Notes under the pieces: generated by a model
What the model saw: only the letters and a program-made list of their open reading frames with translations
Databases searched by the model: none
Told to the model about the DNA's origin: nothing
Program-made: the position numbers and the translations under genes
In this document: in pieces, positions 1 through 64,000 of the stretch
Position numbering within the stretch: position 1 is the stretch's first letter
How the letters are laid out: every line of letters starts with the position of its first letter
Assembly (NCBI GenBank): GCA_016290195.1
Contig: JAEETF010000016.1
Span: 12,879 to 76,878 of the forward strand
Direction of reading: 5' to 3'
Length of the DNA: 64,000 nucleotides
Source: Bacilli bacterium
Lineage (GTDB): Bacteria > Bacillota_I > Bacilli_A > RF39 > UBA660

Positions 1-2
1 AA

Positions 3-305
3 ACTACGGATAGGTATTCATTTAAAATATTAGAAAATAAAGATATTGCTTTTGACCATCCAAGTGTTATATTATCTGGGATGGAAAGATTAAAAAATAA
101 ATTAGAATATACAGATATTGTTTTTAATATGATGCCAGAATTATTTACTTTAGGAGAGTTACAGCAAGTATATGAAGTAATACTTGGTAAAAAATTACTT
201 GATCCGGCTTTTAGAAGAATCATTGCTAATAAAGTAGAAAAAACAAAATTTATGAAAACTGGTGGAGGACATAGACCTAGTTATTTATTTAAATATAAGA
301 AATGA
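3..305 (+). CDS. 3' fragment of a gene truncated by the window start; possibly the winged-helix C-terminal domain of a Nudix-associated (NrtR-like) regulator
   Basis: Open reading frame runs from position 3 with no upstream stop in the window and ends TGA at 303-305. Assignment rests on weak recollection of NrtR C-termini. Confidence 0.3.
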   Translation, partial: TTDRYSFKILENKDIAFDHPSVILSGMERLKNKLEYTDIVFNMMPELFTLGELQQVYEVILGKKLLDPAFRRIIANKVEKTKFMKTGGGHRPSYLFKYKK

Positions 306-499
306 ATTTAGAATTAAGATTATTAGAAATAGATAAATATAAATAAGAGTAATTAATAATTGAATTAATTACTTTTTATTTGATTATTAGTGATGTTATA
401 TATATTTTTATGAATAATTGTTAATAGTTGTACTATTTTTAATATTAGTTATGTCAAAATTAAACAAATGTCATAAATTATATTAGAGGTGATAATATT

Positions 500-1534
500 A
501 TGGCATTAAAAGGTGTTGTAATTGATGCTGGACATGGTGGTGCTGATCCAGGGGCTATTGGTAATGGTTACCAAGAAAAAAATATTAATTCTATGATGGC
601 AGATTATATGTTTAATAGATTTAATGAACTTGGTATTCCAGTTAAATATGTTAGAAGTACTGATGAAACATTATCTCCTAAAGATAGAACTAGAGAGATA
701 CTTGAAGCATATGGTAATGACCCAGATGTACTAGTTATATCTAATCATATAAATGCGGGAGGTGCTGAAGGAGCTGAAGTAATATATGCACTTAGAAATG
801 ATGGTCAGTTTGCCAGTTTAATACTAGAAGGATTAGAGGAAGCTGGTCAAAAAACTAGAAAAGTATATCAAAGGAGACTACCTAGTAATCCATCAAAAGA
901 TTATAATTTTTTATTTCGTGATACAGGTGTTACAGAACCAGTAATAGTTGAATATGGTTTTATAGATAATGCTAAAGATATAAATAGGGTAGTTGATAAT
1001 GCTGAAAAATATGCTGAAGTAGTTGTTAAGGCAGTTACAGATTATAAAAATTTACCATATACTGCTCCCGGTGAAAAAAATAATACAGCATTTACTTATA
1101 ACGTTCAAAATGGTGATACTTTATGGAGTATATCTAAAAAATATAACTTAAAAGTAGATGATATAAAGCGTGCTAATAATCTTATAAATGATACTTTAAA
1201 AATAGGGCAAAAACTCTTGATTCCTATTACAAATGATGAAAGTAATGTTTATATTGTTCAAAGTGGAGATACATTATATGCGATTGCAATTAAAAATAAT
1301 ATAAGTGTTGATGAATTAAAAAAAGCTAATAATTTAAAAAGTAATTTACTTAGTATTGGTCAAAAGTTAATTATTCCAAATAATAGTAAAGAAGTAGAAT
1401 ATGTTGTTAAAGCAGGAGATAGTTTATGGAAAATAGCTAGACTATATAATACAACTGTAAATGATATAAAAAAATTTAATAGTTTAACAAGTGATTTGTT
1501 AAAAATAGGACAAGTTCTTAAATTAGTAATTTAA
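500..1534 (+). CDS. N-acetylmuramoyl-L-alanine amidase (Amidase_3) with three C-terminal LysM repeats
   Basis: N-terminal 'VVIDAGHGGADPGAIGNG' is a typical Amidase_3 start. Three LysM units follow (YNVQNGDTLWSISKKYN, YIVQSGDTLYAIAIKNN, YVVKAGDSLWKIARLYN). RBS 'agaggtga' precedes the ATG. Confidence 0.85.
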   Translation: MALKGVVIDAGHGGADPGAIGNGYQEKNINSMMADYMFNRFNELGIPVKYVRSTDETLSPKDRTREILEAYGNDPDVLVISNHINAGGAEGAEVIYALRNDGQFASLILEGLEEAGQKTRKVYQRRLPSNPSKDYNFLFRDTGVTEPVIVEYGFIDNAKDINRVVDNAEKYAEVVVKAVTDYKNLPYTAPGEKNNTAFTYNVQNGDTLWSISKKYNLKVDDIKRANNLINDTLKIGQKLLIPITNDESNVYIVQSGDTLYAIAIKNNISVDELKKANNLKSNLLSIGQKLIIPNNSKEVEYVVKAGDSLWKIARLYNTTVNDIKKFNSLTSDLLKIGQVLKLVI

Positions 1535-1599
1535 GAGCTTTATTTATTTGACATAATAAATAAAAAATAATACAATAGATGTAGTATTTGAGGTGCTAT

Positions 1600-2526
1600 A
1601 TGAAGAAAAAAATTGCGGTTTTAATACCATGTTATAATGAATCAAAAACAATTGAGAAAGTAGTTAAAGATTATCACAAGGTTTTACCTGATGCTGATAT
1701 TTATGTTTATGATAATAATTCTAGTGATGGTACAGATAAAATTGCTGAAAAAGCAGGTGCTATTATTAGATACGAATATAAACAAGGAAAAGGAAATGTT
1801 ATTAGATCAATGTTTAAAGATATTGATGCTGATTGCTATTTAATGATTGATGGTGATGATACATATCCTAAAGAAAATGCTGTAGAAATGTGTAATCTTA
1901 TATTAGAAAGAAAAGCTGATATGGTTATTGGTGATCGTTTATCAAGTACATATTTTACAGAAAATAAAAGACCATTTCATAATTTTGGTAATGTTTTAGT
2001 AAGAGGATTAATTAACTTTTTATTTAAGAGTAATGTTCGTGATATTATGACTGGATATCGTGCTTTTAGTTATGATTTTGTTAAAACATTCCCTGTTCTA
2101 TCTAAAGGTTTTGAAATAGAAACAGAAATGACTATACATGCACTAGATAAAAATTTCTTATTAAAAGAAATTCCTGTTGAATATCGTGATAGACCAGCAG
2201 GTAGTGTATCTAAACTTCATACATTTAGAGATGGAGCTAAAGTTTTAAAAACTATTACAAGATTATTTAAAGAATACAAACCAAGACTTTTCTTTGGATT
2301 ACTTAGTTTATTATTCTTTATTATTTCTATGATTATTGGTATTCCAGTATTTAAAGAATATTTTGATACAGGATTAGTACCACGTTTTCCAAGTTTAATA
2401 TTTGCTGGTTTTATGCTTGTAATTTCAATGTTATTCTTTACATGTGGAATTATTCTAGAAGTTGTTGTAAAAAAACATAGACAATTATTTGAATTAGAAC
2501 TCATAAGGACAAAGAAAAATGATTAA
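1600..2526 (+). CDS. GT2-family polyprenyl-phosphate glycosyltransferase (GtrB/DPM1-like) with C-terminal TM helices
   Basis: 'IPCYNESKTIEKVV' and 'DGDDTYP' (DxD) GT2 motifs plus two C-terminal TM segments. ATG 1600 is preferred over TTG 1588 because of RBS 'gaggtg' at 1590-1595. Confidence 0.8.
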   Translation: MKKKIAVLIPCYNESKTIEKVVKDYHKVLPDADIYVYDNNSSDGTDKIAEKAGAIIRYEYKQGKGNVIRSMFKDIDADCYLMIDGDDTYPKENAVEMCNLILERKADMVIGDRLSSTYFTENKRPFHNFGNVLVRGLINFLFKSNVRDIMTGYRAFSYDFVKTFPVLSKGFEIETEMTIHALDKNFLLKEIPVEYRDRPAGSVSKLHTFRDGAKVLKTITRLFKEYKPRLFFGLLSLLFFIISMIIGIPVFKEYFDTGLVPRFPSLIFAGFMLVISMLFFTCGIILEVVVKKHRQLFELELIRTKKND

Positions 2527-2917
2527 AAATTTTTTACAAAGTAAACTATTTAAACAATTATTTAGATTTGGTATAGTTGGTGGAATAGCTTTTGTTATTG
2601 ACTATAGTATTATGGTTTTATGCAAAGAAGTATTTCATTTATCAACACTTTTATCTGCAGGACTTGGTTTTACTATATCAGTTATATTTAATTATATTGC
2701 TAGTGTTAAATGGGTTTTTGATGTTAATAAAAAGAATAGTTCAACTAAACAATTTATTTTATTTATAATTTTTAGTGTTATGGGGCTTGGAATTACAGAA
2801 TTAATAATGTGGTTTGGTGAAGATATTTTATTAATTAGTTATTTAATTGTTAAAATATTCGCAACTGCTGTAGTAATGGTATTTAATTTTATTACTAGAA
2901 AAATGTTTTTAGAATAG
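2519..2917 (+). CDS. GtrA-family small membrane protein (polysaccharide synthesis or flippase accessory)
   Basis: 132 aa with four TM helices, 'FRFGIVGGIAFVIDY' GtrA signature, overlapping the upstream GT2 gene by 8 nt (classic gtrA/gtrB pairing). Confidence 0.7.
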   Translation: MIKNFLQSKLFKQLFRFGIVGGIAFVIDYSIMVLCKEVFHLSTLLSAGLGFTISVIFNYIASVKWVFDVNKKNSSTKQFILFIIFSVMGLGITELIMWFGEDILLISYLIVKIFATAVVMVFNFITRKMFLE

Positions 2918-2971
2918 ATTAATAAAGGACATAATTAGTCCTTTTTTTCATATATTTTTATAGGTGAAAAT

Positions 2972-4045
2972 ATGAAGAAAATAATTATAATTTTATTTTT
3001 AGTATTGTTTCCTATAAAAGTATTTGCTCTTGAAACAAGTGCCACAAGTTCTATTTTAATGGATCAAGATTCACATAGAATTTTATATGCTGATAATATT
3101 CATAAAGTTCGTGGAGTAGCTTCCATTTCTAAAATAATGACAGCAATATTAGCTTGTGAAAGTGGTAAACTTGATGATGTTATAACTATTAATGAAAGTA
3201 TAAATAGTGCATATGGATCAGGTATTTATATTAAAGTAGGAGAAGAATTAACATTACGTGATTTAGTATATGGACTTATGCTTAGAAGTGGTAATGATGC
3301 AGCAAGTGCTATAGCTGATTATGTTGGTGGAGATATAGATAAGTTTGTTGAAATGATGAATAACAAAGCTAAAGAAATTGGAATGAAAAACTCTAAATTT
3401 AATAATCCTAGTGGTCTTGATGATAATGGTGGTAATCTTTCAACTGCATATGATATGGCTCTTCTTATGAGTTATGCAATGAAAAATAAAGAATTTAAAA
3501 CAATAACAGGTACAAAAGTTTATAAATTAAAAACAAATATGAATTATTATTCTTGGATAAATAAAAATAAATTACTAAATAGTTATAAATATACAACTGG
3601 TGGTAAAACAGGATTTACTGATGTAGCTAAAAGAACATTAGTTACAACAGCTACAAAAGATAATTTAAATTTAGTAGCAGTTACTTTAAATGATGGTAAT
3701 GATTTTATAGATCATAAAAATTTATTTGAATATGGATTTAGTAAATATAAAAATTATTCTATTTTAGAATCAGGAATAATAAATATATATGATGAAAATT
3801 ATTATGGTAAAAGTGAATTTTATATTAATAATTCATTTTCATATCCATTACTTGAAACAGAGCAAAGTAGTATTAAATTAAAATTTTTAATAGAGAAAAA
3901 AGAAGATATTAAGAGTAATGAAGAAATAGGTAATGTAGAAGTATTTATTGGTGATAAAAAAATATATGAAGATATTTTGTTTATAAGAGAAAAAGAAAAT
4001 GACAAAGCTGGCTTTTTTACTAAATTAAGGAGCTTATTTAAATGA
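2972..4045 (+). CDS. dacB: D-alanyl-D-alanine carboxypeptidase (PBP5*-type, sporulation-associated)
   Basis: Signal peptide, SxxK active site 'ASISKIMTA', 'SGN' motif 'LRSGNDAA'. Sits directly upstream of spmA-spmB as in the Bacillus dacB operon. Confidence 0.8.
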   Translation: MKKIIIILFLVLFPIKVFALETSATSSILMDQDSHRILYADNIHKVRGVASISKIMTAILACESGKLDDVITINESINSAYGSGIYIKVGEELTLRDLVYGLMLRSGNDAASAIADYVGGDIDKFVEMMNNKAKEIGMKNSKFNNPSGLDDNGGNLSTAYDMALLMSYAMKNKEFKTITGTKVYKLKTNMNYYSWINKNKLLNSYKYTTGGKTGFTDVAKRTLVTTATKDNLNLVAVTLNDGNDFIDHKNLFEYGFSKYKNYSILESGIINIYDENYYGKSEFYINNSFSYPLLETEQSSIKLKFLIEKKEDIKSNEEIGNVEVFIGDKKIYEDILFIREKENDKAGFFTKLRSLFK

Positions 4046-4626
4046 TAAATAAATTATGGGCATTATTTATTATAATTGGAATTATTACATTTATTATAAC
4101 TGGTGATTATGAAGGCTTAAATGCAACTATTTTAAATAGTGGTCAAAAAACATTTGATATGGTTATTAAAATATTTCCAGTAATAGCTTTATGGCTTGGT
4201 ATTATGGAAATCGCAACTGCCTCAGGGTTGCTTAAAAAACTATCAAATTTATTTTATCCTATTTTAAAACACCTTTTTCCAGAAATACCTAAAGATAATA
4301 AAGCACTTGGATATATATCAAGCAATATCATAACTAATATGTTTGGTCTTGGAAATGCAGCTACACCATTTGGTTTAAAAGCAATGAAAGAACTTCAAAA
4401 ACTTAATAAGAAAAGAAACGAAGCAACAAGAAGCATGATTACTTTTTTAGTAATTAATACTAGTGGAGTCACTATTTTTCCAACAACAGTTATATCACTT
4501 CGTATGATGTATGAAAGTAAAAATCCATCAGAAATAATACCAATATGTATTTTAACAACATTTATTTCATTAATGATTGCTATTATGATTGATAAAATAT
4601 TTGCTAGAAGGTATCAACATGAGTAA
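4042..4626 (+). CDS. spmA: spore maturation protein A (nucleoside-transporter/Gate-domain membrane protein)
   Basis: ~194 aa polytopic membrane protein with ATGA overlap onto dacB; size and position match SpmA. Confidence 0.75.
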   Translation: MINKLWALFIIIGIITFIITGDYEGLNATILNSGQKTFDMVIKIFPVIALWLGIMEIATASGLLKKLSNLFYPILKHLFPEIPKDNKALGYISSNIITNMFGLGNAATPFGLKAMKELQKLNKKRNEATRSMITFLVINTSGVTIFPTTVISLRMMYESKNPSEIIPICILTTFISLMIAIMIDKIFARRYQHE

Positions 4627-5119
4627 TCTAATATTACCAGGTATTGTTATTATTGTTATTATTTATGGATTATATAAAAAAAGAGATATTTATAATGATT
4701 TTACTAATGGTGCAAAGCAAAGTTTTAATATGATTTTTGAAATGTTTCCATCAATGCTAGCTATGATTTTAGGTATTAATTTGTTACTTGACAGTGGTTT
4801 TATTACTAAAATATTTAGTATTTTTTCATTTAAGTTTTTACCAGTAGATATTTTTCCTATGGCCATATTAAGACCAATATCTGGAAGTTCTACATTAGCA
4901 GTTTTAACAAATATTTTTAAAGTTTCAGGACCAGATAGTTTAGCAGGTAGAATAGCTTCTATAATACAAGGATCTACTGATACAACTATTTACGTTTTAA
5001 CATTATATTTTGGAACTATTGGTATAAAAAAAATAAAATATGCTTTAACTGTAGGACTTATTTCAGATTTAATTAGTATTGTAACAGCTATTATTTTAGT
5101 AAATATATTTTTTCATTGA
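4619..5119 (+). CDS. spmB: spore maturation protein B
   Basis: ~166 aa membrane protein immediately after spmA. ATG 4619 is chosen (RBS 'agaagg') rather than the upstream in-frame ATG 4589, which overlaps spmA. Confidence 0.75.
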   Translation: MSNLILPGIVIIVIIYGLYKKRDIYNDFTNGAKQSFNMIFEMFPSMLAMILGINLLLDSGFITKIFSIFSFKFLPVDIFPMAILRPISGSSTLAVLTNIFKVSGPDSLAGRIASIIQGSTDTTIYVLTLYFGTIGIKKIKYALTVGLISDLISIVTAIILVNIFFH

Positions 5120-5159
5120 AAAAGTGTTTAATTTAATGTATAATTCATTAAAGGTGATG

Positions 5160-5882
5160 GACATGGAAAGAATCCAAAAAATAATAGCTAATCGTGGCTA
5201 TTGTTCTAGAAGAAAAGCTGAAGAATATATTTTAGCTGGTAAAGTAAGATTAAATGGTGAAATAGTAAAAGAACTTGGTACTCTTGCACAACCAAGTGAT
5301 ATTATTGAAGTTAATGGCGATATTATTAAACAAGAAGATAAAGAGTATATATTACTTTATAAACCACGTGGTGTAATTACTTCAACAAATGATGATAAAA
5401 AAAGAAAAACAGTTATTGATATAGTTAAAAGCAAAAAAAGAATTTATCCTGTAGGACGACTTGATTATGATACTAGTGGTATACTTTTACTTACTAATGA
5501 TGGTGAATTAACTAATAGCTTGATTCATCCTAAAAATGAAATAGAAAAAATGTATATTGCAAAAGTAAAAGGATTTGTAAATAAGGATGATATTAAATCA
5601 CTATGTAGGGGTGTAGTAATTGATGGATATAAAACTGCACCTGCTAAAGCAAAATTAAAAAAATATGATCGTTCAACTAATACTTCAATTGTAGAATTAA
5701 TAATTCATGAAGGAAAAAATCATCAAGTTAAAAAGATGTTTAGTACTTTAGGTTATGAGGTTTTAAAACTAAAAAGAGAAACTTTTGCCTTTTTAAATCT
5801 TAATGGATTAAAATCTGGTGAATATCGTAATTTAACTCCAAAGGAAGTAAAAATTTTATATAGTTTAGTACAAAAAAAGTAA
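5160..5882 (+). CDS. rluB: 23S rRNA pseudouridine synthase (RsuA/RluB family, S4 domain plus PseudoU_synth_2)
   Basis: N-terminal S4 'RIQKIIANRGYCSRRKAEEYI', catalytic 'PVGRLDYDTSGILLLTNDG'. RBS 'aaaggtga'. Confidence 0.8.
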   Translation, partial: DMERIQKIIANRGYCSRRKAEEYILAGKVRLNGEIVKELGTLAQPSDIIEVNGDIIKQEDKEYILLYKPRGVITSTNDDKKRKTVIDIVKSKKRIYPVGRLDYDTSGILLLTNDGELTNSLIHPKNEIEKMYIAKVKGFVNKDDIKSLCRGVVIDGYKTAPAKAKLKKYDRSTNTSIVELIIHEGKNHQVKKMFSTLGYEVLKLKRETFAFLNLNGLKSGEYRNLTPKEVKILYSLVQKK

Positions 5883-5897
5883 AGCCATGCTTTACTT

Positions 5898-6104
5898 TTA
5901 TTTTTCTTCTACTGAAATAGCACTTGTAGGGCAACCGCTTTCAGCACCCTCTACATTGTCTTTTTCATCATCTGTAAGACTATCAAAGTCTTCTTTTTTT
6001 ACAGTTGCAAATCCTTCATCACTAAGTTCAAATACATTTGGTTCAAATCCTTCGCAAGCTCCACAACCAATACATTTATCTTTATCAATACATATTTTTT
6101 TCAT
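5898..6104 (-). CDS. small clostridial-type [4Fe-4S] ferredoxin
   Basis: 68 aa with 'CIGCGACEGFEP' and a distal 'CP' cysteine; strong RBS AAGGAGG upstream on the - strand. Confidence 0.8.
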   Translation of the reverse strand: MKKICIDKDKCIGCGACEGFEPNVFELSDEGFATVKKEDFDSLTDDEKDNVEGAESGCPTSAISVEEK

Positions 6105-6210
6105 AATATTCCTCCTTGTTTAATTATAAAAAAAACTTATCTATTTTGCAAGTAAATAGTTTTAAAATGACAAAATTTATGTTATCATTATAATAATCGG
6201 GGTGATAGAT

Positions 6211-7038
6211 ATGCCAAGTAGAATGGAACGCTATTATGAACCACGTGAAGGTGGACCAAGTAGAGCTAAGAAAAATCAAGAATTATATGAGCAAATAAAT
6301 GGTCAAGAAGAATTTGAAAATAAAGAATATATGGCAAAAGAGTATACAAATGTAGAAGGATTTGCTAAAACACCAGAAAAAGGTAGTGTAGATATTCGTA
6401 AAATTCGAGAAATGCTAAATACACGTGAAGAAAAGAATAAACCTAATATTCAAGAATTATATAAACAAATAGAACAAAAAGAGGAAACTGAACCTATTGT
6501 TGAAGAAAATAAGAATTATGATATAAATGATGTTTTAAATAAAGCAAAAGATGAAAGACCGGTAAATGAAGTAGAAAACAATTTTCATAGTTTAAAAAAT
6601 GTAGAACTTGATATACTTAAAAATTTAGAAATAAACAAAGTTCCAGAAGAAGAACCTAATGAAGAAGAAAAACAAGATATATCACAATTGTTTAATACAA
6701 TTACTAATACTAGCTTATTAGATAAAATGGGTGATGATGAGTTATCACTTGATTTACTTGGAGATTTGAAATCTAATGGAACAACTATGATAAGTGATGC
6801 TGCTGAAATGAAAGAAGCCCTTGAAGAAGCTAAAAATAAGCCGCAAGAAGATAATCAAATGGATAAATCATTTTATACATCAACTTTCAAATTTGGTAAA
6901 TTAAAAAAATTATATGCTGAAAATGATGAAGATGAAGAAAATGAAAACAAAAGTGTAGCATTTAAAATAATTATTGCTGTTTTAAGCCTTTTCGCTTTAG
7001 CAATTTTAGTATTTATTATTTGGAAAATACTTCATTAA
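6211..7038 (+). CDS. hypothetical acidic (Glu/Lys/Asn-rich) protein with a single C-terminal TM anchor
   Basis: Low-complexity acidic sequence ending in 'FKIIIAVLSLFALAILVFIIW'. RBS 'ggggtga' before ATG 6211 (the ORF track starts at an upstream GTG). Confidence 0.5.
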   Translation: MPSRMERYYEPREGGPSRAKKNQELYEQINGQEEFENKEYMAKEYTNVEGFAKTPEKGSVDIRKIREMLNTREEKNKPNIQELYKQIEQKEETEPIVEENKNYDINDVLNKAKDERPVNEVENNFHSLKNVELDILKNLEINKVPEEEPNEEEKQDISQLFNTITNTSLLDKMGDDELSLDLLGDLKSNGTTMISDAAEMKEALEEAKNKPQEDNQMDKSFYTSTFKFGKLKKLYAENDEDEENENKSVAFKIIIAVLSLFALAILVFIIWKILH

Positions 7039-7064
7039 GAAAGATTAAATTCTTTCTTTTTTTA
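7039..7064 (+). terminator. intrinsic terminator after the acidic-protein gene
   Basis: Hairpin 'agaaagattaaattctttct' followed by a T-run. Confidence 0.5.
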
Positions 7065-7089
7065 TGTTATAATTTTTTTGGTGATATAT

Positions 7090-8313
7090 GTGCAAACTAT
7101 TGAAATAAATAAATTAGATCATCAAGGTAGAGGTATTGGAAAAATAGATAATAAAGTAATATTTGTTCCATATACACTTCCTGGTGATCTTGTAGAAGTA
7201 GAAATAACAAAAGAAAAAAAGAATTTTTTAGAAGGAAAAGTAAATAAATTTATAAATAAAAGTGATGAACATATTGAAAATAAATGTTTATATTATGGTA
7301 TATGTGGTGGTTGTCAATTAAGACATATGTCATATCAAAAACAATTAGAATTTAAACAAAATAAGATAGAAGAAATAATTAATAAATTTGTTAAAGAAAA
7401 AATAAAAATTAATAATATTATACCTTGTGATAATATTGATTATTATCGAAATAAAATATCTTTAAAAGTAGTAGATAATAAATTAGGTTTTAATATACTG
7501 GGAACACATAATATTATACCTATTAATGAATGTTTGATTGCTGATAAAAAAATAAATAATATTATTAAAGTGCTAAATAAACAAAATTTATCAGGAATAG
7601 ATAATATTATGATTAGAAGTAGTTTTGTAAATGATGATATTATGGTTTATTTAGAAGGAAAAAAGTGTCAAATTGATATAAATGAACTAAAAAAATATGT
7701 AACGAGTATTGCTTTACATATCAACGAAAATAGCAAAAAAGTAATCAACAAAGGTAATATAATTGAAAAATTAAATAATATTAAATATAAAATATCAAAT
7801 TTGTCATTTTTTCAAGTAAATACAGCTCAAACTATAAAATTATATGATTTAATTTTAGATAAAAGTAAGCTAAATGGTAAAGAAGTTGTATATGATTTAT
7901 ACTGTGGAACAGGAACAATAGGATTATATTTAAGTCATAAATGTAAGAAAGTAATTGGAATTGAGCTAATTGAAGATGCAGTTATAGATGCTAGAGAAAA
8001 TGCTAAAATAAATAATATTCAAAATTGTGAATTTTATGCTGGAGATGTTTCTAAAATAATTGAAAAAATGAATGAAAAAGCAGATGTAATAATTGTAGAT
8101 CCTCCACGAAATGGTCTTGATAATAAAACAATACAAAATATATTTCGCCTTAATCCTTTAAGAGTAGTTTATACATCTTGTGATCCAATAACACTTGCTA
8201 GAGATTTAAATATATTAAAAGAAAAATACAATATTATAGATATTACACCAGTTGATATGTTTCCAAATACATATCATGTGGAAACGGTCATGGTTTTAGA
8301 AAGGAAAAATTAA
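7090..8313 (+). CDS. rlmD: 23S rRNA (uracil-C5)-methyltransferase, RlmD/RumA family (TRAM, Fe-S and SAM-MTase domains)
   Basis: Cys cluster 'CLYYGICGGCQLRHM', SAM motif 'VYDLYCGTGTIGLYLS', 'DPPRNG'. Start codon is uncertain (in-frame TTG 7078, GTG 7081, GTG 7090). Confidence 0.8.
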   Translation: MQTIEINKLDHQGRGIGKIDNKVIFVPYTLPGDLVEVEITKEKKNFLEGKVNKFINKSDEHIENKCLYYGICGGCQLRHMSYQKQLEFKQNKIEEIINKFVKEKIKINNIIPCDNIDYYRNKISLKVVDNKLGFNILGTHNIIPINECLIADKKINNIIKVLNKQNLSGIDNIMIRSSFVNDDIMVYLEGKKCQIDINELKKYVTSIALHINENSKKVINKGNIIEKLNNIKYKISNLSFFQVNTAQTIKLYDLILDKSKLNGKEVVYDLYCGTGTIGLYLSHKCKKVIGIELIEDAVIDARENAKINNIQNCEFYAGDVSKIIEKMNEKADVIIVDPPRNGLDNKTIQNIFRLNPLRVVYTSCDPITLARDLNILKEKYNIIDITPVDMFPNTYHVETVMVLERKN

Positions 8314-8317
8314 AATG
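8254..8317 (+). repeat. direct repeat copy A: the native 3' end of rlmD plus RBS spacer
   Basis: 'gatatgtttccaaatacata...atggttttagaaaggaa.aattaa.atg' recurs at 9522-9585 with roughly 85% identity by eye. Confidence 0.7.
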
Positions 8318-8863
8318 ACAAAAGAATATTTTGATTTATTAAATGAAAATGGTGAAAGAATAGGGAAAACAAAATTAAGAAGTGAAGTACATCGTGATGG
8401 GGATTGGCACAAGGCAGTTCATATTTGGATTATAAATAATAAGGGGGATATTCTTCTTCAAAGAAGGTGCGCAACAAAAGATAGTAACCCTAATATGTTA
8501 GATATTTCAAGTGCTGGTCATTTATCTGCAGGTGATGATTCATTAACAGGAGCTATTAGAGAATTAAAAGAAGAATTAAACCTTGATGTTAATAAAGAAG
8601 ATTTAGAATATATAAAAACATTAAAGAGAAGTTCTAAATATACAGAAACTTTTATTAATAATGAATTTGACGATTTATATATTTTAAGAACTGATAAAAA
8701 ACTAGAAGATATGGAGTATCAAAAAGAGGAAATATCTGAAATAATGTATGTACCATACAAAGAGTTTAAAAAAATGGTACAAAATAAACAACCAGATTTA
8801 TTAGGACATGATGAAGAATTTGAAATATTATTTAATTTATTTGATAACGAATATGACAAGTAA
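8315..8863 (+). CDS. NUDIX hydrolase
   Basis: Nudix box 'GHLSAGDDSLTGAIRELKEELNL' (GX5EX7REUXEEXGU pattern). Confidence 0.8.
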   Translation: MTKEYFDLLNENGERIGKTKLRSEVHRDGDWHKAVHIWIINNKGDILLQRRCATKDSNPNMLDISSAGHLSAGDDSLTGAIRELKEELNLDVNKEDLEYIKTLKRSSKYTETFINNEFDDLYILRTDKKLEDMEYQKEEISEIMYVPYKEFKKMVQNKQPDLLGHDEEFEILFNLFDNEYDK

Positions 8864-8870
8864 TAAATAA

Positions 8871-8970
8871 CATGTTCTTTATCCGCATACATATAGGTAA
8901 CAGTGGGTATGAAATATGTTCGTTGACCAAATACATGGTTAAACGATATGTTCGTTAACCGCATACTAGG
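8871..8970 (+). repeat. three imperfect copies of a ~25-nt motif (ATATGTTCGTTRACC..ATAC) in the NUDIX/membrane-gene intergenic region
   Basis: Copies at 8871-8897, 8914-8938 and 8946-8970. Copy 2 also carries the 'ccaaatacat' core of the rlmD-end repeat. Confidence 0.45.
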
Positions 8971-8998
8971 CACGTTGAAATAGTTTGTAAAATGAAAT

Positions 8999-9026
8999 TA
9001 AGAGATACCAAATAGGTATCTTTTTT
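8999..9026 (+). terminator. intrinsic terminator
   Basis: Perfect hairpin 'agataccaaataggtatct' plus 'tttttt'; followed by an extended -10 'tgtggtataat'. Confidence 0.65.
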
Positions 9027-9052
9027 GTGGTATAATGTTTTTAGGTGATAAT

Positions 9053-9523
9053 ATGAATTTTGGTTTTTCTTATGTAGGATTAATATATTTATTAATGTTA
9101 TTTATACCAAATATTATTTGGAGTAAAAATTTACCTAAAAATTATGATAAGTATGTAAAAAATGAAAATAAAGCATTAGTAATATTAGAAAGAATAGGAG
9201 AAGTATTACTAACAGTACTACCATTAATTTTTAAAGATTTTAATATTAATAAAATATCTAATTGGTCTATTATATTATTAATATCTTTTTTATTAATGAT
9301 ACTTTATGAAATAAGCTGGATAAGATATTTTAAGAGTAATAAAACTATGGAAGATATGTATAAATCTATCATAGGTATTCCAGTACCAATAGCTTCTCTA
9401 CCTGTATTTGCATTTCTTTTATTAGGAGTATATGGTAAAAATATATTCATAATTATATCAATTATTATTATGGGTATAGGACATATAGGAATACATTTAA
9501 ATCACAGAAAAGAAATAAAATGA
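9053..9523 (+). CDS. hypothetical polytopic membrane protein
   Basis: Four or five hydrophobic helices. ATG 9053 has RBS 'aggtga'. Lies between the two rlmD-end repeats. Confidence 0.5.
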   Translation: MNFGFSYVGLIYLLMLFIPNIIWSKNLPKNYDKYVKNENKALVILERIGEVLLTVLPLIFKDFNINKISNWSIILLISFLLMILYEISWIRYFKSNKTMEDMYKSIIGIPVPIASLPVFAFLLLGVYGKNIFIIISIIIMGIGHIGIHLNHRKEIK

Positions 9524-9585
9524 TATGTTTCCAAATACATACCACATCGAAAGCCTAATGGTTTTAGAAAGGAAGAATTAATATG
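9522..9585 (+). repeat. direct repeat copy B: a diverged, promoterless copy of the rlmD 3' end plus RBS spacer, fused to the start of the next gene
   Basis: Would encode DMFPNTYHIESLMVLERKN*, compared with DMFPNTYHVETVMVLERKN* at the true rlmD end. Confidence 0.7.
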
Positions 9586-10302
9586 AAAATAGCAGTATTT
9601 AGTGATATTCATGGTAATTATCAAGCTACAAAAGCAATAATAGATGATATTAATAAAAATAATTTTGATGAAGTAATTTGTTTAGGTGATATAATTGGAA
9701 TTGGACCTAAACCTAAAGAATGTTTAGAACTACTACTTAATAGTGAAATTACAATTGTAGCTGGTAATCATGATTTATATTATACGAAGGGTTTAGAAAT
9801 TGATGATGAAATAACATCAGAAAATGAGATAAAACATCATCATTGGATTCATGAGTGTATAAAAGATATTCCTAAAGAAAAAATGAACTGGCCATTATCA
9901 AAAGAAATAAATGTTAATGGTAAAAAAATAGTTTTTCAGCATTATATGTTATCTAAAGATACAAGTGTTGACCCATATCCATTTGAAACTATATCAATAA
10001 GAAATATAAAAGATATTGAAGAATATTGTAAAAATATGGATTCGGATTATTTATTTATAGGACATGAACATCGAGCATTTGAAGTTCATGAAAATAATAA
10101 AAATATAATATGTGTTGGTAGTAGTGGTTGTGTAAAAACAAATAAAACGTTTTATACAATAATTGATATTAATGATGATATAAATATTACAAAAAAAGAA
10201 ATTGAATATGATAGAGATGGGTTTATAAATGATATAAAATCATATAAGTATCCTGATCAAGAGTTTATTGCTAAAGTATTACTAGGAATAGATAATTTGT
10301 AA
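9583..10302 (+). CDS. metallophosphoesterase (calcineurin-like, YfcE/MPP family)
   Basis: 'FSDIHGN', 'CLGDIIGIGP', 'GNHD', 'GHEH' phosphoesterase motifs. Confidence 0.8.
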   Translation: MKIAVFSDIHGNYQATKAIIDDINKNNFDEVICLGDIIGIGPKPKECLELLLNSEITIVAGNHDLYYTKGLEIDDEITSENEIKHHHWIHECIKDIPKEKMNWPLSKEINVNGKKIVFQHYMLSKDTSVDPYPFETISIRNIKDIEEYCKNMDSDYLFIGHEHRAFEVHENNKNIICVGSSGCVKTNKTFYTIIDINDDINITKKEIEYDRDGFINDIKSYKYPDQEFIAKVLLGIDNL

Positions 10303-10304
10303 AA

Positions 10305-10342
10305 AAATATAGTATAAAAAATATTACGTTTAACGTAATATT
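10305..10342. terminator. bidirectional intrinsic terminator between convergent genes
   Basis: Inverted repeat 'aatattacgtttaacgtaatatt' flanked by A/T runs. Confidence 0.6.
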
Positions 10343-11311
10343 TTATTTTTCAATTAAAAACGGAAGAATTTGTTCAACAGGTGTATCATGATAAATAATA
10401 TCAAATATTAAATTAATAATAGGCATCTTAATATTTTTGCTTGTAATTAATTTATGAATAGAATCTAAAGTATATAATCCTTCTATTGTGGTATTTTTGA
10501 TATAATTTTCAATTTCTTTTTTATCTTTTTTTAATCCAAGCATTTTTCCAAAAGTAAAATTTCTACTTTTAGGACTTGTACAAGTAAGAAGAATATCACC
10601 AAAGCCGGCAAAAGAAGTAATTGTTTTAGAATCACCACCAAGTTTTTCAATTAGATGTTTAATATCATTGGTAGCTTCAGTTATGAACATTGCTTGAGTA
10701 GAAATAGGTAGTCCTAAACCATCTAAAATTCCAGCAATTATGGCCATTACATTTTTAATACTTCCACATAGTTCAACACCGATAATATCTTTTGTTTCTC
10801 TTAATTTTACATGTTTATTTGCTAGAACATTTTTTGTAATATTAATTGTTTCAGTATTTTCACTAGCGATTGACAAACCAATAGGTACTTTATTTGCAAC
10901 ATCAATAGCAAATGTAGGACCAGAAATAACACATAATTTATTAGTATTAATTATTTCTTTAATAACTTTAGAAATAAATAAACAAGTATCTTGTTCTATA
11001 CCTTTAGAAGCTATACAAATATGTTTATCTTTTATGTATTCCTTATATTCAGTTATAACATTTCTAATAGTGCTAGCTGGAATAGCAATTATAACTAATT
11101 CAGAATTTATAATAGCTTTTTCAAAATCAGTAGTAATATTTATATTTTTATCAATATCAATATTTGGAAGAACAGGACTTTTTCTATTATTAATAATATA
11201 TTCTTTTTCTTCTTCAAATTTAGTCCATATTGTTACATTATGCTTATTTTCATTTGCAATAATACCTAAACATAAACCAAATGCACCAGCTCCAAGTATA
11301 CAAATATTCAT
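10343..11311 (-). CDS. gpsA: NAD(P)H-dependent glycerol-3-phosphate dehydrogenase
   Basis: 'MNICILGAGAFG' Rossmann start, 'ISGPTFAIDVA', and GpsA-like overall length. Confidence 0.9.
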   Translation of the reverse strand: MNICILGAGAFGLCLGIIANENKHNVTIWTKFEEEKEYIINNRKSPVLPNIDIDKNINITTDFEKAIINSELVIIAIPASTIRNVITEYKEYIKDKHICIASKGIEQDTCLFISKVIKEIINTNKLCVISGPTFAIDVANKVPIGLSIASENTETINITKNVLANKHVKLRETKDIIGVELCGSIKNVMAIIAGILDGLGLPISTQAMFITEATNDIKHLIEKLGGDSKTITSFAGFGDILLTCTSPKSRNFTFGKMLGLKKDKKEIENYIKNTTIEGLYTLDSIHKLITSKNIKMPIINLIFDIIYHDTPVEQILPFLIEK

Positions 11312-11416
11312 TACATCACATCCTTATTATTATTGTATCATAAAAGTTATTTATATTTGACTTTTTTAAAATTTAGAATACAATATTTATATCTAATTTA
11401 TATCTAGGGAGGTTAT

Positions 11417-12067
11417 ATGAGAAACAAATTTGAATTACTGCAGTTGCTTAAATGTTATGATCAATATCTAGATATGGAAGGTAAAAAATATTTAAATGAA
11501 TTAATTAATTTAGATATATCTTTTTTTCAAAAAAATTTATTATCTAAATACAATACTATTTATTTAAGAGGATTATCTATATATAAAGAAGCAGCATTAC
11601 ATAATATTATCGGAAAACTACAAATAAAATTTAATGATGAAAATTTTATACTGGAAAATAAATATGAAGAATTTATATTAAAAAAAGATATAGATAATAT
11701 CCTTATAAGTATTTTAGAATTAATATATAATACTGATAAGAATGAAGATTATTTTGGATTAATTATACTTTATAATTATGAATTATATAAAACTTCAGAT
11801 TTAAAAGAATTAAAAGATAAAATAAGAATATTAAAGAATCGCAGTTTGAATTATAAAGCAACTGCGTATGAAAAAATAACTTATACTAATGAACTAAATA
11901 TTTTATTAAAAAAAGAAGAGGAAATGACATTAATTAAAAATGATTCTACTAAAATAGAAAAAATTAAATTATTAAATAATATAAATGAAAAAATAAAATC
12001 ATATTTTGAAGAAAATAATTATGAAAATAGTGGTATAAAAATTAAAAATATGATTAAGAAAATTTAA
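11417..12067 (+). CDS. hypothetical Lys/Asn-rich protein
   Basis: ORF with RBS 'agggaggt'; no recognisable motif. Confidence 0.45.
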   Translation: MRNKFELLQLLKCYDQYLDMEGKKYLNELINLDISFFQKNLLSKYNTIYLRGLSIYKEAALHNIIGKLQIKFNDENFILENKYEEFILKKDIDNILISILELIYNTDKNEDYFGLIILYNYELYKTSDLKELKDKIRILKNRSLNYKATAYEKITYTNELNILLKKEEEMTLIKNDSTKIEKIKLLNNINEKIKSYFEENNYENSGIKIKNMIKKI

Positions 12068-12097
12068 AAATTTGATATAATACTAATGGTGATATAT

Positions 12098-12487
12098 ATG
12101 AGTAAAAAAATCATGATAGTAATTAGTATTTTTTCTTTATTTATTTGTGGTTGTGATAGTGATAAAAAAGAAGTAAAAACGTATGATACAGAAGTAGTTG
12201 AAAATAAAAGTGAAGTATCAGAACTTGATAAAATACTTTCTAAAAATAATTATATTATAGTTGATGTTAGAACTAAAGAATAATATGAAACAGGACATGT
12301 AAAAGGTGCTATTAATATACCTTATGATACTATTGATGATAAAACTAATTTAGATAAAAATAAAACTATTTTAGTATATTGTAAAAGTGGTGCAAGAAGT
12401 GCAAAAGCATATCAAACTTTAAAAGATTTAAAATACGATGTATATGATTTAGGAGCATATTCTAAAATTCAACTTGATAAGGAATAG
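12098..12487 (+). pseudogene. rhodanese-domain lipoprotein gene interrupted by an in-frame TAA (12281-12283)
   Basis: Lipobox 'LFICGC'. 'IVDVRTKE*YETGHVKGAINIPYD...YCKSGARS' reads as a continuous rhodanese domain except for the TAA at the position normally Glu/Gln. Confidence 0.6.
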
Positions 12488-12492
12488 ATGAT

Positions 12493-12521
12493 TTGACTTT
12501 TTAAACTGTATATGTTATAGT
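12493..12521 (+). promoter_or_regulatory. sigma-A-like promoter (TTGACT-17-TATAGT)
   Basis: 'ttgact' 12493-98 and 'tatagt' 12516-21. Confidence 0.4.
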
Positions 12522-12523
12522 AA

Positions 12524-12553
12524 CCCCCGTGGAATTAAATGGGGGATTTTTTT
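12524..12553 (+). promoter_or_regulatory. GC-clamped hairpin that includes the only SD-like element (GGGGG) of the downstream gene, followed by a U-run
   Basis: 'cccccgtggaattaaatggggg' plus 'attttttt' immediately before ATG 12554. Confidence 0.4.
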
Positions 12554-13588
12554 ATGAACATAAAACCTAGTTATTTAGTAAGAAATGAAATAAAAATTGA
12601 TAAGAGTAGTATGAAACTTCATTCACTATCGGATGCAATATTAGGTGAAAAAATAGATTCAAATATTCCTAATTTAGATAAATATGTTAATTTATATCAA
12701 AAAAATAGAAAAAAATTAGAAGATTCATTTGAACATTCATTAACTCTTACGATTGAAGAATTAAGATATTTAAGTAATTTGTATCCCAAAAAATTAAAGA
12801 AATTTAAAATATGGCTTTATATTCAAAAACCAGGAGAAATTGGATATGAAGAATTAAAAAAATTTAAAAATAACTTTAATATGTATGCAGTTGTTGTAAA
12901 TAATTTAATGACAAAGCATGGGAAATTTAAACCACATATGATTAATTATAATTTATATCTTGAATACTCTAAAAAATTATGGGATATTGTAAGTAATATT
13001 GATTATGAAGAATGCTATAATTCTAATAATCCGCAAATAAATGTTTTTTGTAAGCTTTTAAAAGAAATAGTTAATAATGTTCAAAGAGGAGATGCAGACG
13101 AAAGTTATACTGAAAAACTTAGTAAAAATTTACAAAAATTTGAAAGAATTCCAGATGAAATAATTGGCTTAGTAAGTGGCGAATGTGTATGTCGTGGGAT
13201 GAGTGGAATTATTAGAGATGCTTGTGCATTAATAGGTATTAAAACAAAAGTTATTAAGGGTGAAAGAGATATAGATGGTCATGCATGGAATCAAGTAAAA
13301 TTAAATGGTAATTGGTATAATGTTGATTTAACATGGGATCATGCAAATATTAAGAAAAATATGGCACCATATTTTATTTTGAAAAGTAATAAAGAATTTA
13401 ATAGAACACGTGTAATGGATGAATCTAATAATATATGTTGTCATGGCGATTATATTTATAAAAGAACACTAGAACATGAATGTAATGTTTCTATTCCAAA
13501 TGAAATGGTAGAGTATTATTTATATAATTCGAAAGCAAAAGATGTTAAAAATGAAGGAAGAATTAAAAAAATGTTATTACATTATTAG
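12554..13588 (+). CDS. transglutaminase-like cysteine protease-fold protein
   Basis: Cys-His-Asp core: 'GECVCRGMSG', 'DGHAWNQV', 'NVDLTWD'. Confidence 0.55.
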   Translation: MNIKPSYLVRNEIKIDKSSMKLHSLSDAILGEKIDSNIPNLDKYVNLYQKNRKKLEDSFEHSLTLTIEELRYLSNLYPKKLKKFKIWLYIQKPGEIGYEELKKFKNNFNMYAVVVNNLMTKHGKFKPHMINYNLYLEYSKKLWDIVSNIDYEECYNSNNPQINVFCKLLKEIVNNVQRGDADESYTEKLSKNLQKFERIPDEIIGLVSGECVCRGMSGIIRDACALIGIKTKVIKGERDIDGHAWNQVKLNGNWYNVDLTWDHANIKKNMAPYFILKSNKEFNRTRVMDESNNICCHGDYIYKRTLEHECNVSIPNEMVEYYLYNSKAKDVKNEGRIKKMLLHY

Positions 13589-13642
13589 TTCTTCTTTTTT
13601 CTTTTATAAAATTAGAGTATAATAAAATTAGGAAGAGATATT

Positions 13643-14254
13643 ATGACAAAGTATTATGATTTTAGAAAAGAAATTAATATTAAAGATTTAGATGAAATAA
13701 TAAAAAATTTTAATGATAATGGAGTAGTTATTTTTCCTACTGAAACGGTATTTGGAATTGGTGGTAATGCTTTTTCAAATGAAGTTATAAATAGAATCTA
13801 TGATATAAAACAAAGACCTATATCAAAGAATGTTAATATTATGGTTGGAAATAAAAAACAAATAGAAGAGTATGCATATGTAAATGAAAAAGAGAAAAAA
13901 ATAATAGAAAAATATATGCCTGGTGAAATTACAATAATATTAAAAAAGAAGAAAGAACTTAATAGTTATGCTTTTGATAATGATACTATAGGTATTCGCA
14001 TTCCAAATAATAATATAATGCTTAAAATACTTTCTAAATTAGAATTTCCAATTGTTGCAACAAGTGCCAATATAAGTGGCGATGGTAATTATAATTATGA
14101 AGATATTAAAAAACATTTTGATGGTAAAGTAGATGCGATTATTAATGGAGTAGTAGGTTCTAATACCCCTTCTACTATAGTTAAAGTAGTAAATAATAAT
14201 ATTGAGGTATTAAGACAAGGAAAGATAGTAATAGATAGTGAGTTGATAAAATGA
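13643..14254 (+). CDS. tsaC: L-threonylcarbamoyladenylate synthase (YrdC/YwlC/TsaC family)
   Basis: 'VVIFPTETVFGIGGNAFS', 'IGIRIPNN', 'VATSANISG'. Confidence 0.8.
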   Translation: MTKYYDFRKEINIKDLDEIIKNFNDNGVVIFPTETVFGIGGNAFSNEVINRIYDIKQRPISKNVNIMVGNKKQIEEYAYVNEKEKKIIEKYMPGEITIILKKKKELNSYAFDNDTIGIRIPNNNIMLKILSKLEFPIVATSANISGDGNYNYEDIKKHFDGKVDAIINGVVGSNTPSTIVKVVNNNIEVLRQGKIVIDSELIK

Positions 14255-15081
14255 TAGAATTTCATGCTGATGATTATGGTATGACTATAAAACAAAGTAA
14301 GAGAATTATTGAATGTATTGATAATGGAGTTTTAAATGGAATTAGTTTGATGCCTAATAGTCCTAATTTAGATGAATGTATGAATTTACTTCAAAATCGT
14401 GATGTAAAAATAGCTATTCATTTTAATTTTTGCGAAGGTAAATGTTTATCAGAAGAAAGAATAATTGCTAAAAGTGGCAATTTTGAACCTAATTTTATTA
14501 AATTACTTTTAGTTTCTTATATACCTTTTGAAAGAAAAAAATATAAAAATGCTTTTAAAAAAGAAATTGAAAAACAAATAGAGGCAGTATCAAAGTATTA
14601 TACTAATAAACCATATCGTATTGATTCTCATTGTCATTATCATATGCTTCCAGTAATATTTGATGCTTTAATGGAAGTAATAGAAGAGAAAAAAATGGAT
14701 GTTGAATATATACGTATTCCTATTGAAAAAAAATTAAAGATTAAACCTAAAAATGTACCTTTTGTTAATAGAATTAAAAATTTAATATTAAAAATATTAT
14801 ATAAACGTGATAAATTTAAAAATAAAAAACTAATTAAATATGGTAATAAAGAATTTTTAGGCATATTATTTTCAGGACATATGTTTTATGAAAGCGTTAG
14901 TGTAATGTTACAAAATAAATTAGATAATATTGAAATACTATTTCATCCAGGCGCAATTTATGAGAAGGAAGATATGGATATTATTACTAATAAATTTGAT
15001 CTAGAATTTTTAACTAGTCCAAATCGTCAAAAAGAGGGCGAAGCTACTATTAAAATAAAAAATGATTTAGAGAAAATGTGA
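14251..15081 (+). CDS. YdjC/ChbG-family carbohydrate deacetylase
   Basis: 'EFHADDYGMT', 'IDSHCHYHMLP' metal-binding motifs; ATGA overlap with tsaC. Confidence 0.7.
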   Translation: MIEFHADDYGMTIKQSKRIIECIDNGVLNGISLMPNSPNLDECMNLLQNRDVKIAIHFNFCEGKCLSEERIIAKSGNFEPNFIKLLLVSYIPFERKKYKNAFKKEIEKQIEAVSKYYTNKPYRIDSHCHYHMLPVIFDALMEVIEEKKMDVEYIRIPIEKKLKIKPKNVPFVNRIKNLILKILYKRDKFKNKKLIKYGNKEFLGILFSGHMFYESVSVMLQNKLDNIEILFHPGAIYEKEDMDIITNKFDLEFLTSPNRQKEGEATIKIKNDLEKM

Positions 15082-15243
15082 CATTTTTGCTTTACAAAAT
15101 ATAGAAAAATACAAATTTGTGAAATTTTACTTAAAATTATAAATATTACTTTTTAAATTATAAAAGTAATAAAATTGCAAGATAATGTTATTTTTCGACA
15201 AAATTACTATTAATGTATATAAATGTAAATGAAAGGATTAAAA

Positions 15244-15576
15244 ATGAAAAAATATATGAAAGATTATATTAATAAAATAGATGAATTATTAAATAAAAAT
15301 GAAAAGATTAATAATGAAATTATATCAGAGCATTTAATTAAAATTAGTTTTTTTCAGCATGAAAGATTAATACATTTATTAGTAACACTTTTTTATGCAT
15401 TATTTGTCTTTATATTTTTAGCTTTTTCTATATGGATAACATATCAATTTTTAATAGTTGAATTAATACTATTAGTATTTTTAGGTTTTTATATTAAACA
15501 TTATTTCTTTTTAGAAAATGGTGTTCAATATATGTATAAACAATATGATAAAATGAAAAATAAGTTGACAAAATAA
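15244..15576 (+). CDS. hypothetical small two-TM membrane protein
   Basis: RBS 'gaaagga' before ATG 15244; two hydrophobic helices. Confidence 0.4.
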   Translation: MKKYMKDYINKIDELLNKNEKINNEIISEHLIKISFFQHERLIHLLVTLFYALFVFIFLAFSIWITYQFLIVELILLVFLGFYIKHYFFLENGVQYMYKQYDKMKNKLTK

Positions 15577-15625
15577 ACTATGTATGATAATTTAGTTATG
15601 AATTTGAAGTGAAAGGAGTGAGAAA

Positions 15626-15709
15626 ATGAAGAAATTTTATTGTTTTTATAATTATGTAGTATTGAGTAAAGATAAGTGGAAAGGAGTTTCTTCATTTTTC
15701 ACTTGTTAA
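15626..15709 (+). CDS. 27-codon upstream ORF (MKKFYCFYNYVVLSKDKWKGVSSFFTC): candidate leader peptide or exported peptide
   Basis: Strong RBS 'gaaaggagtgag' 6 nt upstream. Contains an internal SD-like 'ggaaaggag'. Its stop lies 6 nt before a hairpin. Confidence 0.35.
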   Translation: MKKFYCFYNYVVLSKDKWKGVSSFFTC

Positions 15710-15715
15710 CTATGC

Positions 15716-15746
15716 AGACTACATAATATATGTAGTCTTTTATTTT
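15716..15746 (+). terminator. intrinsic terminator or attenuator between the upstream ORF and the ABC exporter gene
   Basis: Stem 'agactacat'/'atgtagtct' with loop 'aatat', then 'tttatttt'; only ~10 nt before the exporter RBS. Confidence 0.5.
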
Positions 15747-15756
15747 GGGAGGTATT

Positions 15757-17487
15757 ATGAAAAATTTAAGAGAAATAAAACCTCTAATAAAATTTATTGA
15801 TGAAAAGGGAAAACTTATTTTTGCTAGTATTATGATTTTTTTATCAGGTATAGTAGGAATATGTTCTGGCTATTTAAATGGTGCTGCTATTGAATCTATA
15901 ACTAATATGGATGTTAAAATGGCATTAATATATTTATTAATTTATTTTATTTTAGAAATTACTTTTGATGGAGTATTTATTCAATGTGCAAATGCATCAT
16001 TATATAAAATTGAAAGTAAAATTACACGAAAATTAGGTTATGAAACATATAAAAAGACACTAGATTTACCATCTGAGGCATTTGAAGTACATACATCTGG
16101 TGAATTTATAAATCGTATCACTGGTGATGCTGATTGCTTAAGTTTTGCATTTGGTCGTCTTTTACATATGTTTTCTGAATTAATTGCGGCATTAATTATT
16201 ATTGTATATGTCTTTATTAATTCATGGATTATTGGATTAGAAATAATATGTTTCTTAATTATATTTTTTATAGTTATTAAGAAATATAATCCAGTTGTTG
16301 AAAAAATTCATAAAGATCGAAAAGCAGGACAAGATAAGTTTGCTTCTTTAACAAATGAATCAATTAGGGGTATAAGAGAAATAAAAACATTAGGTATTAA
16401 AAATAATGTCTTAAATGATATGAAAGAAATAATTAAGATTATTTTTGCTACTTCTAAAAAAGAAATAGATATTAATAATAAATTTAATATTATTACAAGA
16501 GTTCTTAGAACTATGTTAGAAGTAGGAACATTTATAATCTGTGTTATTTTACTTTATTATGGAAAAGTAACACTTACATTTTTTGTTGCTATGACATATT
16601 ATGTTTATAGATATATGTGGTTAATTGAAAATTTAAATGATTTAACAATTACATACCAAAAAACAATAGTATCTATTAAACGTGTTAATGAAATAGTATT
16701 AAATAAATTATATGAAGATGAAAAATTTGGTAATATAGAACTTACTAATAATAAAGGTATAATTGAATTTAAAAATGTTTCATTTTCATATCCTAATAAA
16801 GTTGAAACATTAAATAATTTTAATTTAAAATTAGAGCCACATAAAAAGATTGCGATTATTGGTAAATCTGGCCAAGGAAAATCAACATTATTTAATTTAC
16901 TTACTAGAATTTTTGATGTAAAATCTGGTGAAATATTATTAGATGGTGTTAATATTAAAGATTTAACTGAAAAAAATCTTCGAAATCAAATATCTATAAT
17001 AAGACAAGAACCTTTTGTATTTAACAGGTCCATAAAAGAAAATTTTGAAATTGTACGTAAAAACATAACTCTTGAAGAAATAAGAAAGTATTGTAAAGAT
17101 GCTTATATTGATGAATATATCATGAGTTTAGATGATAAGTATGATACTATTCTTGGAGAAGGTGGTATTAATTTATCTGGAGTTCAAAAACAAAGACTTG
17201 CTATTGCACGTACATTATCTAAAGGGGGAAAAGTAATTTTATTTGATGAAGCAACTAGTGCACTTGATAATGAATCACAAGAATATATTAAGAAGGCAAT
17301 AGATAAACTTGTAAAAAATCATACTGTAGTTATAATTGCTCATCGTTTATCAACAATTGAAGATGCCGATATTATTTATGTGATAGATAAAGGCCAAGTT
17401 GTATCATCAGGAACACATAATGAATTATTAAAAACAAGTAAAATTTATCAAAAACTTTATGAAAAAGAAGCTTTAAATTCGAAATAA
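15757..17487 (+). CDS. ABC exporter, fused transmembrane and ATP-binding domains (MsbA/BmrA-like half transporter)
   Basis: Walker A 'GKSGQGKST', signature 'LSGVQKQR', Walker B 'ILFDEATSALD', H-loop 'IAHRL'. RBS 'gggaggt'. Confidence 0.85.
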   Translation: MKNLREIKPLIKFIDEKGKLIFASIMIFLSGIVGICSGYLNGAAIESITNMDVKMALIYLLIYFILEITFDGVFIQCANASLYKIESKITRKLGYETYKKTLDLPSEAFEVHTSGEFINRITGDADCLSFAFGRLLHMFSELIAALIIIVYVFINSWIIGLEIICFLIIFFIVIKKYNPVVEKIHKDRKAGQDKFASLTNESIRGIREIKTLGIKNNVLNDMKEIIKIIFATSKKEIDINNKFNIITRVLRTMLEVGTFIICVILLYYGKVTLTFFVAMTYYVYRYMWLIENLNDLTITYQKTIVSIKRVNEIVLNKLYEDEKFGNIELTNNKGIIEFKNVSFSYPNKVETLNNFNLKLEPHKKIAIIGKSGQGKSTLFNLLTRIFDVKSGEILLDGVNIKDLTEKNLRNQISIIRQEPFVFNRSIKENFEIVRKNITLEEIRKYCKDAYIDEYIMSLDDKYDTILGEGGINLSGVQKQRLAIARTLSKGGKVILFDEATSALDNESQEYIKKAIDKLVKNHTVVIIAHRLSTIEDADIIYVIDKGQVVSSGTHNELLKTSKIYQKLYEKEALNSK

Positions 17488-17510
17488 AAAGATAAAATTA
17501 TCTTTTTATT
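17487..17510 (+). terminator. intrinsic terminator after the ABC gene
   Basis: 'aaagataaaattatcttttt'. Confidence 0.5.
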
Positions 17511-17606
17511 TTTTTACTTTTAATGTAAAGTATAATGTAAAATAATTTAAAAAATATATGATAATAATAATAATAATGATATAATGACCATAGAGTAGGT
17601 GAACTT

Positions 17607-18764
17607 ATGCTTAAACGATATAAGAAAAGCTATTTAGTTATAAATATAATCCTTATATTATTGCTTATTTTTACTTGCATAAATCTTTGGGCTTTAAAAA
17701 ATACTGGTTATTGGTTTTTAATTGCAACAATTGCAATACCAACAGCCATATTAATAGGAATATATGGCTATGAGGGTAAAAGTCGAAGGTTTAAATATGA
17801 ATTATCATTTTATGTATTCATATATACAATAGGTTTTTTGATAATGACATATTCACTTGGATTAATATTTGGATTTACTGGTAATGTTTATAAGCTTAAT
17901 TTAACCAATTTAGTTAATAACATTATTCCTTATGTGATGTTAATTCTTGTAACTGAAGTATTGCGATACGAGATTATTCGTAAAGGTGATGGTTCGACAT
18001 TAGCATACATATTAATTGTAATTATTTTAACAAATATTGATTTGAGTTTATTTCGTGATACATATGACTTATCTAATGGCGATGGTCAAATAAAATATAT
18101 TTGTGTTATTGCCATTCCTAGTTTATTTAAAAATGTAATATTGATGTATTATACTAAACTTGGTGGAGTATATCCTAGTTTAATATATAGGTTTCTGTTA
18201 GATTTAAAATTAGTAATTGTACCAATATTTCCAAATTTTGGCCTATATTTTGAATGTATTATTAATACTGCTTTACCAGTATTAATGATGTTTCTAATTC
18301 ATTTTAATTTGAAGAAATTTGAAGATGAAAATGAGAATATTAATATAAAAGAATCAAAAAAATATAAACTAGTTGTGATTATTATTATGCTTTCTATTGT
18401 TATTTTTGTTAATATTTTAGTAAGTTGTACACTCAAATATGGAATGATTGCCATTGGATCTAATAGTATGGTTCCAGAATTTGCTAGAGGAGATGCAATT
18501 ATATATGAAAAAGTTAATGCTAGTACTAATTTAGAAATAGGACAAATAATAATATTCAAAAAGGATAATAAAACAGTTGTTCACAGATTAATACAAATAG
18601 TGGACGTGGGTAATAACGAATATATTTATTATACTAAGGGAGATGCAAATGATAATCCCGATGGTTATCCAATTGAAAGAAAAAATATTATAGGAGTTTG
18701 TAAATTTAAAATTAAATATATAGGGTTTCCATCAGTAGTTTTAGGAGAACTTATACATAGATAG
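17607..18764 (+). CDS. fusion of a ~250-aa polytopic membrane domain of unknown family to a C-terminal SipW-type (ER/archaeal-type) signal peptidase I domain
   Basis: C-terminal TM anchor then 'GSNSMVPEF' (catalytic Ser), 'TVVHRLIQI' (His), 'KGDANDNPD'. N-terminal part has ~7 hydrophobic helices. RBS 'aggtga'. Confidence 0.7.
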   Translation: MLKRYKKSYLVINIILILLLIFTCINLWALKNTGYWFLIATIAIPTAILIGIYGYEGKSRRFKYELSFYVFIYTIGFLIMTYSLGLIFGFTGNVYKLNLTNLVNNIIPYVMLILVTEVLRYEIIRKGDGSTLAYILIVIILTNIDLSLFRDTYDLSNGDGQIKYICVIAIPSLFKNVILMYYTKLGGVYPSLIYRFLLDLKLVIVPIFPNFGLYFECIINTALPVLMMFLIHFNLKKFEDENENINIKESKKYKLVVIIIMLSIVIFVNILVSCTLKYGMIAIGSNSMVPEFARGDAIIYEKVNASTNLEIGQIIIFKKDNKTVVHRLIQIVDVGNNEYIYYTKGDANDNPDGYPIERKNIIGVCKFKIKYIGFPSVVLGELIHR

Positions 18765-18773
18765 GAGGTTGTT

Positions 18774-19799
18774 ATGAAAAAAATAAAAGATAATATAAAA
18801 ATAATTATTTGTTGTTTTTTAATACTTGCATTGAGTATATCTTTTATTTTGGAGTTTAGCTACGGAAAAAATAACTTATCCCGTAAAGGTATTTCTTTTA
18901 GTAAAGAAGCTGAGCTAAATTATGTAACATATCTAAAAAACAATAATCATTACAGTAGTGATTTTCTTGAAAATGATTATAATTATGTCGCTAATTTAGT
19001 TGATTATTTTAATTTGGATTTCAATTATTCATATGTTTTAAGTGAAAATATTGATTATAAATTGGATTATGAAATTGTAGGTTATTTAGAAATATATGAT
19101 AGCGATAATATGGCCAAGCCTATTGAAAAGAAAGAATATAATATTTTAGAAAAAGTGACGGAAGATAAAAAAGGTCAAGTTATTAATGTAGCACTACATA
19201 ATCAAAAAATAAATTATGAAACATATAGTAGTGTTGTTCAAATGTGGAAGAAAGAATTAAATCCAAATGCTAATTTAAAAGTTGTATTCAAAGTAAATTG
19301 GCAAGGATATTCAAAAGAACTAGAAAAAGAAATTTCAGATAGTTATACTAGTACTTTTGAAATTCCTTTATCAGAAAAAATAATTTCTATTTCAAAACCA
19401 TCAAATCATAATGAAACAGGATATATATATAGTAAACAATCTTTAGGAATTGTATATGTTGGATTAATGATTTTGACTGGAATATGTTTAATTTTAGTTA
19501 TTACTTATTTAATTATAACGATGATTAAAATAAATAAATCTAAATCTAAATATGAACAAAAAATTAAAAAAATCTTGCGAGAATTTGACCGTGCTATTAC
19601 TGAAGCTAAAGGTAAATTTAAAATTGAAAGAGGTGAGAAAGCAATTGAAGTTAGTGAATTTATGGAGTTGATGGATGTTCACGATAACTTACATGAACCT
19701 ATAATTTACTATAAAACTAGTGTGAATAAATGTACTTTTGTTGTTAGAAATGGCAAAGATATTTATTATACTATTATTAAAAGGGATGAGTATGAATAG
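18774..19799 (+). CDS. hypothetical bitopic membrane protein (N-terminal TM, ~190-aa extracytoplasmic domain, second TM, ~95-aa cytoplasmic tail)
   Basis: RBS 'aggagg'; 9 nt after the peptidase gene, so probably co-transcribed. Confidence 0.5.
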   Translation: MKKIKDNIKIIICCFLILALSISFILEFSYGKNNLSRKGISFSKEAELNYVTYLKNNNHYSSDFLENDYNYVANLVDYFNLDFNYSYVLSENIDYKLDYEIVGYLEIYDSDNMAKPIEKKEYNILEKVTEDKKGQVINVALHNQKINYETYSSVVQMWKKELNPNANLKVVFKVNWQGYSKELEKEISDSYTSTFEIPLSEKIISISKPSNHNETGYIYSKQSLGIVYVGLMILTGICLILVITYLIITMIKINKSKSKYEQKIKKILREFDRAITEAKGKFKIERGEKAIEVSEFMELMDVHDNLHEPIIYYKTSVNKCTFVVRNGKDIYYTIIKRDEYE

Positions 19800-19884
19800 T
19801 TTACACTATTTTACTATATGAATAAAAAAAATCTTGCTAATATAAATATTTTATGTATAATTAAAATAGAGAGGAGTTTAATAA

Positions 19885-20466
19885 ATGAAAAATAATACTA
19901 AATTTTTATATGGAATTGTTGCCGTTGCATTTTTATTATCTGTAATAGGTATTTCTGTCGGATTTGCATCTATGTCATCTAGTTTAGATGTTAAAGGACA
20001 AGCTGAGGTTGTACCTGCAAGCTGGAAAATTAAATTTAAAGATTTAAGTTCTGCAACTATTAATGGTAGTGCTACAGTTGTAACAGCACCACAAATTGAA
20101 TCTGATACTCATATTGGTGATTATGATGTAACATTATCAATGCCAGGAGATTCAGTTGTTTATACTTTTAAAGTTGCTAATAATGGAACTATCGATGCAG
20201 AATTAAGTGATTATACATTTGCTACACCAACAATTACTGGTACTGGTGATACAGCTGCTGCAGATGCTGCTATTGTTTCAAGTAATTTAGTTTATACTTT
20301 AACTTATGCTGATGGTACAGCTATTCAAAAAAATGATGAGTTATTAAAAAATACTGAAAAAACTTTAAAATTAACAGTAGCATATGATGCTAATGCAACA
20401 GAATTACCTACAAGTCAAGTAGATATCTCTGATATGGATATTACATTTACTTATTCTCAAAAATAA
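19885..20466 (+). CDS. secreted TasA/CalY/camelysin-family (Peptidase_M73-like) protein with a SipW-cognate-type signal peptide
   Basis: Signal 'FLYGIVAVAFLLSVIGISVGFASMSS'. 'LSMPGDSVVYTFKVANNGTIDAEL' resembles the TasA/CalY 'LKPGDS..KEF.L.N.GSL.IK' block. Beta-rich and Thr/Ala-rich. Confidence 0.6.
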   Translation: MKNNTKFLYGIVAVAFLLSVIGISVGFASMSSSLDVKGQAEVVPASWKIKFKDLSSATINGSATVVTAPQIESDTHIGDYDVTLSMPGDSVVYTFKVANNGTIDAELSDYTFATPTITGTGDTAAADAAIVSSNLVYTLTYADGTAIQKNDELLKNTEKTLKLTVAYDANATELPTSQVDISDMDITFTYSQK

Positions 20467-20486
20467 AAAAGTGTATTCTTAGTGAG

Positions 20487-20515
20487 ATAAGGCTAGTTTT
20501 ACTAGTCTTTTTATT
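20487..20515 (+). terminator. intrinsic terminator
   Basis: 'ggctagttttactagtc' plus 'ttttta'. Confidence 0.4.
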
Positions 20516-20574
20516 TTATTGAAATTTTAAATAAAAAATGTATAATATATATAAGTTATGAAGGGAGAGATTAT

Positions 20575-20970
20575 ATGAAAAGAAAGGGTTTAAAAGTACT
20601 TAATGGAGTTAAGTGGCTATATGTTATTGGTGCTATATTAGCTGTTATTTTTGCGGTTGTAGTTGGCTGTTTAGATAAAATACCAGATGAACTTTTATCA
20701 ATAGTTCCAAAAGATACAAAAATGGATGCCAAGACATTTTTAGTAGCATATTTTGCATGTAATGCAGCTATTGAAGTTTGGTTCTTTTGGTTATTAAATA
20801 GATTTATTAATGGTAAAAGTAATGGTACATTTTATATATTCTTATTAATACTTAGTTTAATTGGAAGTATAGTAACTCTATTTTCATCTACATCTATTTC
20901 TACTATAAATATTATATTAGATGTAATAGTATTATATTTTGCAATATTAGCTCGAAAAGATACAAAATAA
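20575..20970 (+). CDS. hypothetical small membrane protein
   Basis: RBS 'gaagggagag'; three or four TM helices. Confidence 0.4.
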   Translation: MKRKGLKVLNGVKWLYVIGAILAVIFAVVVGCLDKIPDELLSIVPKDTKMDAKTFLVAYFACNAAIEVWFFWLLNRFINGKSNGTFYIFLLILSLIGSIVTLFSSTSISTINIILDVIVLYFAILARKDTK

Positions 20971-20991
20971 AATAGGAAAATTCCTATTTTT

Positions 20992-21771
20992 TTATTTTAA
21001 AGCAACATCCATAATCATCATTATTGCAAAACCAATTAACGTGAATAAGGCCATTAGGTCTTTTTTCTTATTGGTTTGACTTTCTGGTATTAGTTCTTCT
21101 ACTACAACATATATCATTGCTCCTGCTGCAAAAGATAATAATATTGGTAAAAGAGTTCTAACTCTAAGTACTAGAAGGGCACCAATTATTCCTGATATAG
21201 GTTCAACAATACCACTTAATTGTCCATAGAAAAAAGCTTTTTTTCTAGAAAAACCTTCACGTCTTAAAGGAACACTAACTGCAGTTCCTTCAGGAAAGTT
21301 TTGAAGACCTATACCTATAGCTAACATTATAGCAGATGTAAGAGTTGCACCATCTAAATTGTATGCAAGTGATCCAAATGCTACACCAACAGCAAGTCCC
21401 TCTGGAATATTATGAAGTGTTATAGAAAATATTAGCATCATACATCTTTTAATTTTATCATTATTTTTTTTATATTTAGTATCATATATTTTATCACCAA
21501 TAAATAGTAATATTCCTCCACTAATAAATCCTATTGATACAATTAACCAAGAAAGATTACCGGCCATAGAAATTGCTGGTTCTAATAATGACCAAAAAGA
21601 TGCTGCAATCATAATACCAGCTGCAAATCCAAGCATAGCATCCATTATATTTTTATTAATATTTTTAAAAAGAAAAACAATACAAGCTCCTAACATAGTA
21701 ATAAACCAAGTGAAAACTGTGGCAATAAGTGCTTGAATACATGGGTTTAAATTAGAAAAAAAATCTATCAT
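20992..21771 (-). CDS. zupT: ZIP-family zinc transporter
   Basis: 'HNIPEGLAVG' and 'QNFPEGTAVS' ZIP signature pairs. Confidence 0.85.
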   Translation of the reverse strand: MIDFFSNLNPCIQALIATVFTWFITMLGACIVFLFKNINKNIMDAMLGFAAGIMIAASFWSLLEPAISMAGNLSWLIVSIGFISGGILLFIGDKIYDTKYKKNNDKIKRCMMLIFSITLHNIPEGLAVGVAFGSLAYNLDGATLTSAIMLAIGIGLQNFPEGTAVSVPLRREGFSRKKAFFYGQLSGIVEPISGIIGALLVLRVRTLLPILLSFAAGAMIYVVVEELIPESQTNKKKDLMALFTLIGFAIMMIMDVALK

Positions 21772-21873
21772 TATTATTCCTCCATATAAATTTTATGATT
21801 TAAAATAAATTTGGTGTTTAGATATCTTTTTTTTTAAATATATGGTATACTTTGAGAGTAGGAGGTAAGGTAT

Positions 21874-24093
21874 ATGATTTGGGATAAATTTAAGGGTGAA
21901 ATTTGGAAAAACAAAATTGATGTTGAAAATTTTATAAAAGAAAATTATACCGAATATACTGGTGATGATACATTTTTAGCTACTATATCTCCAAAAACAA
22001 AAAAAGTATGGGATAAGTGTCAAAAATTATTAAAAGAAGAATTAAAAAATGGGGTTCTTGATGTTGATACAGTTCATATGTCTGGTATTGATTCTTTTGA
22101 TGCGGGATATATTGATAAAGATAATGAGGTAATTGTTGGACTTCAAACAGATGCTCCACTAAAAAGAATAGTGAATCCATATGGTGGAATTCGTATGGTT
22201 TATCAAGAACTTGAAGCTTATGGATATAAACTTGATGAGAAGGTAGATAAATATTTTAATGAATATCGTAAATCTCATAATCAGGGTGTTTTTGATGCCT
22301 ACACACCAGAAATTAGAAAAGCAAGATCAAGTCATTTACTTACTGGTCTTCCAGATGCTTATGGTCGTGGACGTATAATTGGTGATTATCGCAGAATTGC
22401 TTTATATGGAATCGATTTATTAAAAAACATGAAGCAAAAGGATTTGGAAAACATAAATGGTGTTATTGATGAAAATACTATTCGTCTTCGTGAAGAAGTT
22501 TCAGAACAAATTAGAGCTTTAGATAAAATCAAAAATATGGCTTTAAAATATGGATTTGATATTTCAAAACCAGCTGAGAATGCTAAAGAAGCAGTACAAT
22601 GGTTATATTTTGGATATCTTGCTGCAATTAAAGAAAATAATGGTGCAGCAATGAGTTTAGGACGTACTTCAACATTTTTAGATATTTATATTGAAAATGA
22701 TATTAAAGAAGGTATTCTTAATGAAGAAGAAGCTCAAGAATTAATAGATCAATTTGTTATTAAATTACGTTTAGCTAGACATCTTCGCACTCCAGAATAT
22801 AATGAGTTATTTGCTGGAGATCCAACTTGGGTTACAGAATCTATTGGTGGAATGAATGGTAATAGATCATTTGTTACTAAAAATTCATTTAGATATTTAA
22901 ATACATTAATTAATTTAGGATCTGCCCCAGAACCTAATATGACTATTTTATGGTCTGTTAATTTACCAATAAATTTTAAAAAGTATGCAACTAAAATTTC
23001 TATTTTAACTGACGCCATTCAATATGAAAGTGATGATTTAATGCGACCAATCTATGGTGAAGATTATGCAATCGCATGTTGTGTTTCGGCTATGCAAGTT
23101 GGCAAGCAAATGCAATTTTTTGGGGCTAGATGTAATCTTGCTAAAGCATTACTTTATGCAATTAATGGTGGTGTAGATGAAATAACTCATAAACTAGTTC
23201 TTGATGATATTGTGCCAATTGATGATGAATATCTTGATTATGATAAAGTTATGAAAAGCTTTAATCATACAATTAAAGAAACTGCTAAAATTTATGTTGA
23301 TGCCATGAATATAATTCACTATATGCATGATAAATATGCATATGAAGCAGGACAAATGGCTCTTCATGATACAGATGTTAAAAGATTAATGGCATTTGGT
23401 ATTGCTGGTTTTTCAGTTGCTGTTGATTCATTATCTGCTATCAAATATGCTAAAGTTAAACCAATTCGTGATGAAGAAGGAATAACGACATCTTTTGAAG
23501 TAATAGGTGATTTTCCTAAATATGGTAATGATGATGATAGAGTTGATGATATTGCAGTAATGCTTGCTAAAAAGTTTTATGAAGAACTTTCTAAATATCC
23601 ATTATATAAAGGTGCAAAACATACTTTATCAATTTTAACTATTACATCAAATGTTATGTATGGTAAAAATACTGGTTCAACTCCAGATGGCAGAATTGCT
23701 GGTGAACCATTTGCTCCAGGTGCTAATCCAATGCATGGAAGAGATGCTAGTGGAGCTTTAGCTTCATTAAATTCAGTAGCTAAAATACCATATAAAGATG
23801 TTTGTATGGATGGAATCTCTAATACTTTTTCTATTATTCCAGAAGCATTAGGACATAGTGAAAAAGAAAGAATTGATAATTTAGTATCAATTTTAGATGG
23901 ATATTTTAAACAAGGTGCCCATCATTTAAATGTAAATGTATTAAATCGTGAAACTTTAATTGATGCAATGGATAATCCTGATAAGTATCCTACTTTAACT
24001 ATAAGAGTATCAGGATATGCTGTTAATTTTAATAAGTTAAGTAGAAAACAACAAGAAGAAGTTATAAGTAGGACTTTCCATGAAAGAATATAA
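21874..24093 (+). CDS. pflB: formate C-acetyltransferase (pyruvate formate-lyase)
   Basis: Glycine-radical motif 'RVSGYAV'; catalytic Cys pair in 'AIACCVSAM'. RBS 'aggaggt'. Confidence 0.9.
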
Positions 24094-24805
24094 AATAGGA
24101 TATATTGATTCAATTGAAACAATGGGACTTGTTGATGGACCAGGTGTTCGTATTGTTGTTTTTATGCAAGGTTGCCCATTAAGATGTATTTTTTGTCATA
24201 ATCCTGAAACCTGGCATATAAATAATAAAATGCCAATATCAACTAAGGAATTAATTGATAAAATTAAAAAATATAAAAACTATTTTGGAGAAAATGGTGG
24301 TGTTACTTTTTCTGGTGGTGAACCATTAATGCAAAGTAGTTTTTTACTTGAAATTTTAAAAATGTGTAAGAAAGAAAATATTAATACATGTCTTGATACT
24401 GCTGGTTCATGTAGTTTTAATGAGAATATTTTAGATTATGTTGATTTAATAATTTTAGATATTAAAGCATATAATGAAAAAGATTATCAAGATATTACTA
24501 ATTTTAAAATGTCTAATTTTTTATCTTTTTTAGATTTGTGTCAAAAGAAAAATAAAAAATTATGGCTTAGACAAGTTATAATACCTAATATTAATGATAA
24601 CTTAGATTATATTAATGGACTAGCTGATTTTATAAGACCATTAAAGAATGTTGAAAAAGTAGAACTTTTACCATATCATACTTATGGTGTATCAAAATAT
24701 AAAAAATTGAATATTCCATATAAACTTGAACATATTAAAGATATGGATATTCAAAGATGTAAAGATTTAGAATTAAAATTAAAGGAGAAAATATGGAACA
24801 ATTAA
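24080..24805 (+). CDS. pflA: pyruvate formate-lyase activating enzyme (radical SAM)
   Basis: '[15 protein letters not shown]' radical-SAM cluster; overlaps the pflB 3' end. Confidence 0.9.
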
Positions 24806-24924
24806 AATGTTGTGATTGTGAAAAAGATAATAAAAAATTATTAGTAATATGTGGCGCAATTATAGGTGCTGCTGCAGTTGCTGCTGGAACAATTTTGTTA
24901 CTAAAATCAAAAAAAGAAGATTAA
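24793..24924 (+). CDS. 43-aa small protein: Cys-rich N-terminus (KCCDCEKD) plus one TM helix
   Basis: Strong RBS 'aaaggagaaa' 2 nt before the ATG. Overlaps the pflA stop. Followed by terminator 'gaagattaattcttc' plus T-run. Confidence 0.4.
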   Translation: MEQLKCCDCEKDNKKLLVICGAIIGAAAVAAGTILLLKSKKED

Positions 24925-25018
24925 TTCTTCTTTTTTAGTGTAAAAAAATGTCTAACTAGAGATAAACTATAGAAAATAATAAAAACATTAGTTATAATTA
25001 ATAATAGAGGTGAACTAT

Positions 25019-25987
25019 ATGGATGAGGCAAAAGAATTATTTGATTTAATAATCACTAATCAAGAATTAGATGAAGCTCAAATTAAAAAAATATATGATT
25101 TAGATTCTGAATTATATGATTATGATAATCATAAAAGAAATGAATTAATGCAAAAAATTATTGATACTCGTGTTATAAAAAGTGACTTAGCTAATATTTG
25201 CCATTGTAGTGAAGATGAAATAGCGTTATCTGAAAATGAAATTAATAATGACAAAAAATATTTATATACAGGTTTGCATATTTATGATTTTCAGACTAAA
25301 GATGTAATAAATGGAACAATGCATGATATGTTAAGATATACTAATTATGGTAAAGAAAATAAATCTGAAAAACACATTAGTGATAAATTGAAAGACAAAT
25401 GTTTAAATGGAAAAGTTGTAAAATATAATCCATTTGCAAAAAATTTCGATTCAGAATATATTAAGAAAACTATTTCAACATCAATTACATGCTTTTGTGC
25501 AGGAGCTGCTTTAGTTGCTAGTTTAGGTGGTATTAATTCTTTGAGTAAAGAAAAACCTGTTGATGAATTTATTAATAAGTATCATAAAATTGTTGCTGAT
25601 GCAACTAGAAGAACAGATGATGGTGAAGGATATTATTATCTAAGTGGTAATATTGCTAAAGATATTTTAAAATCAGATGATGAACCAGAAGCTGTATTAT
25701 ATGCTGTATATGATAAAATTGATTCAGCTGCAACACATGGATTTAGTAAAGATCAAGAACAAGTTGATCGAAATATGAATTTATTAATGTCTGATTTATC
25801 ACTATATTCTGATAATTTCAATTTTAGTTCTTTTGAAGATTATTTAAAATCTAGAGGATTTACTAATGAAAAAGGAGAAGCTGATATTAAATTATATAAT
25901 GATATTATGCGTAGTTATATTGAAAAAATGTTAATAGAAAAAGAATATAATTTTTCTGATAGTAATGGAGGAATGTCTAGATTATGA
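25019..25987 (+). CDS. hypothetical protein
   Basis: RBS 'gaggtga'; extended -10 'gttataat' upstream; no recognisable motifs. Confidence 0.45.
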   Translation: MDEAKELFDLIITNQELDEAQIKKIYDLDSELYDYDNHKRNELMQKIIDTRVIKSDLANICHCSEDEIALSENEINNDKKYLYTGLHIYDFQTKDVINGTMHDMLRYTNYGKENKSEKHISDKLKDKCLNGKVVKYNPFAKNFDSEYIKKTISTSITCFCAGAALVASLGGINSLSKEKPVDEFINKYHKIVADATRRTDDGEGYYYLSGNIAKDILKSDDEPEAVLYAVYDKIDSAATHGFSKDQEQVDRNMNLLMSDLSLYSDNFNFSSFEDYLKSRGFTNEKGEADIKLYNDIMRSYIEKMLIEKEYNFSDSNGGMSRL

Positions 25988-26202
25988 AATTAAAATGTGT
26001 TACATTAGAAAATAATATTGATTATATAATAGTATCTGAATTTAAAAATAATGATATAACTTACTTATATTTAGTAAATGAAAATGATGGCAATGATTTC
26101 TGTATTAGAAAAGTAGTAAATGATAATGGTGAAGAAAATCTTATGCCACTTGATAATGAAAAAGAATTTTATTATGCTTTAAGTTTATTTGAAAAAAATT
26201 AG
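25984..26202 (+). CDS. DUF1292-like (YrzB-like) small acidic protein
   Basis: 'ITYLYLVNENDGNDFCIRKVV...EKEFYYALSLF' fits the DUF1292 pattern. ATGA-coupled to the upstream ORF. Confidence 0.45.
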   Translation: MKLKCVTLENNIDYIIVSEFKNNDITYLYLVNENDGNDFCIRKVVNDNGEENLMPLDNEKEFYYALSLFEKN

Positions 26203-26277
26203 AAAAATCTAATTTTTTTTTTGATATAAAATAGTAATTTTATTTTATTTGTATTATAATTATGATAGGTGGTTAGA

Positions 26278-27363
26278 ATGGACATTGTAATTATTATTTT
26301 ACTTGTATGTGTAATTATTTTAAATATATTATGTCTAGTTAAAAATATTAATGAATCTAATATAACTGAAAGATTAGGTAAGATGGAAACAACAGTTATT
26401 AAAGAATTAGGTGATTTTAAAAGTGATTTAAGTAATCATTTAAATAATAGTTTTGTTAATATGAATGATCGTATAGATACTAGATTAAGATTAATAGATG
26501 ATAAAGTAAATGAAAGATTAGATCAAAACTTTGAAAAGACTAATAAAACATTCACTTCAGTTTTAGAACGTTTATCTAAAATAGATGAAGCTCAAAAAAA
26601 GATAGATCATTTATCTAGTGATATAGTATCACTTCAAAGTGTTCTTACTGATAAAAAAACAAGAGGTATTTTTGGAGAAATAAATTTAAAACATATTATG
26701 AGTAATGTGTTTGGTGAGAATAATGATAAAATATACAAACTTCAATATTCTTTTGACAATAATACTATAGCTGATTGTGTTTTATTTGCACCAGAACCAC
26801 TTGGAGTAATAGCTATTGATTCAAAATTTCCACTTGAAAATTATCAATTAATGGTTGATAAAAATAATAGTGATATGGTAAGAATGCAAGCCGAAAAGAA
26901 CTTTAAAATTGATATGAAAAAACATATAGATGCCATTAGTAGTAAATATATCATAAATGGTGTTACATCTGATCAAGCTATTTTATTTTTACCAGCAGAA
27001 GCTATTTTTGCAGAAATAAATGCTTATCATAATGATATTATTGATTATGCTTATAAAAAGAAAGTATGGATTACTTCCCCAACTACACTTATTAGTACTT
27101 TAACAACTATTCAAGTAATTATTAAAAATATGGAAAGAGATAAGTATGCTAGTATAATTCATAAAGAATTAAATTTACTTTCTGAAGAATTTAGACGTTA
27201 TAAAGATAGATGGGATAAACTTTCTAAAAGTATTGATAGTGTAAGTAAAGATGTCAAAGATATTCATAATACAACTGAAAAAATAACTAAAAGATTTAAT
27301 TCTATTAATCAAGTAGAATTAGATGATCATGTTTTAATAGAAGAAGGTGACTGTAATGACTAA
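26278..27363 (+). CDS. rmuC: DNA recombination protein RmuC
   Basis: N-terminal TM plus coiled coil, then 'RGIFGEINLKHIM', 'CVLFAPEPLGVIAIDSKFPLENY' RmuC core. Confidence 0.75.
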   Translation: MDIVIIILLVCVIILNILCLVKNINESNITERLGKMETTVIKELGDFKSDLSNHLNNSFVNMNDRIDTRLRLIDDKVNERLDQNFEKTNKTFTSVLERLSKIDEAQKKIDHLSSDIVSLQSVLTDKKTRGIFGEINLKHIMSNVFGENNDKIYKLQYSFDNNTIADCVLFAPEPLGVIAIDSKFPLENYQLMVDKNNSDMVRMQAEKNFKIDMKKHIDAISSKYIINGVTSDQAILFLPAEAIFAEINAYHNDIIDYAYKKKVWITSPTTLISTLTTIQVIIKNMERDKYASIIHKELNLLSEEFRRYKDRWDKLSKSIDSVSKDVKDIHNTTEKITKRFNSINQVELDDHVLIEEGDCND

Positions 27364-28354
27364 AAAAGGATTTACGTTAGTAGAATTAATAGGCGTAATT
27401 GCTATATTAGGAGTACTTGCTGTATTTGCTATACCAGCTCTTACTAAAACTCTTAAAAAAAGCTCTGATAAAGAATATGAAGAGTTTGTTAAAAATATAA
27501 CACTTGCAGCCGAAAATTATTTTCATAGTGAGACAGATGGTAAAATAATGACTAATTCTAAAAAATTTATTAAAGTACAGGATTTAAAAGATGCAGGATA
27601 TTTAAAAAATAATGTTAATCCACTCACTAATACTAATGTATCTAATGATGCCACAGTAATAATTACTAAAAATACAGATGGTGTCGAAAAGTATGAATTT
27701 GTTGATAAAGATGTAACAATTTATGGTTATGTATCTGGAAAAGATATTCATTATGACGGTTATACTGAACCACAAAATGGATATCTAATAGATTTAACTT
27801 CTAACCATAATAATGCTGAAATGAATAACGTAACTTGGAATAATAGTTTTTATAATTTTAATGGAAATTCATATGCAAAATTTAATTCTATTAATACATT
27901 GCCAGCATCTTATTCTTTAGTTATTAAAGCGCCATATCAAGAATCTAATGTTGTGTTTGGTGATATAAATACTAATGCAGCATTTGGTTTCTATAGCTTA
28001 GATAATAAAATGTATGGCATCGCAAGTTCTGGAACTGTTCAATCTGCAAAATATAAAATGTTTGATTTGACTAATTATCCTTTTGATCAAATTACAAGTA
28101 TCCAACTTGTTTATACTTCAAGTAATATAGAACTTTATATTAACGGAAAATCAGTAACAAGTGTTAATAATATTAACTACTGGACGTGGACAGATAACTA
28201 TAGTTATTTAGGTGGAAGACCACAAAATGGAGGACTAAATTCACTATTTAGTGGAAATATATATAGTTTTATAGCTTATCATAAAGCTTTAACAACTGAT
28301 GAAATTAAACAAAATTATGAAGTAGATAAATATCGTTTTGGTGCAGGAGAGTAA
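27356..28354 (+). CDS. type IV prepilin-like protein with a C-terminal LamG/concanavalin-like jelly-roll domain
   Basis: 'MTKKG|FTLVELIGVIAILGVLA' prepilin cleavage motif (Gly-1, Phe+1, Glu+5). C-terminal '...GNIYSFIAYHKALTTDEIKQNY' resembles LamG domain ends. RBS 'gaaggtga'. Confidence 0.7.
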   Translation: MTKKGFTLVELIGVIAILGVLAVFAIPALTKTLKKSSDKEYEEFVKNITLAAENYFHSETDGKIMTNSKKFIKVQDLKDAGYLKNNVNPLTNTNVSNDATVIITKNTDGVEKYEFVDKDVTIYGYVSGKDIHYDGYTEPQNGYLIDLTSNHNNAEMNNVTWNNSFYNFNGNSYAKFNSINTLPASYSLVIKAPYQESNVVFGDINTNAAFGFYSLDNKMYGIASSGTVQSAKYKMFDLTNYPFDQITSIQLVYTSSNIELYINGKSVTSVNNINYWTWTDNYSYLGGRPQNGGLNSLFSGNIYSFIAYHKALTTDEIKQNYEVDKYRFGAGE

Positions 28355-28355
28355 T

Positions 28356-29537
28356 ATGAAAAAAACAATAAAAGATTATAATTTAAGGGGAAAAAGAGTA
28401 ATAATTCGTGTTGATTTTAATGTACCTATTAAAGATGGTATTATTACTGATGATACGCGTATTGTTGAAAGTTTAGAAACTATTAATTATGCTATAGAAA
28501 ATGGGGCTAAAGTAATTCTTATGTCTCATTTAGGACGTATAAAAGAAAAAAGTGATTTAGAAAAGAATTCTTTAAAAGCTGTTAGTGAAAGATTAAGTGA
28601 ATTATTAAATAAAAAAGTATATTTTAGTACAGTAACTAGAGGTGAAGAGTTAGAAAATTTAGTTTCTAATTTAAAAAATGGTGAAGTACTATTAATGGAA
28701 AATACTAGATATGAAGATTTAGATGATAAAAAAGAAAGTAGTAATGATATTGAACTTGGCTTATATTGGTCAAGTTTAGGTGACATATTTATTAATGATG
28801 CTTTTGGTACTAGTCATAGAGCACATGCGTCAAATGTTGGAATTGCTTCTAATTTACCTAATGGTATAGGATTTTTAATTGAAAAAGAATTAAAAATTCT
28901 TGGAAGTGCCATAAATAATCCTAAGAGACCTTTTGCAGTTATTTTAGGTGGAGCAAAAGTAAGTGATAAAATAGGGGTTATTGACAATCTTTCAAAGACT
29001 GCTGATTATATTTTAATTGGTGGAGGAATGGCTTTTACTTTCTTTAAAAGTATGGGTTATGAAATTGGAAAATCTATTTTAGATGAAGAAAGTATTGATT
29101 TTTGTAAGAATATTTTAGTAGAATATCCAGAGAAGATTATTTTACCTTCAGATGTTTTTGTGACTGAAGAAATTGAAAGTAATAGTGGTAAACTTACTTC
29201 AATTGATAATATTACTTCTAATCAAATAGGTGTTGATATTGGACCTGAAACAATAGAATTGTTTAAAAGTTATTTAGATAAATGTCAAACTATTATTTGG
29301 AATGGACCAGTAGGTATGTTTGAATATGATAGTTATGAATATGGTACAAAGAGTTTGTGTAACTATTTAGCTACTTCTAAGGCTACTACTATTATTGGTG
29401 GTGGTGATAGTGGAGCTGCTATTAATAAATTTGAATTAAAGAATCAAGTTACTCATGTATCAACTGGTGGAGGAGCTTCATTGGAGCTTTTAGAAGGAAA
29501 GAAGTTACCAGGAATTGAAGTTATAGAAGATTTATAA
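28356..29537 (+). CDS. pgk: phosphoglycerate kinase
   Basis: 'RVDFNVP', 'MSHLGRP'-like 'MSHLGRI', 'GGGASLELLEGK'. Confidence 0.9.
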   Translation: MKKTIKDYNLRGKRVIIRVDFNVPIKDGIITDDTRIVESLETINYAIENGAKVILMSHLGRIKEKSDLEKNSLKAVSERLSELLNKKVYFSTVTRGEELENLVSNLKNGEVLLMENTRYEDLDDKKESSNDIELGLYWSSLGDIFINDAFGTSHRAHASNVGIASNLPNGIGFLIEKELKILGSAINNPKRPFAVILGGAKVSDKIGVIDNLSKTADYILIGGGMAFTFFKSMGYEIGKSILDEESIDFCKNILVEYPEKIILPSDVFVTEEIESNSGKLTSIDNITSNQIGVDIGPETIELFKSYLDKCQTIIWNGPVGMFEYDSYEYGTKSLCNYLATSKATTIIGGGDSGAAINKFELKNQVTHVSTGGGASLELLEGKKLPGIEVIEDL

Positions 29538-29549
29538 AGGAAGATATAG

Positions 29550-30575
29550 ATGAAAAAGAACATGAAGAAAAAAGGAAAATCAATAATAAGTATTGTTGTA
29601 TTAATTATTGTAACAATTGCTGTATTATATTGGGAATTAAGAGATAATTATACTGAAATTATTGCAGGAATCTTGGATGCTAATAAATTATGGCTATTGG
29701 CAGCAATAGGTTGTATTGTATTATATTGGATTTTTAAAGCACATATATTTTATTCATTTACTAAAAAATTTAAATCAGACTATACATATAAAAAAGCTTT
29801 TAAACTTCAATTAGTAACTAATTTTTTTAATGGTATTACTCCTTTTTCAAGTGGAGGTCAACCATTTCAAATTTATGCATTAAAAAAACAAGGTGTTGAA
29901 CTTACAGCTGCTACTAGTATTATTATAGAAAATTTTATTGTGTATCAAATTGCTTTAGTAACACTTGGACTTATTTCAATTGTAGCTAATAGTATTTTTC
30001 ATTTTTTTGATAATGCTTCTGTATTAACTGCTTTAGTAACACTTGGATTTATTATAAATACATTAGTTATAGTTGGTTTATTTATAATAGCTTTTGCTAA
30101 AAAATTAAATAAATTTATAGTTAATAAGCTTATTAAAGTATTATCTAGAATAAGAATAGTTAAGGATGAGAAAAAAACTACAGAGAATTGGAATAATTAT
30201 ATTAATGATTTTCATGCTGGTGCAAAAGTATTAATTAATGATAAAAAATTCTTTGCAAATGCGATTTTTGATGCTTTTTTAGCATTAATATGTGAATATA
30301 TGGTTCCACTTTTTATATTCTATAGTACTGGGGATTATACTAGTGTAACTCCAATTATTGTAGTTGTTACATCAGCATATGTTATGCTTGTAGGTTCGTT
30401 TGTACCTATTCCAGGTGGAGCTGGCGGACTTGAATATGGTTTTAATAATTTCTATGGTAATTTCATTGGTGGAAGTTCTTTGGGTGTTATTATGATTTTA
30501 TGGCGTGTTGTAACATATTATTTTGGTTTAATAATTGGAGCAATTGCTGTAAATATGAAGGACAAGGAGGCATAA
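29550..30575 (+). CDS. UPF0104/lysyl-phosphatidylglycerol-synthase-TM-like flippase-type membrane protein
   Basis: 8-TM protein with short basic N-terminus; commonly paired with a GT4 glycolipid synthase as here. Confidence 0.55.
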   Translation: MKKNMKKKGKSIISIVVLIIVTIAVLYWELRDNYTEIIAGILDANKLWLLAAIGCIVLYWIFKAHIFYSFTKKFKSDYTYKKAFKLQLVTNFFNGITPFSSGGQPFQIYALKKQGVELTAATSIIIENFIVYQIALVTLGLISIVANSIFHFFDNASVLTALVTLGFIINTLVIVGLFIIAFAKKLNKFIVNKLIKVLSRIRIVKDEKKTTENWNNYINDFHAGAKVLINDKKFFANAIFDAFLALICEYMVPLFIFYSTGDYTSVTPIIVVVTSAYVMLVGSFVPIPGGAGGLEYGFNNFYGNFIGGSSLGVIMILWRVVTYYFGLIIGAIAVNMKDKEA

Positions 30576-30576
30576 A

Positions 30577-31812
30577 ATGCGTATAGGTATTTTTACAGAT
30601 ACATATCCACCATATATAAATGGTGTATCAACAAGTATTATTATGCTGGAAAATGCTTTAAAGAAACAAGGACATCAAGTATTTATTGTTACAGTAAATG
30701 ATGAAGGACATAAATATAAATATGAAAAGAATAATCATATTATTAGAGTACCTGGTATCCCGGTTGGTATTTACGATTATCGTATGACAAGTATTTATCC
30801 AATTAGAATAATAAATAAAATTAGAAAAATGAATTTAGATGTAATTCATTCACAAACTGAGTTTGGTATAGGAACATTTGCTAGAATTATTTCTAAACAA
30901 CTTAATATTCCTATAGTTCATACTTATCACACAGCTTATGAAGATTATGTGCATTATATAACGCATGGTTATTTTAATAAACCAAGTAAAAAAATAGTTG
31001 AACAAATTACTAAGTTTTATTGTGATAAAACTGTTACGGAACTTATTGTACCAACTAAAAAAATGTATAAGTTTTTTAAAACAAAATATAAATATGATCG
31101 CAATATTCATATTATTCCAACTGGAATAGAAATATCAAGGTTTTATAAAGAAAAATTTAAAGAAGAAGATACTCTTAAATTAAGAAAATCAATTGGCTTG
31201 AATAAAGATGATATTGTTATATTATTTGTCGGAAGACTTGGTCAAGAAAAGAGTATTGATGTATTGATTGAAGGACATAAAGAAATATGTAAAAAACATA
31301 AGAATGCTAAATTATTAATAATTGGTTCTGGTCCTGATGAAGAATTGTTGCAAGAATTAATAAATAAAAATAATTTACAAGATAGCGTATTAATGATAGG
31401 TAAAATTCCTTTTAATGAAATGCCTAAATATTATAGACTTGCAAATATATTTGCTACTGCTTCTCGAACAGAAACTCAAGGACTTACAGTAATTGAAGCC
31501 ATGGCTGCTTCTATTCCAGTAGTAGCTGCTTTAGATGATAGTTTTTCAGAAATAGTTGTTAATGATTTAAATGGTTATTTGTTTAAAAATAAAAAAGAGT
31601 ATGTTAAAATTATGCTTGAATTAATACCAGATAGAAATAAAATAGAATATTTAGGAACACAAGCTAGACTTTCATCAGAAAATTATTCTGATAAGTATTT
31701 TGCTGAACATGTTTTAGAAGTTTATAAATTGGCTATTAAAACTAGTGGTGTTAAAAATAGAACCTTTTTAGGAAGAGCAAAAGATGTAATTAAAAAAGGA
31801 TTAAAAAATTAA
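30577..31812 (+). CDS. GT4-family glycosyltransferase (glycolipid synthase-like)
   Basis: 'MRIGIFTDTYPPYINGVS', 'E..G.T..EAMA' ('ETQGLTVIEAMAASIPVV') GT4 motif. Confidence 0.8.
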   Translation: MRIGIFTDTYPPYINGVSTSIIMLENALKKQGHQVFIVTVNDEGHKYKYEKNNHIIRVPGIPVGIYDYRMTSIYPIRIINKIRKMNLDVIHSQTEFGIGTFARIISKQLNIPIVHTYHTAYEDYVHYITHGYFNKPSKKIVEQITKFYCDKTVTELIVPTKKMYKFFKTKYKYDRNIHIIPTGIEISRFYKEKFKEEDTLKLRKSIGLNKDDIVILFVGRLGQEKSIDVLIEGHKEICKKHKNAKLLIIGSGPDEELLQELINKNNLQDSVLMIGKIPFNEMPKYYRLANIFATASRTETQGLTVIEAMAASIPVVAALDDSFSEIVVNDLNGYLFKNKKEYVKIMLELIPDRNKIEYLGTQARLSSENYSDKYFAEHVLEVYKLAIKTSGVKNRTFLGRAKDVIKKGLKN

Positions 31813-31818
31813 AAAGAA

Positions 31819-31845
31819 GTTGTATTTGTTTACGACTTCTTTTTA
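31819..31845 (+). terminator. intrinsic terminator after the GT4 gene
   Basis: 'gaagttg...cgacttc' plus 'ttttt'. Confidence 0.45.
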
Positions 31846-31860
31846 TCTTTTTCGATTAAT

Positions 31861-31867
31861 TTCGACA
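31861..31867 (-). promoter_or_regulatory. Spo0A '0A box' (TGTCGAA on the - strand) ~80 nt upstream of spo0A
   Basis: Perfect 'TTCGACA' at 31861-31867; a 5/7 half-match 'TTCGATT' sits 10 nt upstream. Confidence 0.4.
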
Positions 31868-31944
31868 AAAGAAGCTATTAAATGCTATAGTAAGTATTAT
31901 TTATAAGTAGTATAATTAAAACTGTTAAAATAAAGGAGATAAAT

Positions 31945-32712
31945 ATGAAAAAAGTAAGACTTTTAGTAGTAGATGATAATAAAAATTTAGTAGATATGAT
32001 CAAAGAATATTTTAAAGAAAATAATGAAATAGAAGTTTTATATACAGCTTATGATGGGGAAGAAGGAATAGAATTAATACAAAAAGAAAAAGATAATTAT
32101 GATGTAATTATGCTCGATTTAATAATGCCTAAAAAAGATGGATTATATGTATTAGAAGAAATGAAAAAGAGAAATATTGAAAAACAAGTTATAGTAGCAA
32201 CTAGTTATAATGCTAGTGATATAATAAGAAAAGTTTCAGAAATGGGAGTTAGTTATTTTATATTAAAACCATTTGATTTAGTAGATTTAGAAAGAAGAAT
32301 AAAGGATTCAGTAACTTTGTCAAAAACCGAAGAAAAAAATATAGATTTGTACCATAATAATATTCAAGTATCAATTACAAAAGTTCTTCATGAACTTGGT
32401 ATACCATCACATATTAAAGGATATCAGTATATACGTGAGGGAATAGGAATTATATATGATAAACCAGAAACTATAGGAGGCATTACTAAAGAATTATATC
32501 CCGAATTAGCTGAAAAATTTGATACTACTGTATCTAGAGTTGAAAGAGCAATACGGCATGCGATAGAAGTTAGTTGGAATAGGGGTAGTTGGGATTTAAT
32601 GGAAGAAATATTTGGGCATAGTGTTGATATTGATAAAGCAAAACCAACTAATTCTGAATTTATTGTTACTATTGCTGATAAATTACGCCTTGAACATCAT
32701 AAAGTAAGATAA
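31945..32712 (+). CDS. spo0A: sporulation master regulator Spo0A
   Basis: Receiver domain with 'LLVVDDN', 'DVIMLDLIMP'. Spo0A_C signature 'HIKGYQYIREGI' and 'ELYPELAEKFDTTVSRVERAIRHAIEVSW'. Confidence 0.9.
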   Translation: MKKVRLLVVDDNKNLVDMIKEYFKENNEIEVLYTAYDGEEGIELIQKEKDNYDVIMLDLIMPKKDGLYVLEEMKKRNIEKQVIVATSYNASDIIRKVSEMGVSYFILKPFDLVDLERRIKDSVTLSKTEEKNIDLYHNNIQVSITKVLHELGIPSHIKGYQYIREGIGIIYDKPETIGGITKELYPELAEKFDTTVSRVERAIRHAIEVSWNRGSWDLMEEIFGHSVDIDKAKPTNSEFIVTIADKLRLEHHKVR

Positions 32713-32741
32713 AAATTATATCTTTTAATACTTTACTATTT

Positions 32742-32750
32742 ATGCTATAA
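32742..32750 (+). promoter_or_regulatory. extended -10 promoter (TGcTATAAT) for the prepilin gene
   Basis: 'tgctataat' 18 nt upstream of ATG 32768. Confidence 0.4.
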
Positions 32751-32767
32751 TTAAATTGGGTGTTGGT

Positions 32768-33130
32768 ATGAAAAAGAATAAAGGATTTACACTTATTGAG
32801 TTAATGGCTGTACTTGTTATAATTGCTTTAATAGCTATACTTGTTGCACCAATAACATCAAAAATAATAAATAGTAATCGTAATAAAATATATGATGATC
32901 AAGTACAAACAATAATTTCGTCTGCGAAAATATGGGGTGCAGAACACCCAGGAAGATTACCTGATAAAGGAGATGTAGATGTCATTATAACTATTGGTGA
33001 ATTGCGTGAAGGTGGTTATGTTGCTAAAGATTTAGCAAATCCATTAACCAATGAACCATTTGATGATGATTGTCAGGTTGTTATTTCTAATCGTAATGGT
33101 AATTTGTTATATGAATTTTTTGTAGAGTAG
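32768..33130 (+). CDS. type IV prepilin/pseudopilin-like protein (ComGC/GspG-like size)
   Basis: 'MKKNKG|FTLIELMAVLVIIALIAILVA'. Shares an 'ANPLTN' block with the longer prepilin at 27356. Confidence 0.7.
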   Translation: MKKNKGFTLIELMAVLVIIALIAILVAPITSKIINSNRNKIYDDQVQTIISSAKIWGAEHPGRLPDKGDVDVIITIGELREGGYVAKDLANPLTNEPFDDDCQVVISNRNGNLLYEFFVE

Positions 33131-33137
33131 GTGACTT

Positions 33138-33485
33138 ATGAGTATAAAAATTGAAAGATTAAATAGTAGCTTTGTTAAGGAGCTTAGTTATATAATTGCA
33201 ACTGAAACAAAGGATAAAGATATTAAGAATGCTTGTATTACTGATTGCAAAGTAACTAATGATTTGAGTTTTGCTAAAGTTTATTATACTGTTTTTGATA
33301 AAGATAAAAAAAAGGAAACAGCAGAAGCACTTCGAAATGCAGCAGGATTTTTACGTACAAAACTTTGTGAACGAATAGATATTAGACATACACCAGAACT
33401 TGTATTTACTTTTGATGAATCTGTTGAATATGGTGAAAATATTGAACATATTATTCAAGAAATACATGAAAAAGATGAAAAATAA
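33138..33485 (+). CDS. second ribosome-binding factor A paralog
   Basis: Alignable along its length to the rbfA at 63465 (SSFVKELSYII... DITDCKVTNDLSFAKVYYTVF versus SSFVKEISYII... TLTGCDVTNDFSFATVYFTVL). Confidence 0.7.
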   Translation: MSIKIERLNSSFVKELSYIIATETKDKDIKNACITDCKVTNDLSFAKVYYTVFDKDKKKETAEALRNAAGFLRTKLCERIDIRHTPELVFTFDESVEYGENIEHIIQEIHEKDEK

Positions 33486-33544
33486 TTTGCTTTAAGCAAA
33501 TTTTTTTATAATTGACAATATTATAAAAAATTGATATCATGGAT

Positions 33545-33750
33545 GTAGATTTAGTGAGGAAAAATATAAAGTAATTAATTATTTGGACATATAGAAAATT
33601 AGTGTTTGATGGAAACTAATCAATAATAATTAATGAATTACCTATTTGGAGCTAAAACGTATTTCTGCGTTAAAGAATTAAGTGCATAAGATTCTTATGA
33701 ATTAAGGTGGTACCGCGAGTTTTCGTCCTTAAATTTATAGGGATTTTTTT
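33545..33750 (+). ncRNA. T-box riboswitch leader
   Basis: Stem I base 'AGTGAGGA'. Conserved T-box sequence 'AAGGTGGTACCGCG' at 33704-33717, followed by a weak hairpin and a long U-run before the HAD-deoC-tyrS operon. Confidence 0.55.
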
Positions 33751-33762
33751 TTGGAGGTACAC

Positions 33763-34398
33763 ATGAATGAAATTAAAAAAATTATATTTGATGTTGATAA
33801 TACATTAATTTATTGGAAACCAGAATATGTAGATGCATTAACTAAATCATTAAAAAAGTTCAATATAAATATTGAAACTTCAAAAGTAGATAATCTTATT
33901 GAAAATTTAGAAAATATGTTTTTAATTTTATCTAAAGAAAAAATTATCGAATGTGCAAATAAAATGTTTAATTTAAATATTAGTATGGATTTTATTAATT
34001 ATTTTTTTGAAGAACAAAAAAAATTAGCTGAAGTTGATAATGAATTAATAGAAATATTAAAATATTTAAGTAGTAAATATGAATTAATCATTTATACTAA
34101 TTATTTTCATGAAGTACAAGAAGGAAGACTTAAAACAGCTAAAATAGATAGATATTTTAGTAAAATATATGGTGGTGATGATATACCATTAAAACCAAAT
34201 ATTGAAGGATTTAATGCTATTATTGGTGATGATAATAAAGCTGAATATGTTATGATCGGTGATAGTATTACTATGGATATTATGGGAGCTAAAAATGCAG
34301 GAATAAAATCAGTTTTATATGATTATAAAAATATTATAAATGAGGAAACAGATTATATAGTTATTAAAAAATTAAAAGAACTTAAAGAAATATTTTAG
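33763..34398 (+). CDS. HAD-superfamily hydrolase (nucleotidase/phosphatase-like)
   Basis: Motif I 'IIFDVDNTLIYW', motif IV 'MIGDSITMDIMGAKNAG'. Confidence 0.7.
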   Translation: MNEIKKIIFDVDNTLIYWKPEYVDALTKSLKKFNINIETSKVDNLIENLENMFLILSKEKIIECANKMFNLNISMDFINYFFEEQKKLAEVDNELIEILKYLSSKYELIIYTNYFHEVQEGRLKTAKIDRYFSKIYGGDDIPLKPNIEGFNAIIGDDNKAEYVMIGDSITMDIMGAKNAGIKSVLYDYKNIINEETDYIVIKKLKELKEIF

Positions 34399-34407
34399 GA
34401 GGTTATT

Positions 34408-35058
34408 ATGGAAGTAAATAAATATATTGATTCTACTAATTTAAATGCTTTTGCTACAAAAAGTGATATTAAAAAATTATGTGAAGATGCTATTAAATAT
34501 AAATTCGCAAGTGTTTGTGTTAATCCTTATTATGTAGGGCTTGCTAAAAAATATTTAGGAGATAATCCAGTAGATATTACTTGTGTTGTAGGTTTTCCAC
34601 TTGGAATGAATAAATCTATGACTAAAGAATATGAAGCAATTGCTGCTATTGAAGATGGTGCAAATGAAATTGATATGGTTATTAATATAGGAGCACTTAA
34701 AGATAAAAACTATGAATATGTTCAAAAAGAGATAGAAAGTATTAGAGATGCTATTGATGGAAAAATACTTAAAGTTATTATTGAAACTTGTTATTTAAAT
34801 GAAGATGAAATAATAAAGGCTACTGAAATTTGTAATAATACTTTTGTTAATTTTATAAAAACATCAACTGGTTTTGGTACTCGTGGTGCATCTATTTCTG
34901 ATTTAGAAACAATTAATAAATATAAAAGTGAAATACTTGAAATAAAAGCAAGTGGTGGTATTAAAACTTTTGATGATGTTGCAAATTTCATTGAAGCAGG
35001 TGCAACGCGTATTGGTACATCACATGCTGAAGAAATAATGAATGTGGAGGAAAAATAA
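34408..35058 (+). CDS. deoC: deoxyribose-phosphate aldolase
   Basis: 'ASVCVNPYYV', Schiff-base Lys in 'FIKTSTGF', 'IKASGGI'. Confidence 0.9.
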   Translation: MEVNKYIDSTNLNAFATKSDIKKLCEDAIKYKFASVCVNPYYVGLAKKYLGDNPVDITCVVGFPLGMNKSMTKEYEAIAAIEDGANEIDMVINIGALKDKNYEYVQKEIESIRDAIDGKILKVIIETCYLNEDEIIKATEICNNTFVNFIKTSTGFGTRGASISDLETINKYKSEILEIKASGGIKTFDDVANFIEAGATRIGTSHAEEIMNVEEK

Positions 35059-35059
35059 T

Positions 35060-36295
35060 ATGAAATTATATGATGAATTAAAATGGAGAGGCTTAATTAA
35101 AGATGAAGCTGGAGAAGATTTAGAAGAAAAATTAAATAATGGTGGATTAACTTTTTATATTGGTGCTGATCCAACTGCAGAAAGTTTACATATAGGACAG
35201 TTTCCTACATTTTTAGTTGCTGAAAGACTTAGAAGAGCAGGACATAAACCAATCATTTTAGTTGGAGGAGCAACAGGACGTGTAGGTGATCCTAGAGGTA
35301 CTGGTGAAAGAGAAAAATCAGATGTTAAAGTAGTTGATAGTAATTTTGAAAAAATAAAAAAACAAATGAAAAAATTATTTGGAGAAGATACTTTAGTAAT
35401 TAATAATTATGATTGGTTTAAAAATTATAATTATATTGATTTTTTAAGAGATATTGGTAAATACATTAATGTAGCTTATATGATTAATAAAGATTTAGTA
35501 AAAAGACAAATGGAAGTTGGTATTTCTTATGCTGAATTTTCATATATGCTTATGCAAGGCTATGATTTCAAATATATATTTGAAAACTATGGCGCAACTC
35601 TTCAATTTGGTGGTTCTGATCAATGGGGAAATTTAACTACTGGTATTGAATTAATTAGAAAACTAAATAATCAAGAAGTATATGCTTTCTCAGTACCATT
35701 AATTGTTGATTCAACTGGTAAAAAATTAGGTAAAAGTTATGGAAATGCTTTATGGCTTGATCAAAACAAAACATCAAGTTATGAAATGTATCAATATGTT
35801 TTAAATTTTGAAGATGTAATGATGGATGAATATTTAAGAAAATATACATTTTTAACTAAAGAAGAAATAGAAGATATAATGGAAAAACATAATAAAGAGC
35901 CACATCTTAGACTTGCACAAAAAACACTTGCTAAAGAAATTATTACATTTATTCATGATGCTGAAAGTTATGAATCTGCTGTTAAAATAAGTGAGGCTTT
36001 ATTTAGTGGCAATATAAAAGATTTAAAAGAAAAAGAATTAATGGATGCCATGAGTGGTGTTGAAACATATAAATTAAATAGTGGTGAAAATGTAGTTGAT
36101 ATGCTTGTTAATACTGGTATTACATCTAGTAAACGTGAAGCTAGAGAATTCATAAGTAGTGGGTCTATTACTATTAATGGTGATAAAGTTACAGATTTAG
36201 ATATGATTATTGATAAAAATCTTGCTTTATATAATAAATATGTTGTTATTCGTAAAGGTAAAAAGAAATATTATTTAGGTAAATTCGAGGATTAA
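35060..36295 (+). CDS. tyrS: tyrosyl-tRNA synthetase
   Basis: 'GADPTAESLHIGQF' (HIGH), 'KLGKS' (KMSKS variant), C-terminal S4 domain. RBS 'ggagga'. Confidence 0.9.
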   Translation: MKLYDELKWRGLIKDEAGEDLEEKLNNGGLTFYIGADPTAESLHIGQFPTFLVAERLRRAGHKPIILVGGATGRVGDPRGTGEREKSDVKVVDSNFEKIKKQMKKLFGEDTLVINNYDWFKNYNYIDFLRDIGKYINVAYMINKDLVKRQMEVGISYAEFSYMLMQGYDFKYIFENYGATLQFGGSDQWGNLTTGIELIRKLNNQEVYAFSVPLIVDSTGKKLGKSYGNALWLDQNKTSSYEMYQYVLNFEDVMMDEYLRKYTFLTKEEIEDIMEKHNKEPHLRLAQKTLAKEIITFIHDAESYESAVKISEALFSGNIKDLKEKELMDAMSGVETYKLNSGENVVDMLVNTGITSSKREAREFISSGSITINGDKVTDLDMIIDKNLALYNKYVVIRKGKKKYYLGKFED

Positions 36296-36296
36296 T

Positions 36297-37925
36297 ATGA
36301 AGAAGAATAGTTTTTTAGAAGGGGCCTTTATTGCTACTATAAGTGTTATTTTGTGTAAAGTATTAGGACTTATTTATGTAATACCATTTAGAGCGGTTAT
36401 TGGTGAACAAGGTGGTGCTTTATATGGCTATGCTTACACAATATATTCTGTATTTCTTAGTTTAGCTACTGTAGGTATACCAACAGCAATTAGTAAAATT
36501 GTTAGTGAATATAATGCTCTGGATTATCAAACAGTAAAACAAAGAGCATATAAAATAGGTTCAAGATTATTAATTATACTTGGATTAATAAGTTTTATAT
36601 TACTATTTATTTTTGCACCACAAATTGCGGTTATGATTAAAGGAAATGCTGATGATGGTAATAGTATTGAAAGTATAACTTTTGTTATTAGAACTATATC
36701 TACTGCCTTAATTATTGTTCCTTCTTTGAGTAATAAAAGAGGGTATTTACAAGGACATAATTTTATGGCTGTACCACAATTTTCTGCTGTAATTGAACAA
36801 TTTGTACGTGTTGTAATAGTAGTTGCTGGCTCATTTTTAGCATACAAAGTATTTGGATTATCACTTGATATTGCAGTTTCAATTGCTGTATTTGGTGCAA
36901 CATTAGGTGCTTTAGTATCATATTGGTTTGTAACTATAAAAATAAAGAAAAATAAAGATAAATTTAATTTAGATGCTGAAGAAAAGAAAGAAGAAAAGAA
37001 ATTTACAGATAAATTAATTATTAAAAAGATGGTTTACTATGCACTTCCACTTGTTCTTATTGATTTAGTTAAATCACTCTATGAAGTAGTTGATTTATTT
37101 ACAGTTGTTAGAACTCTTCAAGATATAGGATTTAGTGGTGAAGATGCAGAAAATGTATTTGGTACTATTTCTACTTGGGCTTCTAAACTTAATATGATAG
37201 TTATATCAATTAGTATTGGACTTTGTGCTAGTTTAATACCTAATATTATGCCAAGTTTTGTTAAAAATAATTTTAAAGATGTAGAAGATAAAGTTAATAA
37301 AACATTACAACTTTTATCAGTATTAATTATTCCTATGACGTTTGGTTTATCCTTTTTAGGAGAACCTGTATGGGTAGCTTTTTATGGATATGATGATATA
37401 GGTATTAATTTGTTTAGAATTTATTGTTTTATATCTATTACAACTTCATTCCAACTAATACTTGTTGAAATATCCCAAATAATGAATAATACTAAATTAT
37501 CATTTGGTTCTTTGTTCGTAGGAATTATACTAAAACTTATCTTAAATATACCATTAATTTATTTATGTGATAAGATTGGTATTGCACCATATTATGGTTC
37601 AATTATTTCAACTATGATTGCTCATTTAGCAACCATTACAATAGTATTAATAGTATTTAAAAAGAAATATCACTTTAATTATAATAAATCACTTATTATG
37701 ATGGCTAAAGCTTTATTATCTTCACTTGTTATGATTGGATGTTTATATTTATTAAATATGATATTACCAATGTCAGGAGCTAGTAGAATAATGTCTATTA
37801 TTATCAGTGGTATATATGCAATAGTTGGTGGAGGTATTTATTTCTTAGCTGCATATTTATTAAAAGTATTTGATGGCATAAATATTATTGGAATGGTCAA
37901 AAGAAGATTCAAAAAAGGAGTTTAG
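36297..37925 (+). CDS. MOP-superfamily polysaccharide/lipid-II flippase-type membrane protein (SpoVB/MurJ-like)
   Basis: ~14 TM helices with the characteristic N-terminal 'ISVILCKVLGLIYVIPF...LYGYAYTIYSVFLSLATVGIP'. Confidence 0.65.
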   Translation: MKKNSFLEGAFIATISVILCKVLGLIYVIPFRAVIGEQGGALYGYAYTIYSVFLSLATVGIPTAISKIVSEYNALDYQTVKQRAYKIGSRLLIILGLISFILLFIFAPQIAVMIKGNADDGNSIESITFVIRTISTALIIVPSLSNKRGYLQGHNFMAVPQFSAVIEQFVRVVIVVAGSFLAYKVFGLSLDIAVSIAVFGATLGALVSYWFVTIKIKKNKDKFNLDAEEKKEEKKFTDKLIIKKMVYYALPLVLIDLVKSLYEVVDLFTVVRTLQDIGFSGEDAENVFGTISTWASKLNMIVISISIGLCASLIPNIMPSFVKNNFKDVEDKVNKTLQLLSVLIIPMTFGLSFLGEPVWVAFYGYDDIGINLFRIYCFISITTSFQLILVEISQIMNNTKLSFGSLFVGIILKLILNIPLIYLCDKIGIAPYYGSIISTMIAHLATITIVLIVFKKKYHFNYNKSLIMMAKALLSSLVMIGCLYLLNMILPMSGASRIMSIIISGIYAIVGGGIYFLAAYLLKVFDGINIIGMVKRRFKKGV

Positions 37926-37926
37926 T

Positions 37927-38922
37927 ATGAGAAGAACTATTTACTTAATAAAAAGAATTATTCATCTTGATTATCGTAATATGTTTAGAATAGCTAAAAA
38001 AATATCTAAAAAGATACATAAGAATCGTTTTTCTATTGTTAAAGATATGATTAAATGTGGTCTTAAGTATCAAGCTGGATATTATGATTATCAAGAATTT
38101 GAATTTTATTTGTTAAATGCTGAAGAAAGAAAAACATATTTAACAAGAGGAATTAATAATGAAATTATTAGAAAATATAATAATAAAGAAAAAAGTGATT
38201 TATTTGATGATAAAATAAAATTTAATGATTTATTTAAAAAATTTCTTAAACGTAATTATATTTATTTAGATGGTACTAATGAAAAGGAATTTATTAAATT
38301 CATTGGTAATGGTAAAGATGTAATTGCTAAACCTGTAGATGGTGAAGGTGGTCATGGTGTTGAAAAATATACTATAACTAAAGATAATGCTAAAGAAATG
38401 TATAATAAATTAATTGAAAATAATCAAAAATTAGTAGAAGAAGTAATTATACAACATAAAGATATGAATAAGATATATGATAAATCAGTTAATACTCTTC
38501 GTATGTTTACTTTTGTTAAAGATGGTAAAGCTTACTTTTTACAAGCAATTTTAAAATTTGGTAATGGTAGTGTATGCGACAATTTCTCAAGTGGAGGTAT
38601 GTATACATTTACTGATGATAATGGAGTAGTTATAGCTCCGGCTATTGATCAAGCTGATAATTATTTTGAAAAACATCCTATTTCTAAAGAAAACATAATT
38701 GGTTTTCAAGTTCCACTTTTTGATAAAGCTGTTGAACTAGTTAAAGAAGCAGCACTTGTAGTACCAGATATGGCCTATGTAGGATGGGATGTTGCTATTG
38801 GTGAAAAAGAAGCTGTTCTTGTTGAAGGAAACTGGTTTCCTGGAGTTTTTCAAATGAAACCAAGCTTTAAAAAAGATAAAAGTGGTATTTTACCAAAGTA
38901 TCGCAAATATATGGATATATAA
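37927..38922 (+). CDS. ATP-grasp domain protein (sugar-transfer-associated ATP-grasp-like)
   Basis: 'VIAKPVDGEGGHGV' ATP-grasp P-loop-like segment, 'VEGNWFPG'. RBS 'aaaggag'. Confidence 0.5.
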   Translation: MRRTIYLIKRIIHLDYRNMFRIAKKISKKIHKNRFSIVKDMIKCGLKYQAGYYDYQEFEFYLLNAEERKTYLTRGINNEIIRKYNNKEKSDLFDDKIKFNDLFKKFLKRNYIYLDGTNEKEFIKFIGNGKDVIAKPVDGEGGHGVEKYTITKDNAKEMYNKLIENNQKLVEEVIIQHKDMNKIYDKSVNTLRMFTFVKDGKAYFLQAILKFGNGSVCDNFSSGGMYTFTDDNGVVIAPAIDQADNYFEKHPISKENIIGFQVPLFDKAVELVKEAALVVPDMAYVGWDVAIGEKEAVLVEGNWFPGVFQMKPSFKKDKSGILPKYRKYMDI

Positions 38923-38925
38923 AAA

Positions 38926-38952
38926 AAGAAGGTTTAAAACCTTCTTTCTTTT
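38926..38952. terminator. bidirectional intrinsic terminator
   Basis: 'agaaggtttaaaaccttct' flanked by A/T runs, between convergent genes. Confidence 0.65.
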
Positions 38953-38953
38953 A

Positions 38954-39556
38954 TTATCTGTTGTAGAATTCAACAATAAATGATTCGTTAATATCAGCGT
39001 TAAGTTCGCTTCTTTCTGGATATCTAACATAAGTTCCAGCCATTTTCTTTTCATCAAAAGTAACAAATTCAACACGATTTTGTCTTGCTTCTAAAGCAGC
39101 TTTGATAACAGCAAGTTCTCTATCACTTTCTTTAACAGCAATAACATCACCTGGTTTACATCTATAAGATGGAATATCAACTTTTCTGCTATTTACTGTT
39201 ATATGTCCATGATTAACAAGTTGTCTTGCAGCTCTTCTTGTAGTAGCAAATCCAATACGATAAACTAAGTTATCTAAACGACTTTCAAGTAATTTTAAGA
39301 AGTCTTCACCATGAACACCCTTTAATTTACCAGCTTCAACAAATGTTTTATGGAATTGTTTTTCAGTTAAACCATACATAAAACGTACTTTTTGTTTTTC
39401 TTGTAATTGAGCTCCATAGTTTGATAATTTCTTTTGACGATTTGCCCCGTGTTGACCAGGAATATTTGTTCTTTTAGCAAGTTCTTTTCCAGTTTCAGAA
39501 ACTGAGAAACCGAAACGTCTTGCTTTACGATAAACTGAACCAGTATATCTTGACAT
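38954..39556 (-). CDS. rpsD: 30S ribosomal protein S4
   Basis: '[16 protein letters not shown]...' with S4 domain; RBS 'gaagggagag'. The ORF-track start at 39598 is an upstream in-frame extension. Confidence 0.9.
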
Positions 39557-39818
39557 TAAAATCTCTCCCTTCGATATTTTGCAAAACATCGAGGCCATTT
39601 TACTATTTATAGGGAGTTTGTATTAATATCCTCACTTTGCAGCTAAGTTACTAATAACCCTAAATGGTAACAAACACATTATAAATAATAAAAAGCACTG
39701 CTAGATGAATATGCAACTATGATTATATTATGCTTTTCAAGTATAGTCAAGTACTTTTAATTATATTTAGCACATTATTTCATTATTTGCATATACATAT
39801 AATATGATTAAGTAGGGT

Positions 39819-39846
39819 TTGACAATTTTTATTAAAATAGTATAAT
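39819..39846 (+). promoter_or_regulatory. near-consensus sigma-A promoter TTGACA-16-TATAAT
   Basis: 'ttgaca' 39819-24 and 'tataat' 39841-46. Confidence 0.5.
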
Positions 39847-39873
39847 TTTGTTTATGTATTGGGAGAGGATATC

Positions 39874-40419
39874 ATGACAATTAGTACATTAGCAAGTTCA
39901 TATAAATTAACTAAAACAGAGTATCAATATTATAAATATGTATTTGAAATGGATAAATTACAAGAAAAATTAGAGAAAATGAATAGTAGAATATTTTCTC
40001 TTGAATTTAGAAAAAACAATAGCACATTTAGAAGAATTCAAAGTGAAATAAGTTTAATAGAATATGAAAAAAATTGTAGTAATCTAAATATAATTAAAGA
40101 ATATGCAGGAGATATAAAAAAACATAAAATTAAATATAAGTTATTTCCTTCTAAAAGAATTAAAAGAAAAAAACAGTATGAAAATGACATTCAAAAGAAT
40201 AGTATTATATTTGATTCACAAATAAATGTATTAAAAGATTGTAATAAAAAAGCTTTAGAAGATGAACAACAAGAAAATGAGAAAATTAATAAACAAATAA
40301 GATTATTATCTATCCAAAGAATAAGTATAGAACATCAAATGGAATTTTTAAGAAAAGAATATTATGGAGATAGTTTTTTTGAAGAAAAAACTAATTCAAA
40401 AATTAAGAGAAAAGCATAA
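39874..40419 (+). CDS. hypothetical coiled-coil, Lys-rich protein
   Basis: RBS 'gggagagga'; no motif recognised. Confidence 0.4.
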   Translation: MTISTLASSYKLTKTEYQYYKYVFEMDKLQEKLEKMNSRIFSLEFRKNNSTFRRIQSEISLIEYEKNCSNLNIIKEYAGDIKKHKIKYKLFPSKRIKRKKQYENDIQKNSIIFDSQINVLKDCNKKALEDEQQENEKINKQIRLLSIQRISIEHQMEFLRKEYYGDSFFEEKTNSKIKRKA

Positions 40420-40429
40420 CTTTTCTCTT

Positions 40430-40873
40430 TTAATTTGCAATATCTACGTATGTATCATTTAAACATCTAATAGCACATATACAATTTAGATTTATAGTAA
40501 AGAAACTATTTGTTGTTAAATATGGGATTGTTGCTGATGTAGTTTCATCGGTATTTTCAGTTAATACTCTAAAAGTGGCACAGCAACCATCTATTTTTTC
40601 AATTCTAAAAACGCTAGAACATACTACTCCTTCATCACCACAAGTGCTATCTGTTTTAGTAGTTGGCATTGTCCATGGTGTTAATCCATTGCTAAAAGTA
40701 GTATAAAGCATTACTGGTCTAGTATTAAGTCCTATAATTGATGTTCCATTACCAAGAAAACCACGATCACAACAATCTAAACATTTATCATCTATACAAG
40801 CTGCATTTTTTTGAAGTATAGCTATAACTTTTAATATTTCAGAAATGCATCCACAAGTTTGATTTTCACACAT
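40430..40873 (-). CDS. CotY/CotZ/ExsY-family cysteine-rich spore coat/exosporium protein (paralog 1)
   Basis: 'FRIEKIDGCCATFRVL' and 'CICAIRCL' match the CotY/CotZ 'FRVEK..DCCATL' and 'CFCAIQCL' blocks. Start placed at the Met with RBS 'gggtgg'. Confidence 0.65.
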   Translation of the reverse strand: MCENQTCGCISEILKVIAILQKNAACIDDKCLDCCDRGFLGNGTSIIGLNTRPVMLYTTFSNGLTPWTMPTTKTDSTCGDEGVVCSSVFRIEKIDGCCATFRVLTENTDETTSATIPYLTTNSFFTINLNCICAIRCLNDTYVDIAN

Positions 40874-40984
40874 ATATTTTCCACCCTTTCTTTTCATATG
40901 TATTATATTCACTAAGTAAAAAGTTGTGTGAACAAGTGTCCATTTTTAATAACAAATACATATATTAATGTGAGGAGTGATAAC

Positions 40985-41437
40985 ATGTATGAAATATATC
41001 AAATGCCTAATGATCAAACTATAGAAGAATTAAGTAATAATTTAGGTATTGATTTAACACTATTAAAAAACATAAATGGTATTAGAGATAATAAATATTT
41101 AGAAGCAAGTAGTTATATTATTATTCCTAAAAGAGAAAATGATAATTTTAAAACTTATATTGTCCAAACAGGAGATACAATTATAGATATTGCAAATAAA
41201 AATAATTTAGATTACTTACAACTTTTAGAATTAAATGGCCTAGATAAAGAAGAATATATTTATCCTGGACAGGAAATATTAATACCTAATAATATTTTAT
41301 TTTGGATAACTAAAGATAATAATACACTTGAAGATATTGCTAATAAATTTAATACAACAATAGAAGAAGTAATAAAAAATAATAAAAATATATATTTAAA
41401 GCCTGAACAATTATTTATTTTGAAAAAAAGAACTTAA
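40985..41437 (+). CDS. LysM-domain protein (two LysM repeats)
   Basis: 'YIVQTGDTIIDIANKNNL' and 'ITKDNNTLEDIANKFNT'. RBS 'gaggag'. Divergent from the CotY-like gene. Confidence 0.65.
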   Translation: MYEIYQMPNDQTIEELSNNLGIDLTLLKNINGIRDNKYLEASSYIIIPKRENDNFKTYIVQTGDTIIDIANKNNLDYLQLLELNGLDKEEYIYPGQEILIPNNILFWITKDNNTLEDIANKFNTTIEEVIKNNKNIYLKPEQLFILKKRT

Positions 41438-41495
41438 AAGTCTTTTTTTTTACTAGTTAATATTATATAATTATTAGTGTATATTGGAGGTAAAA

Positions 41496-41918
41496 ATGAA
41501 AAAAATTTTTTTAAGTCTAGTATGTATTTTAACAGCATTAATTTGTGTAACAGGTTGTAATAATAAATTAAAAACATATGAAGAAGTTAATTATAATAAA
41601 TTAATGGAAATGTTAGATAAAAAAGAATCATTTGCTTTATTTGTGGGTTCAAGTGAATGTAGTCATTGTGCTACGTATAAAGTAACACTAGAAAAATTTA
41701 TAAGTGAATATCAAGTAAAAGTATATTATATTAATATTCTTGATTTAAGTACTGATGAATATAATCATTTTATTTCATTAATTAATTTTGGTGGTTCAAC
41801 ACCAACAACTGTATTTATTACTGATGGTGAAGAAAAGACAATTTATAATCGTATTATTGGTTCTGTAGATTATAGTAAAGTAGTTTCAAAATTTAAATCT
41901 GCAGGATATATAGATTAG
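41496..41918 (+). CDS. thioredoxin-fold lipoprotein with CxxC
   Basis: Lipobox 'VTGC'; 'VGSSECSHCATY' thiol-disulfide motif. RBS 'tggaggt'. Confidence 0.55.
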   Translation: MKKIFLSLVCILTALICVTGCNNKLKTYEEVNYNKLMEMLDKKESFALFVGSSECSHCATYKVTLEKFISEYQVKVYYINILDLSTDEYNHFISLINFGGSTPTTVFITDGEEKTIYNRIIGSVDYSKVVSKFKSAGYID

Positions 41919-41928
41919 GAGCGATATA

Positions 41929-42930
41929 ATGAATAAAGATATTGAAGTGATGAACTTTGATGAAGAAAAAAATAAGAGTAATTTAAATTTTAGTGTTATA
42001 GAGAGTTATGGCGAAGATTTAACTGCCAAAACATATATTACTAATCCCGCAATTGCTCGTGAAGAAGAAATTAAAAAATTAATGATAGTATTAATGACTC
42101 CTGAAAAATCTGGATTGTTAATAGGAAAACCAGGTATTGGTAAAACAGCAATCGTAGAAGGATTATCATATTTGATTCAAAAAGGTGAAGTTCCCAATGC
42201 TTTAAAAGGCTATCGTATTATAAAATTTAATTCTACTGCTCTTGTAGGAACTATTACTATGAATGGTGAAGAAAAAATGATTATGAGTTTATTTGTTTCA
42301 GAAGCAAAAAAACTTTCAAAAACTATTTTATTCATAGATGAAATTCATACCCTTATGGGAGCTAAGAATGCTGGACCACTTGATTTAGCTAATATTTTAA
42401 AACCAGGACTAGATCGTGGTGAAATAAAACTTATAGGTGCAACAACAACTATTGAATATGATACATATGTAATTCGTGACCGTGCATTCTTACGTCGTTT
42501 TGATCGTATTGATGTAGAAGAACCAGATGAAAAAACAACAACTAAAATTTTAATAGGAACACTTCCTAAGATTGAAAAACAAACAGGTATAAGATTTAAA
42601 TATAGAGATTATGTAGCTGAGCAAGTTATTGATTCAATTGTAAGTGCAACTTCAGAATTTAAACGTGTATATGGCTTATCAGCAATGTATCCAGATGTAT
42701 CACTATCTGTATTAACACAAGCTTTTTCATATGCATTGTTATCTAATAAAGATGAAGTAGATTTAATGGATGTATATAATGCTATTAAAAATAGTAAGAG
42801 AATTTATCCTGATAGTATAGTAAAAGAACTAGCAGCTTTTAGGACAAAATTTGAAAAACTTTGTGAAAAAGAAAATATAACTCTTCCAATTGTTACATTG
42901 GAAGAAATAAGTACAGATATTCGTGATTAG
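41929..42930 (+). CDS. standalone AAA+ ATPase corresponding to a single ClpB/ClpC D1 module (no N-domain, M-domain or D2)
   Basis: 'GEDLTAKTY', 'ITNPAIAREEEIKKLMIVL', Walker A 'GKPGIGKTAIVEGL', Walker B 'ILFIDEIHTLMGA', 'IGATTTIEYDTYVIRDRAFLRRFDRIDVEEP'. Confidence 0.7.
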   Translation: MNKDIEVMNFDEEKNKSNLNFSVIESYGEDLTAKTYITNPAIAREEEIKKLMIVLMTPEKSGLLIGKPGIGKTAIVEGLSYLIQKGEVPNALKGYRIIKFNSTALVGTITMNGEEKMIMSLFVSEAKKLSKTILFIDEIHTLMGAKNAGPLDLANILKPGLDRGEIKLIGATTTIEYDTYVIRDRAFLRRFDRIDVEEPDEKTTTKILIGTLPKIEKQTGIRFKYRDYVAEQVIDSIVSATSEFKRVYGLSAMYPDVSLSVLTQAFSYALLSNKDEVDLMDVYNAIKNSKRIYPDSIVKELAAFRTKFEKLCEKENITLPIVTLEEISTDIRD

Positions 42931-42941
42931 AAAGGTAAATT

Positions 42942-43415
42942 ATGAGAAAAATACCAATTAAAAACTATTTACTATTATTTATATTACTTGCTGTATCAGC
43001 ATTTGTAATTTTATTGATTTTCAATCTTTTTGATACTAAGAAAAAAGAAAATAGTAGTGATTTTAAACAATTAAACTTCGGAGAATTAGATAATTATATC
43101 ATTGAAAATCCAGATGTAATTATTTATTTTGCAACTACTGATTCAATACAAAATAAATATTATAAAAAATTTAAAGATTTTGTTAATAAAAACTATATAA
43201 CTAATAATGTCATATTTATTGATAATAAAGATATTTCTAATAAAGATTTTTCAAAATTCATTAGCAACTATTTAAATAAAGATACTAATATAACATTAAA
43301 AGATTATTTAATTATTATGGATGAACAAAAAATATATACTATTATTCCAATAGATAATGAAAATCCTAATATGGATATTATTAAAAATATATTGATAGAA
43401 ATAGGTGTATTATAA
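42942..43415 (+). CDS. membrane-anchored hypothetical protein (possible redox-inactive thioredoxin-like fold)
   Basis: N-terminal TM. The thioredoxin-like assignment is tentative. Confidence 0.35.
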   Translation: MRKIPIKNYLLLFILLAVSAFVILLIFNLFDTKKKENSSDFKQLNFGELDNYIIENPDVIIYFATTDSIQNKYYKKFKDFVNKNYITNNVIFIDNKDISNKDFSKFISNYLNKDTNITLKDYLIIMDEQKIYTIIPIDNENPNMDIIKNILIEIGVL

Positions 43416-43921
43416 TGATTCATGTTGTTTTATATGAACCTGAAATACCTCAAAATACAGGAAATATAATGCGTACTTGTGCTGGAACAGGTACGCACTT
43501 ACATTTAATTAGACCACTTGGTTTTTCTTTAGATGAAAAAAGTATTAAAAGAAGTGGTGTTAATTATATAGAAAATTGTAATTATGATGTATATGATAAT
43601 TTTGAGGAATTTAAGAGCAAAAATAAAGGAGAGTTTTTTTATTTAACAAGATATGGCAAAAAAACTCATTCTGATTTTGATTATAAAAGTATAGATAAAG
43701 ATATTTATTTAATATTTGGAAAAGAAAGTACAGGTATACCAAAAGAAATATTAAGTGAACATATTGATAGATGCTTTCGTATACCAATGAATGAAAATAT
43801 AAGGGCTTTAAACGTATCAAATGCTGTTGCAGTAACTTTATTTGAAGTATTAAGACAACTTGATTATCCAAATTTATCTAGAACTGAAATATTCAAAGGA
43901 GAAAACTATTTAGAACAATAA
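43415..43921 (+). CDS. trmL: tRNA (cytidine34/U34-2'-O)-methyltransferase, SpoU family
   Basis: 'VVLYEPEIPQNTGNIMRTCAGTG' and C-terminal trefoil-knot motifs. Confidence 0.8.
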   Translation: MIHVVLYEPEIPQNTGNIMRTCAGTGTHLHLIRPLGFSLDEKSIKRSGVNYIENCNYDVYDNFEEFKSKNKGEFFYLTRYGKKTHSDFDYKSIDKDIYLIFGKESTGIPKEILSEHIDRCFRIPMNENIRALNVSNAVAVTLFEVLRQLDYPNLSRTEIFKGENYLEQ

Positions 43922-43979
43922 GTTGAAATTATATTTAAAACGTGTTATTATATATGAGAGAATAGAAAGTAGGGATTAT

Positions 43980-45386
43980 ATGAGTACTGATGAAATACTT
44001 AATTTCTTTATTGAATATAAAGTTTGGTTTATAGTTGGTTTTTCTGTTATTGTTTTAGCTATAATTGGCTTTATTGCAAATAAGAAAAAGTGGTTACCAG
44101 GTTCAAAGAAAAAACAATTAACAGAAGAAGAAACAGAAACACTTGAATTTTATGATGGTAAAGAAGTAGCACAAAATGATGCTGGGATTAATAATGAAGC
44201 ACCAGTTGTGGGAGAAAATTTAGAAAATATTCCAGACAATGATACAAATTATGAAGTTGAAAATAATATTGATAATACTAATTCAAATGATATGACTAGT
44301 GATAATTTGAACTTGTATGTCACAAATGATTCATTACAAGAACCAGAAAATAATATGGCCAATGATTTACCACAAGAACAGGTAAATAATATTGATAACG
44401 ATTTTTCTTTTGAAAAAAATGATTTTGTAGATAATTCATATGATTCTTCAAATGATGATGTTGATATTAATGCTGAAAAAGAAGCACAAGAAATTGAAAA
44501 TGAATTAAATGAAAGTAACGTTTGGCTTGCTCATGATGATGAAATATTTGAAAATGAAGTTAGCTCATATAATGATGAAATAAAGGAAGATAATGTAGAA
44601 AATTCTGCTCCAACTGAGACAAAAGTTTCTGAACCAGTAGAACCTGTTTATGAAACAACACCAGTTGTACCGGTATATGAAGAAGCACCAATGATTACAC
44701 CTTTATATGATAATAATGAAGAAGAAAAAAATGAAGATGTTGTTCATGAAAATATAGAGGCAGAACCTAAATTAGAAACTGAAGAAACTGTCTCAGAAGA
44801 AAAAAATAATGAAAATGATTCTTTAGAAGAAACAATTGAAAATGAAAATGTTACTTCAAAAGAAGCAAATGAAAATGAAAATGTTACTTCAGAAGAAGCA
44901 AATGAAAATGAAAATGTTACTTCAGAAGAAGCAATTGAAAATGAAAGCATTAATGCAGCTGAAAAAAAAGATGAAAATATTGTGTCTGAAGAAAATAAAA
45001 ATGCCGATAACGATTTAGATTTTCCAGATTTTGAACTTCCAAAATTTGAAGCACCAGATCCAATTTCATTTTCAACAGTTGATGAAGATATTGATAGATT
45101 AAATGATATGAATTTTTCTGAGGATGAAAGTATCGATATTGATTCAAAGCCAGTTTCTGATAAACTTGAAGATACAATGCAAATTAGTTATGAACAATTA
45201 AAATCTATGGTTGATGATATAATTTCTGAAAATAAATTAATCAAGGAAACAGATGAAATTCCTGATAAAAAAACAGAAGAATCAACTATTGCTGAAAATG
45301 ATGAAAAAACATCAAATGTTGAAGAAAACAATGCTACTGAAGAAATAGAACAACAAGATGATGAGGACGATGTTTGGAAATTTTAA
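43980..45386 (+). CDS. hypothetical N-terminally membrane-anchored, extremely acidic (Glu/Asn/Asp-rich) protein with internal tandem repeats
   Basis: TM 'VWFIVGFSVIVLAIIGFIA' then low-complexity acidic sequence. Start is uncertain (ATG 43923 or 43980). Confidence 0.5.
   Translation: MSTDEILNFFIEYKVWFIVGFSVIVLAIIGFIANKKKWLPGSKKKQLTEEETETLEFYDGKEVAQNDAGINNEAPVVGENLENIPDNDTNYEVENNIDNTNSNDMTSDNLNLYVTNDSLQEPENNMANDLPQEQVNNIDNDFSFEKNDFVDNSYDSSNDDVDINAEKEAQEIENELNESNVWLAHDDEIFENEVSSYNDEIKEDNVENSAPTETKVSEPVEPVYETTPVVPVYEEAPMITPLYDNNEEEKNEDVVHENIEAEPKLETEETVSEEKNNENDSLEETIENENVTSKEANENENVTSEEANENENVTSEEAIENESINAAEKKDENIVSEENKNADNDLDFPDFELPKFEAPDPISFSTVDEDIDRLNDMNFSEDESIDIDSKPVSDKLEDTMQISYEQLKSMVDDIISENKLIKETDEIPDKKTEESTIAENDEKTSNVEENNATEEIEQQDDEDDVWKF
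44835..44933 (+). repeat. three perfect or near-perfect 33-nt tandem repeats (11-aa unit NENENVTSEEA) plus a partial fourth
   Basis: 'aatgaaaatgaaaatgttacttcagaagaagca' x3 read directly. Confidence 0.8.
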
Positions 45387-45420
45387 ACATCGTCTTTGAT
45401 ATTTACTTAAGGAGGTATTT

Positions 45421-46251
45421 ATGACATTTAATGATATGATGGCACTAATAAAGAAATTTATTGATGTTTTATTAGTTTGGATGGTTCTTTATTATATATT
45501 AAAGAATCTTAGAAAAAATGTTAAAATGATAATGCTTTTTAAAGGTATTTTAATTATTTTGATTCTTAAAATAATAAGTGATTTATTAAATTTAGTTACA
45601 ATAGGATATTTACTTGATTATATGATAATGTGGGGACCACTTGCTCTTATTATCATATTTCAACCTGAAATTAGAAATGTACTAGAACAACTTGGTAGAA
45701 GTCAATTACTAGGTAGACATAAAGTACTTACTGTTGATGAAAGAGAAAAAGTAGTTTATGAAATAATACAAGCTGTTGAATATTTAAAACGTTCAAGAAT
45801 AGGTGCTCTTATTATTATAGAACGTGATAATAGTTTGTCAGAATATATTGAAAAATCTAAAAAATTGTATGCAGATATTTCAAGTGAATTATTAATTTCT
45901 ATTTTCTTTCCTAATAATCCATTACATGATGGTGGAGTTATTATTCAAGGAGATAAAATTACAAGTGCTGGAGCTGTATTTCCAACAAGTGATAATTTAA
46001 AGATAAGTAAAAGATTAGGAACTAGACACCGTGCTGCATTAGGAATATCAGAAGAAACAGATTGTATTTCATTAATTGTTTCAGAAGAAACAGGACGTCT
46101 TTCAATGGCAATTTCAGGAGAATTACATTATAATTTAACTGTTGATGACTTTAAAATGATGCTTCTTGATGAATTAAGACCTAAAAAGACAATCTTAATG
46201 AATGAAGAAGATGAAGAAGTAAGTGAGGATGATAATAATGAAGCTGTTTAA
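45421..46251 (+). CDS. cdaA: diadenylate cyclase (c-di-AMP synthase)
   Basis: Three N-terminal TM helices; DAC domain 'HDGGVII' and 'GTRHRAALG'. Confidence 0.85.
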   Translation: MTFNDMMALIKKFIDVLLVWMVLYYILKNLRKNVKMIMLFKGILIILILKIISDLLNLVTIGYLLDYMIMWGPLALIIIFQPEIRNVLEQLGRSQLLGRHKVLTVDEREKVVYEIIQAVEYLKRSRIGALIIIERDNSLSEYIEKSKKLYADISSELLISIFFPNNPLHDGGVIIQGDKITSAGAVFPTSDNLKISKRLGTRHRAALGISEETDCISLIVSEETGRLSMAISGELHYNLTVDDFKMMLLDELRPKKTILMNEEDEEVSEDDNNEAV

Positions 46252-47569
46252 GAGTATTGCACGTTTTATTGATAAAAAAATTGTCGTTCCAATTACAAGA
46301 GTAGTTGTAAAAATTACAGGTGGATTTGATAAATCAGGTAAACACTTTGAAACTTGGCTTTCAAAATCTAATACATTATTATTTATTTCATTATTTTTGG
46401 CTATTACAATTTTTATAATAATTGATCAAAAAATAATTTTCTTTAATGAAAGTTCAGCTGAGGTTTTAAAAAGTCAACCAGTTAATGTAGTATATAATGA
46501 AGAGGCATATGTTGTAGAAGGATTACCAGAAACAGTAGATATTACTCTTATAGGTAGTAAAACAGACTTATATATTGCTAAACAATCAGTTTCTAATGAA
46601 GTAAAAGTAGATTTATCAAAATTAAAACCAGGACAACATAAGATTGAAATAAAATATAATCAAGGGAATAGTTCTATTGATTATAGAGTTAATCCATCAG
46701 TTGCAACTGTAATTATTTATCCAAAAGTATCTGAAACAAAAATATTAACAATTGATTTATTAAATAAAGAATCATTAGATGATAAACTTACAATTGATAA
46801 GACAACAGTTGCTAGTGATAGAGTAATTGTTAAAGGAACAGAAGCTCAAATTAAACAAGTAGCTATTGTAAAAGCATTAGTAGATATTAAAAACTTAAAT
46901 ATTAAAAATGAAGGTGTTACTACTGTTGAAAGTGTGCCAATTCGTGCATATGATTCAACTGGAAATATTGTTGATGTAGAATTAGTACCAAGTAAAATTA
47001 ATGTTGATGTAAGTGTATCATCACCTAGTAAGGAAGTTCCAATTAGAATTATTCCAGAAGGTGAAGTTGCGTTTGGTCTTGCTATTTCATCAATTGAACA
47101 AAGTGATAAGACAGTAACAATTTATGGTACAGAAGAAGCTCTTAAAGAAATTACTTCAATTAATGTACCAGTTGATGTTTCAAATCTAAAAGAAGGAAAT
47201 CAATTTAAGATTGAACTTGAAAAACCAGTTGGTATACGTTCTATGAGCGTAAATAATATCACAGTTAAAGTTCAAGTAAGTAGTTCTACAGACATTGATA
47301 TACCAAATGTAAGAATAAATGCTATTAATTTAAATCCAGCATATAGTGTTCAAGCTAAGAGTGAAAATGATTTTGTAGTAACTGTTAATGTTAAAGGTGT
47401 TGAAAGTGTAATTAATAAGATTACAGCTGATGATATCAATGCATTTATTGACTTAACTGGATATACTCCTGGAACTTATGAAGTTGAAGTTCAAGTAGAA
47501 GGTACAGATTCAAAGATTAATTATGTTTCTAAAACTAAAAAAGTTAATATAATTATTCTTGAAAATTAA
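46238..47569 (+). CDS. cdaR: CdaA regulatory protein (YbbR-domain repeats)
   Basis: N-terminal TM plus repeated YbbR-like beta modules. Overlaps cdaA as in cdaA-cdaR operons. Confidence 0.7.
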   Translation: MKLFKSIARFIDKKIVVPITRVVVKITGGFDKSGKHFETWLSKSNTLLFISLFLAITIFIIIDQKIIFFNESSAEVLKSQPVNVVYNEEAYVVEGLPETVDITLIGSKTDLYIAKQSVSNEVKVDLSKLKPGQHKIEIKYNQGNSSIDYRVNPSVATVIIYPKVSETKILTIDLLNKESLDDKLTIDKTTVASDRVIVKGTEAQIKQVAIVKALVDIKNLNIKNEGVTTVESVPIRAYDSTGNIVDVELVPSKINVDVSVSSPSKEVPIRIIPEGEVAFGLAISSIEQSDKTVTIYGTEEALKEITSINVPVDVSNLKEGNQFKIELEKPVGIRSMSVNNITVKVQVSSSTDIDIPNVRINAINLNPAYSVQAKSENDFVVTVNVKGVESVINKITADDINAFIDLTGYTPGTYEVEVQVEGTDSKINYVSKTKKVNIIILEN

Positions 47570-47638
47570 AAAAAGAGATTGAAAAATCTCTTTTTTTTTG
47601 ATATCATATTGTATGAAAGAATAAAGGGAGGTCGTACT

Positions 47639-48457
47639 ATGAAGATCGAATTATTAGATAGTAAAGGTGTTCCATTTAGTTTAGTTAGATATTTTAATTT
47701 TAATAATCTTCAACTATTAATATATGTAACAAATGAAACACTTGATGAACAAGGCCGTTCAACTATTTATATATCAAAAATTGAAAATAATGGGGTATTA
47801 TCAGCAAATGTAGTTCCAGATGGAGAATGGGATATTGCTAAAAATATAATTAAGGATATTGTTAATGCAAATAAAAATGGACAACCATTACCAGTTGTTG
47901 ATTTAGATTATAATAATCTTGAAGGTATACAAATTAATGGTTCTAAAGCTTTAAAATTAATGTCAAACTATGTAGAAATATTAAAAGCTAATCAACCTAT
48001 ATTTGAAAAGGCTATTGTAAATAATATGGTTAATAATTCAGAACCAACTGGAAATTTTGAAAATGTAATTACTGATAATGTTGTATCTTTTGATCAAAAT
48101 CCTGGTATGTCAGTTTTTACACAGCCACCAGTATTTGAACAACAACCAGAACCTACAGTTCAACAATATCAACCAATTCCAGAAACTCAAGCCCCAGTAT
48201 TTGAACAACCTGTTCAAAATACAGTAGATTCAATGAATCAACCATTTCAACCAGTTCAAGATAGTGTAGTTACTAATATTCAGCCAGTTCAAAAATTTAA
48301 TAATAGTTATACACCATCAGTAAATGATAATATATCTGCTGCTGAAGATTATCAAAAATTATATTTTGAACAATTAGAACTTAATGAACAATTAAAATTA
48401 AAAATAGAAGATTATGAAAATAAATTGGAAACTTTAAAAAGTATAATTAATGAATAA
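47639..48457 (+). CDS. hypothetical protein: N-terminal DUF1292-like domain, Gln/Pro-rich linker, C-terminal coiled coil
   Basis: 'IELLDSKGVPFSLVRYFNF...IENNGVLSANVVPDGEWD'. RBS 'aaagggaggt'. Confidence 0.4.
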   Translation: MKIELLDSKGVPFSLVRYFNFNNLQLLIYVTNETLDEQGRSTIYISKIENNGVLSANVVPDGEWDIAKNIIKDIVNANKNGQPLPVVDLDYNNLEGIQINGSKALKLMSNYVEILKANQPIFEKAIVNNMVNNSEPTGNFENVITDNVVSFDQNPGMSVFTQPPVFEQQPEPTVQQYQPIPETQAPVFEQPVQNTVDSMNQPFQPVQDSVVTNIQPVQKFNNSYTPSVNDNISAAEDYQKLYFEQLELNEQLKLKIEDYENKLETLKSIINE

Positions 48458-48481
48458 TTATACTTTTTTTCATATAATTAA

Positions 48482-49327
48482 TTGGTGGTTATTGTGATAA
48501 ATAATGTTCTTAAATATTTTTATAATATAGATATTTCTGAATTAACTAACAAAAATGATAACTTAATATTTAATATAGGAAATAGCAAATACATATTTAG
48601 TAGATTAAATAGATCAAAAGAAGAACTAATGGAAATATATAATATTACAATAGTTTTATTAAATCATAATATACCATGCCATGAAATAGTTTTTAATCAA
48701 AATGGAGAATTAATTACGTATGTTGATCAAATACCATATGTATTACTTAAAAGTAATATTAATTCAAATGATATAATCACTTATAATGATGTAATTATGT
48801 TTGCAATTAAAACATCTAATATATGGCAGGAAAAATATATAAAAAGAAATAACTGGAAAGAATTATGGATAAATAAAATAGATAATTTAAATTACAAAAT
48901 TAAATTTCAAAAAGAAAATAATAATATATATTATTTTAATTATTTAGAAGGAGTGGTTGAAAACTGTATTCAATATATAAATGAAATAAATATAGAAAAT
49001 AATAATGTATTATCAATATGTCATAAAAGAGTAACTATTGATACAACATATGAAGAATTTTATAATCCATTAAATTTTATTATAGATTATAATTGCCGTG
49101 ATGTTGCTGAATATTTAAAATCTAAATTATTTAAAAATATAAATATAGAATATGAAATAAAATACTGGATTGAATTGCCAAAAAGAATGATATATGAAGT
49201 AGAACTATTTTTTGTTAGATTATTATTTCCAAGTTATCAATTAGATATATTTGAAAAAGAAAGAATAGTTAGTAATATAAATTTAAATAAAAAGTATGAA
49301 ATAGAAATAAAAAAATATATGAATTAA
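48482..49327 (+). CDS. hypothetical protein, possibly a CotS/YutH-like kinase-fold spore coat protein
   Basis: Weak N-terminal resemblance ('NDNLIFNIGNSKYIFSRL') to CotS-family starts. Confidence 0.3.
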   Translation: MVVIVINNVLKYFYNIDISELTNKNDNLIFNIGNSKYIFSRLNRSKEELMEIYNITIVLLNHNIPCHEIVFNQNGELITYVDQIPYVLLKSNINSNDIITYNDVIMFAIKTSNIWQEKYIKRNNWKELWINKIDNLNYKIKFQKENNNIYYFNYLEGVVENCIQYINEINIENNNVLSICHKRVTIDTTYEEFYNPLNFIIDYNCRDVAEYLKSKLFKNINIEYEIKYWIELPKRMIYEVELFFVRLLFPSYQLDIFEKERIVSNINLNKKYEIEIKKYMN

Positions 49328-49354
49328 TTTCTTCATATATTTATTTACCAAATA

Positions 49355-49597
49355 TTAATTGGCTTCATCTTCAGTAACATTAATTACTTCTTTGACAGTT
49401 GGTAACATTTCTTTAATTGCGTATTCAATACTATCTTTGATTGTATAATCAACTAAAGAACAGTTTTGACAAGCTCCCATTAGTTTTACATATACAATAT
49501 TGTTTTCATATTTAACAAATGATACATCTCCACCATCACTAATAAGAAATGGTCTAATTTTTTCAATTGTATCAATAATAATTTCTTCATCTGTCAT
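49355..49597 (-). CDS. NifU-like (Nfu-type) Fe-S cluster scaffold domain protein
   Basis: 'IRPFLISDGGDVSFV...LMGACQNCS' Nfu motif; RBS 'ggtga'. Confidence 0.8.
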   Translation of the reverse strand: MTDEEIIIDTIEKIRPFLISDGGDVSFVKYENNIVYVKLMGACQNCSLVDYTIKDSIEYAIKEMLPTVKEVINVTEDEAN

Positions 49598-49683
49598 AAA
49601 ATCACCAAAGTAATTATACAAAAAAAATAAATATTAGTAAAGACATAAGCAAAATAATGTGTTATAATCAAAGTGGTGGTTTT

Positions 49684-50049
49684 ATGAAATATGAAATTGG
49701 GAAGAAAATAATTGGCATTGTTTCAGGTATTACAGAATATGGTATTTTCGTAAAATTTGAAGATTCGTATACAGGACTTATTCATATTTCTGAAATATCT
49801 GATCGTTTTGTTAATAATATACATAATGTTGCTAAAGTAGGCGACAAAATAAAAGTAAAAGTTATAGAAATTGATCATGACAATAATCATTTAAAATTAA
49901 GTATCAAAAATTTTAATTATAAGAATATTAATAAGGATACTAAAATAATTGAGACAGCAAGTGGATTTAATACATTAGCTAGTAAGAGAGATTTTTGGAT
50001 AAAACAATATTTAAAAACAAAAAAAATCACAAATACTATTGACATGTGA
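49684..50049 (+). CDS. S1 RNA-binding domain protein (general-stress-protein-13/YugI-like)
   Basis: 'GKKIIGIVSGITEYGIFVKFEDSYTGLIHISEI' S1 fold. Confidence 0.7.
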   Translation: MKYEIGKKIIGIVSGITEYGIFVKFEDSYTGLIHISEISDRFVNNIHNVAKVGDKIKVKVIEIDHDNNHLKLSIKNFNYKNINKDTKIIETASGFNTLASKRDFWIKQYLKTKKITNTIDM

Positions 50050-50083
50050 CTTAATAAATGTTATATTTAATTACGTTGACATA

Positions 50084-50161
50084 CGGGCGATTAGCTCAGT
50101 TGGTTAGAGCACCTGCCTTACAAGCAGGGGGTCATAGGTTCGAGTCCTATATCGCCCACCA
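50084..50161 (+). tRNA. tRNA-Val (anticodon TAC)
   Basis: Acceptor stem gggcgat/atcgccc; anticodon loop 'ctTACaa'; T-arm 'ggttcgagtcc'; 3' CCA encoded. Confidence 0.85.
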
Positions 50162-50165
50162 TTAT

Positions 50166-50241
<76 letters not shown>

Positions 50242-50245
50242 TTTT

Positions 50246-50329
50246 GGAGGGATAGCGAAGTGGCCAAACGCGGCAGACTGTAAATCTGTTCCTTCGGGTT
50301 CGATGGTTCAAATCCATCTCCCTCCACCA
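50246..50329 (+). tRNA. tRNA-Tyr (anticodon GTA), class II with long variable arm
   Basis: Acceptor ggaggga/tccctcc; anticodon loop 'ctGTAaa'; variable arm 'ccttcgggt'; CCA encoded. Confidence 0.85.
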
Positions 50330-50335
50330 CGGAGA

Positions 50336-50368
50336 ACTGAAAAGAACTGGAAGATGTTCTTTTTTTTG
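50336..50368 (+). terminator. intrinsic terminator after the tRNA cluster
   Basis: 'aagaactggaagatgttctt' plus 'tttttt'. Confidence 0.6.
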
Positions 50369-50444
50369 TTGATTGATATAATATAAACATTTTATTGAAA
50401 TACTACCTTTATCAATATATAATAATATTATAGGAGGTATAACA

Positions 50445-51341
50445 ATGAATAGAGTATATTTAAAAGAAAGAGCTAAAGTAGCATTTAAAAGAAACTACTG
50501 GTTATGTGTTTTAGTAGCATTAATACTTGCTGTTATCACAGGTGCATCTTTAGGAAGTAGTGCAGGTAGTAGAAGTATTAAAGATGGCTATGAAAGAGGA
50601 AGACAAGAAAGTAGTTATCGCTATGAAGCAAGGATGAAAGAAAGTGCCAACGTATTAGATGCAGCAGCACCTATATATGGCGACACAGAATTAGGAGAAA
50701 AAGTGGCAATCGCAACAGCTATAGGAGTAGGCGTTTTTGTTGTTATAATTATTATTCTTATAGCAGTAGCCATTGGAATGGCAATTTCGGTTTTTGTCAC
50801 AAATGTCTTAGAAGTTGGCGCACGAAAATTCTTCTTAGATAATAGCGCTGAACCAGTAAAAATTGATGCTCTTGGCTATGGTTTTGAAGGTGGACATTAC
50901 TTGAATGTTGTTAAAGTAGGATTCATGAAAAACTTATATATATTCCTATGGTCATTACTATTTATAATACCAGGTATTATTAAATCATATGAGTATTACT
51001 ATGTTTCATATTTATTAGCAGAAGATCCTAATCTAGACTATAAAAAGGCTCTAGAGATGAGTAAAGAAATGACTGATGGACATAAGTGGGATATCTTTGT
51101 ACTTGAACTATCATTCTTAGGATGGCGTATTCTTGGAGCAATTACTTTCCAAATGGTAAACATCTTCTGGACTAACCCATATCAGTATGCAACAGAAGCT
51201 GAACTTTATTTATATGCAAAAGATGATTATAGAGAGTTTGTAGAAGTAAAAAAAGTTGAAGAAGAAAAACCAGTTGCAAAAGCTAAACCAAAAACAACTA
51301 AAACAACCAAAGCAAACACTAAAAAGAAAACAGAAAAATAG
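50445..51341 (+). CDS. DUF975-like integral membrane protein with Lys/Thr-rich C-terminal tail
   Basis: 'RNYWLCVLVALILA' and multiple TM helices, resembling DUF975. Confidence 0.45.
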   Translation: MNRVYLKERAKVAFKRNYWLCVLVALILAVITGASLGSSAGSRSIKDGYERGRQESSYRYEARMKESANVLDAAAPIYGDTELGEKVAIATAIGVGVFVVIIIILIAVAIGMAISVFVTNVLEVGARKFFLDNSAEPVKIDALGYGFEGGHYLNVVKVGFMKNLYIFLWSLLFIIPGIIKSYEYYYVSYLLAEDPNLDYKKALEMSKEMTDGHKWDIFVLELSFLGWRILGAITFQMVNIFWTNPYQYATEAELYLYAKDDYREFVEVKKVEEEKPVAKAKPKTTKTTKANTKKKTEK

Positions 51342-51353
51342 TATTTAGGCGAG

Positions 51354-51758
51354 ATGCAAATGAAACAAGATGAAAAAAAATCCAATAAAAATACTAAATT
51401 GATAATTATATTGGTCGCTCTAATAATGGGAGTTCCCGTTATTGTTCTGTTTTTGTTTGGATTTATAGGATTTATAACAGTAGGCAATAGATTTTCTTCA
51501 GCTAAAGCTAGTCTTTTTCAGTCTACAGCAATGTCACTATTGAAATATGCATATAATGAGAGTTACATAAGTAAAAATTATAATATAGATTGTAAGAGTC
51601 TAGATTCTTATAAAGATGAGGACATAAAAGCATGTAATATTATCTTTGATATTAATGGTAAGCCGTTTGCGACTATCATTGAAGGGAACGGAATTTATAA
51701 AGGATATTGTGTATATAATGGTACTATGACTAATGTCTCTGTTGTTAAATGTAGGTAA
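51354..51758 (+). CDS. hypothetical membrane-anchored protein
   Basis: N-terminal TM then Cys-containing soluble domain; no motif recognised. Confidence 0.35.
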   Translation: MQMKQDEKKSNKNTKLIIILVALIMGVPVIVLFLFGFIGFITVGNRFSSAKASLFQSTAMSLLKYAYNESYISKNYNIDCKSLDSYKDEDIKACNIIFDINGKPFATIIEGNGIYKGYCVYNGTMTNVSVVKCR

Positions 51759-51845
51759 TATAAATAAAAAGGATGTTAATTTGACATCCTTTTTTATTTT
51801 TGATACAATAGTATTCCGTCACGTAAAAAAGAGGTGTTTTAAATT

Positions 51846-52538
51846 ATGTTTTACGATGAAAAACAAGCTATGGATGCGTGCAAAGAAAATCCACTGCTCA
51901 TATTTGATTTCATTAAAATGGGGTATAAGGGTTTGGTTGATAAATTATTAGCAAAAGAAATTGTTAATGTAAATATGAAAGATGAAAATAATACAGATGT
52001 TATTTCAACTTTGTTAATGAGAAATTGGAACGATTTAGTTCTAAAATATATGAAGAAAAAATCATGGAATGTTAATAGTCAAAATAATGATGGCGATACA
52101 TTTGCACATATCTTAGTTACTAAGAAATATTTAGATGTATATCCAATTGTTGAAACATTACTAAAAAAAGAAAATTTAGTTCCTAATTTAAGAAATAAAA
52201 AAGGTGAAACTATTCTTGATAGAGCTATCAATAGCAATTATATTTCTATAACTGCAAAGATATTATCAGATGAAAGATTTAATAATATTGATTTAGTATC
52301 ATTTAGAAATTTATATGAGAACTATATTAAAAATGATAATTATGGTAAATATTCTAAGATTAGTAATTTAGAAATTATAGTAGATAATCTACAAGAAAAG
52401 AAGTTACATCCTAATATAAAGAAATTATTAAATTTAATAGTTGTTAACTATGAAGTTATTAAAGATGAAGTAGAAAACAATAATATTAGTTTTTTAGATA
52501 CTTTAGTTAATAATTATATTGATAATGTTATTTCCTAA
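51846..52538 (+). CDS. hypothetical protein
   Basis: No recognisable family (helical-repeat-like). Confidence 0.35.
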   Translation: MFYDEKQAMDACKENPLLIFDFIKMGYKGLVDKLLAKEIVNVNMKDENNTDVISTLLMRNWNDLVLKYMKKKSWNVNSQNNDGDTFAHILVTKKYLDVYPIVETLLKKENLVPNLRNKKGETILDRAINSNYISITAKILSDERFNNIDLVSFRNLYENYIKNDNYGKYSKISNLEIIVDNLQEKKLHPNIKKLLNLIVVNYEVIKDEVENNNISFLDTLVNNYIDNVIS

Positions 52539-52597
52539 ATACAACTTTACAGTTGTATTTTTTTTAATTATAATTAACTTTGATTGGAAGTGGTATT

Positions 52598-54010
52598 ATG
52601 CATACACCTGATTTAAATTTAGCACGTAAGAGAACAAATAATAGTGTTGAAACAATTAATTTTTGTTTTAATTCTGATTTAAGAGGAATTGCTAAAGATA
52701 AAAAATATTGTTTAAAGACTTATGGCTGTCAGATGAATGAACATGATAGTGAAAATATTAAAGCTTTACTAGAAGAAATGGGATTTAAAGAAAGTAGTAC
52801 TATGACTGGAGCAGATTTAATCATTTTAAATACTTGTTCTATTCGTGAAAACGCTCATAATAAAGCATTTGGCATGCTTGGTAGAATTAAAAAGATAAAA
52901 GAATCTAATAAAGATTTAATTGTTGGAATAATGGGATGTATGGCCCAAGAAGAAGTTGTTGTAAATGAAATTATGAACAAATATAAATGGGTTAGTTTTG
53001 TATTAGGTACTCATAATATTAATGAACTTCCAAATACTATTTTTAATCTTCTAAAAAATAATAAACTCACTATTGAGGTATATAGTAAAGAAGGAGAAAT
53101 AGTAGAGGGATTACCTAGTGTTAGAAATAATAAATATAAAGCCTTTGTTAATATTATGTATGGCTGTGATAAGTTTTGTACATATTGCATTGTTCCATAT
53201 ACTAGAGGTAAACAAAGAAGTAGAAAAAAAGAAGATATTATTAATGAAGTAATAGATTTAAAAAATAAAGGATATAAAGAAGTTACACTATTAGGTCAAA
53301 ATGTTAATGCTTATGGTAAAGATCTAAATATCAATTATACTATGAGTGACTTATTACAAGATGTTGCTAATACTGGCATTGATAGAGTTAGATTTATGAC
53401 TAGTCATCCTTGGGACTTTACTGATGAGATGATAGATGTTATTGCTAATAATCCCAATGTCATGCCACATATTCATTTACCTGTTCAATCTGGCAGTGAT
53501 AAAGTTTTAAAAATGATGGGAAGAAGATACACTAAAGATGAGTATATTGCTTTAGTTAAAAAGTTAAGGGAAAAGATACCTAATCTTTCATTAACGACTG
53601 ATATAATTGTTGGTTTTCCAACTGAAACACTAGAAGACTTTAATATGACATTAGATTTAGTTAAAGAAATAAATTATGATTTAGCATACACATTCATCTT
53701 TTCCAAAAGAGTTGGAACACCAGCTTACAATATGAAAGATGAAACTAGTTTAGAAGAAAAGAATAGAAGGCTTCAAGAGTTAAATTATTATATTAATAGT
53801 GCAGCTAATTTAAAAAACAAAGATTATGTTGGAAAGAAAGTTAAAGTATTAATAGAAGGATTTAGTGAAAAAGATAAGTCTAAATTAATGGGTTATACTG
53901 AAACTAATAAACTAGTAAATGTAACGGGTGATAAAGATAATATTGGTAAGATTGTAGATGTAAAAATAACTGACTATAAAACATGGAGTTTAGATGGCAA
54001 AATAGTATAA
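52598..54010 (+). CDS. miaB: tRNA-i6A37 methylthiotransferase
   Basis: 'KTYGCQMNEHDSE', radical-SAM 'CDKFCTYC', TRAM C-terminus. Has an unusual ~35-aa N-terminal extension; start is uncertain. Confidence 0.85.
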   Translation: MHTPDLNLARKRTNNSVETINFCFNSDLRGIAKDKKYCLKTYGCQMNEHDSENIKALLEEMGFKESSTMTGADLIILNTCSIRENAHNKAFGMLGRIKKIKESNKDLIVGIMGCMAQEEVVVNEIMNKYKWVSFVLGTHNINELPNTIFNLLKNNKLTIEVYSKEGEIVEGLPSVRNNKYKAFVNIMYGCDKFCTYCIVPYTRGKQRSRKKEDIINEVIDLKNKGYKEVTLLGQNVNAYGKDLNINYTMSDLLQDVANTGIDRVRFMTSHPWDFTDEMIDVIANNPNVMPHIHLPVQSGSDKVLKMMGRRYTKDEYIALVKKLREKIPNLSLTTDIIVGFPTETLEDFNMTLDLVKEINYDLAYTFIFSKRVGTPAYNMKDETSLEEKNRRLQELNYYINSAANLKNKDYVGKKVKVLIEGFSEKDKSKLMGYTETNKLVNVTGDKDNIGKIVDVKITDYKTWSLDGKIV

Positions 54011-54070
54011 TAAATGTTGATTTTAGAACTTATACGTGATATTATTTAAATATAAGGAGGATATAGATAT

Positions 54071-54487
54071 ATGGATGGAACTTATAGCGATGCATACAAT
54101 GCTGGTTATGCTATGGGACAAGCTTTCAGAATGAGCACACCAATGTTAATATTTTCATTAGTTGTTGCAGTATTTTCAATCGTTTGTATGTGGAAAGTAT
54201 TTAAGAAAGCTGGCCGTAATGGTTGGGAAGCAATCGTTCCTATTTACAATATTGTAGTTTTATTCCAAATTTCTGGAGTTAATCCACTACATATTTTATG
54301 GTTACTTTTACCATTCGTTGGTTCAATTGTTTTCTTAGTTTTCGCAATCAAAGCTTACGTTAATTTATCTAAGAGCTTTGGTAAGAGTACTGGATTTGCT
54401 GTTGGATTAGTTTTATTAAGTACTATCTTCATGGCAATTTTAGCCTTCGATAGTAGTACTTATACAGCTTTACCTGAAGCTAAGTAA
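54071..54487 (+). CDS. hypothetical small membrane protein
   Basis: Three TM helices. Confidence 0.4.
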   Translation: MDGTYSDAYNAGYAMGQAFRMSTPMLIFSLVVAVFSIVCMWKVFKKAGRNGWEAIVPIYNIVVLFQISGVNPLHILWLLLPFVGSIVFLVFAIKAYVNLSKSFGKSTGFAVGLVLLSTIFMAILAFDSSTYTALPEAK

Positions 54488-54512
54488 AAAAATGCATTTA
54501 ATGCATTTTTTT
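54487..54512 (+). terminator. intrinsic terminator
   Basis: 'aatgcatttaatgcatt' plus 'ttttttt'. Confidence 0.65.
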
Positions 54513-54574
54513 TATGTATTAATATTAATCTAATTATTCACTTCATATTATATATTAGGAGGATGGATGAACAT

Positions 54575-54862
54575 ATGAGAAAAGATTTGCCAAAATTATA
54601 CAAAGGGAATGTTTTACATGAAGTGAATAATAATATTTATTATTCTTCTTTGGAAAATAAAGAAAATATTGGTAAACAAGTTACAATTGATGAGTTATTT
54701 GCTAATTATTCTTATATCTTTAAAATAGATGTAATAATAAAAACGAAAGTTAAAGAATATCATACTAAAATTGCCGGTAAGATAGGGGATAGTATCATAA
54801 CATTAGATAATGATGTTATACCTATTAAAGAGATAATAAGTATAATTGTTTTATCAAAATAA
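54575..54862 (+). CDS. hypothetical small protein
   Basis: Start is ambiguous (54563 or 54575) relative to RBS 'aggagg'. Confidence 0.35.
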   Translation: MRKDLPKLYKGNVLHEVNNNIYYSSLENKENIGKQVTIDELFANYSYIFKIDVIIKTKVKEYHTKIAGKIGDSIITLDNDVIPIKEIISIIVLSK

Positions 54863-54881
54863 AAAAAGCATTGTGCTTTTT

Positions 54882-55286
54882 TTATATACAACTTACAAAA
54901 GTATCATCTAGGCACTTAATTGCCCCAAGACAATCTAAATTAACTGTGAAAAAAGAATTAGTAGCAACATAAGGATTAGGTGATTCTGTGTCAGGATTAG
55001 GTGCTAATACACGACAAGTACAACAACAACCTTCTTGAGCCTCAACTCTAAAAACACTACTTGTATCATCAGTGCCATTTAAAGTATATGGCATAGTTAA
55101 TAGAGTATTATTGCAACATGTATATAATGTAATAGGCCTTGTATTATAACATCCATTTGTTAAACAAGGTCCTAAAAAAGGTTTATCACAAGAGTCTAGT
55201 GTATCATCAATTACTTGACTTCTTTTTTGTAAGTTAATAATCGTACATAAGATGTTACTTAAGCCAGAACAGTTATTATTTTCCAT
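54882..55286 (-). CDS. CotY/CotZ/ExsY-family cysteine-rich spore coat/exosporium protein (paralog 3, downstream of tandem pair)
   Basis: 'FRVEAQEGCCCTCRVLAPNPD' and 'CLGAIKCL'. Strong RBS AAGGAGG. Only 10 nt after paralog 2. Confidence 0.65.
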   Translation of the reverse strand: MENNNCSGLSNILCTIINLQKRSQVIDDTLDSCDKPFLGPCLTNGCYNTRPITLYTCCNNTLLTMPYTLNGTDDTSSVFRVEAQEGCCCTCRVLAPNPDTESPNPYVATNSFFTVNLDCLGAIKCLDDTFVSCI

Positions 55287-55296
55287 TTATCCTCCT

Positions 55297-55707
55297 TTAT
55301 AAACAACTGATATATGTATCAGCTAAACATCTAATAGCACAAGTACAATCTAAATTTATACTAACAAAATCATTAGTTGTAACATAAGGATTAGGTGAGG
55401 TTTGATCAGGATTAGGAGCTAATACACGACAAGTGCAAGAGCATCCATCAACTTTCTCAACTCTTAGTACTGATGAAGTACCTACAACTTTTTCTTCTTC
55501 ATAAGTTGTAGAGTAGGGAAATGAGAGTACAGAACCAGTACAATTATATAAACTTAGTGGTCTTGTGTTATATGAAAGACAGCTATTTTGTCTTCCTAAA
55601 ATGGGACTATCACAAGTATTTTGGATATTTTCCACTTTATTACAATTATTTTGTAGAATGACAATAGTATTCAATATATCACTTATACAACAATTGTTAT
55701 TTGACAT
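55297..55707 (-). CDS. CotY/CotZ/ExsY-family cysteine-rich spore coat/exosporium protein (paralog 2, first of tandem pair)
   Basis: 'LRVEKVDGCSCTCRVLAPNPD' and 'CTCAIRCL'. RBS 'aaaggggtgg'. Confidence 0.65.
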   Translation of the reverse strand: MSNNNCCISDILNTIVILQNNCNKVENIQNTCDSPILGRQNSCLSYNTRPLSLYNCTGSVLSFPYSTTYEEEKVVGTSSVLRVEKVDGCSCTCRVLAPNPDQTSPNPYVTTNDFVSINLDCTCAIRCLADTYISCL

Positions 55708-55870
55708 ATTATTCCACCCCTTTATTTGTTCTAATATAAGATATTCTAAATATTTCTCTTTGGTGTCTTATTAATACCTATACAATATAGTTTATGATAT
55801 GTATTTTTAAAATTTAATATAAAACTTTCTTTTTTCTCATCTTTATAGTATAATTTTTACAGGTGATAAA

Positions 55871-56185
55871 ATGAAATATGAATATATTATAATTGCCATT
55901 ATACTTATTATTTTGTTGTTAGCGGTTATCAAAGCTAATAAAAAAGATGTTAAGTTAGATATGAATAAATTAGTTGAATATCTTGGCGGTAAAGATAATA
56001 TTTTAGATGTTGAATATAACTTATCTAGATTTATTGTTACTCTAGAAGATATAACTAAAGTAAACAAAGAAGCTATTCAAAAACTAGGAGCTAGAGGAAT
56101 AGTAGAGATAGATAATCAACTTAAAATTATACTTGGATCTAATTCTAAACAGTTAAAAAAGTATATTGACGACATGAAGCGATAA
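55871..56185 (+). CDS. membrane-anchored protein with a degenerate PTS EIIB(Glc)-like domain lacking the catalytic Cys
   Basis: 'LVEYLGGKDNILDVEYNLSRFIVTLED...LGARGIVEID' parallels EIIB 'LGGKENI..V.HCATRLR..VKD...LK.LGA.GV'. Terminator 'aagcgataaaaaaatcgctt' follows. Confidence 0.45.
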   Translation: MKYEYIIIAIILIILLLAVIKANKKDVKLDMNKLVEYLGGKDNILDVEYNLSRFIVTLEDITKVNKEAIQKLGARGIVEIDNQLKIILGSNSKQLKKYIDDMKR

Positions 56186-56261
56186 AAAAATCGCTTTTTT
56201 TCTTTTTTTCGACAAAATACGACATACTATTTTGTTATATTAAAAGAAAGAAGGTGATAGC

Positions 56262-57497
56262 ATGCAAATATTTTATTATCTTATTAAGACAATTGTTTTT
56301 ATTTGTTTTCCGTTACTAATATCAATAATATGTATTGCCTATAATAATAATCTAAATAAAAAAGAACAAGATATTATTCATGAAGTAGCGATTCTATCAT
56401 CTTTCTATTTAACGGCAAAATTTATTGAACCAGACAATATGTTTTATTTACTTTTTATTAATATTCCACTTCTTATGAGTTTTTTAAGAAAAAGTAAAGG
56501 ATTATCCTTAATTTTATCATTAGTATTAGCTTTGTATTATCATTTATCATTTGATTTTAACTTATACTTGGTTCTTCTAGAATATATGTTTTACTATGTT
56601 TTCTTTCTTTATTTTTTAAGAAAAAAACTGACATCAGAAATTATTATTAATTGTTTTTCAATTCTAAAGGGATTAATCATAGCATTTGAAGTTCATATTT
56701 TAAGAATTAATAATTATGGTGATTTAAAAACCATTTTTATAATCTTTTTAGCTATGACTATTTTTTATATTTTGTCTTATGGTATTTTATTTGTTTTAAA
56801 AAAGGGAAAGGAAGCAATCGAACTAAATAAAGTATTAAAGGAATTAGAAAATGAAAGAATAATTAAAAATTCTTTATTTAAAATTACTCATGAAATAAAA
56901 AATCCTATTGCGGTATGCAAAGGATATTTGGACATGATGGATTATAATAATCCCAATCAAGTAGAAAAATATAGTACTATTATAAAGTCAGAACTTAATA
57001 GATCCTTAGTTATCATGGATGATTTTGTAGATTATTCAAGGATAAAAATAAAGCCAGATATTATGGATATTATCTTGCTATTAGAAGATGTAACTGATTC
57101 AATGATATCATTATTTAAAATTAACAAATGTAAGTTAATAAAGGATATTTATGATGATGAAGTATTAATATATGGTGATTATGATAGATTGAAACAAGCA
57201 CTTGTAAACATTATTAAAAATGCTATTGAAGCATCAAAAGATAAAAAGAGTGTTCACATTACTACTAAATTACTAAAGAATAATATTATAATTAAAATAA
57301 AAGATAATGGAGTAGGTATAAAGAAAGAGGACTTAGATCACATTGGTGAACTATTTTATACTACTAAAGAAAAAGGAACTGGGCTCGGGATAAGTCTATC
57401 TAAAGAGATAATTAATGCCCATGATGGAGAACTAAACTATGAGTCAACATTGGGAAAAGGAACAGAAGTAACTATTAAATTACCAATAAAAAACTAA
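56262..57497 (+). CDS. orphan sensor histidine kinase (polytopic N-terminal sensor, HisKA and HATPase_c)
   Basis: H-box 'ITHEIKNPIAVCKGYLDMM'; N-box 'IIKNAIEAS'; G-boxes 'DNGVGI', 'GTGLGISL'. No response regulator adjacent. Confidence 0.85.
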   Translation: MQIFYYLIKTIVFICFPLLISIICIAYNNNLNKKEQDIIHEVAILSSFYLTAKFIEPDNMFYLLFINIPLLMSFLRKSKGLSLILSLVLALYYHLSFDFNLYLVLLEYMFYYVFFLYFLRKKLTSEIIINCFSILKGLIIAFEVHILRINNYGDLKTIFIIFLAMTIFYILSYGILFVLKKGKEAIELNKVLKELENERIIKNSLFKITHEIKNPIAVCKGYLDMMDYNNPNQVEKYSTIIKSELNRSLVIMDDFVDYSRIKIKPDIMDIILLLEDVTDSMISLFKINKCKLIKDIYDDEVLIYGDYDRLKQALVNIIKNAIEASKDKKSVHITTKLLKNNIIIKIKDNGVGIKKEDLDHIGELFYTTKEKGTGLGISLSKEIINAHDGELNYESTLGKGTEVTIKLPIKN

Positions 57498-57507
57498 CTA
57501 AAAATAG

Positions 57508-57672
57508 TTAGTAATAAATAGGATATGTATTATAAATTGGATATTGATAAGGATATCTATATGGATAAGGTCTATATATTAAAGGCGCTGCTAATAATCC
57601 TGCTGCAAATGGTAAAATAAAGCCCCCATTAAAATTATTGTTTTGTGGTGGACGTCTAAAATTATTATACAT
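57508..57672 (-). CDS. unannotated 54-aa Tyr/Pro-rich small protein (MYNNFRRPPQNNNFNGGFILPFAAGLLAAPLIYRPYPYRYPYQYPIYNTYPIYY)
   Basis: Translated by hand from the - strand. RBS 'aaaggagac' 4 nt before the ATG. Shorter than the 60-aa ORF-track cutoff. Confidence 0.5.
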   Translation of the reverse strand: MYNNFRRPPQNNNFNGGFILPFAAGLLAAPLIYRPYPYRYPYQYPIYNTYPIYY

Positions 57673-57679
57673 AAAAGTC

Positions 57680-57718
57680 TCCTTTCAATTTATTTTATGC
57701 CATTGTTAATAAGATGTT
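57680..57718 (-). promoter_or_regulatory. sigma-K-type sporulation promoter (AC-16 nt-CATAaaaTA) upstream of the small Tyr/Pro-rich ORF
   Basis: - strand reads 'ttaACatcttattaacaatggCATAaaaTAaattgaaaggag'. Confidence 0.4.
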
Positions 57719-57720
57719 AA

Positions 57721-57745
57721 AAAAAGAAATATTGCTATTTCTTTT
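57721..57745 (-). terminator. intrinsic terminator of the - strand metallophosphoesterase gene
   Basis: - strand 'agaaatagcaatatttct' plus 'ttttttt'. Confidence 0.55.
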
Positions 57746-58652
57746 TTATTCTATATAAATTGATACTAGGAACACTATTAAATCTTACTTTTAAGGTACT
57801 TGTACCAATACCATTAGATATGTAAATATCTTTATTATTGATATTGTAATAAGGTTTATATAATTTCTTACTGCCATATGGTAAGGCAATTGGTTTAATT
57901 AAAGGTAGTCTTACTTGACCATTGTGTGAATGACCTGCAAGTATTAAATCACAATCATATTTATAAATAAATTCATAAATATAATCTGGTTCGTGAGTTA
58001 GAATTATTCGATAATTTACATCTTTAATACTTTCATCATCTAGTTTTTCCATACTTGGTTTGCCAATAGTTAAATCATCTGTTCCATAAATTAAGATAGG
58101 GCTATTATCTAAGTTATAAATAAGATCGTAATCATTTTTTAAATAAACAAAATCACTATCAGTCATTATTTGTTCAAAATACTTGTTTGTTTCATCGTGG
58201 TTGCCAATTACAGAGTATTTACCTAAGTTAGATTTAAGCCTTTTTAATTCACGAGTTAGTAACTTAACTTCATCATCTTTTAAAGTATATTTTCTTTCAA
58301 CTAAATCTCCTGTAAAGACAATAATATCTGGTTCTAAACCATTTATCTTATCTACAACCTTTTTTAACTCATTTTCCATTATAGTACTACCATAGTGAAG
58401 ATCACTAAAATGAACTATTTTTAAGCCATTATAGTTTTCGGTTATATCTTTGTTAGTTGTAACAGTATGTTCGTGTACTTTTAATCTATATGGTTCAATT
58501 GTAAAAGCATAAACTATAGTTAAAATAAATAATAGTAAAAGTCCCCATAACAACTTTTTAAATTTGACTTTAGCTTTTTCTCTTTGCTCTTGTATTTTTT
58601 CTTCTTTTTCTTCTTTTAACTTCTTTTCAGTTCTTTCTAATCTACTTGCCAT
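57735..58652 (-). CDS. membrane-anchored metallophosphoesterase (calcineurin-like, YkuE-type)
   Basis: 'HFSDLHYG', 'FTGDLV', 'GNHD', 'GHSHNGQ'; N-terminal Lys/Glu-rich tail and a TM helix. Confidence 0.8.
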   Translation of the reverse strand: MASRLERTEKKLKEEKEEKIQEQREKAKVKFKKLLWGLLLLFILTIVYAFTIEPYRLKVHEHTVTTNKDITENYNGLKIVHFSDLHYGSTIMENELKKVVDKINGLEPDIIVFTGDLVERKYTLKDDEVKLLTRELKRLKSNLGKYSVIGNHDETNKYFEQIMTDSDFVYLKNDYDLIYNLDNSPILIYGTDDLTIGKPSMEKLDDESIKDVNYRIILTHEPDYIYEFIYKYDCDLILAGHSHNGQVRLPLIKPIALPYGSKKLYKPYYNINNKDIYISNGIGTSTLKVRFNSVPSINLYRIKKK

Positions 58653-58665
58653 ATAATCACCTCAT

Positions 58666-59355
58666 TTAATGCAGTAAAAGCGACATAATTACTAAAATAG
58701 TATTATGAAACGCATGAAATAAAATTGGTACAAAAATATTTTCTTCTTTAACATACATCAGTGCAAACATACTTCCTACAGCCCCATAAGGAATTATATA
58801 TAAAAGTTCTGTTGGACTAGTAGCGTTAGCGAGTGTATGAATATAACCAAATAATAATCCACTCATAATGATGAAAACAATATTAGTTGGGAAAACATTT
58901 CTTAAAGTTTTACGAAACAATATTTCTTCAATGAATGGTGCAAAGATACAAGCACTATAAATCATATATAGGGGAGCTTTATGTAACTCTTCCTGGACAA
59001 TTTGTTCATTAACAGCGGCACCTCTATTGATCATAATTGATATAAATATATTAGAAAACATCATAACTATCAAGCCTATTAAGTAATATCTAATGTTCCT
59101 ATTTATAAGACTAAGGCCCTTATCTTTAAATTCCTTTAGCTCTTTTTTTAAACTTTTACGATAGATAATAATAATTATTATCATATATAAGATGCCGGAA
59201 AATACTGTTAATAAGTGTTTAGTACTATCAGGTAAATTATTCATATCTAAGTTAAAGATTAATATTGGTATAAATGCAAATATAGTGTATATCAAGTAAC
59301 TGCCAATAAGTAAAAAATTTTTTAAAACATCTATGAACTTTTTAATAATAATCAC
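58666..59355 (-). CDS. CPBP-family intramembrane metalloprotease (CAAX protease/Abi-like)
   Basis: 'EEILFRK', 'FGYIH', 'HAFHN' motifs. GTG start. Confidence 0.75.
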   Translation of the reverse strand: MIIIKKFIDVLKNFLLIGSYLIYTIFAFIPILIFNLDMNNLPDSTKHLLTVFSGILYMIIIIIIYRKSLKKELKEFKDKGLSLINRNIRYYLIGLIVMMFSNIFISIMINRGAAVNEQIVQEELHKAPLYMIYSACIFAPFIEEILFRKTLRNVFPTNIVFIIMSGLLFGYIHTLANATSPTELLYIIPYGAVGSMFALMYVKEENIFVPILFHAFHNTILVIMSLLLH

Positions 59356-59458
59356 ATCCGTTACTCATTCTATTTTTTATTATAGCAAATAATTAGCACA
59401 AAATAAAGCACGCAGGATTGAAAGTTGAGACTGTTTTGATAATTTGATAATAAAGTTC

Positions 59459-59486
59459 TTGTAAAATAACTATAATATGTTATAAT
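59459..59486 (+). promoter_or_regulatory. sigma-A-like promoter TTGTAA-16-TATAAT upstream of nusA
   Basis: Read directly; a second, extended -10 'tgttataat' lies at 59522-59530. Confidence 0.4.
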
Positions 59487-59500
59487 ATTTTCGGACATCG

Positions 59501-59521
59501 AAGTGGGAATACCCACTTTTT
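59501..59521 (+). terminator. short terminator-like hairpin in the nusA leader (possible attenuator)
   Basis: 'agtgggaatacccact' plus 'ttttt' located between the two promoter-like elements. Confidence 0.4.
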
Positions 59522-59555
59522 GTGTTATAATTTGACAATTTGGAGGTATAAAAAA

Positions 59556-60620
59556 ATGAATGGGGAAGAATTTTTAAAAGCAGTAGATCATTTAGAAAAA
59601 GAAAAACATATTGATCGTAATATTATATTTGAAACGATGGAATTAGCACTTGCATCTGCCTATAAAAAAATGGGTGATGAAAAAGCTAAGGTTATAATTA
59701 ATCGTGAAACTGGTGATATTAAGATGTATGCTTGCAAGACTATTGTAGAAGAAGTAGAAGATGAAAATACAGAGATATCACTAAAAGATGCTAAGAAAAT
59801 TAATAAAGACTTAGAACTTGGAGAAGATGTTATTGGTGAAGAAATTCATCCTGAAAACTTTGGAAGAGTTGCAGCATCAACTGCTAAACAAGTAGTAGTA
59901 CAAAAAGTAAGAGAAGCAGAAAGAAATAGTATTATTGATGAGTTTAATAATAAAGAAGGCGAAATGGTAGTAGGAACAGTAGCCTTAGAAGATGTTGATA
60001 ATTACTATATAGATTTAGGTAGAACAAATGGTATCTTACCTAAAAAAGAATTAATACCTGGTGAACAAATAGAAATGGGTTCAAGTATTAAAGTATATGT
60101 AACAAAAGTAGATAGTAATTCTAAAGGAACTATTATTTTACTTTCTAGAAGACACTTTAATTTCGTTAAGAGATTATTTGAATCAGTTATTCCAGAATTA
60201 CAAGATGGATCTGTTATGATTTGGGGTGTTGCCCGTGATGCGGGAGTACGTAGTAAAGTAGCAGTATATTCAGAATATGCTAATATTGATCCAATTGGAT
60301 GTTGTATTGGTGAAAAAGGTTCACGTATTGGAAATATTATAAGTGAGTTAAATGGTGAAAAGATTGACCTAGTAAGATATGATGAGAATAAAGAAAGATT
60401 TATTCAAAATGCTTTAGCACCAGCTAAAAACTTACATGTATTTATCTTAGATCCTAAGAAAGAAGAAGCTCTAGTTATTGCCGATGGTGATGATTTCTCA
60501 TTAGCACTTGGTAAAAAAGGTGGTAATGTTCGTCTTGCAACTAGATTGACTAAATATAAGATTGATGTAAAAAATAGTGAACAAGCTAGAGAAATGGGAA
60601 TTAATATTAAATCAGAATAA
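59556..60620 (+). CDS. nusA: transcription termination/antitermination factor NusA
   Basis: 'MNGEEFLKAVDHLEKEKHI...', S1 and KH domains. The ORF-track start at 59520 is upstream of the likely ATG. Confidence 0.9.
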   Translation: MNGEEFLKAVDHLEKEKHIDRNIIFETMELALASAYKKMGDEKAKVIINRETGDIKMYACKTIVEEVEDENTEISLKDAKKINKDLELGEDVIGEEIHPENFGRVAASTAKQVVVQKVREAERNSIIDEFNNKEGEMVVGTVALEDVDNYYIDLGRTNGILPKKELIPGEQIEMGSSIKVYVTKVDSNSKGTIILLSRRHFNFVKRLFESVIPELQDGSVMIWGVARDAGVRSKVAVYSEYANIDPIGCCIGEKGSRIGNIISELNGEKIDLVRYDENKERFIQNALAPAKNLHVFILDPKKEEALVIADGDDFSLALGKKGGNVRLATRLTKYKIDVKNSEQAREMGINIKSE

Positions 60621-60639
60621 ATTTTAAAGGAGGTTTACC

Positions 60640-60903
60640 ATGAATAAAAAGATTCCAATGAGAAGTTGTGTTATAACAAAAGAAAAATTTCCTAAAAAAG
60701 AATTAATAAGAGTTGTAAAAACTAAAGAAGGAAATGTTGAAATTGATTTAACAGGTAAAATGAATGGTCATGGAGCCTATTTAAAAAAAGATAAAGATGT
60801 TATCTTAAAAGCTAAACAAAGTAAGGCATTAGATCATTATTTAGAAACAACTATTAATGATGAAATATATGATAAATTAATTAATATAATAGAAGGTGAA
60901 TAG
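60640..60903 (+). CDS. ylxR: YlxR/DUF448 RNA-binding protein
   Basis: 'IPMRSCVITKEK' plus its conserved position after nusA. Confidence 0.8.
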   Translation: MNKKIPMRSCVITKEKFPKKELIRVVKTKEGNVEIDLTGKMNGHGAYLKKDKDVILKAKQSKALDHYLETTINDEIYDKLINIIEGE

Positions 60904-60904
60904 T

Positions 60905-61360
60905 ATGGAAAACAAAAGATTAAGTTGGGATGAATACTTTATGAATATAGCAGAAGATGTATCTCTAAGATCAACTTGCAGAAGACATGTTGGAGCAGTA
61001 ATAACAGTTGATAATATTATTGTATCGACAGGTTATAATGGTTCTCCAAAAGGATTAAAACATTGTAGTGAACAAGGTGGTTGCATGAGAGAATTAAATA
61101 ATATTCCATCTGGTACTAGACAAGAATTTTGTAGAGCAGTACATGCTGAACAAAATGCTATTATTCAAGCAGCTGTTCATGGTGCAAAGATACAAGGTGG
61201 AACTATTTATGTTAATACTTATCCATGTTCTATTTGCGCAAGAATGATTATTAATGCAGAGATAAAAAGAATTGTATATGACAGTGATTATTCTGATGAA
61301 TTAGCCAAAGAATTATTAGATGAATCAGATATAGAGGTTGTAAGATATAAGAAAAAATAA
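60905..61360 (+). CDS. dCMP/cytidine deaminase-family zinc enzyme (ComEB-like)
   Basis: 'HAEQNAI' and 'PCSICARMII' CDA zinc motifs. RBS 'gaaggtga'. Confidence 0.75.
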   Translation: MENKRLSWDEYFMNIAEDVSLRSTCRRHVGAVITVDNIIVSTGYNGSPKGLKHCSEQGGCMRELNNIPSGTRQEFCRAVHAEQNAIIQAAVHGAKIQGGTIYVNTYPCSICARMIINAEIKRIVYDSDYSDELAKELLDESDIEVVRYKKK

Positions 61361-61377
61361 CAAGGAGGCGATTTTAT

Positions 61378-63468
61378 ATGATGAGTGTTTTAGAATACGC
61401 ACAAGATGTTGATAAAAAAGTAGAAACTATTTTAAGATTATGCCAAAAGTTAAATATTAAAGTAGAAAAAGAAGAAGATATGCTAAGTGAAGAGGATATT
61501 ATTAACTTAGATAATAGTCTTGATTTAGAAGATGACTTTGATTTAATTGAAAAAGCAGAAGCTATAGCTTTGGAAAGTGATTTAATTGAAGAAGAGTATA
61601 ATGATGTTAAAACAGAAAAAATAAGAAAACAAGCACCAATTATCAAAAAAGAAAATAGAGAGTTCTTAAAAGATAAAAAAGCTATTTATAAACATAAAGA
61701 AAAATTAGAAAAGAATGTTAAGGAAGACAACGTTATACTATATCATCAAGGTATGACTGTTAAAGAGGTAGCAGAGGCTGTTAATGATTCTGTTAATAAT
61801 ATTATTAAGAAATTAATGGGATTAGGTATGATGGCAAACCTTAATCAATCATTAGAATTTGATGTAGTAGAAATGTTAGTTGTTGATTATGGTAAAAATT
61901 TAAAGAAAGAAGAAACTCGTGACATATCTAATTTTGAAGAGTATGAACTAGTAGACGATGAAAAAGATTTAGTACCTCGTCCACCAGTTGTAACAATTAT
62001 GGGACACGTTGACCATGGTAAAACAACTCTTCTTGACTACATTAGAAAAAGTCATGTAGCAGAAAAAGAAGCTGGAGGAATAACTCAAGCAATTGGAGCA
62101 TATCAAGTTGATATTGATAATAGAAAGATTACTTTTATCGATACTCCAGGACATGAAGCATTTACAGAAATGCGTGCAAGAGGTGCAAGTGTTACGGATA
62201 TAGTTATTATAATTGTAGCCGCTAATGATGGTGTAAAACCTCAAACTAAAGAAGCTATTGCCCATGCTAAAGCCGCTAAAGTACCAATTATCGTAGCCAT
62301 TAATAAGATTGATTTAAAAGATTCTAAGATAGATAGAGTAATGGAAGAATTAACGGAAAATGGACTTACTCCAGAAGAATGGGGCGGAGATACTTTAGTT
62401 AATAAGATATCAGCAAAATCTGGTGAAGGTGTTAAAGAGTTACTAGAAAATGTACTATTAGTCGCTGATATGGAAGAACTAAAGGCTAATCCAAATCGAT
62501 ATGCAGCAGGAACTGTTATTGAAGCAAGACTTGATAAAAATGTTGGAGCAATTTGCACTTTATTAGTACAAAATGGAACTTTAAGATTAGGAGACCCAAT
62601 AGTTGTTGGTAATAACTATGGTAAAGTAAGAACATTAAAGAATGATAAAGGAGAAAATATTGTAACAGCACTTCCATCAACACCAATTGAGATAACAGGA
62701 CTTACTACTTTGCCTGTAGCGGGTGACAAATTTATGGCATTTGAAACCGAAAAAGAGGCAAGAAAGATTTCAGAAGAAAGAATTAATCGTAGTAAAGAAG
62801 AAAATCATAATCGTAAAGGTATGACTTTAGAAGATTTATTCAGTACTATAAAATCTGGAGTTAAAGAAATAAATGTTATTTTAAAAGCAGATGTAAAGGG
62901 TAGCGAAGAAGCTGTTAAGAAAAGCTTAGAGAAGATTGATGTTGAAGGTGTAAGAGTTAATGTTATAAGTAGTGGTACAGGAGCCATTACGGAAAGTGAT
63001 ATTTTATTAGCCGATGCATCTAAAGCAATTATTATTGGTTTTAATATTAGACCAAATAATAAAATTAGTGACTTTGCCGAAGAGCATCATGTTGATTTAA
63101 GACTTCATGATATCATTTATAAAGTAACAGAAGAATTAGAACAAGCTATGATAGGTATGCTTGATCCAGAATATGAAGAAAAAGTAACTGGTGAAGCAGA
63201 AGTAAGACAAATATTTAAATTCTCTAAAGTTGGTAATATTGCAGGATGTAATGTTACTAATGGTGTAATTAAAAATGGCAGTCTTGCGCGTATCATTCGT
63301 GATGGTGTAGTTATCTATTCTGGTAAGATTGGTTCACTTCAAAGAGGAAAAGATAAGACTAACGAAGTTAAAAAAGGTTTAGATTGTGGTATTACAGTGG
63401 CAGATTATCAAGACATTAAAGAAAAAGATATAATTGAAACTTATGAAGAAGTGGAGATAAAAAGATGA
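61378..63468 (+). CDS. infB: translation initiation factor IF-2 (short N-terminal region)
   Basis: G-domain '[12 protein letters not shown]', 'DTPGHEAF', 'NKID'. Strong RBS AAGGAGG. Confidence 0.9.
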
Positions 63469-63806
63469 ATGTAAGAGCCAAAAAAGTAGCAAGTAGTTTT
63501 GTTAAAGAAATAAGTTATATTATTATGGAAGATATAAAGGATCCAGATATTAAATTTGTAACTTTAACAGGGTGCGATGTAACTAATGATTTCAGTTTTG
63601 CAACTGTTTATTTCACAGTATTAAATAAAGATAGAAAAGAAAAGACAATCGAAGCTTTAAATAGAGCAGCTAATTTTATTGAATTAGAATTATCAAAAAG
63701 AATAGATATTAGAAAAATGCCAGATATAACATTTAAATATGATGATTCAATCGCTTATGGTGAGAAAATAGAACAAAAGATTAAAGAAATAAATAAAGAG
63801 GCTTAA
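63465..63806 (+). CDS. rbfA: ribosome-binding factor A
   Basis: Conserved position after infB; KH-like RbfA sequence; ATGA overlap. Confidence 0.9.
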   Translation: MNVRAKKVASSFVKEISYIIMEDIKDPDIKFVTLTGCDVTNDFSFATVYFTVLNKDRKEKTIEALNRAANFIELELSKRIDIRKMPDITFKYDDSIAYGEKIEQKIKEINKEA

Positions 63807-63856
63807 CCTCTTTATTTTTATTTTATTTTAATTTATACTTTAAATGGTGAAACTTA

Positions 63857-64000
63857 TGAATGGAATAATAGTTATTAATAAAGAAAAAAATATGACTAGT
63901 AGAGATGTTGTTAATATTGTGAGTAAAAAACTGGGAACAAAGAAAGTTGGTCATTCTGGAACACTTGATCCATTAGCAACTGGAGTATTAGTTTTAGGAG
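63857..64000 (+). CDS. truB: tRNA pseudouridine55 synthase, 5' fragment (runs off the window end)
   Basis: '[17 protein letters not shown]...[14 protein letters not shown]' TruB motif I/II with catalytic Asp. Confidence 0.8.

Follow-up and report, generated by a model that had tools for sequence, protein, structure and literature searches.

The TasA, AbpA, AbpX and Tafi fibres constitute an emerging cross-domain family of biofilm matrix polymers, and how these subunits pass from the Sec machinery into the growing fibre is a question on which the fused signal peptidase described here bears. In the tapA-sipW-tasA operon of B. subtilis the substrate TasA is served by SipW, an ER/archaeal-type Ser-His signal peptidase I (SPase I) of ~190 aa that has TapA as its partner; in the signal peptidase complex (SPC) of human and yeast, extra non-catalytic membrane subunits surround the catalytic subunit. 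In Haloarcula, processing of TafA requires the peptidase TafD, whose gene cluster also encodes TafG, a DUF5305 protein; certain haloarchaea carry duplicated tafD-tafG pairs, the two genes side by side (PMC11821415). The AbpX loci of bacteria and archaea were recently stated, in one sentence, to contain a 'ten-TM' SPase I, with DUF5305 as a putative SPase accessory subunit (Sleutel et al., January 2026, bioRxiv 10.64898/2026.01.04.697558). The same preprint lists examples of the polytopic SPase (A0A1M6GRN4 of C. amylolyticum, A0A2R7Y7S8 of Z. tikiterensis, WP_338249487.1 of P. abyssi), extends the analogy with SPC accessory subunits to DUF5305, and does not assign a fold, a motif or a function to the additional SPase helices (bioRxiv 10.64898/2026.01.04.697558).

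Here, we analysed a gene from a window of 64,000 nucleotides (the whole stretch of DNA considered, from contig JAEETF010000016.1 of the Bacilli bacterium assembly GCA_016290195.1), in which one ATG-started ORF joins an eight-TM N-terminal domain (N-domain) to an ER/archaeal-type SPase I, and is followed by genes for a DUF5305 protein and an AbpX-like subunit precursor (Table 1). The fusion is a real and widely conserved gene; its architecture has been mentioned once before in the literature, and no family has been described for its eight-helix domain. Going by its description, the SPase of the AbpX loci resembles the fusion (an SPase I with many extra TMs, found in Bacillota beside AbpX-like subunits and a DUF5305 gene), although ten TMs were published and nine were counted here. 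SipW has the SM, VHR and GDxN motifs in common with the fusion and acts, as is proposed for the fusion, on a TasA-superfamily subunit of its own operon, but it is devoid of the eight-TM domain, and the places of TapA and TasA are taken in the window by DUF5305 and AbpX-like proteins. The haloarchaeal Tat-fimbriae also bring together a dedicated SPase I, a DUF5305 protein and donor-strand subunits in one cluster, whereas TafD has four TM helices, a C-terminal extra domain, Tat-pathway substrates and no eight-TM N-domain (PMC11821415). In comparison with the SPC, the accessory helices of the fusion lie in cis and have a different, possibly Rce1-like fold, with no homology to SPCS1, SPCS2 or SPCS3.

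Table 1. Features of the fusion locus (nucleotide positions refer to the window, residue numbers to the respective protein).
Feature	Position	Strand	Basis or remark
Promoter-like site, ATGATA-16-TATAAT with TG extension	17558..17585	+	Upstream of the fusion gene; weak candidate
Fusion ORF, 385 aa	17607..18764	+	Eight-TM N-domain, anchor TM and ER/archaeal-type signal peptidase I domain
N-domain (aa 1-244)	17607..18338	+	Eight TM, predicted N-in/C-in; no Pfam/NCBIfam family; possibly Rce1/APH-1-like fold
N-domain TM helices (aa 7-30, 35-53, 63-88, 99-126, 131-148, 158-186, 189-204, 213-243)			
Codons of E117-V-L-R120	17955..17966	+	TM4, cytoplasmic half; only invariant N-domain residues
TM9, the peptidase's own membrane anchor (aa 255-273)	18369..18425	+	Highest hydropathy peak (3.11); helix 251-273 in the full-length model; matched by the TM helix of SEC11
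Catalytic domain of the signal peptidase I, predicted to be extracytoplasmic (aa 274-385)	18426..18764	+	TIGR02228; SEC11C/A by sequence and fold; conserved catalytic residues
Catalytic codons	S287 18465-18467; H326 18582-18584; D346 18642-18644; D352 18660-18662	+	
DUF5305 protein, 341 aa	18774..19799	+	PF17231, 6.7e-15; putative peptidase accessory subunit
Probable AbpX-like (TasA-superfamily) fibre subunit precursor, 193 aa	19885..20466	+	Family profile against PDB; N-terminal motif
Predicted signal peptide (aa 1-28)	19885-19968	+	Predicted cut between VGFA and SMSS
Terminator-like hairpin and T-run	20489..20509	+	Closes the three-gene unit; 2 such sites against 0.5 expected

The C-terminal part of the protein (residues ~255-379) is confirmed, as judged from its sequence, as an ER/archaeal (SipW/Sec11-type, MEROPS S26B) SPase I with intact catalytic residues. 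The TIGR02228 model (archaeal/ER-type signal peptidase I) matched residues 255-379 with 88.9 bits (curated cut-off 51.85), human SEC11C (E = 4e-10) and SEC11A (E = 2e-9) aligned with SGSM, VHR and TKGDNN in register, and SEC11 of the SPC (7P2P/7P2Q) was the best match in both sequence and structure (fold match to 7p2q_A, E = 2.7e-5). The first-pass annotation, which had proposed a SipW-type Ser-His peptidase joined in one ORF to a polytopic domain of ~250 aa outside any recognised family, was borne out, and the motifs that it had quoted are all present: GSNSMVPEF with S287, VVHRLIQI with H326, and GDAND as part of GDANDNPD with D346 and D352. S287-M288 and H326-R327 pair with SGSM and VHR of SEC11C/A (the base being His, not Lys), and the D346/D352 box (GDxN...D) aligns to TKGDNN. 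Its reservation that these residues might not be conserved on proper alignment did not hold, as S287 and H326 were each found in 148 of 149 family sequences, D346 in 147 and D352 in all 149. The SipW equivalog model NF046067 stayed below its cut-off (58 bits against 190), and by these scores we consider the protein SipW-like and not a SipW orthologue.

Nine TM helices were counted in the whole protein (eight in the N-domain, plus the anchor helix of the peptidase), and a charged cytoplasmic linker (aa 235-254) precedes the ninth; a further C-terminal hydrophobic stretch (374-384) is too short for a membrane span. The earlier estimate of 'seven or so' hydrophobic helices was thus right about the polytopic nature and wrong about the number. 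Positive residues cluster at loops 1-8, 54-62, 120-130 and 235-254, a positive-inside pattern that points to an N-in/C-in topology of the N-domain and that, together with the nine TM helices, predicts an extracytoplasmic location for residues 274-385. An outside-facing peptidase domain needs, and agrees with, an even number of helices in the N-domain.

This even number is also one of the observations that speak against the ORF being an artefactual join of a membrane protein and a normal SipW through sequencing or assembly error, a concern raised with the original annotation to which we assign a negligible probability. About 100 full-length homologues, recovered from different assemblies, keep the same length (384-391 aa), frame and architecture at identities down to 28%, and the search for the fusion in other genomes that had been suggested was amply answered: a profile of the N-domain gathered 1527 protein clusters (at 50% identity), and among the best 150 of them nearly all were ~375-385 aa long with the fused architecture. 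The sole hint of an artefact comes from a few database relatives of 230-275 aa, but these either stop at the end of a contig or finish in a tail that looks out of frame, and seem to be truncated or frameshifted themselves. Conservation across homologues therefore rules out a frameshift or assembly fusion. By tblastn, 338 stretches of species-representative genomes were confirmed to carry a relative of the query, most of them from gut and rumen MAGs of Bacilli, Erysipelotrichaceae, Mycoplasmatota and Clostridia; the best 80 loci (each with the fusion as a single ORF in the genome of a GTDB species) belong almost without exception to uncultured gut/rumen Bacillota/Mycoplasmatota-like lineages.

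The scan for related loci was built on 11 sequences, and the genomic context was compared over 81 loci (80 species-level genomes and the window). Only three families recurred: the fusion in all 81 loci, AbpX-like proteins (147 in total) in 80 and DUF5305 in 78, the gene of the last being situated directly downstream of the fusion in 74 of 80 loci. In the window it begins 9 nt past the fusion stop codon, and its product is laid out as an N-terminal TM, an extracellular domain, a second TM (~226-250) and a cytoplasmic tail. The membrane ORFs that flank the cassette (115 aa and 131 aa) had no homologues in the related loci. A link to the upstream ABC exporter (15745..17487) was rejected, as ABC homologues were encountered in just 10-14 loci and at varying positions.

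The 193-aa neighbour is probably, by profile and motif, the precursor of an AbpX-like fibre subunit of the TasA superfamily and a substrate of the peptidase. Searched singly against PDB the protein returned only noise, and the TasA/SipW-cognate NCBIfam models had no match in 26 subunits; the family profile, in turn, found AbpX (9sj2_C) as its best PDB match, nearly full length and marginal in score (E = 0.0068, 19.7 bits), followed by 9rhp_A. The alignment with AbpX starts from the mature N-terminus, at residue 3 of the 163-aa chain 9sj2_C. The secreted family is typified by an N-terminus of the form hydrophobic-[IV]-G-[FY]-A-[AS] (in 60 of 80 loci by motif scan), present in the small subunits as well as in large proteins (350-1280 aa) of the same loci, and directly after the predicted cut comes the motif A/S-h-S/T-x-x-L-x-I/V-x-G. 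The SPase I rule fits this cut, with G at -3 and A at -1. The mature product would have 165 aa, a pI of 4.17 and 13.3% Asp+Glu, close to the 163 aa, pI of ~4 and ~15% acidic residues of mature AbpX, for which an acidic residue at mature position 4 is stressed in Ca-dependent assembly (bioRxiv 10.64898/2026.01.04.697558). Two AbpX marks, an aromatic residue at mature position 2 and an acidic one at 4, are absent: the mature window subunit is predicted to start with S-M-S-S-S-L-D-V (Ser at 4), and its family has L, F, I, Y, V or M at position 2 and mostly T, S or N at 4-5. It is because of the genomic context that AbpX/TasA-like fibre subunits appear as the probable substrates; synteny and the AbpX profile match, taken together, suggest that the fusion is most likely a peptidase dedicated to the processing step in a donor-strand fibre module of AbpX type. 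The three-gene cassette would thus, most likely, produce TasA/AbpX-like biofilm fibres in uncultured gut bacteria.

The N-domain gave no recurrent match to Pfam or NCBIfam over residues 1-250 (single sequence and 18 members one by one, E <= 10), nor did PF02517 (CPBP) match any of 18 family members or the N-domain profile any PDB sequence at the same E-value. The initial view of a domain of no recognised kind hence stands at the family level, but at the level of fold a possible neighbour emerged. With the AF2 model (pLDDT 95.7, pTM 0.91) as query, Foldseek ranked Rce1 (4cad_L) first among PDB structures, colinear over the eight helices with prob 0.95, at a TM of 0.50 that is borderline for 'same fold' and a non-significant E-value (0.3); APH-1B came fifth (TM 0.34-0.35) and all remaining matches had TM <= 0.30, with no rhomboid structure among the top 50 matches listed. 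The Rce1/CPBP proteins (Abi, PF02517; 4CAD) are eight-TM bundles with conserved Glu and Arg on TM4, as is the N-domain, and it is on TM4 of these enzymes that the catalytic EExxxR motif sits. E117 and R120 were found in all 150 aligned sequences, and G85, G89, P206 and P209 were near-invariant (144-148/150). The resemblance does not extend to the motifs: the N-domain has a single Glu and another spacing (E117-x-x-R120), as opposed to the invariant E143, E144, F147 and R148 of the true CPBP family in the window, and it is without FxxxH and HxxxN/D (CPBP motifs 2 and 3). As His reaches at most 7% in any column, the canonical CPBP mechanism is absent. HMM and profile-profile comparisons detected no similarity either, although the hhalign run against a CPBP family assembled around the CPBP gene of the window (5% probability) is a low-powered test, the CPBP profile itself missing Rce1 in HMMER. 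Exosortases and rhomboids, which had been invoked as analogies, offer a parallel in logic and not in chemistry, given that no Cys, Ser or His is conserved in the N-domain: exosortase/archaeosortase chemistry was rejected on the column maxima of Cys (31%) and His and on the lack of NCBIfam/Pfam matches, and the rhomboid Ser-His dyad on those of Ser (57%) and His.

We reason that the N-domain is probably no protease and that, as the model and its conservation suggest, it may be a non-catalytic docking or scaffold module. Precedents exist in APH-1 (gamma-secretase) and in inactive Abi-domain proteins such as S. aureus SpdC/LyrA, which are of CPBP fold, no longer have the chemistry of a protease and instead scaffold a different membrane protease or a signalling protein; APH-1 retains two histidines and no Glu, whereas the N-domain retains Glu/Arg and no histidines. 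The reading that we favour, and hold to be slightly better than an even bet, is that of an active Ser-His-Asp SPase I dedicated to the AbpX-like cassette, with the N-domain as its docking or scaffold module. The cassette would then comprise the polytopic peptidase, a DUF5305 accessory protein and one or more AbpX-like TasA-superfamily subunits, the latter being exported with a conserved signal-anchor whose last residues are [IV]-G-[FY]-A, followed past the cut by [AS]-hydrophobic-[ST]-x-x-L-x-[IV]-x-G. S287/H326 would cut after G-[FY]-A on the outer face and so free an N-terminal donor strand; donor-strand complementation could then join the subunits into a polymer outside the cell, as a fibre or matrix. 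The N-domain, for its part, would place the anchor helix of the peptidase correctly (its even helix number keeping the catalytic domain outside) and may provide a groove within the membrane and, close to the cytoplasmic leaflet, a polar pocket in which E117/R120 are joined by N176, K175, Y194 and R195; this site might receive the signal-anchor of the substrate and/or the two TM helices of DUF5305. Such an assembly would be a bacterial counterpart of the multi-subunit signal peptidase complex, conferring substrate specificity, and in this sense the earlier idea of a fusion that ties cleavage to the recognition of the substrate is plausible and the one we prefer.

An invariant intramembrane Glu-Arg pair could equally mean catalysis, or ion or lipid binding. 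If it meant catalysis, the N-domain might be an active, divergent Rce1/CPBP-like glutamate-dependent protease and the fusion a two-protease machine, whose outer Ser-His site frees the subunit, after which a Glu site in the inner leaflet breaks down or trims the signal-anchor left behind, as a signal peptide peptidase would, or makes a second maturation cut. The colinearity with Rce1 as best PDB fold match, the position of the sole invariant residues on the very helix that is catalytic in Rce1/CPBP enzymes, and the predicted placement of E117, like that of the Glu of Rce1, in the cytoplasmic half of the bilayer are all in keeping with this; we nonetheless find it improbable, considering that the histidines and Asn/Asp of motifs 2 and 3 are absent, that ExxR replaces EExxxR, that neither PF02517 nor hhalign supports a relationship, and that no other residue of catalytic type (Cys, Ser, a second acid) is invariant. 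Similarly unlikely, in our estimate, is a new intramembrane device built around the TM4 Glu-Arg pair, be it a His-independent glutamate protease by which the signal-anchor is removed or cut again, or a module that works with DUF5305 to link cleavage of the signal peptide mechanically to insertion of the donor strand; were such a coupling module real, it would act as an 'usher-less' assembly platform and template the polymerisation of the fibre at the membrane.

At the other extreme, the N-domain could be an extended anchor with a passive role, or could serve for oligomerisation or localisation (e.g., targeting to the site of fibre assembly), in no specific contact with the substrate. SipW and TafD, as ordinary SPases, handle TasA-like substrates without such a domain (for TafD, PMC11821415), the N-domain has no recognisable active-site constellation, and its link to the peptidase, TM9, is modelled at lower confidence (pLDDT ~72-76 in the full-length model). 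Still, we judge this unlikely: the fusion is obligate across the 1527 clusters, the Glu-Arg pair and the near-invariant Gly and Pro residues are about as conserved as the catalytic residues of the peptidase (147-149/149), and the unusually conserved signal-anchor and cleavage motif of the substrates suggests specific recognition. Such conservation implies more constraint than a passive anchor needs and, with the confidence of the AF2 model, tells against the N-domain as an ordinary extension of the SPase anchor, a refutation that the first-pass annotation had allowed for.

Under the preferred docking-module reading, a peptidase fused to a conserved eight-helix module and paired with DUF5305 in nearly all loci points to a prokaryotic multi-component signal peptidase complex, for which E117, R120, S287 and H326 are concrete residues for mutation. 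Should the relation to the Rce1/APH-1 fold be true, the N-domain would be another CPBP-fold pseudo-protease recruited as a scaffold, in parallel to APH-1 in gamma-secretase. The finding further suggests that poorly known gut bacteria make AbpX-like fibres, and it fills an annotation gap of more than 1500 clusters that had no Pfam/NCBIfam model for their N-domain.

Among the putative expression signals of the fusion gene, the promoter-like site is a weak candidate, since such matches in the AT-rich window are as frequent as in shuffled sequence. An AT-rich hairpin with a T-run (at ~17487-17520) follows the stop of the ABC gene on the 5' side of the fusion gene, and a Shine-Dalgarno-like site (AGGTGA) lies 7-8 nt before the fusion ATG.

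The C-terminal domain of the 385-aa fusion is, judged from its sequence, an intact ER/archaeal-type signal peptidase I. Against TIGR02228 (cut-off 51.85) residues 255-379 scored 88.9 bits, and against the Bacillus SipW equivalog model (cut-off 190) only 58 bits; phmmer recovered human SEC11C (E = 4e-10) and SEC11A (E = 2e-9) from the PDB sequences, with the SEC11 and fusion motifs in register (SGSM/NSM, VHR/VHR, TKGDNN/TKGDAN). The full-length AlphaFold model likewise found SEC11C/SEC11A chains as its best Foldseek matches (E ~3e-5); streptococcal SipA and bacterial SPases came next. Among 149 diverse homologues the catalytic positions were nearly fixed (S287 and H326 in 148 each, D346 in 147, D352 in all), and the Ser-His-Asp peptidase is intact and predicted to face outward. 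These scores, matches and conserved residues bear out the first-pass annotation, which had read the ORF as a SipW/ER-type peptidase fused to a polytopic domain; the three motifs it listed (GSNSMVPEF, VVHRLIQI and GDAND) are all present.

The N-terminal domain (residues 1-244) is a real, constrained domain that belongs to no described family. The earlier remark that its polytopic part held no recognisable motif agrees with the empty Pfam and NCBIfam searches of residues 1-250; nothing recurrent emerged from 18 diverse members scanned singly (E <= 10), and nothing was found by the family profile among PDB sequences. Hydrophobic helices do precede the peptidase as had been noted, their number being eight, plus the peptidase's own anchor, rather than "seven or so". 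From the distribution of Lys/Arg clusters (N-terminus, loops 54-62 and 120-130, linker 235-254) we predict an N-in/C-in bundle with the peptidase domain outside. A model of the domain alone, computed from 150 sequences, reached a pLDDT of 95.7 (pTM 0.91). Among these sequences E117 and R120, which form an E-x-x-R in the TM4 half nearer the cytoplasm, never vary; G85, G89, F90, P206 and P209 are near-invariant, and Y82, N105, P171, K175, N176, Y194, R195, Y214 and P224 strongly conserved.

Coordinates of the features discussed (nucleotide positions refer to the window; L-numbers denote related loci from species-representative genomes)
Feature	Position	Strand	Remarks
Membrane ORF	15229-15576	+	115 aa
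MsbA/HlyB-like ABC exporter	15745-17487	+	
Fusion	17607 (ATG)..18764 (stop)	+	single ORF, 385 aa
DUF5305 gene	18774..19799	+	
Promoter-like site	19834-19861	+	TTGCTA-16-TATAAT
AbpX-like subunit gene	19885..20466	+	193 aa
Terminator-like hairpin	20489-20509		closes three-gene unit
Membrane ORF	20575..20970		131 aa, unique
CPBP/Abi protease gene	58666-59355	-	control family
TM helices 1-8	aa 7-30, 35-53, 63-88, 99-126, 131-148, 158-186, 189-204, 213-243		hydropathy and models
Charged linker	aa 235-254		between bundle and anchor helix
Peptidase anchor helix	aa 255-273		hydropathy and models
Large proteins	L001:9014-11062, L002:7410-9353, L003:9017-10966, L004:9055-11175, L005:4600-7155		after the 194-aa subunit
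Tandem subunit arrays	L020:3923-5689, L022:3879-5875, L049:4490-5689, L048:4758-5809		upstream of peptidase

The idea that a frameshift had joined two genes was refuted by the conservation of the fused form. A word-indexed search gave 245 relatives, ~100 of them full length (384-391 aa) with identities down to 28%, and the N-domain by itself, used in an exhaustive HMM search, matched 1527 cluster representatives (50% identity); of the best 150, nearly all measure 360-391 aa, a length that indicates the fused architecture, and the short matches have aberrant tails at the end or look cut. A search of other genomes, as suggested at first pass, covered one genome per GTDB species and yielded 338 tblastn-confirmed stretches with a relative. 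On the strength of these searches the fusion is obligate and widespread. The best 80 loci derive almost entirely from uncultured rumen/gut MAGs labelled Erysipelotrichaceae, Bacilli, Mycoplasmatota/Tenericutes, Clostridia and Oscillospiraceae, a few being labelled Saccharibacteria or Muribaculaceae. One 812-aa relative (P0139) has the N-domain and the start of the peptidase domain, then runs on into a ~500-aa region resembling a metallophosphoesterase/5'-nucleotidase; it is an assembly chimera or else a fusion of another kind.

Gene context was assessed in these 80 loci and the window (tblastn with the window neighbours and all-against-all ORF clustering), and only three families recurred: the fusion (81/81), the DUF5305 protein (78/81; directly downstream of the fusion in 74/80) and homologues of the 193-aa protein (147 proteins in 80/81). 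The latter share a markedly conserved N-terminus, in which a basic n-region leads into a hydrophobic stretch of 17-22 residues and then the motif [IV]-G-[FY]-A-[AS]-h-[ST]-x-x-L-x-[IV]-x-G, carried by small proteins (160-250 aa, often in 2-3 tandem copies) and also by large ones (350-1280 aa) whose genes follow that of DUF5305. Built from 26 of the small members, the family profile placed two AbpX chains (cryo-EM/crystal) at the top of the PDB sequences, 9sj2_C (a marginal match, E = 0.0068) and 9rhp_A ('Archaeal bundling protein X'); the alignment spans almost the whole protein and starts at residue 3 of the 163-aa chain 9sj2_C, which, together with the -3/-1 rule, places the predicted cut directly after G-[FY]-A. 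For the window subunit (VGFA|SMSS) this would leave a mature protein of 165 aa (pI 4.17, 13% Asp+Glu), close in size, pI and acidity to the values reported for AbpX and its homologues (bioRxiv 10.64898/2026.01.04.697558). AbpX, a TasA-superfamily protein that also has homologues in Bacillota, is described as forming fibrils by donor-strand complementation in a Ca-dependent manner, and DUF5305, in some cases fused to SPase I, is proposed as its accessory subunit (Sleutel et al., same preprint). A paper on cannulae reports dedicated SPase I genes adjoining abpX (PMC12518558). Haloarcula cannot process its fibre subunit TafA without the SPase TafD, whose gene shares the taf cluster with the DUF5305 gene tafG; some haloarchaea carry tafD and tafG as duplicated adjacent pairs (PMC11821415). 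The fusion is most likely an SPase I that serves a TasA-superfamily fibre system as its dedicated peptidase and carries an uncharacterised membrane domain. Such a polytopic peptidase is mentioned once in the 2026 preprint, as a ten-TM SPase I at AbpX loci and with no analysis of the extra helices, and the fusion is absent from domain databases; our literature search returned no further paper tying SipW-type peptidases to extra TM helices.

The tandem arrays of 2-3 paralogous small subunits suggest major and minor fibre components, or subunit variation. In the five closest loci a second, large protein (647-851 aa, with the same G-F-S/A-A-L-S N-terminal motif as the subunit), presumably a tip or adhesin subunit, directly follows the 194-aa subunit. 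Some of the contigs that carry the cassette were binned as Candidatus Saccharibacteria (L013, L032, L038, L053), Muribaculaceae (L012, L022, L067) and Bacteroidaceae (L027). The Saccharibacteria subunits bear a long Lys/Thr/Arg-rich N-terminal extension ahead of the hydrophobic segment, a distinctive trait that may mark a genuine separate lineage. Mis-binning or horizontal transfer could account for the Bacteroidota labels.

Besides the peptidase, the data show an obligately fused, constrained 8-TM bundle, its DUF5305 partnership and AbpX-like proteins with a conserved signal-anchor and cleavage motif. We reason that the peptidase would cut after G-[FY]-A, freeing the donor strand for polymerisation, and that the N-domain would be a histidine-less Rce1/APH-1-like bundle that docks or scaffolds the signal-anchor and/or the TM helices of DUF5305, its E117/R120 pocket lying near the cytoplasmic leaflet, the side on which the substrate's basic n-region would sit. 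With the domain-only model, Foldseek ranked M. maripaludis Rce1 first and fourth in the PDB (4cad_L and 4cad_I; TM 0.50/0.49, 268 columns; prob 0.95 and 0.72; E = 0.3 and 1.1) and APH-1B of gamma-secretase fifth (8oqy_C; TM 0.34/0.35), the remaining matches staying at TM <= 0.30; with the full-length model 4cad_L was the sole membrane protein among the top 50 matches listed. Rce1 and APH-1 were reportedly assigned to one CPBP-like fold group by Pei and co-workers in 2011, and the top ranking of two such members argues, from the models, for a fold-level relationship, albeit with non-significant E-values.

The domain could alternatively be a glutamate protease of non-canonical type with the signal-anchor as its substrate, which we regard as quite improbable: the N-domain lacks the defining CPBP motifs, seen in the window's own CPBP family as E143 E144 F147 R148, F169 H173 and H214 H217 N218, and its columns reach at most 7% His, 31% Cys and 57% Ser (150 sequences). 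The 5% obtained by hhalign between the N-domain and that family weighs little, since the profile of that bona fide CPBP family, run with HMMER as a control, left Rce1 in the PDB undetected as well, so that sequence methods are uninformative at such distance. A passive anchor or localisation module is unlikely too, and would have to be squared with the constraint on the bundle. The docking/scaffold reading is the preferred one. The family is large and unannotated; it offers clear residues to test and hints at a tie to CPBP-fold pseudo-proteases. The control-family gene of the window encodes a bona fide CPBP/Abi intramembrane protease (EEILFR, FGYIH, HAFHN), with PF02517 in all homologues.

Within the very AT-rich window (GC 21-32%), whose + strand carries nearly all coding, the fusion ATG is preceded at 7-8 nt by a Shine-Dalgarno-like AGGTGA and, further upstream, by an AT-rich hairpin with a T-run behind the ABC-transporter gene. 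Neither this exporter nor the small membrane ORFs are conserved neighbours of the fusion in the 80 loci and the window, and the adjacency of the exporter and the 115-aa ORF to the cassette is thus probably coincidental. The promoter-like site in the 85-nt gap 5' of the AbpX-like gene, a consensus match in AT-rich DNA, could allow separate, stronger transcription of the structural subunit. Compared with the five closest loci, positions 20467-20990 hold neither the large-protein gene nor a remnant of it, and the 131-aa membrane ORF is found there instead; a ZIP transporter gene comes next, on the other strand.

Follow-up and report, generated by a model that had tools for sequence, protein, structure and literature searches.

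Modular pilins that combine N_methyl with PF13385 are among the commonest known, and their studied analogue is PilC of S. sanguinis (PMC8179133, PMC9934059), a pilin with a ConA-like lectin that binds sialylated glycans within a tip complex (PMC9934059). The prepilin gene described here lies in a 64-kb stretch of DNA, which we call the window, and its product has the identical N_methyl plus PF13385 architecture listed in the published survey of modular pilins, with both Pfam models above their gathering scores. The original prediction, made from the sequence alone, had likened it to pilins bearing an adhesin or lectin module, and this agrees with the published modular pilins (PMC8179133, PMC9934059). 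By itself the protein is an expected kind of molecule, and its architecture has already been described. That survey, however, is a catalogue of architectures, and it contains neither the gap-pgk-tpi placement, nor the within-species hypervariable core, nor the clade-wide scatter of orphan pilins that we report in the present study.

The protein resembles S. sanguinis PilC in belonging to a monoderm, in its class III signal and in having a short pilin followed by a C-terminal ConA-like/LamG-type sandwich, and with this likeness comes the shared expectation, here a prediction, that a type IV filament displays the module for adhesion to glycans. PilC is, however, a 52.8 kDa protein with an Ig-like module between pilin and lectin, encoded inside a 22-kb pil locus together with the machinery and its partner PilA, whereas the present protein is 36 kDa, has no Ig-like module and is encoded by an orphan gene between rmuC and pgk. 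As PilC is absent both among the 33 PDB sequence matches (E<=1) and among the 50 Foldseek matches listed, the two lectin modules are related at the superfamily level at most. The proposed role as a ‘minor or tip’ pilin is an analogy, and an abundant shaft subunit would also be compatible with the data. There is a further likeness to the ComG pseudopilins (ComGC/GD/GE/GF) and to GspG of the T2SS in the short basic leader, the GFTLxE motif, alpha1 and the small globular head. When the pilin module was compared with the NCBIfam ComG and GspG equivalogs, though, every score was below cut-off, far so for ComGC (30.6-33.5; cut-off 75) and GspG (26.7-28.1; 88.85) and likewise for ComGE (24-26; 49) and ComGD (19-21; 70). 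Moreover, the ComG and GspG pilins have no LamG module, and the modular prepilin gene lies outside any comG operon.

The gene encodes a product of 332 aa (plus stop) from the ATG at 27356 (Table 1). An in-frame GTG at 27347, upstream of this ATG, is unsupported by homologues as an alternative start, all of them beginning MKKxG. The N-terminus consists of MTKKG, a short leader with positive charge whose last residue is Gly(-1), followed by FTLVELIGVIAILGVLAVFAIPAL, with Phe at +1 and Glu at +5 and then a hydrophobic stretch (FTLVELIGVIAILGVLAVFAIP), i.e. the elements of a class III signal. Both Pfam N_methyl (24.9 bits, GA 21.2, aa 3-25) and TIGR02532 IV_pilin_GFxxxE (26.2 bits, cut-off 16.3) recognized this region. 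No substitution occurs at G-1, F+1, T+2, L+3 or E+5 in 39 sequences that diverge down to 25% identity, and in the homologue alignment F6, T7, L8, E10 and P27 (prepilin numbering) are invariant. A chance origin is excluded by the architecture common to ~40 full-length homologues and by the constancy of the signal residues in 39. In the AF2 models alpha1 is a 52-residue helix, and the pilin module was predicted to comprise this helix (aa 8-59) plus 4-5 strands with a pLDDT of 86. When the pilin module by itself was submitted to Foldseek, no solved pilin was matched significantly, PulG (1t92) appearing at rank 26 with an E value of 2.8.

Table 1. Features of the modular prepilin locus and its surroundings (window positions)
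Feature	Position	Strand	Basis
rmuC, upstream neighbour	26269-27363	+	Pfam RmuC 7e-58; sequence
Shine-Dalgarno-like AGGTGA	27345-27350	+	5 nt before ATG 27356, within rmuC end; read from sequence
Modular prepilin gene: pilin module then LamG	27356-28354	+	ORF; Pfam N_methyl and Laminin_G_3; ~40 full-length homologues
Leader peptide MTKKG	27356-27370	+	Prepilin peptidase predicted to cut after Gly5; G5 the same in all 39 homologues; TIGR02532 match
Mature N-terminus FTLVE... and long alpha1 helix (aa 8-59)	27371-27532	+	N_methyl aa 3-25; AF2 helix 8-59 in both models
Globular pilin part: strand, short helix, beta-hairpins (aa 60-125)	27533-27730	+	AF2 pLDDT 85-95
LamG/ConA-like beta-sandwich (aa 129-308)	27740-28279	+	Pfam envelope aa 187-318; AF2 strands; Foldseek; 4qvs_A
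Site equivalent to hypervariable LamG core (aa ~176-300, window numbering)	27881-28255	+	Allele comparison
Conserved C-terminal helix (aa 314-328), TTDEIKQNYEVDKYR	28295-28339	+	AF2 helix; homologue conservation
Shine-Dalgarno-like AGGAG for pgk	28345-28349	+	Inside last pilin codons; read from sequence
pgk, downstream neighbour	28356-29537	+	Pfam PGK 4e-145
LPG_synthase_TM membrane protein	29550-30575	+	Pfam; probably same transcription unit
GT4 glycosyltransferase	30577-31812	+	Pfam and homology to L001 GT4 genes; probably same transcription unit
Terminator-like hairpin, likely unit end	31810-31845	+	Consensus scan; sole + strand one in 24.7-33.6 kb
Small prepilin (120 aa, MKKNKG/FTLIE)	32768-33130	+	Between spo0A and rbfA; N_methyl 35.5 bits

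The C-terminal part of the protein matched Pfam Laminin_G_3 (PF13385) with 33.1 bits (GA 27.6) over aa 187-318, and the full-length AF2 model (pLDDT 83, pTM 0.79) shows a pilin lollipop joined directly, by a linker of ~8 residues, to a jelly roll, with the lowest pLDDT (58-77) in the variable LamG core. Foldseek aligned the sandwich with BoNT Hc-N, the lectin domain of T. cruzi trans-sialidase and the GH43 enzyme AbnA (E 1e-10 to 1e-9, prob 1.00), the top matches being carbohydrate- or ganglioside-binding lectin-type domains. Profile searches found the LamG protein 4qvs_A (4.6e-16 over aa 127-323) and also matched CBM40 sialidase lectins. The fold suggests that the domain may bind glycans, although the ConA-like superfamily also holds enzymes. 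In the region of the C-terminal helix, L312, N320 and R327 are invariant and T313, E316, D324 and F328 are at least 90% conserved. When representatives were searched with a family profile, 220,136 matches were returned, mostly giant multi-LamG proteins together with a few pilin variants carrying two LamG domains. These data bear out what had been proposed for the protein: a class III leader (MTKKG/FTLVE with Glu+5), recognized by N_methyl and TIGR02532 above their curated cut-offs; a pilin-like domain, for which AF2 predicts an alpha1 helix and small beta-sheet; and a LamG-type C-terminal domain, with Laminin_G_3 above GA and a ConA-like jelly roll in AF2 and Foldseek. Failure to model as a jelly roll had been named beforehand as what would refute the last of these, and AF2 gave a jelly roll.

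Within a single species, the LamG core differs wholesale from strain to strain, which is a new observation. In a subgroup whose pilin modules are 95% identical, the mean identity of the core is just 26%, and the cores fall into four groups that are mutually ~10-18% identical. Among the conspecific contigs L001, L007, L090 and L091, a core of ~420 nt, at 10484-10904 in L001, has 30-44% nucleotide identity between flanks that are 95-99% identical, and its edges are sharp. The core alleles differ by indels and are replaced whole, without frameshifts, and as independent contigs, several for each allele, carry the same core, the variation is not an assembly artefact. A diversity resembling this is found in Neisseria PilE with its pilS cassettes, where a hypervariable region, exposed at the surface and differing from strain to strain, likewise lies between conserved N- and C-terminal parts. 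In PilE-type pilins, however, the variable part is the pilin head, whereas here it is the added lectin module; our variation was seen between strains, and the 64-kb window contains no silent cassette or second copy of the LamG region. A DGR target was ruled out, as the alleles have indels and 30-44% nucleotide identity rather than changes at template-adenine sites only; Pfam scans of the window ORFs found no reverse transcriptase, and no second copy of the variable region occurs there.

The position of the gene is conserved in the sense that every relative carrying pgk, down to 25% identity, has a prepilin gene directly upstream of it. We found this adjacency in the window and in L001-L012, L020, L070, L086 and L088-L091, the two genes being 1-11 nt apart wherever gene calls were available; the MAGs concerned come from the guts of humans, rabbits, mice, deer and sheep. 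A conserved pilin slot before pgk across this low-GC, spore-forming gut Bacilli clade is new; we found nothing specific in the literature on pilins of RF39, RFN20 or ML615J-28, or on pilins in glycolytic operons. The ancestral order was probably gap-pilin-pgk-(LPG_synthase_TM)-GT4-tpi-spo0A, with gap as the upstream neighbour. In the window, the rmuC stop TAA (27361-27363) gives the 8-nt overlap with the pilin start that had been described (ATGACTAA), and the pgk ATG (28356) follows the pilin stop TAA (28352-28354) after the 1-nt gap also described. Coupling to both rmuC and pgk, as proposed, therefore has both junctions in this genome, but the overlap with rmuC was seen again in L006 alone, which has the closest gene order. 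Nor is the housekeeping context ‘odd’, as it had been called: it is not peculiar to this genome but is an ancient, conserved placement of a pilin directly before pgk. A consensus scan found no terminator-like site before 31810, either between rmuC and pgk or through the GT4 gene, and a promoter scan was uninformative (88 sites, with 73 to be expected in DNA so AT-rich). As genes are tightly packed here and nearly all point the same way, the adjacency to pgk may carry no function. The orthologues in L008, L020 and L070 are pilin modules only, of 117-122 aa, and the retention of the pilin module without LamG in these three relatives, likewise a new finding, indicates that the LamG module is dispensable.

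No match to T2SSE, T2SSF, Peptidase_A24 or PilM/N/O was found within the 64-kb window, where we either ran Pfam on the ORFs of 90 aa or more lying at 12.5-64 kb or recognized them from their translations (several ORFs having no Pfam match), and judged those at 1-12.5 kb from translations only. A phmmer search of the window with T2SSE seeds also gave no match, and the original prediction that no pilus machinery would be found there is thus upheld by both approaches. By phmmer, with seeds taken from the fetched loci, no T2SSE ATPase was detected in Bacilli loci L001-L085. PROSITE-style regexes for T2SSE, T2SSF and A24, applied in six frames, were too strict, being blank even on bona fide T2SS loci; phmmer replaced them for T2SSE, and A24 and T2SSF were sought in L001-L085 by those regexes alone. 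The Walker-A ORFs of L026, L025, L029 and L018 do not match the T2SSE seeds. The L026 ORF, tried as a candidate assembly ATPase, is FtsK, and we assume the same of L025 and L029 from their similar pilin-hit-pilin layout. A metagenome scan for an AT-codon-restricted TGPTGSGKTT motif yielded 120 T2SSE loci, solely from unrelated low-GC organisms, with no pilins closer to the clade than E~1e-8.

Besides that of the modular gene, the window has a single class III signal, which belongs to the small prepilin 4.4 kb downstream, whose region 32780-33118 was matched in tblastn by aa 4-115 of the modular pilin (31% identity, E 4e-12). It occupies the same position in L001, L007, L090 and L091 and is a candidate partner subunit. 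Related low-GC gut Bacilli MAGs carry many orphan modular pilins, often giant, amid housekeeping genes, the single prepilin genes ranging from 120 to 2151 aa. The sites include gap-pilin-pgk and spo0A-pilin-rbfA, either flank of ftsK and of the pyruvate:ferredoxin oxidoreductase gene, and the position before U32 peptidase genes. One tentative and rather unlikely generalization is that the type IV pilin genes of the clade are hard-wired singly into housekeeping operons rather than pilus loci, forming a large modular surface repertoire of up to >2000 aa that may replace sortase-anchored adhesins; the pgk-linked member would then be a strain-variable lectin tied to glycolytic expression, perhaps even forming the shaft of a filament coated with lectins.

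We think it probable, on balance, that the modular type IV pilin is a strain-variable glycan adhesin displayed on a filament. In such a mechanism, the prepilin would enter the membrane and be cleaved after Gly5 by a prepilin peptidase encoded elsewhere, and an assembly ATPase and platform would insert alpha1 into a type IV filament (T4P or Com-type), which would present the LamG domain. Given the gut MAG hosts, glycans are the obvious ligands, and the domain may bind those of host mucus, diet or other cells. The LamG core may be under diversifying selection by ligand range, antibody or phage, and homologous recombination in the conserved 5′ and 3′ portions of the gene could bring about its exchange. 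Were the gene read through together with pgk, it would be expressed constitutively and in step with growth.

Some of the same observations could be read without a filament, the class III signal and alpha1 serving as a membrane anchor and stalk for LamG, and the scattered modular ‘pilins’ as the general surface display of the lineage. Class III-signal sugar-binding proteins of Sulfolobus follow a comparable display logic. The lack of a T2SSE ATPase beside the pilin genes, in the window or in the Bacilli loci L001-L085, fits such an arrangement, as does the scatter of single prepilin genes among the housekeeping genes of related MAGs. The related orders RFN20 and ML615J-28 have moreover been reported to be without sortases (PMC10868615); if that extends to the present organism, its surface proteins would have to be displayed in some other way. 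However, the invariant Glu+5 and Phe+1 matter for processing and assembly and not for anchoring, and a prepilin peptidase would be needed here too. The globular pilin module is also kept (63% mean pairwise identity), even where LamG has been lost (L008). We therefore consider anchoring doubtful, and favour a pilin, because G-1, F+1 and E+5 would be superfluous in a plain membrane anchor. If a filament is formed, the protein might instead be its major (shaft) subunit, coating it with LamG along its length. The Firmicute gapA operon is usually very highly expressed, which suits a shaft subunit encoded in the gap-pgk slot; the 117-122-aa pilins in that slot in L008, L020 and L070 are of major-pilin size, and the nearest NCBIfam partial matches, all below cut-off, are the major pilins PilA, ComGC and GspG. 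Against this, a 36 kDa subunit to which a 200-aa domain is rigidly joined would be atypical of bacterial shaft pilins, and other small pilins of the same genomes suit the shaft better, so that this role seems improbable.

The readings in which the C-terminal domain is not a lectin, or the gene not functional, are weaker still. A ConA-like glucanase or lyase carried on a pilin would have relatives in the glycoside hydrolases and lyases of the superfamily, and we obtained weak profile matches to the polyguluronate lyase 1uai (E 0.2) and the GH43 arabinanase 5hon, in addition to the Foldseek alignment with AbnA. Modular pilins with peptidase modules, predicted from InterPro domain architectures, provide a precedent for such an enzyme (PMC8179133). 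Yet the best matches are non-catalytic lectin-type modules, the invariant residues fall within the framework motif HYDGY...W.DLSGNGN and the C-terminal helix, and the core, where a catalytic cleft would be expected, is wholly unconserved; an enzyme is accordingly very unlikely. An orphan that has no machinery nearby and has lost LamG in some lineages might be imagined to be a remnant, decaying or without function, that is caught between essential genes. But this is scarcely credible for an ORF that is intact in ~40 lineages and on many independent contigs, with invariant signal-peptide residues, synteny kept down to 25% identity and alleles that differ by frameshift-free replacement of the whole core.

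Modular type IV pilins are a recognized route for placing an adhesin on a filament, studied almost solely in S. sanguinis and a few pathogens, and the same design is now found in uncultured commensals from the human, mouse, rabbit and ruminant gut. The occupation of one slot in a central glycolytic cluster since deep in the clade predicts constitutive, growth-linked expression, and wholesale swapping of the lectin core is the pattern expected of a specificity determinant exposed to host or phage. The variable core could serve as a strain marker and as a handle on colonization specificity. If the scatter of orphan pilins holds genome-wide, it would represent an unreported way of organizing the surface proteome in reduced Bacilli.

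The prepilin–LamG gene between rmuC and pgk has an in-frame GTG at 27347, 5' of ATG 27356, and we take the latter as its start because every homologue begins M-K-K-x-G. The original prediction had described a class III leader (MTKKG/FTLVE), a LamG-type end, an 8-nt overlap with rmuC and a pgk start 1 nt after the target stop, and this proved accurate in every detail checkable by sequence, Pfam and NCBIfam; both junctions can be read directly from the sequence. Pfam identified N_methyl at aa 3–25 (24.9 bits, GA 21.2) and Laminin_G_3 at aa 187–318 (33.1 bits, GA 27.6) in the target, and RmuC (7e-58) and PGK (4e-145) in the flanking genes. TIGR02532, the generic prepilin domain, was the only NCBIfam model passed, with ComGC, GspG, PilA and other models giving partial matches far under cut-off.

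Positions of the target gene and its junctions, sporulation genes and other prepilin genes in the window and in fetched loci of other genomes (L numbers)
Feature	Sequence	Position	Strand	Details
Target ORF	Window	27356–28354	+	332 aa, N-terminus MTKKGFTLVELIGVIAILGVLAVFAIPAL
AGGTGA	Window	5 nt 5' of ATG 27356		Read from sequence
rmuC stop	Window	27361–27363		Within first target codons; 8-nt overlap ATGACTAA
Target stop	Window	28352–28354		
pgk start	Window	28356		
AGGAG for pgk	Window	Within final target codons		Read from sequence
spo0A	Window	31945–32712	+	
Small prepilin	Window	32768–33130	+	120 aa, MKKNKG/FTLIE; N_methyl 35.5 bits; between spo0A and rbfA
Three CotZ-like spore-coat genes	Window	40430–40912, 54882–55286, 55297–55707	-	
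Orphan prepilins flanking ftsK	L026 (CAKOTU01)	1284–6823		One of 617 aa with DUF6273
Orphan prepilins 5' of HD hydrolase/U32 peptidase genes	L048 (CAKOTU01)	4636–5568, 9992–11158, 16579–16941		
Five N_methyl genes among housekeeping genes	L092	5945–16406		Within 11 kb
Small and giant prepilin pair	L018	10001–13547		Giant 1045 aa after cleavage site
Small and giant prepilin pair	L024	9992–16863		Giant 2151 aa after cleavage site
Small and giant prepilin pair	L072	5420–12159		Giant 2107 aa after cleavage site

An AlphaFold2 model of the target built from 39 homologues (pLDDT 83, pTM 0.79) shows a helix (aa 8–59), a small sheet, a beta-sandwich (aa 129–308) and a terminal helix (aa 314–328). Foldseek matched it to ConA/LamG-type lectin modules in the PDB (E 1e-10 to 1e-9), namely the botulinum neurotoxin Hc-N domain, the T. 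cruzi trans-sialidase lectin domain and the GH43 arabinanase AbnA, and the family profile matched the LamG-type S-layer-domain protein 4qvs_A (4.6e-16), CBM40 sialidase lectins (about 1e-4) and the N-termini of several pilins, S. sanguinis PilE1 among them. The LamG reading, which the original prediction had staked on the C-terminus modelling as a jelly roll, thus survives. Modelled separately, the pilin module (pLDDT 86.5) gave no significant pilin match in the PDB by Foldseek. The class III signal and helix might be proposed to serve as a mere membrane anchor, but an anchor alone would not need G-1, F+1, T+2, L+3 and E+5, which are invariant in 39 homologues down to 25% identity.

In locus L008 the orthologue (2310–2687; 54% identity over aa 3–120) stops just past the pilin module (…TEKYEFVERDINEEDNQGL, stop) and lacks LamG, with the rmuC–pilin–pgk order kept, and in L020 (9944–10369) and L070 (855–1244) the slot 5' of pgk holds pilins of 117–122 aa, also without LamG. 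The conserved unit in this slot is therefore the pilin, and the lectin is a graft; a module grafted on a pilin is how a modular pilin is defined (PMC8179133).

The lectin core is hypervariable. Eleven aligned proteins have pilin modules 95% and C-termini 90% identical, and between these aa 176–300 show a mean identity of 26%, falling into four groups that are 10–18% identical to one another. At the nucleotide level, four contigs of one species from different samples (L001, L007, L090 and L091) have flanking genes 95–99% identical, and about 420 nt of the core (L001 10484–10904) has a mean pairwise identity of 0.30–0.44 with sharp edges. Assembly error was ruled out, as every allele was found on several independent contigs, and so was DGR mutagenesis, as the allelic differences include indels and the window holds no second copy of the core. 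Together, these observations show allelic cassette replacement, as is typically seen where a determinant of specificity or antigenicity is exposed on the surface.

Every fetched locus with pgk (the window, L001–L012, L020, L070, L086 and L088–L091) has a prepilin gene directly 5' of it, at a distance of 1 nt in the window and 1–11 nt in other loci with called genes. The distant members P0036 (32%) and P0037 (31%) have the order gap, pilin-LamG, pgk, (LPG_synthase_TM), GT4, tpi, spo0A, which places the pilin gene inside the classical gap–pgk–tpi cluster, here also interleaved with two envelope genes. The original prediction named the rmuC and pgk neighbours correctly, but the context it called odd is, for the placement before pgk, the rule in these loci: that placement is a conserved one and no accident. 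Upstream of the pilin gene, rmuC takes the place of gap in the sub-lineage of the window. A tpi gene lies between GT4 and spo0A in L001 and L086 and is absent there in the window and L006, and gap lies 5' of the pilin in L005 and L086; with no tpi (30577–31945) and no gap upstream of 26269, the glycolytic cluster in the window is pgk alone. The rmuC–pilin overlap recurs only in L006, an 83–89-aa ORF intervening in other relatives. A consensus scan, which is not proof of function, found a sole + strand terminator-like hairpin within 24.7–33.6 kb (31810–31845, 3' of GT4), consistent with rmuC through GT4 being transcribed as a single unit. Almost every (large) ORF of the window is + strand, and neighbouring genes overlap or lie very close together; adjacency by itself is therefore weak evidence of a functional link.

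The window contains housekeeping, sporulation and envelope genes. Pilus machinery is absent from it, as originally predicted: we found no T2SSE, T2SSF, Peptidase_A24 or PilM/N/O among ORFs of at least 90 aa at 12.5–64 kb (Pfam scan or recognition by translation) or in the translations read at 1–12.5 kb. A T2SSE-seeded phmmer search found ATPases adjoining pilins in Nitrospirota, proteobacterial and verrucomicrobial loci; the window and all the Bacilli loci of L001–L085 gave none, and a metagenome scan for low-GC T2SSE genes found nothing linkable to the target's lineage. Since the related order Erysipelotrichales reportedly carries comG and tad loci (PMC12786226), a prepilin peptidase is plausible in this lineage by analogy.

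The small prepilin of the window is 31% identical to the target pilin module, and its position is kept in L001, L007, L090 and L091. The rbfA gene after it (33138–33485) has a paralogue after infB (63465–63806). Elsewhere in the window, a poorly characterised + strand run (17607–20970) encodes a 385-aa protein, which matches Peptidase_S26 weakly and below threshold, and a DUF5305 protein; two further ORFs in it matched nothing in Pfam. Single prepilin genes occur in various housekeeping settings in related MAG loci, with no assembly ATPase within 10 kb of those in L026 and L048. L092 carries three small pilins in a row between lepB and a GTPase gene, and a pyruvate:ferredoxin oxidoreductase gene preceded by a 505-aa pilin-LamG and followed by a 458-aa pilin. 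In L018, L024 and L072, from related low-GC MAGs, the giant prepilin comes immediately after a small pilin (about 124–134 aa). These loci hint at orphan modular pilins scattered across the clade. Sortases are reported to be absent from the related orders RFN20 and ML615J-28 (Field et al., PMC10868615), of which this organism may not be a member; that pilins stand in for sortase substrates is thus only a lead.

Full-length homologues number about 40 at 40–45% identity, with more at 25–33%, all on low-GC contigs (25–33%) from gut MAGs with labels such as uncultured Bacilli or 'Tenericutes' UMGS1045. The samples are from human, rabbit, mouse, roe deer and sheep; the window's species is absent from GTDB representatives, where the best match is 40%. 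Prepilin genes of the clade also occur on contigs deposited under other labels (L005/L010, L012, L020, L021, L027, L044 and L047). The labels Ignavibacteriales, Muribaculaceae and Vescimonas do not fit these, with low GC (28–33% in L005, L012 and L020, the three measured) and spo0A in those checked (L005/L010, L012 and L020), and probably reflect mis-binning or mislabelling. SASP and ezrA accompany spo0A in L005 and L086. With its spo0A and CotZ-like genes, the window organism is probably a spore-former despite a Mollicutes-like base composition (genome GC 25.6%).

S. sanguinis PilC is the analogue that has been studied: it joins a pilin to an Ig-like module and to a ConA-like lectin, binds glycans, sialylated ones among them, and has been modelled together with PilA and PilB as a tip complex (PMC9934059). 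The target, known from sequence and predicted structure, resembles PilC on paper; however, it lacks the Ig module and lies outside any pil locus, and neither the family-profile matches nor the 50 listed from Foldseek include PilC; it is therefore not a PilC family member. Our literature search found no link of pilins to glycolytic operons and no pilins described for RF39, RFN20 or ML615J-28.

The original finding is thus real and its interpretation holds, the protein being of a known type, a modular pilin that carries a lectin. We consider it rather likely, with the machinery as the main uncertainty, that a filament would display the LamG domain as a variable glycan adhesin and that transcription of its gene would read through with pgk. 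Its interest lies in the gene's ancient position immediately 5' of pgk, a lectin core that is replaced between strains and the hint of a wider set of orphan modular pilins in this clade.

Follow-up and report, generated by a model that had tools for sequence, protein, structure and literature searches.

A 54-codon Tyr/Pro-rich gene near CotZ-like genes of an uncultured ruminant-gut Bacilli bacterium and its possible role in the spore envelope

The window, that is, the whole 64,000-nt stretch of DNA analysed here, carried on its minus strand a small ORF of 54 codons, preceded by a Shine-Dalgarno region and a promoter-like element and bracketed by two hairpins (Table 1). Its upstream neighbours were genes for a membrane-anchored metallophosphoesterase and a CPBP protease, and on the downstream side it was convergent with a histidine-kinase gene. 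The tandem CotY-like genes that the preliminary description of this locus had placed about 2 kb away corresponded to a CotZ-like pair (54882..55707) at a distance of 1.8 kb.

Table 1. Positions of the small ORF, its flanking elements, the segments of its product and selected genes in the window
Feature	Position	Strand	Description
dacB-spmA-spmB-like operon	2972..5119		
Spo0A gene	31945..32712		Spo0A_C and receiver domain
CotZ-family gene, tandem 1	54882..55286	-	Pfam PF10612
CotZ-family gene, tandem 2	55297..55707	-	Pfam PF10612
Downstream hairpin	57485..57512	-	ACUAACUA-UUUU-UAGUUAGU, then U-run; dG -9.7 kcal/mol, z -3.1
Small ORF	57508..57672	-	54 codons, ATG start; protein MYNNFRRPPQNNNFNGGFILPFAAGLLAAPLIYRPYPYRYPYQYPIYNTYPIYY, 54 aa
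ATG of small ORF	57672..57670	-	4 nt after AAAGGAGAC
Shine-Dalgarno region	57685..57677	-	AAAGGAGAC; GGAG core 6 nt before ATG
-10-like box	57691..57699	-	CATAAAATA; CATAnnnTA, mother-cell sigma type
-35-like dinucleotide	57716..57717	-	AC, 16 nt upstream of -10-like box
sigma-A-like -35	57715..57720	-	TTAACA, overlaps AC
Upstream A/U hairpin	57720..57747	-	AAAAAAGAAAUA-GCAA-UAUUUCUUUUUU; dG -8.8 kcal/mol, z -4.6
Metallophosphoesterase gene	57735..58652	-	membrane-anchored, YaeI/LpxG-like; upstream neighbour of small ORF
CPBP protease gene	58666..59355		CPBP/Rce1-like; two genes upstream of small ORF, in operon with metallophosphoesterase gene
N-terminal segment	residues 1-17		polar, Asn/Arg/Pro-rich; most variable of the three segments
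Hydrophobic helix	residues 18-33		FILPFAAGLLAAPLIY; invariant in 8/8 variants
Tail	residues 33-54		YRPYPYRYPYQYPIYNTYPIYY; Tyr/Pro/Arg-rich (45% Tyr, 23% Pro, 9% Arg)

The genome was very AT-rich (25.6% GC) and belonged to an uncultured Bacilli bacterium of the ruminant gut, an endospore former judging by spo0A, a dacB-spmAB-like operon and three CotZ-like genes in the window. The closest named relatives of the Spo0A protein were MAG proteins annotated as 'sporulation transcription factor Spo0A [Bacilli bacterium]', with 77-78% identity. Two of the three CotZ-family proteins in the window were encoded by the tandem pair, a protein with an Amidase_3 domain and three LysM domains was also encoded, and a YutH-family coat gene was located nearby in relatives. 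Genes for pyruvate formate-lyase and its activase were present in the window as well, which points to an anaerobic host.

The small ORF translated exactly as quoted in the preliminary description, and the ribosome binding site that had been called strong was found where it had been placed, four T residues (4 nt) separating AAAGGAGAC from the ATG. The ORF had also been described as unannotated; it was indeed absent from the supplied gene track, but independent gene callers had predicted it in many public metagenome assemblies, and its JGI annotation reads 'hypothetical protein'. Pairwise comparison with two more divergent orthologue groups gave dN/dS values of 0.06-0.16, with synonymous sites near saturation (pS 0.49-0.68, dS 0.8-1.7), a non-synonymous divergence of 0.08-0.13, and 17-24 synonymous versus 10-15 non-synonymous differences per orthologue pair. 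Because purifying selection was evident at near-saturated synonymous divergence, the ORF is almost certainly a genuine, selectively maintained protein-coding gene, and selection appears to act on the peptide since GC-containing Pro codons were retained in a genome of such low GC content. A chance open frame in intergenic DNA might be suspected from the short length, the low complexity and the lack of a match to any protein family. This explanation is scarcely credible, being effectively refuted by the purifying selection; moreover, a Pro content of 17% has a probability of about 8e-6 at 25.6% GC, AAAGGAGAC and the start codon were invariant (7/7 aligned loci), and the ORF was reported independently by the gene callers mentioned above.

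Searches for homologues yielded eight protein variants of 54 to 62 aa, all from metagenome contigs and all in the same gene context. Among 5.8 billion proteins searched by word index, there were 3 close clusters only, and a profile HMM run against 1.84 billion representative proteins detected nothing beyond the query's own cluster. With Pfam and NCBIfam, neither the ORF product nor the variants had a match at E <= 0.1, nor at E <= 10; at the latter threshold, three variants run against NCBIfam matched no family, the YjcZ model included. Since CotT, a known coat protein, has no Pfam or NCBIfam model either, the silence of these databases is uninformative with respect to coat function. Within the window, no further Tyr/Pro-rich ORF was found.

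The gene order, CPBP protease, metallophosphoesterase and small ORF, convergent with the histidine-kinase gene, was kept in all of the 22 related loci (L003 to L024). A gene call on the plus strand downstream of the ORF in L024, which would have broken this order, was rejected after alignment revealed the usual 3' end of the kinase gene. When genome contigs were scanned with the metallophosphoesterase, two distant loci of 38-39% identity were obtained, one of them with a CPBP partner, but neither contained a Tyr/Pro-rich small ORF, while the same scan of metagenome contigs returned a single locus that was already in the set. Conservation of the ORF, to which the preliminary description had looked as a check, was thus seen alongside the preserved gene order of the 22 related loci but did not extend to the two distant ones. 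The family appears to be a lineage-restricted orphan that occurs in a few close relatives only, and because the distant loci keep the metallophosphoesterase without a comparable ORF, it would seem to be young or fast-evolving. Young or fast-evolving families are common among outer spore-layer proteins. The metallophosphoesterase and CPBP genes form a conserved context, and any functional link between them and the small ORF is putative.

The protein was Tyr/Pro-rich, as had been described, with 20% Tyr (background 4.8%, P ~4e-5) and 17% Pro (background 2.5%, P ~8e-6), and possessed no Lys, Asp or Glu (P ~5e-7 by background composition). The alignment of the 8 variants contained 42 invariant columns. 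In the tail, four overlapping YxY motifs formed a run of alternating Tyr residues (Y-x-Y-x-Y-x-Y-x-Y), accompanied by YP[IV]Y units, and the variant P0006, found in one lineage, carried an additional 7-residue unit within the tail; this expansion of a repeat unit was counted in favour of a structural role because such expansion is typical of structural low-complexity proteins. The hydrophobic stretch FILPFAAGLLAAPLI had a mean Kyte-Doolittle value of 2.2 over 15 residues and contained small-xxx-small packing motifs (AAGLLAA). AlphaFold, run on a shallow alignment, predicted with low confidence (pLDDT 57) a single helix at residues 19-32 and coil elsewhere.

These features bear on the main competing explanation, that the product is an ordinary small single-pass membrane protein without a structural role in the spore, for instance one that assists or modulates a membrane protein encoded nearby, be it the orphan histidine kinase on the convergent side, the metallophosphoesterase or the CPBP protease. 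The hydrophobic stretch with its predicted helix (19-32), its strict invariance, the small-xxx-small motifs that are typical of helix-helix contacts in membranes, the Arg residues on either side of the helix, and the invariant gene order with three membrane proteins all fit such a protein. With 15-16 residues and two Pro, however, the helix region is marginal in length for spanning a bilayer, and the loci that keep the metallophosphoesterase, in one case together with CPBP, but have no small ORF argue against an obligatory partner. A regulatory role would also leave a tail with 45% Tyr and a repeat expansion unexplained. This alternative is considered possible, if rather unlikely.

The small size and hydrophobic core, together with the CPBP/Rce1-like gene two genes upstream, would also be compatible with a peptide that is secreted or acts on membranes, for example a type I toxin or a product resembling a bacteriocin, for which the CPBP ('Abi') protease would supply immunity or processing. 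A double-glycine leader, for which Gly-Gly at residues 16-17 of the window copy was the candidate, was rejected since the other variants have GS, GN or NGS at this site. There was no leader-like sequence, and no ABC transporter, C39 peptidase or response regulator gene was found nearby; in a distant relative, the CPBP-phosphoesterase pair occurred without the ORF. For a type I toxin, the strong, exposed ribosome binding site and the stable chromosomal gene order are uncharacteristic, and an Rfam scan of 57300..57900 revealed neither an antisense RNA nor a member of an Rfam family. Such a peptide is therefore regarded as highly improbable.

The upstream hairpin was a perfect 12-bp A/U stem with the stop codon of the metallophosphoesterase gene in its loop. 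Both arms were conserved in 7/7 aligned loci, the loop of L017 being 12 nt larger. It was not called by a terminator scan that required G+C-rich stems, and the sub-threshold matches of this A/U hairpin to plastid 3'UTR models, the only ones in the Rfam scan, were rejected as compositional. We interpret the hairpin as a weak element resembling a terminator, which may separate the metallophosphoesterase gene from the small ORF. The downstream hairpin, with a conserved stem and a variable loop among 7 loci, holds the stop codon of the small ORF and, on the other strand, that of the convergent histidine-kinase gene, and is likely to be a bidirectional terminator. Because conserved terminator-like hairpins bracket it, the small ORF looks like a short transcription unit of its own. 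Since the upstream hairpin consists almost wholly of A and U, transcripts of the CPBP-phosphoesterase operon may run through it, and this weakness is in line with the ordinary membrane protein considered above, which would be expressed vegetatively either by such read-through or from a sigma-A promoter.

As to the promoter, the preliminary description had reported AC followed after 16 nt by CATAAAATA, a match to the sigma-K consensus about 20 nt upstream of the ribosome binding site. The motif AC-16 nt-CATAAAATA was present at 57717..57691, which is 6-32 nt upstream of AAAGGAGAC; the distance had been overstated, as the -10-like box ends 5 nt before AAAGGAGAC. With the box at this position, a sigma-K-type start would leave an unusually short leader of about 12-15 nt. 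In both B. subtilis and C. difficile, sigma-K promoters are characterised by AC plus a CATA-type -10, as in AC-16/17-CATAnnnTA (PMC517825, PMC3789822). By number alone, the match was at chance frequency: AC-N16-CATANNNTA occurred 3 times in the window versus 4.68 +/- 2.5 expected from shuffles, and CATAAAATA alone 4 times versus 5.9 expected. The sigK gene was absent from the 64-kb window.

The match stood up better in the comparison of relatives, where it was conserved in register while the spacer was replaced or mutated. Eight distinct upstream haplotypes were aligned in a fixed register on the -10-like box. The six specified -10 positions (CATA and TA) and the C at -17 were invariant in 8/8 haplotypes, and the A at -18 was present in 7/8, one haplotype group having GC in place of AC, always 16 nt from the box; by contrast, 15 of the 19 spacer and nnn positions varied. 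The contrast between conserved and variable positions gave a Fisher p of ~0.001-0.002, with the 8 haplotypes not being phylogenetically independent. The only change inside the box, AAA to GAA in several strains, affects the nnn positions, which the consensus leaves free. Between the -10-like box and the ATG, the 19 nt were almost invariant; the DNA separating the upstream hairpin from the box was an indel hotspot with three unrelated spacer sequences, and in L016 the A of AC came from a substitution that turned the upstream gene's stop codon from TAG into TAA. It is this position-specific conservation across 8 haplotypes, not the motif count, that appears to set the promoter-like element above chance, and the pattern appears to be that expected for a bipartite AC-16-CATAnnnTA promoter. 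Sigma-K promoters are thus resembled in the exact AC-16-CATAnnnTA of the window and 7/8 haplotypes and in the variation at unspecified positions, and differ in their distance to the ribosome binding site, which is very short here, and in the GC -35 of one haplotype group.

Two other sigma factors can be read at the same site. TTAACA-17-TAAAAT scores 10/12 as a sigma-A (sigma-70-type) promoter and would suit vegetative expression of an ordinary membrane protein; sites of this type were found at chance frequency in the 25.6% GC sequence of the window. The sigma-A reading was 5/6 plus 5/6 in the window and L021, but its -35 dropped to 3 or 4/6 in the other lineages (5/8 haplotypes), which nevertheless retained AC/GC-16-CATAnnnTA. 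The second possibility is a mother-cell gene under sigma-E, whose product would be an early protein of the membrane or of engulfment, or one of the basement layer, and not a late coat component. Here, 7/8 positions of CATAAAAT agree with the sigma-E -10 consensus CATACA-T, and three short-spacer haplotypes admit the reading ATA-N18-CATA, C. difficile sigma-E promoters having been described as ATA-N16-CATA (PMC3789822); furthermore, B. subtilis cotT is itself controlled by sigma-E plus SpoIIID (PMC517825). The inserted-spacer haplotypes (window, L003, L004, L021, L017 and L018), however, lack ATA at 16-18 nt and all carry AC at 16 nt, and the box invariably ended in TA, a feature peculiar to the sigma-K consensus. 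A sigma-E gene of this kind is judged quite unlikely. On balance, it is somewhat probable that the small ORF has its own mother-cell-type promoter with sigma-K as the favoured factor, and the ORF is probably expressed in the mother cell.

Three groups of small spore proteins were compared with the 54-aa protein. CotC and CotU, the type to which it had been likened in the preliminary description, are small (~60-90 aa), Tyr-rich outer coat proteins of B. subtilis that are expressed late in the mother cell and have been proposed as cross-linking substrates; they are highly charged Lys/Asp/Tyr proteins. That label was not upheld: the 54-aa protein lacks Lys, Asp and Glu altogether and contains 17% Pro and an invariant hydrophobic helix, and no homology was found outside its own cluster by the profile search of 1.84 billion representatives. 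Proteins of the YjcZ family of Bacillus are tiny, with a hydrophobic helix and Gly/Tyr-rich flanks. The very small size and the hydrophobic helix would be shared with them, a putative likeness in architecture, whereas the flanks of the 54-aa protein are Tyr/Pro/Asn-rich instead of Gly/Tyr-rich and the NCBIfam search gave no match. The yjcZ gene belongs to the sigma-K regulon (PMC517825).

CotT, a B. subtilis inner spore-coat protein expressed in the mother cell and processed by YabG (PMC517825, PMC13553755), came closest. Its composition was measured directly on retrieved CotT sequences: the mature region contained 34% Tyr, 29% Pro and 10% Arg versus 45%, 23% and 9% in the tail (residues 33-54), and both were devoid of Lys, Asp and Glu. 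Both proteins are small and dominated by Tyr, Pro and Arg in the respective part, have short YP/PY-rich repeats and occur in a narrow clade, and neither is covered by a Pfam or NCBIfam model. They differ in that CotT possesses an acidic N-terminal propeptide and a C-terminal GYGGG repeat, neither of which occurs in the 8 variants, and lacks a hydrophobic helix; the motif at the small ORF fits sigma-K best, in contrast to the sigma-E plus SpoIIID control of cotT. BLASTP against CotT gave no alignment at E <= 100, and hhalign assigned a probability of 1.1%. CotT is the closest compositional analogue of the tail and is not homologous to it; by sequence, the 54-aa protein does not appear to be a member of the CotC/CotU, CotT or YjcZ families.

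Taken together, we tentatively favour a structural role in the spore envelope as the best single explanation for the 54-aa protein. From the sequence and its context, we infer the acting sigma factor, the timing of expression, the localisation in membrane or coat and the cross-linking of the protein as follows. The small ORF would be transcribed alone from a mother-cell sporulation promoter, sigma-K being the best fit, situated between the weak terminator hairpin and the ribosome binding site. The helix may anchor the protein, or cause it to self-associate, at the outer forespore membrane or within a hydrophobic coat matrix, and the Tyr/Pro/Arg tail could then be built into the outer spore layers, possibly via oxidative Tyr-Tyr cross-linking, in a role analogous to that of the compositionally similar CotT as a coat component in B. 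subtilis. Against this spore-envelope role, classic soluble coat proteins have no invariant hydrophobic helix of the kind seen here, which would suit an ordinary small membrane protein just as well, and no homology to any coat protein was found in the searches described above.

A more specific form of the envelope role, decidedly improbable as it stands, would be that of a membrane-anchored coat tether made in the mother cell, with the helix in the outer forespore membrane. Arg34 and Arg39 would keep the C-terminus facing the mother cell, and the alternating-Tyr tail might serve as a dityrosine or stacking anchor for the first coat layer or for a lattice layer of the CotZ/CotY type. Such a tether would have a role analogous to that of SpoVM in this uncultured Bacilli lineage, fulfilled by an unrelated, newly evolved sequence.

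To our knowledge, the spores of this uncultured ruminant-gut Bacilli lineage have never been studied. If the envelope role is correct, an orphan family would join the small Tyr-rich proteins of low complexity from which spore surfaces are built, its novelty relative to known Tyr-rich spore proteins lying in a membrane-type hydrophobic helix joined to a CotT-like Tyr/Pro tail. The scope is narrow, namely a family in a few close relatives with a function deduced from its sequence. Genes of this kind fall below common ORF-length cutoffs, yet purifying selection combined with in-register conservation of the promoter makes them recognisable.

CATAnnnTA boxes beside ribosome binding sites were also counted in the window, being present in 6 of 68 genes, where 2.7 were expected and the antisense control gave 4. 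This enrichment was weak and was not used as evidence that such boxes are a local -10 signal for sporulation. Besides genes adjacent to the coat genes, the candidates included the amidase-LysM gene and a gene for a LysM protein. A further point in favour of a sporulation promoter at the small ORF was a CATAAACTA box, invariant in four lineages, upstream of the neighbouring CotZ-like operon.

The segment between the -10-like box (CATAnnnTA) of the 54-aa Tyr/Pro-rich small ORF and the A/U hairpin upstream of it was an indel hotspot, located at nt 57700–57719 of the window and at the equivalent positions of L013 to L024, metagenome loci with the same gene order. The loci carried either no insert or one of approximately 18 or 24 nt, and the inserted sequences were unrelated to one another, despite which a C (usually AC) was constantly found exactly 16 nt from CATA. 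In one lineage, the small-ORF protein was a 62-aa variant (P0006; L017, nt 4724–4912) possessing an additional 7-residue unit of the YP[IV]YN type in its C-terminal tail, which demonstrates that the repeat number varies in this tail.

Features of the window, with positions in nt
Feature	Position	Strand	Remarks
Amidase_3 + 3xLysM gene	500–1534	+	CwlC-like; upstream of dacB-like gene
T-run, CATATA... box directly after, then RBS	2945–2971		Before dacB-like gene
dacB-like D-Ala-D-Ala carboxypeptidase gene, then two 'Gate'-domain genes	2972–5119	+	
spo0A	31945–32712	+	Receiver and Spo0A_C domains
Third CotZ-family gene	40430–40912	-	True ATG near 40872
LysM-domain protein gene	40928–41437	+	Divergent from third CotZ-family gene
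AAA ATPase gene	41929–42930	+	After LysM-domain gene
T-run, CATATA... box directly after, then RBS	48455–48481		Before YutH-like gene
230-aa ankyrin-repeat protein	51846–52538	+	Pfam Ank_2, E 1e-8
104-aa protein	55871–56185	+	Hydrophobic N-terminal segment; stand-alone PTS EIIB-like domain
Histidine kinase gene	56262–57497	+	Long polytopic N-terminal domain

The T-run/CATA/RBS layout was common to the dacB-like gene, the YutH-like gene and the small-ORF promoters of the relatives (TTTTTTTTCATAAAATA). The dacB-like gene and the two 'Gate'-domain genes had an arrangement resembling that of the dacB-spmA-spmB sporulation operon, and a CATAAATTA box was located 5 nt upstream of the RBS of the Amidase_3 gene. 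A second coat-type cluster in the window comprised a CotZ-family gene, a LysM-domain gene, with a CATATATTA box 4 nt upstream of its RBS, and an AAA ATPase gene, the product of which may be SpoVK-like.

The stop codon of the histidine kinase gene fell inside the hairpin that this gene shares with the small ORF, and in L017 the two genes overlapped by 4 nt. No response regulator was adjacent to the kinase gene, which is thus an orphan and a possible sporulation kinase. The closest named homologues of Spo0A were proteins of 'Bacilli bacterium' MAGs (77–78% identity). Hundreds of metagenome relatives shared 77–90% identity with it and point to a large, uncultured clade of sporulating bacteria.

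The gene for the PTS EIIB-like protein, with the CotZ-like genes on one side and the kinase gene on the other, was conserved in all relatives. An FtsW/RodA/SpoVE-family gene, flanked by a gene encoding an unknown protein of about 96 aa and a DUF5684 gene, was observed in relatives (L016, nt 5027–6124; L021, nt 13189–14274) and was absent at the corresponding site of the window (about nt 54487–54563) and of its closest strains. The ankyrin-repeat protein, containing a domain uncommon on a Bacilli chromosome, was kept at the same position in relatives.
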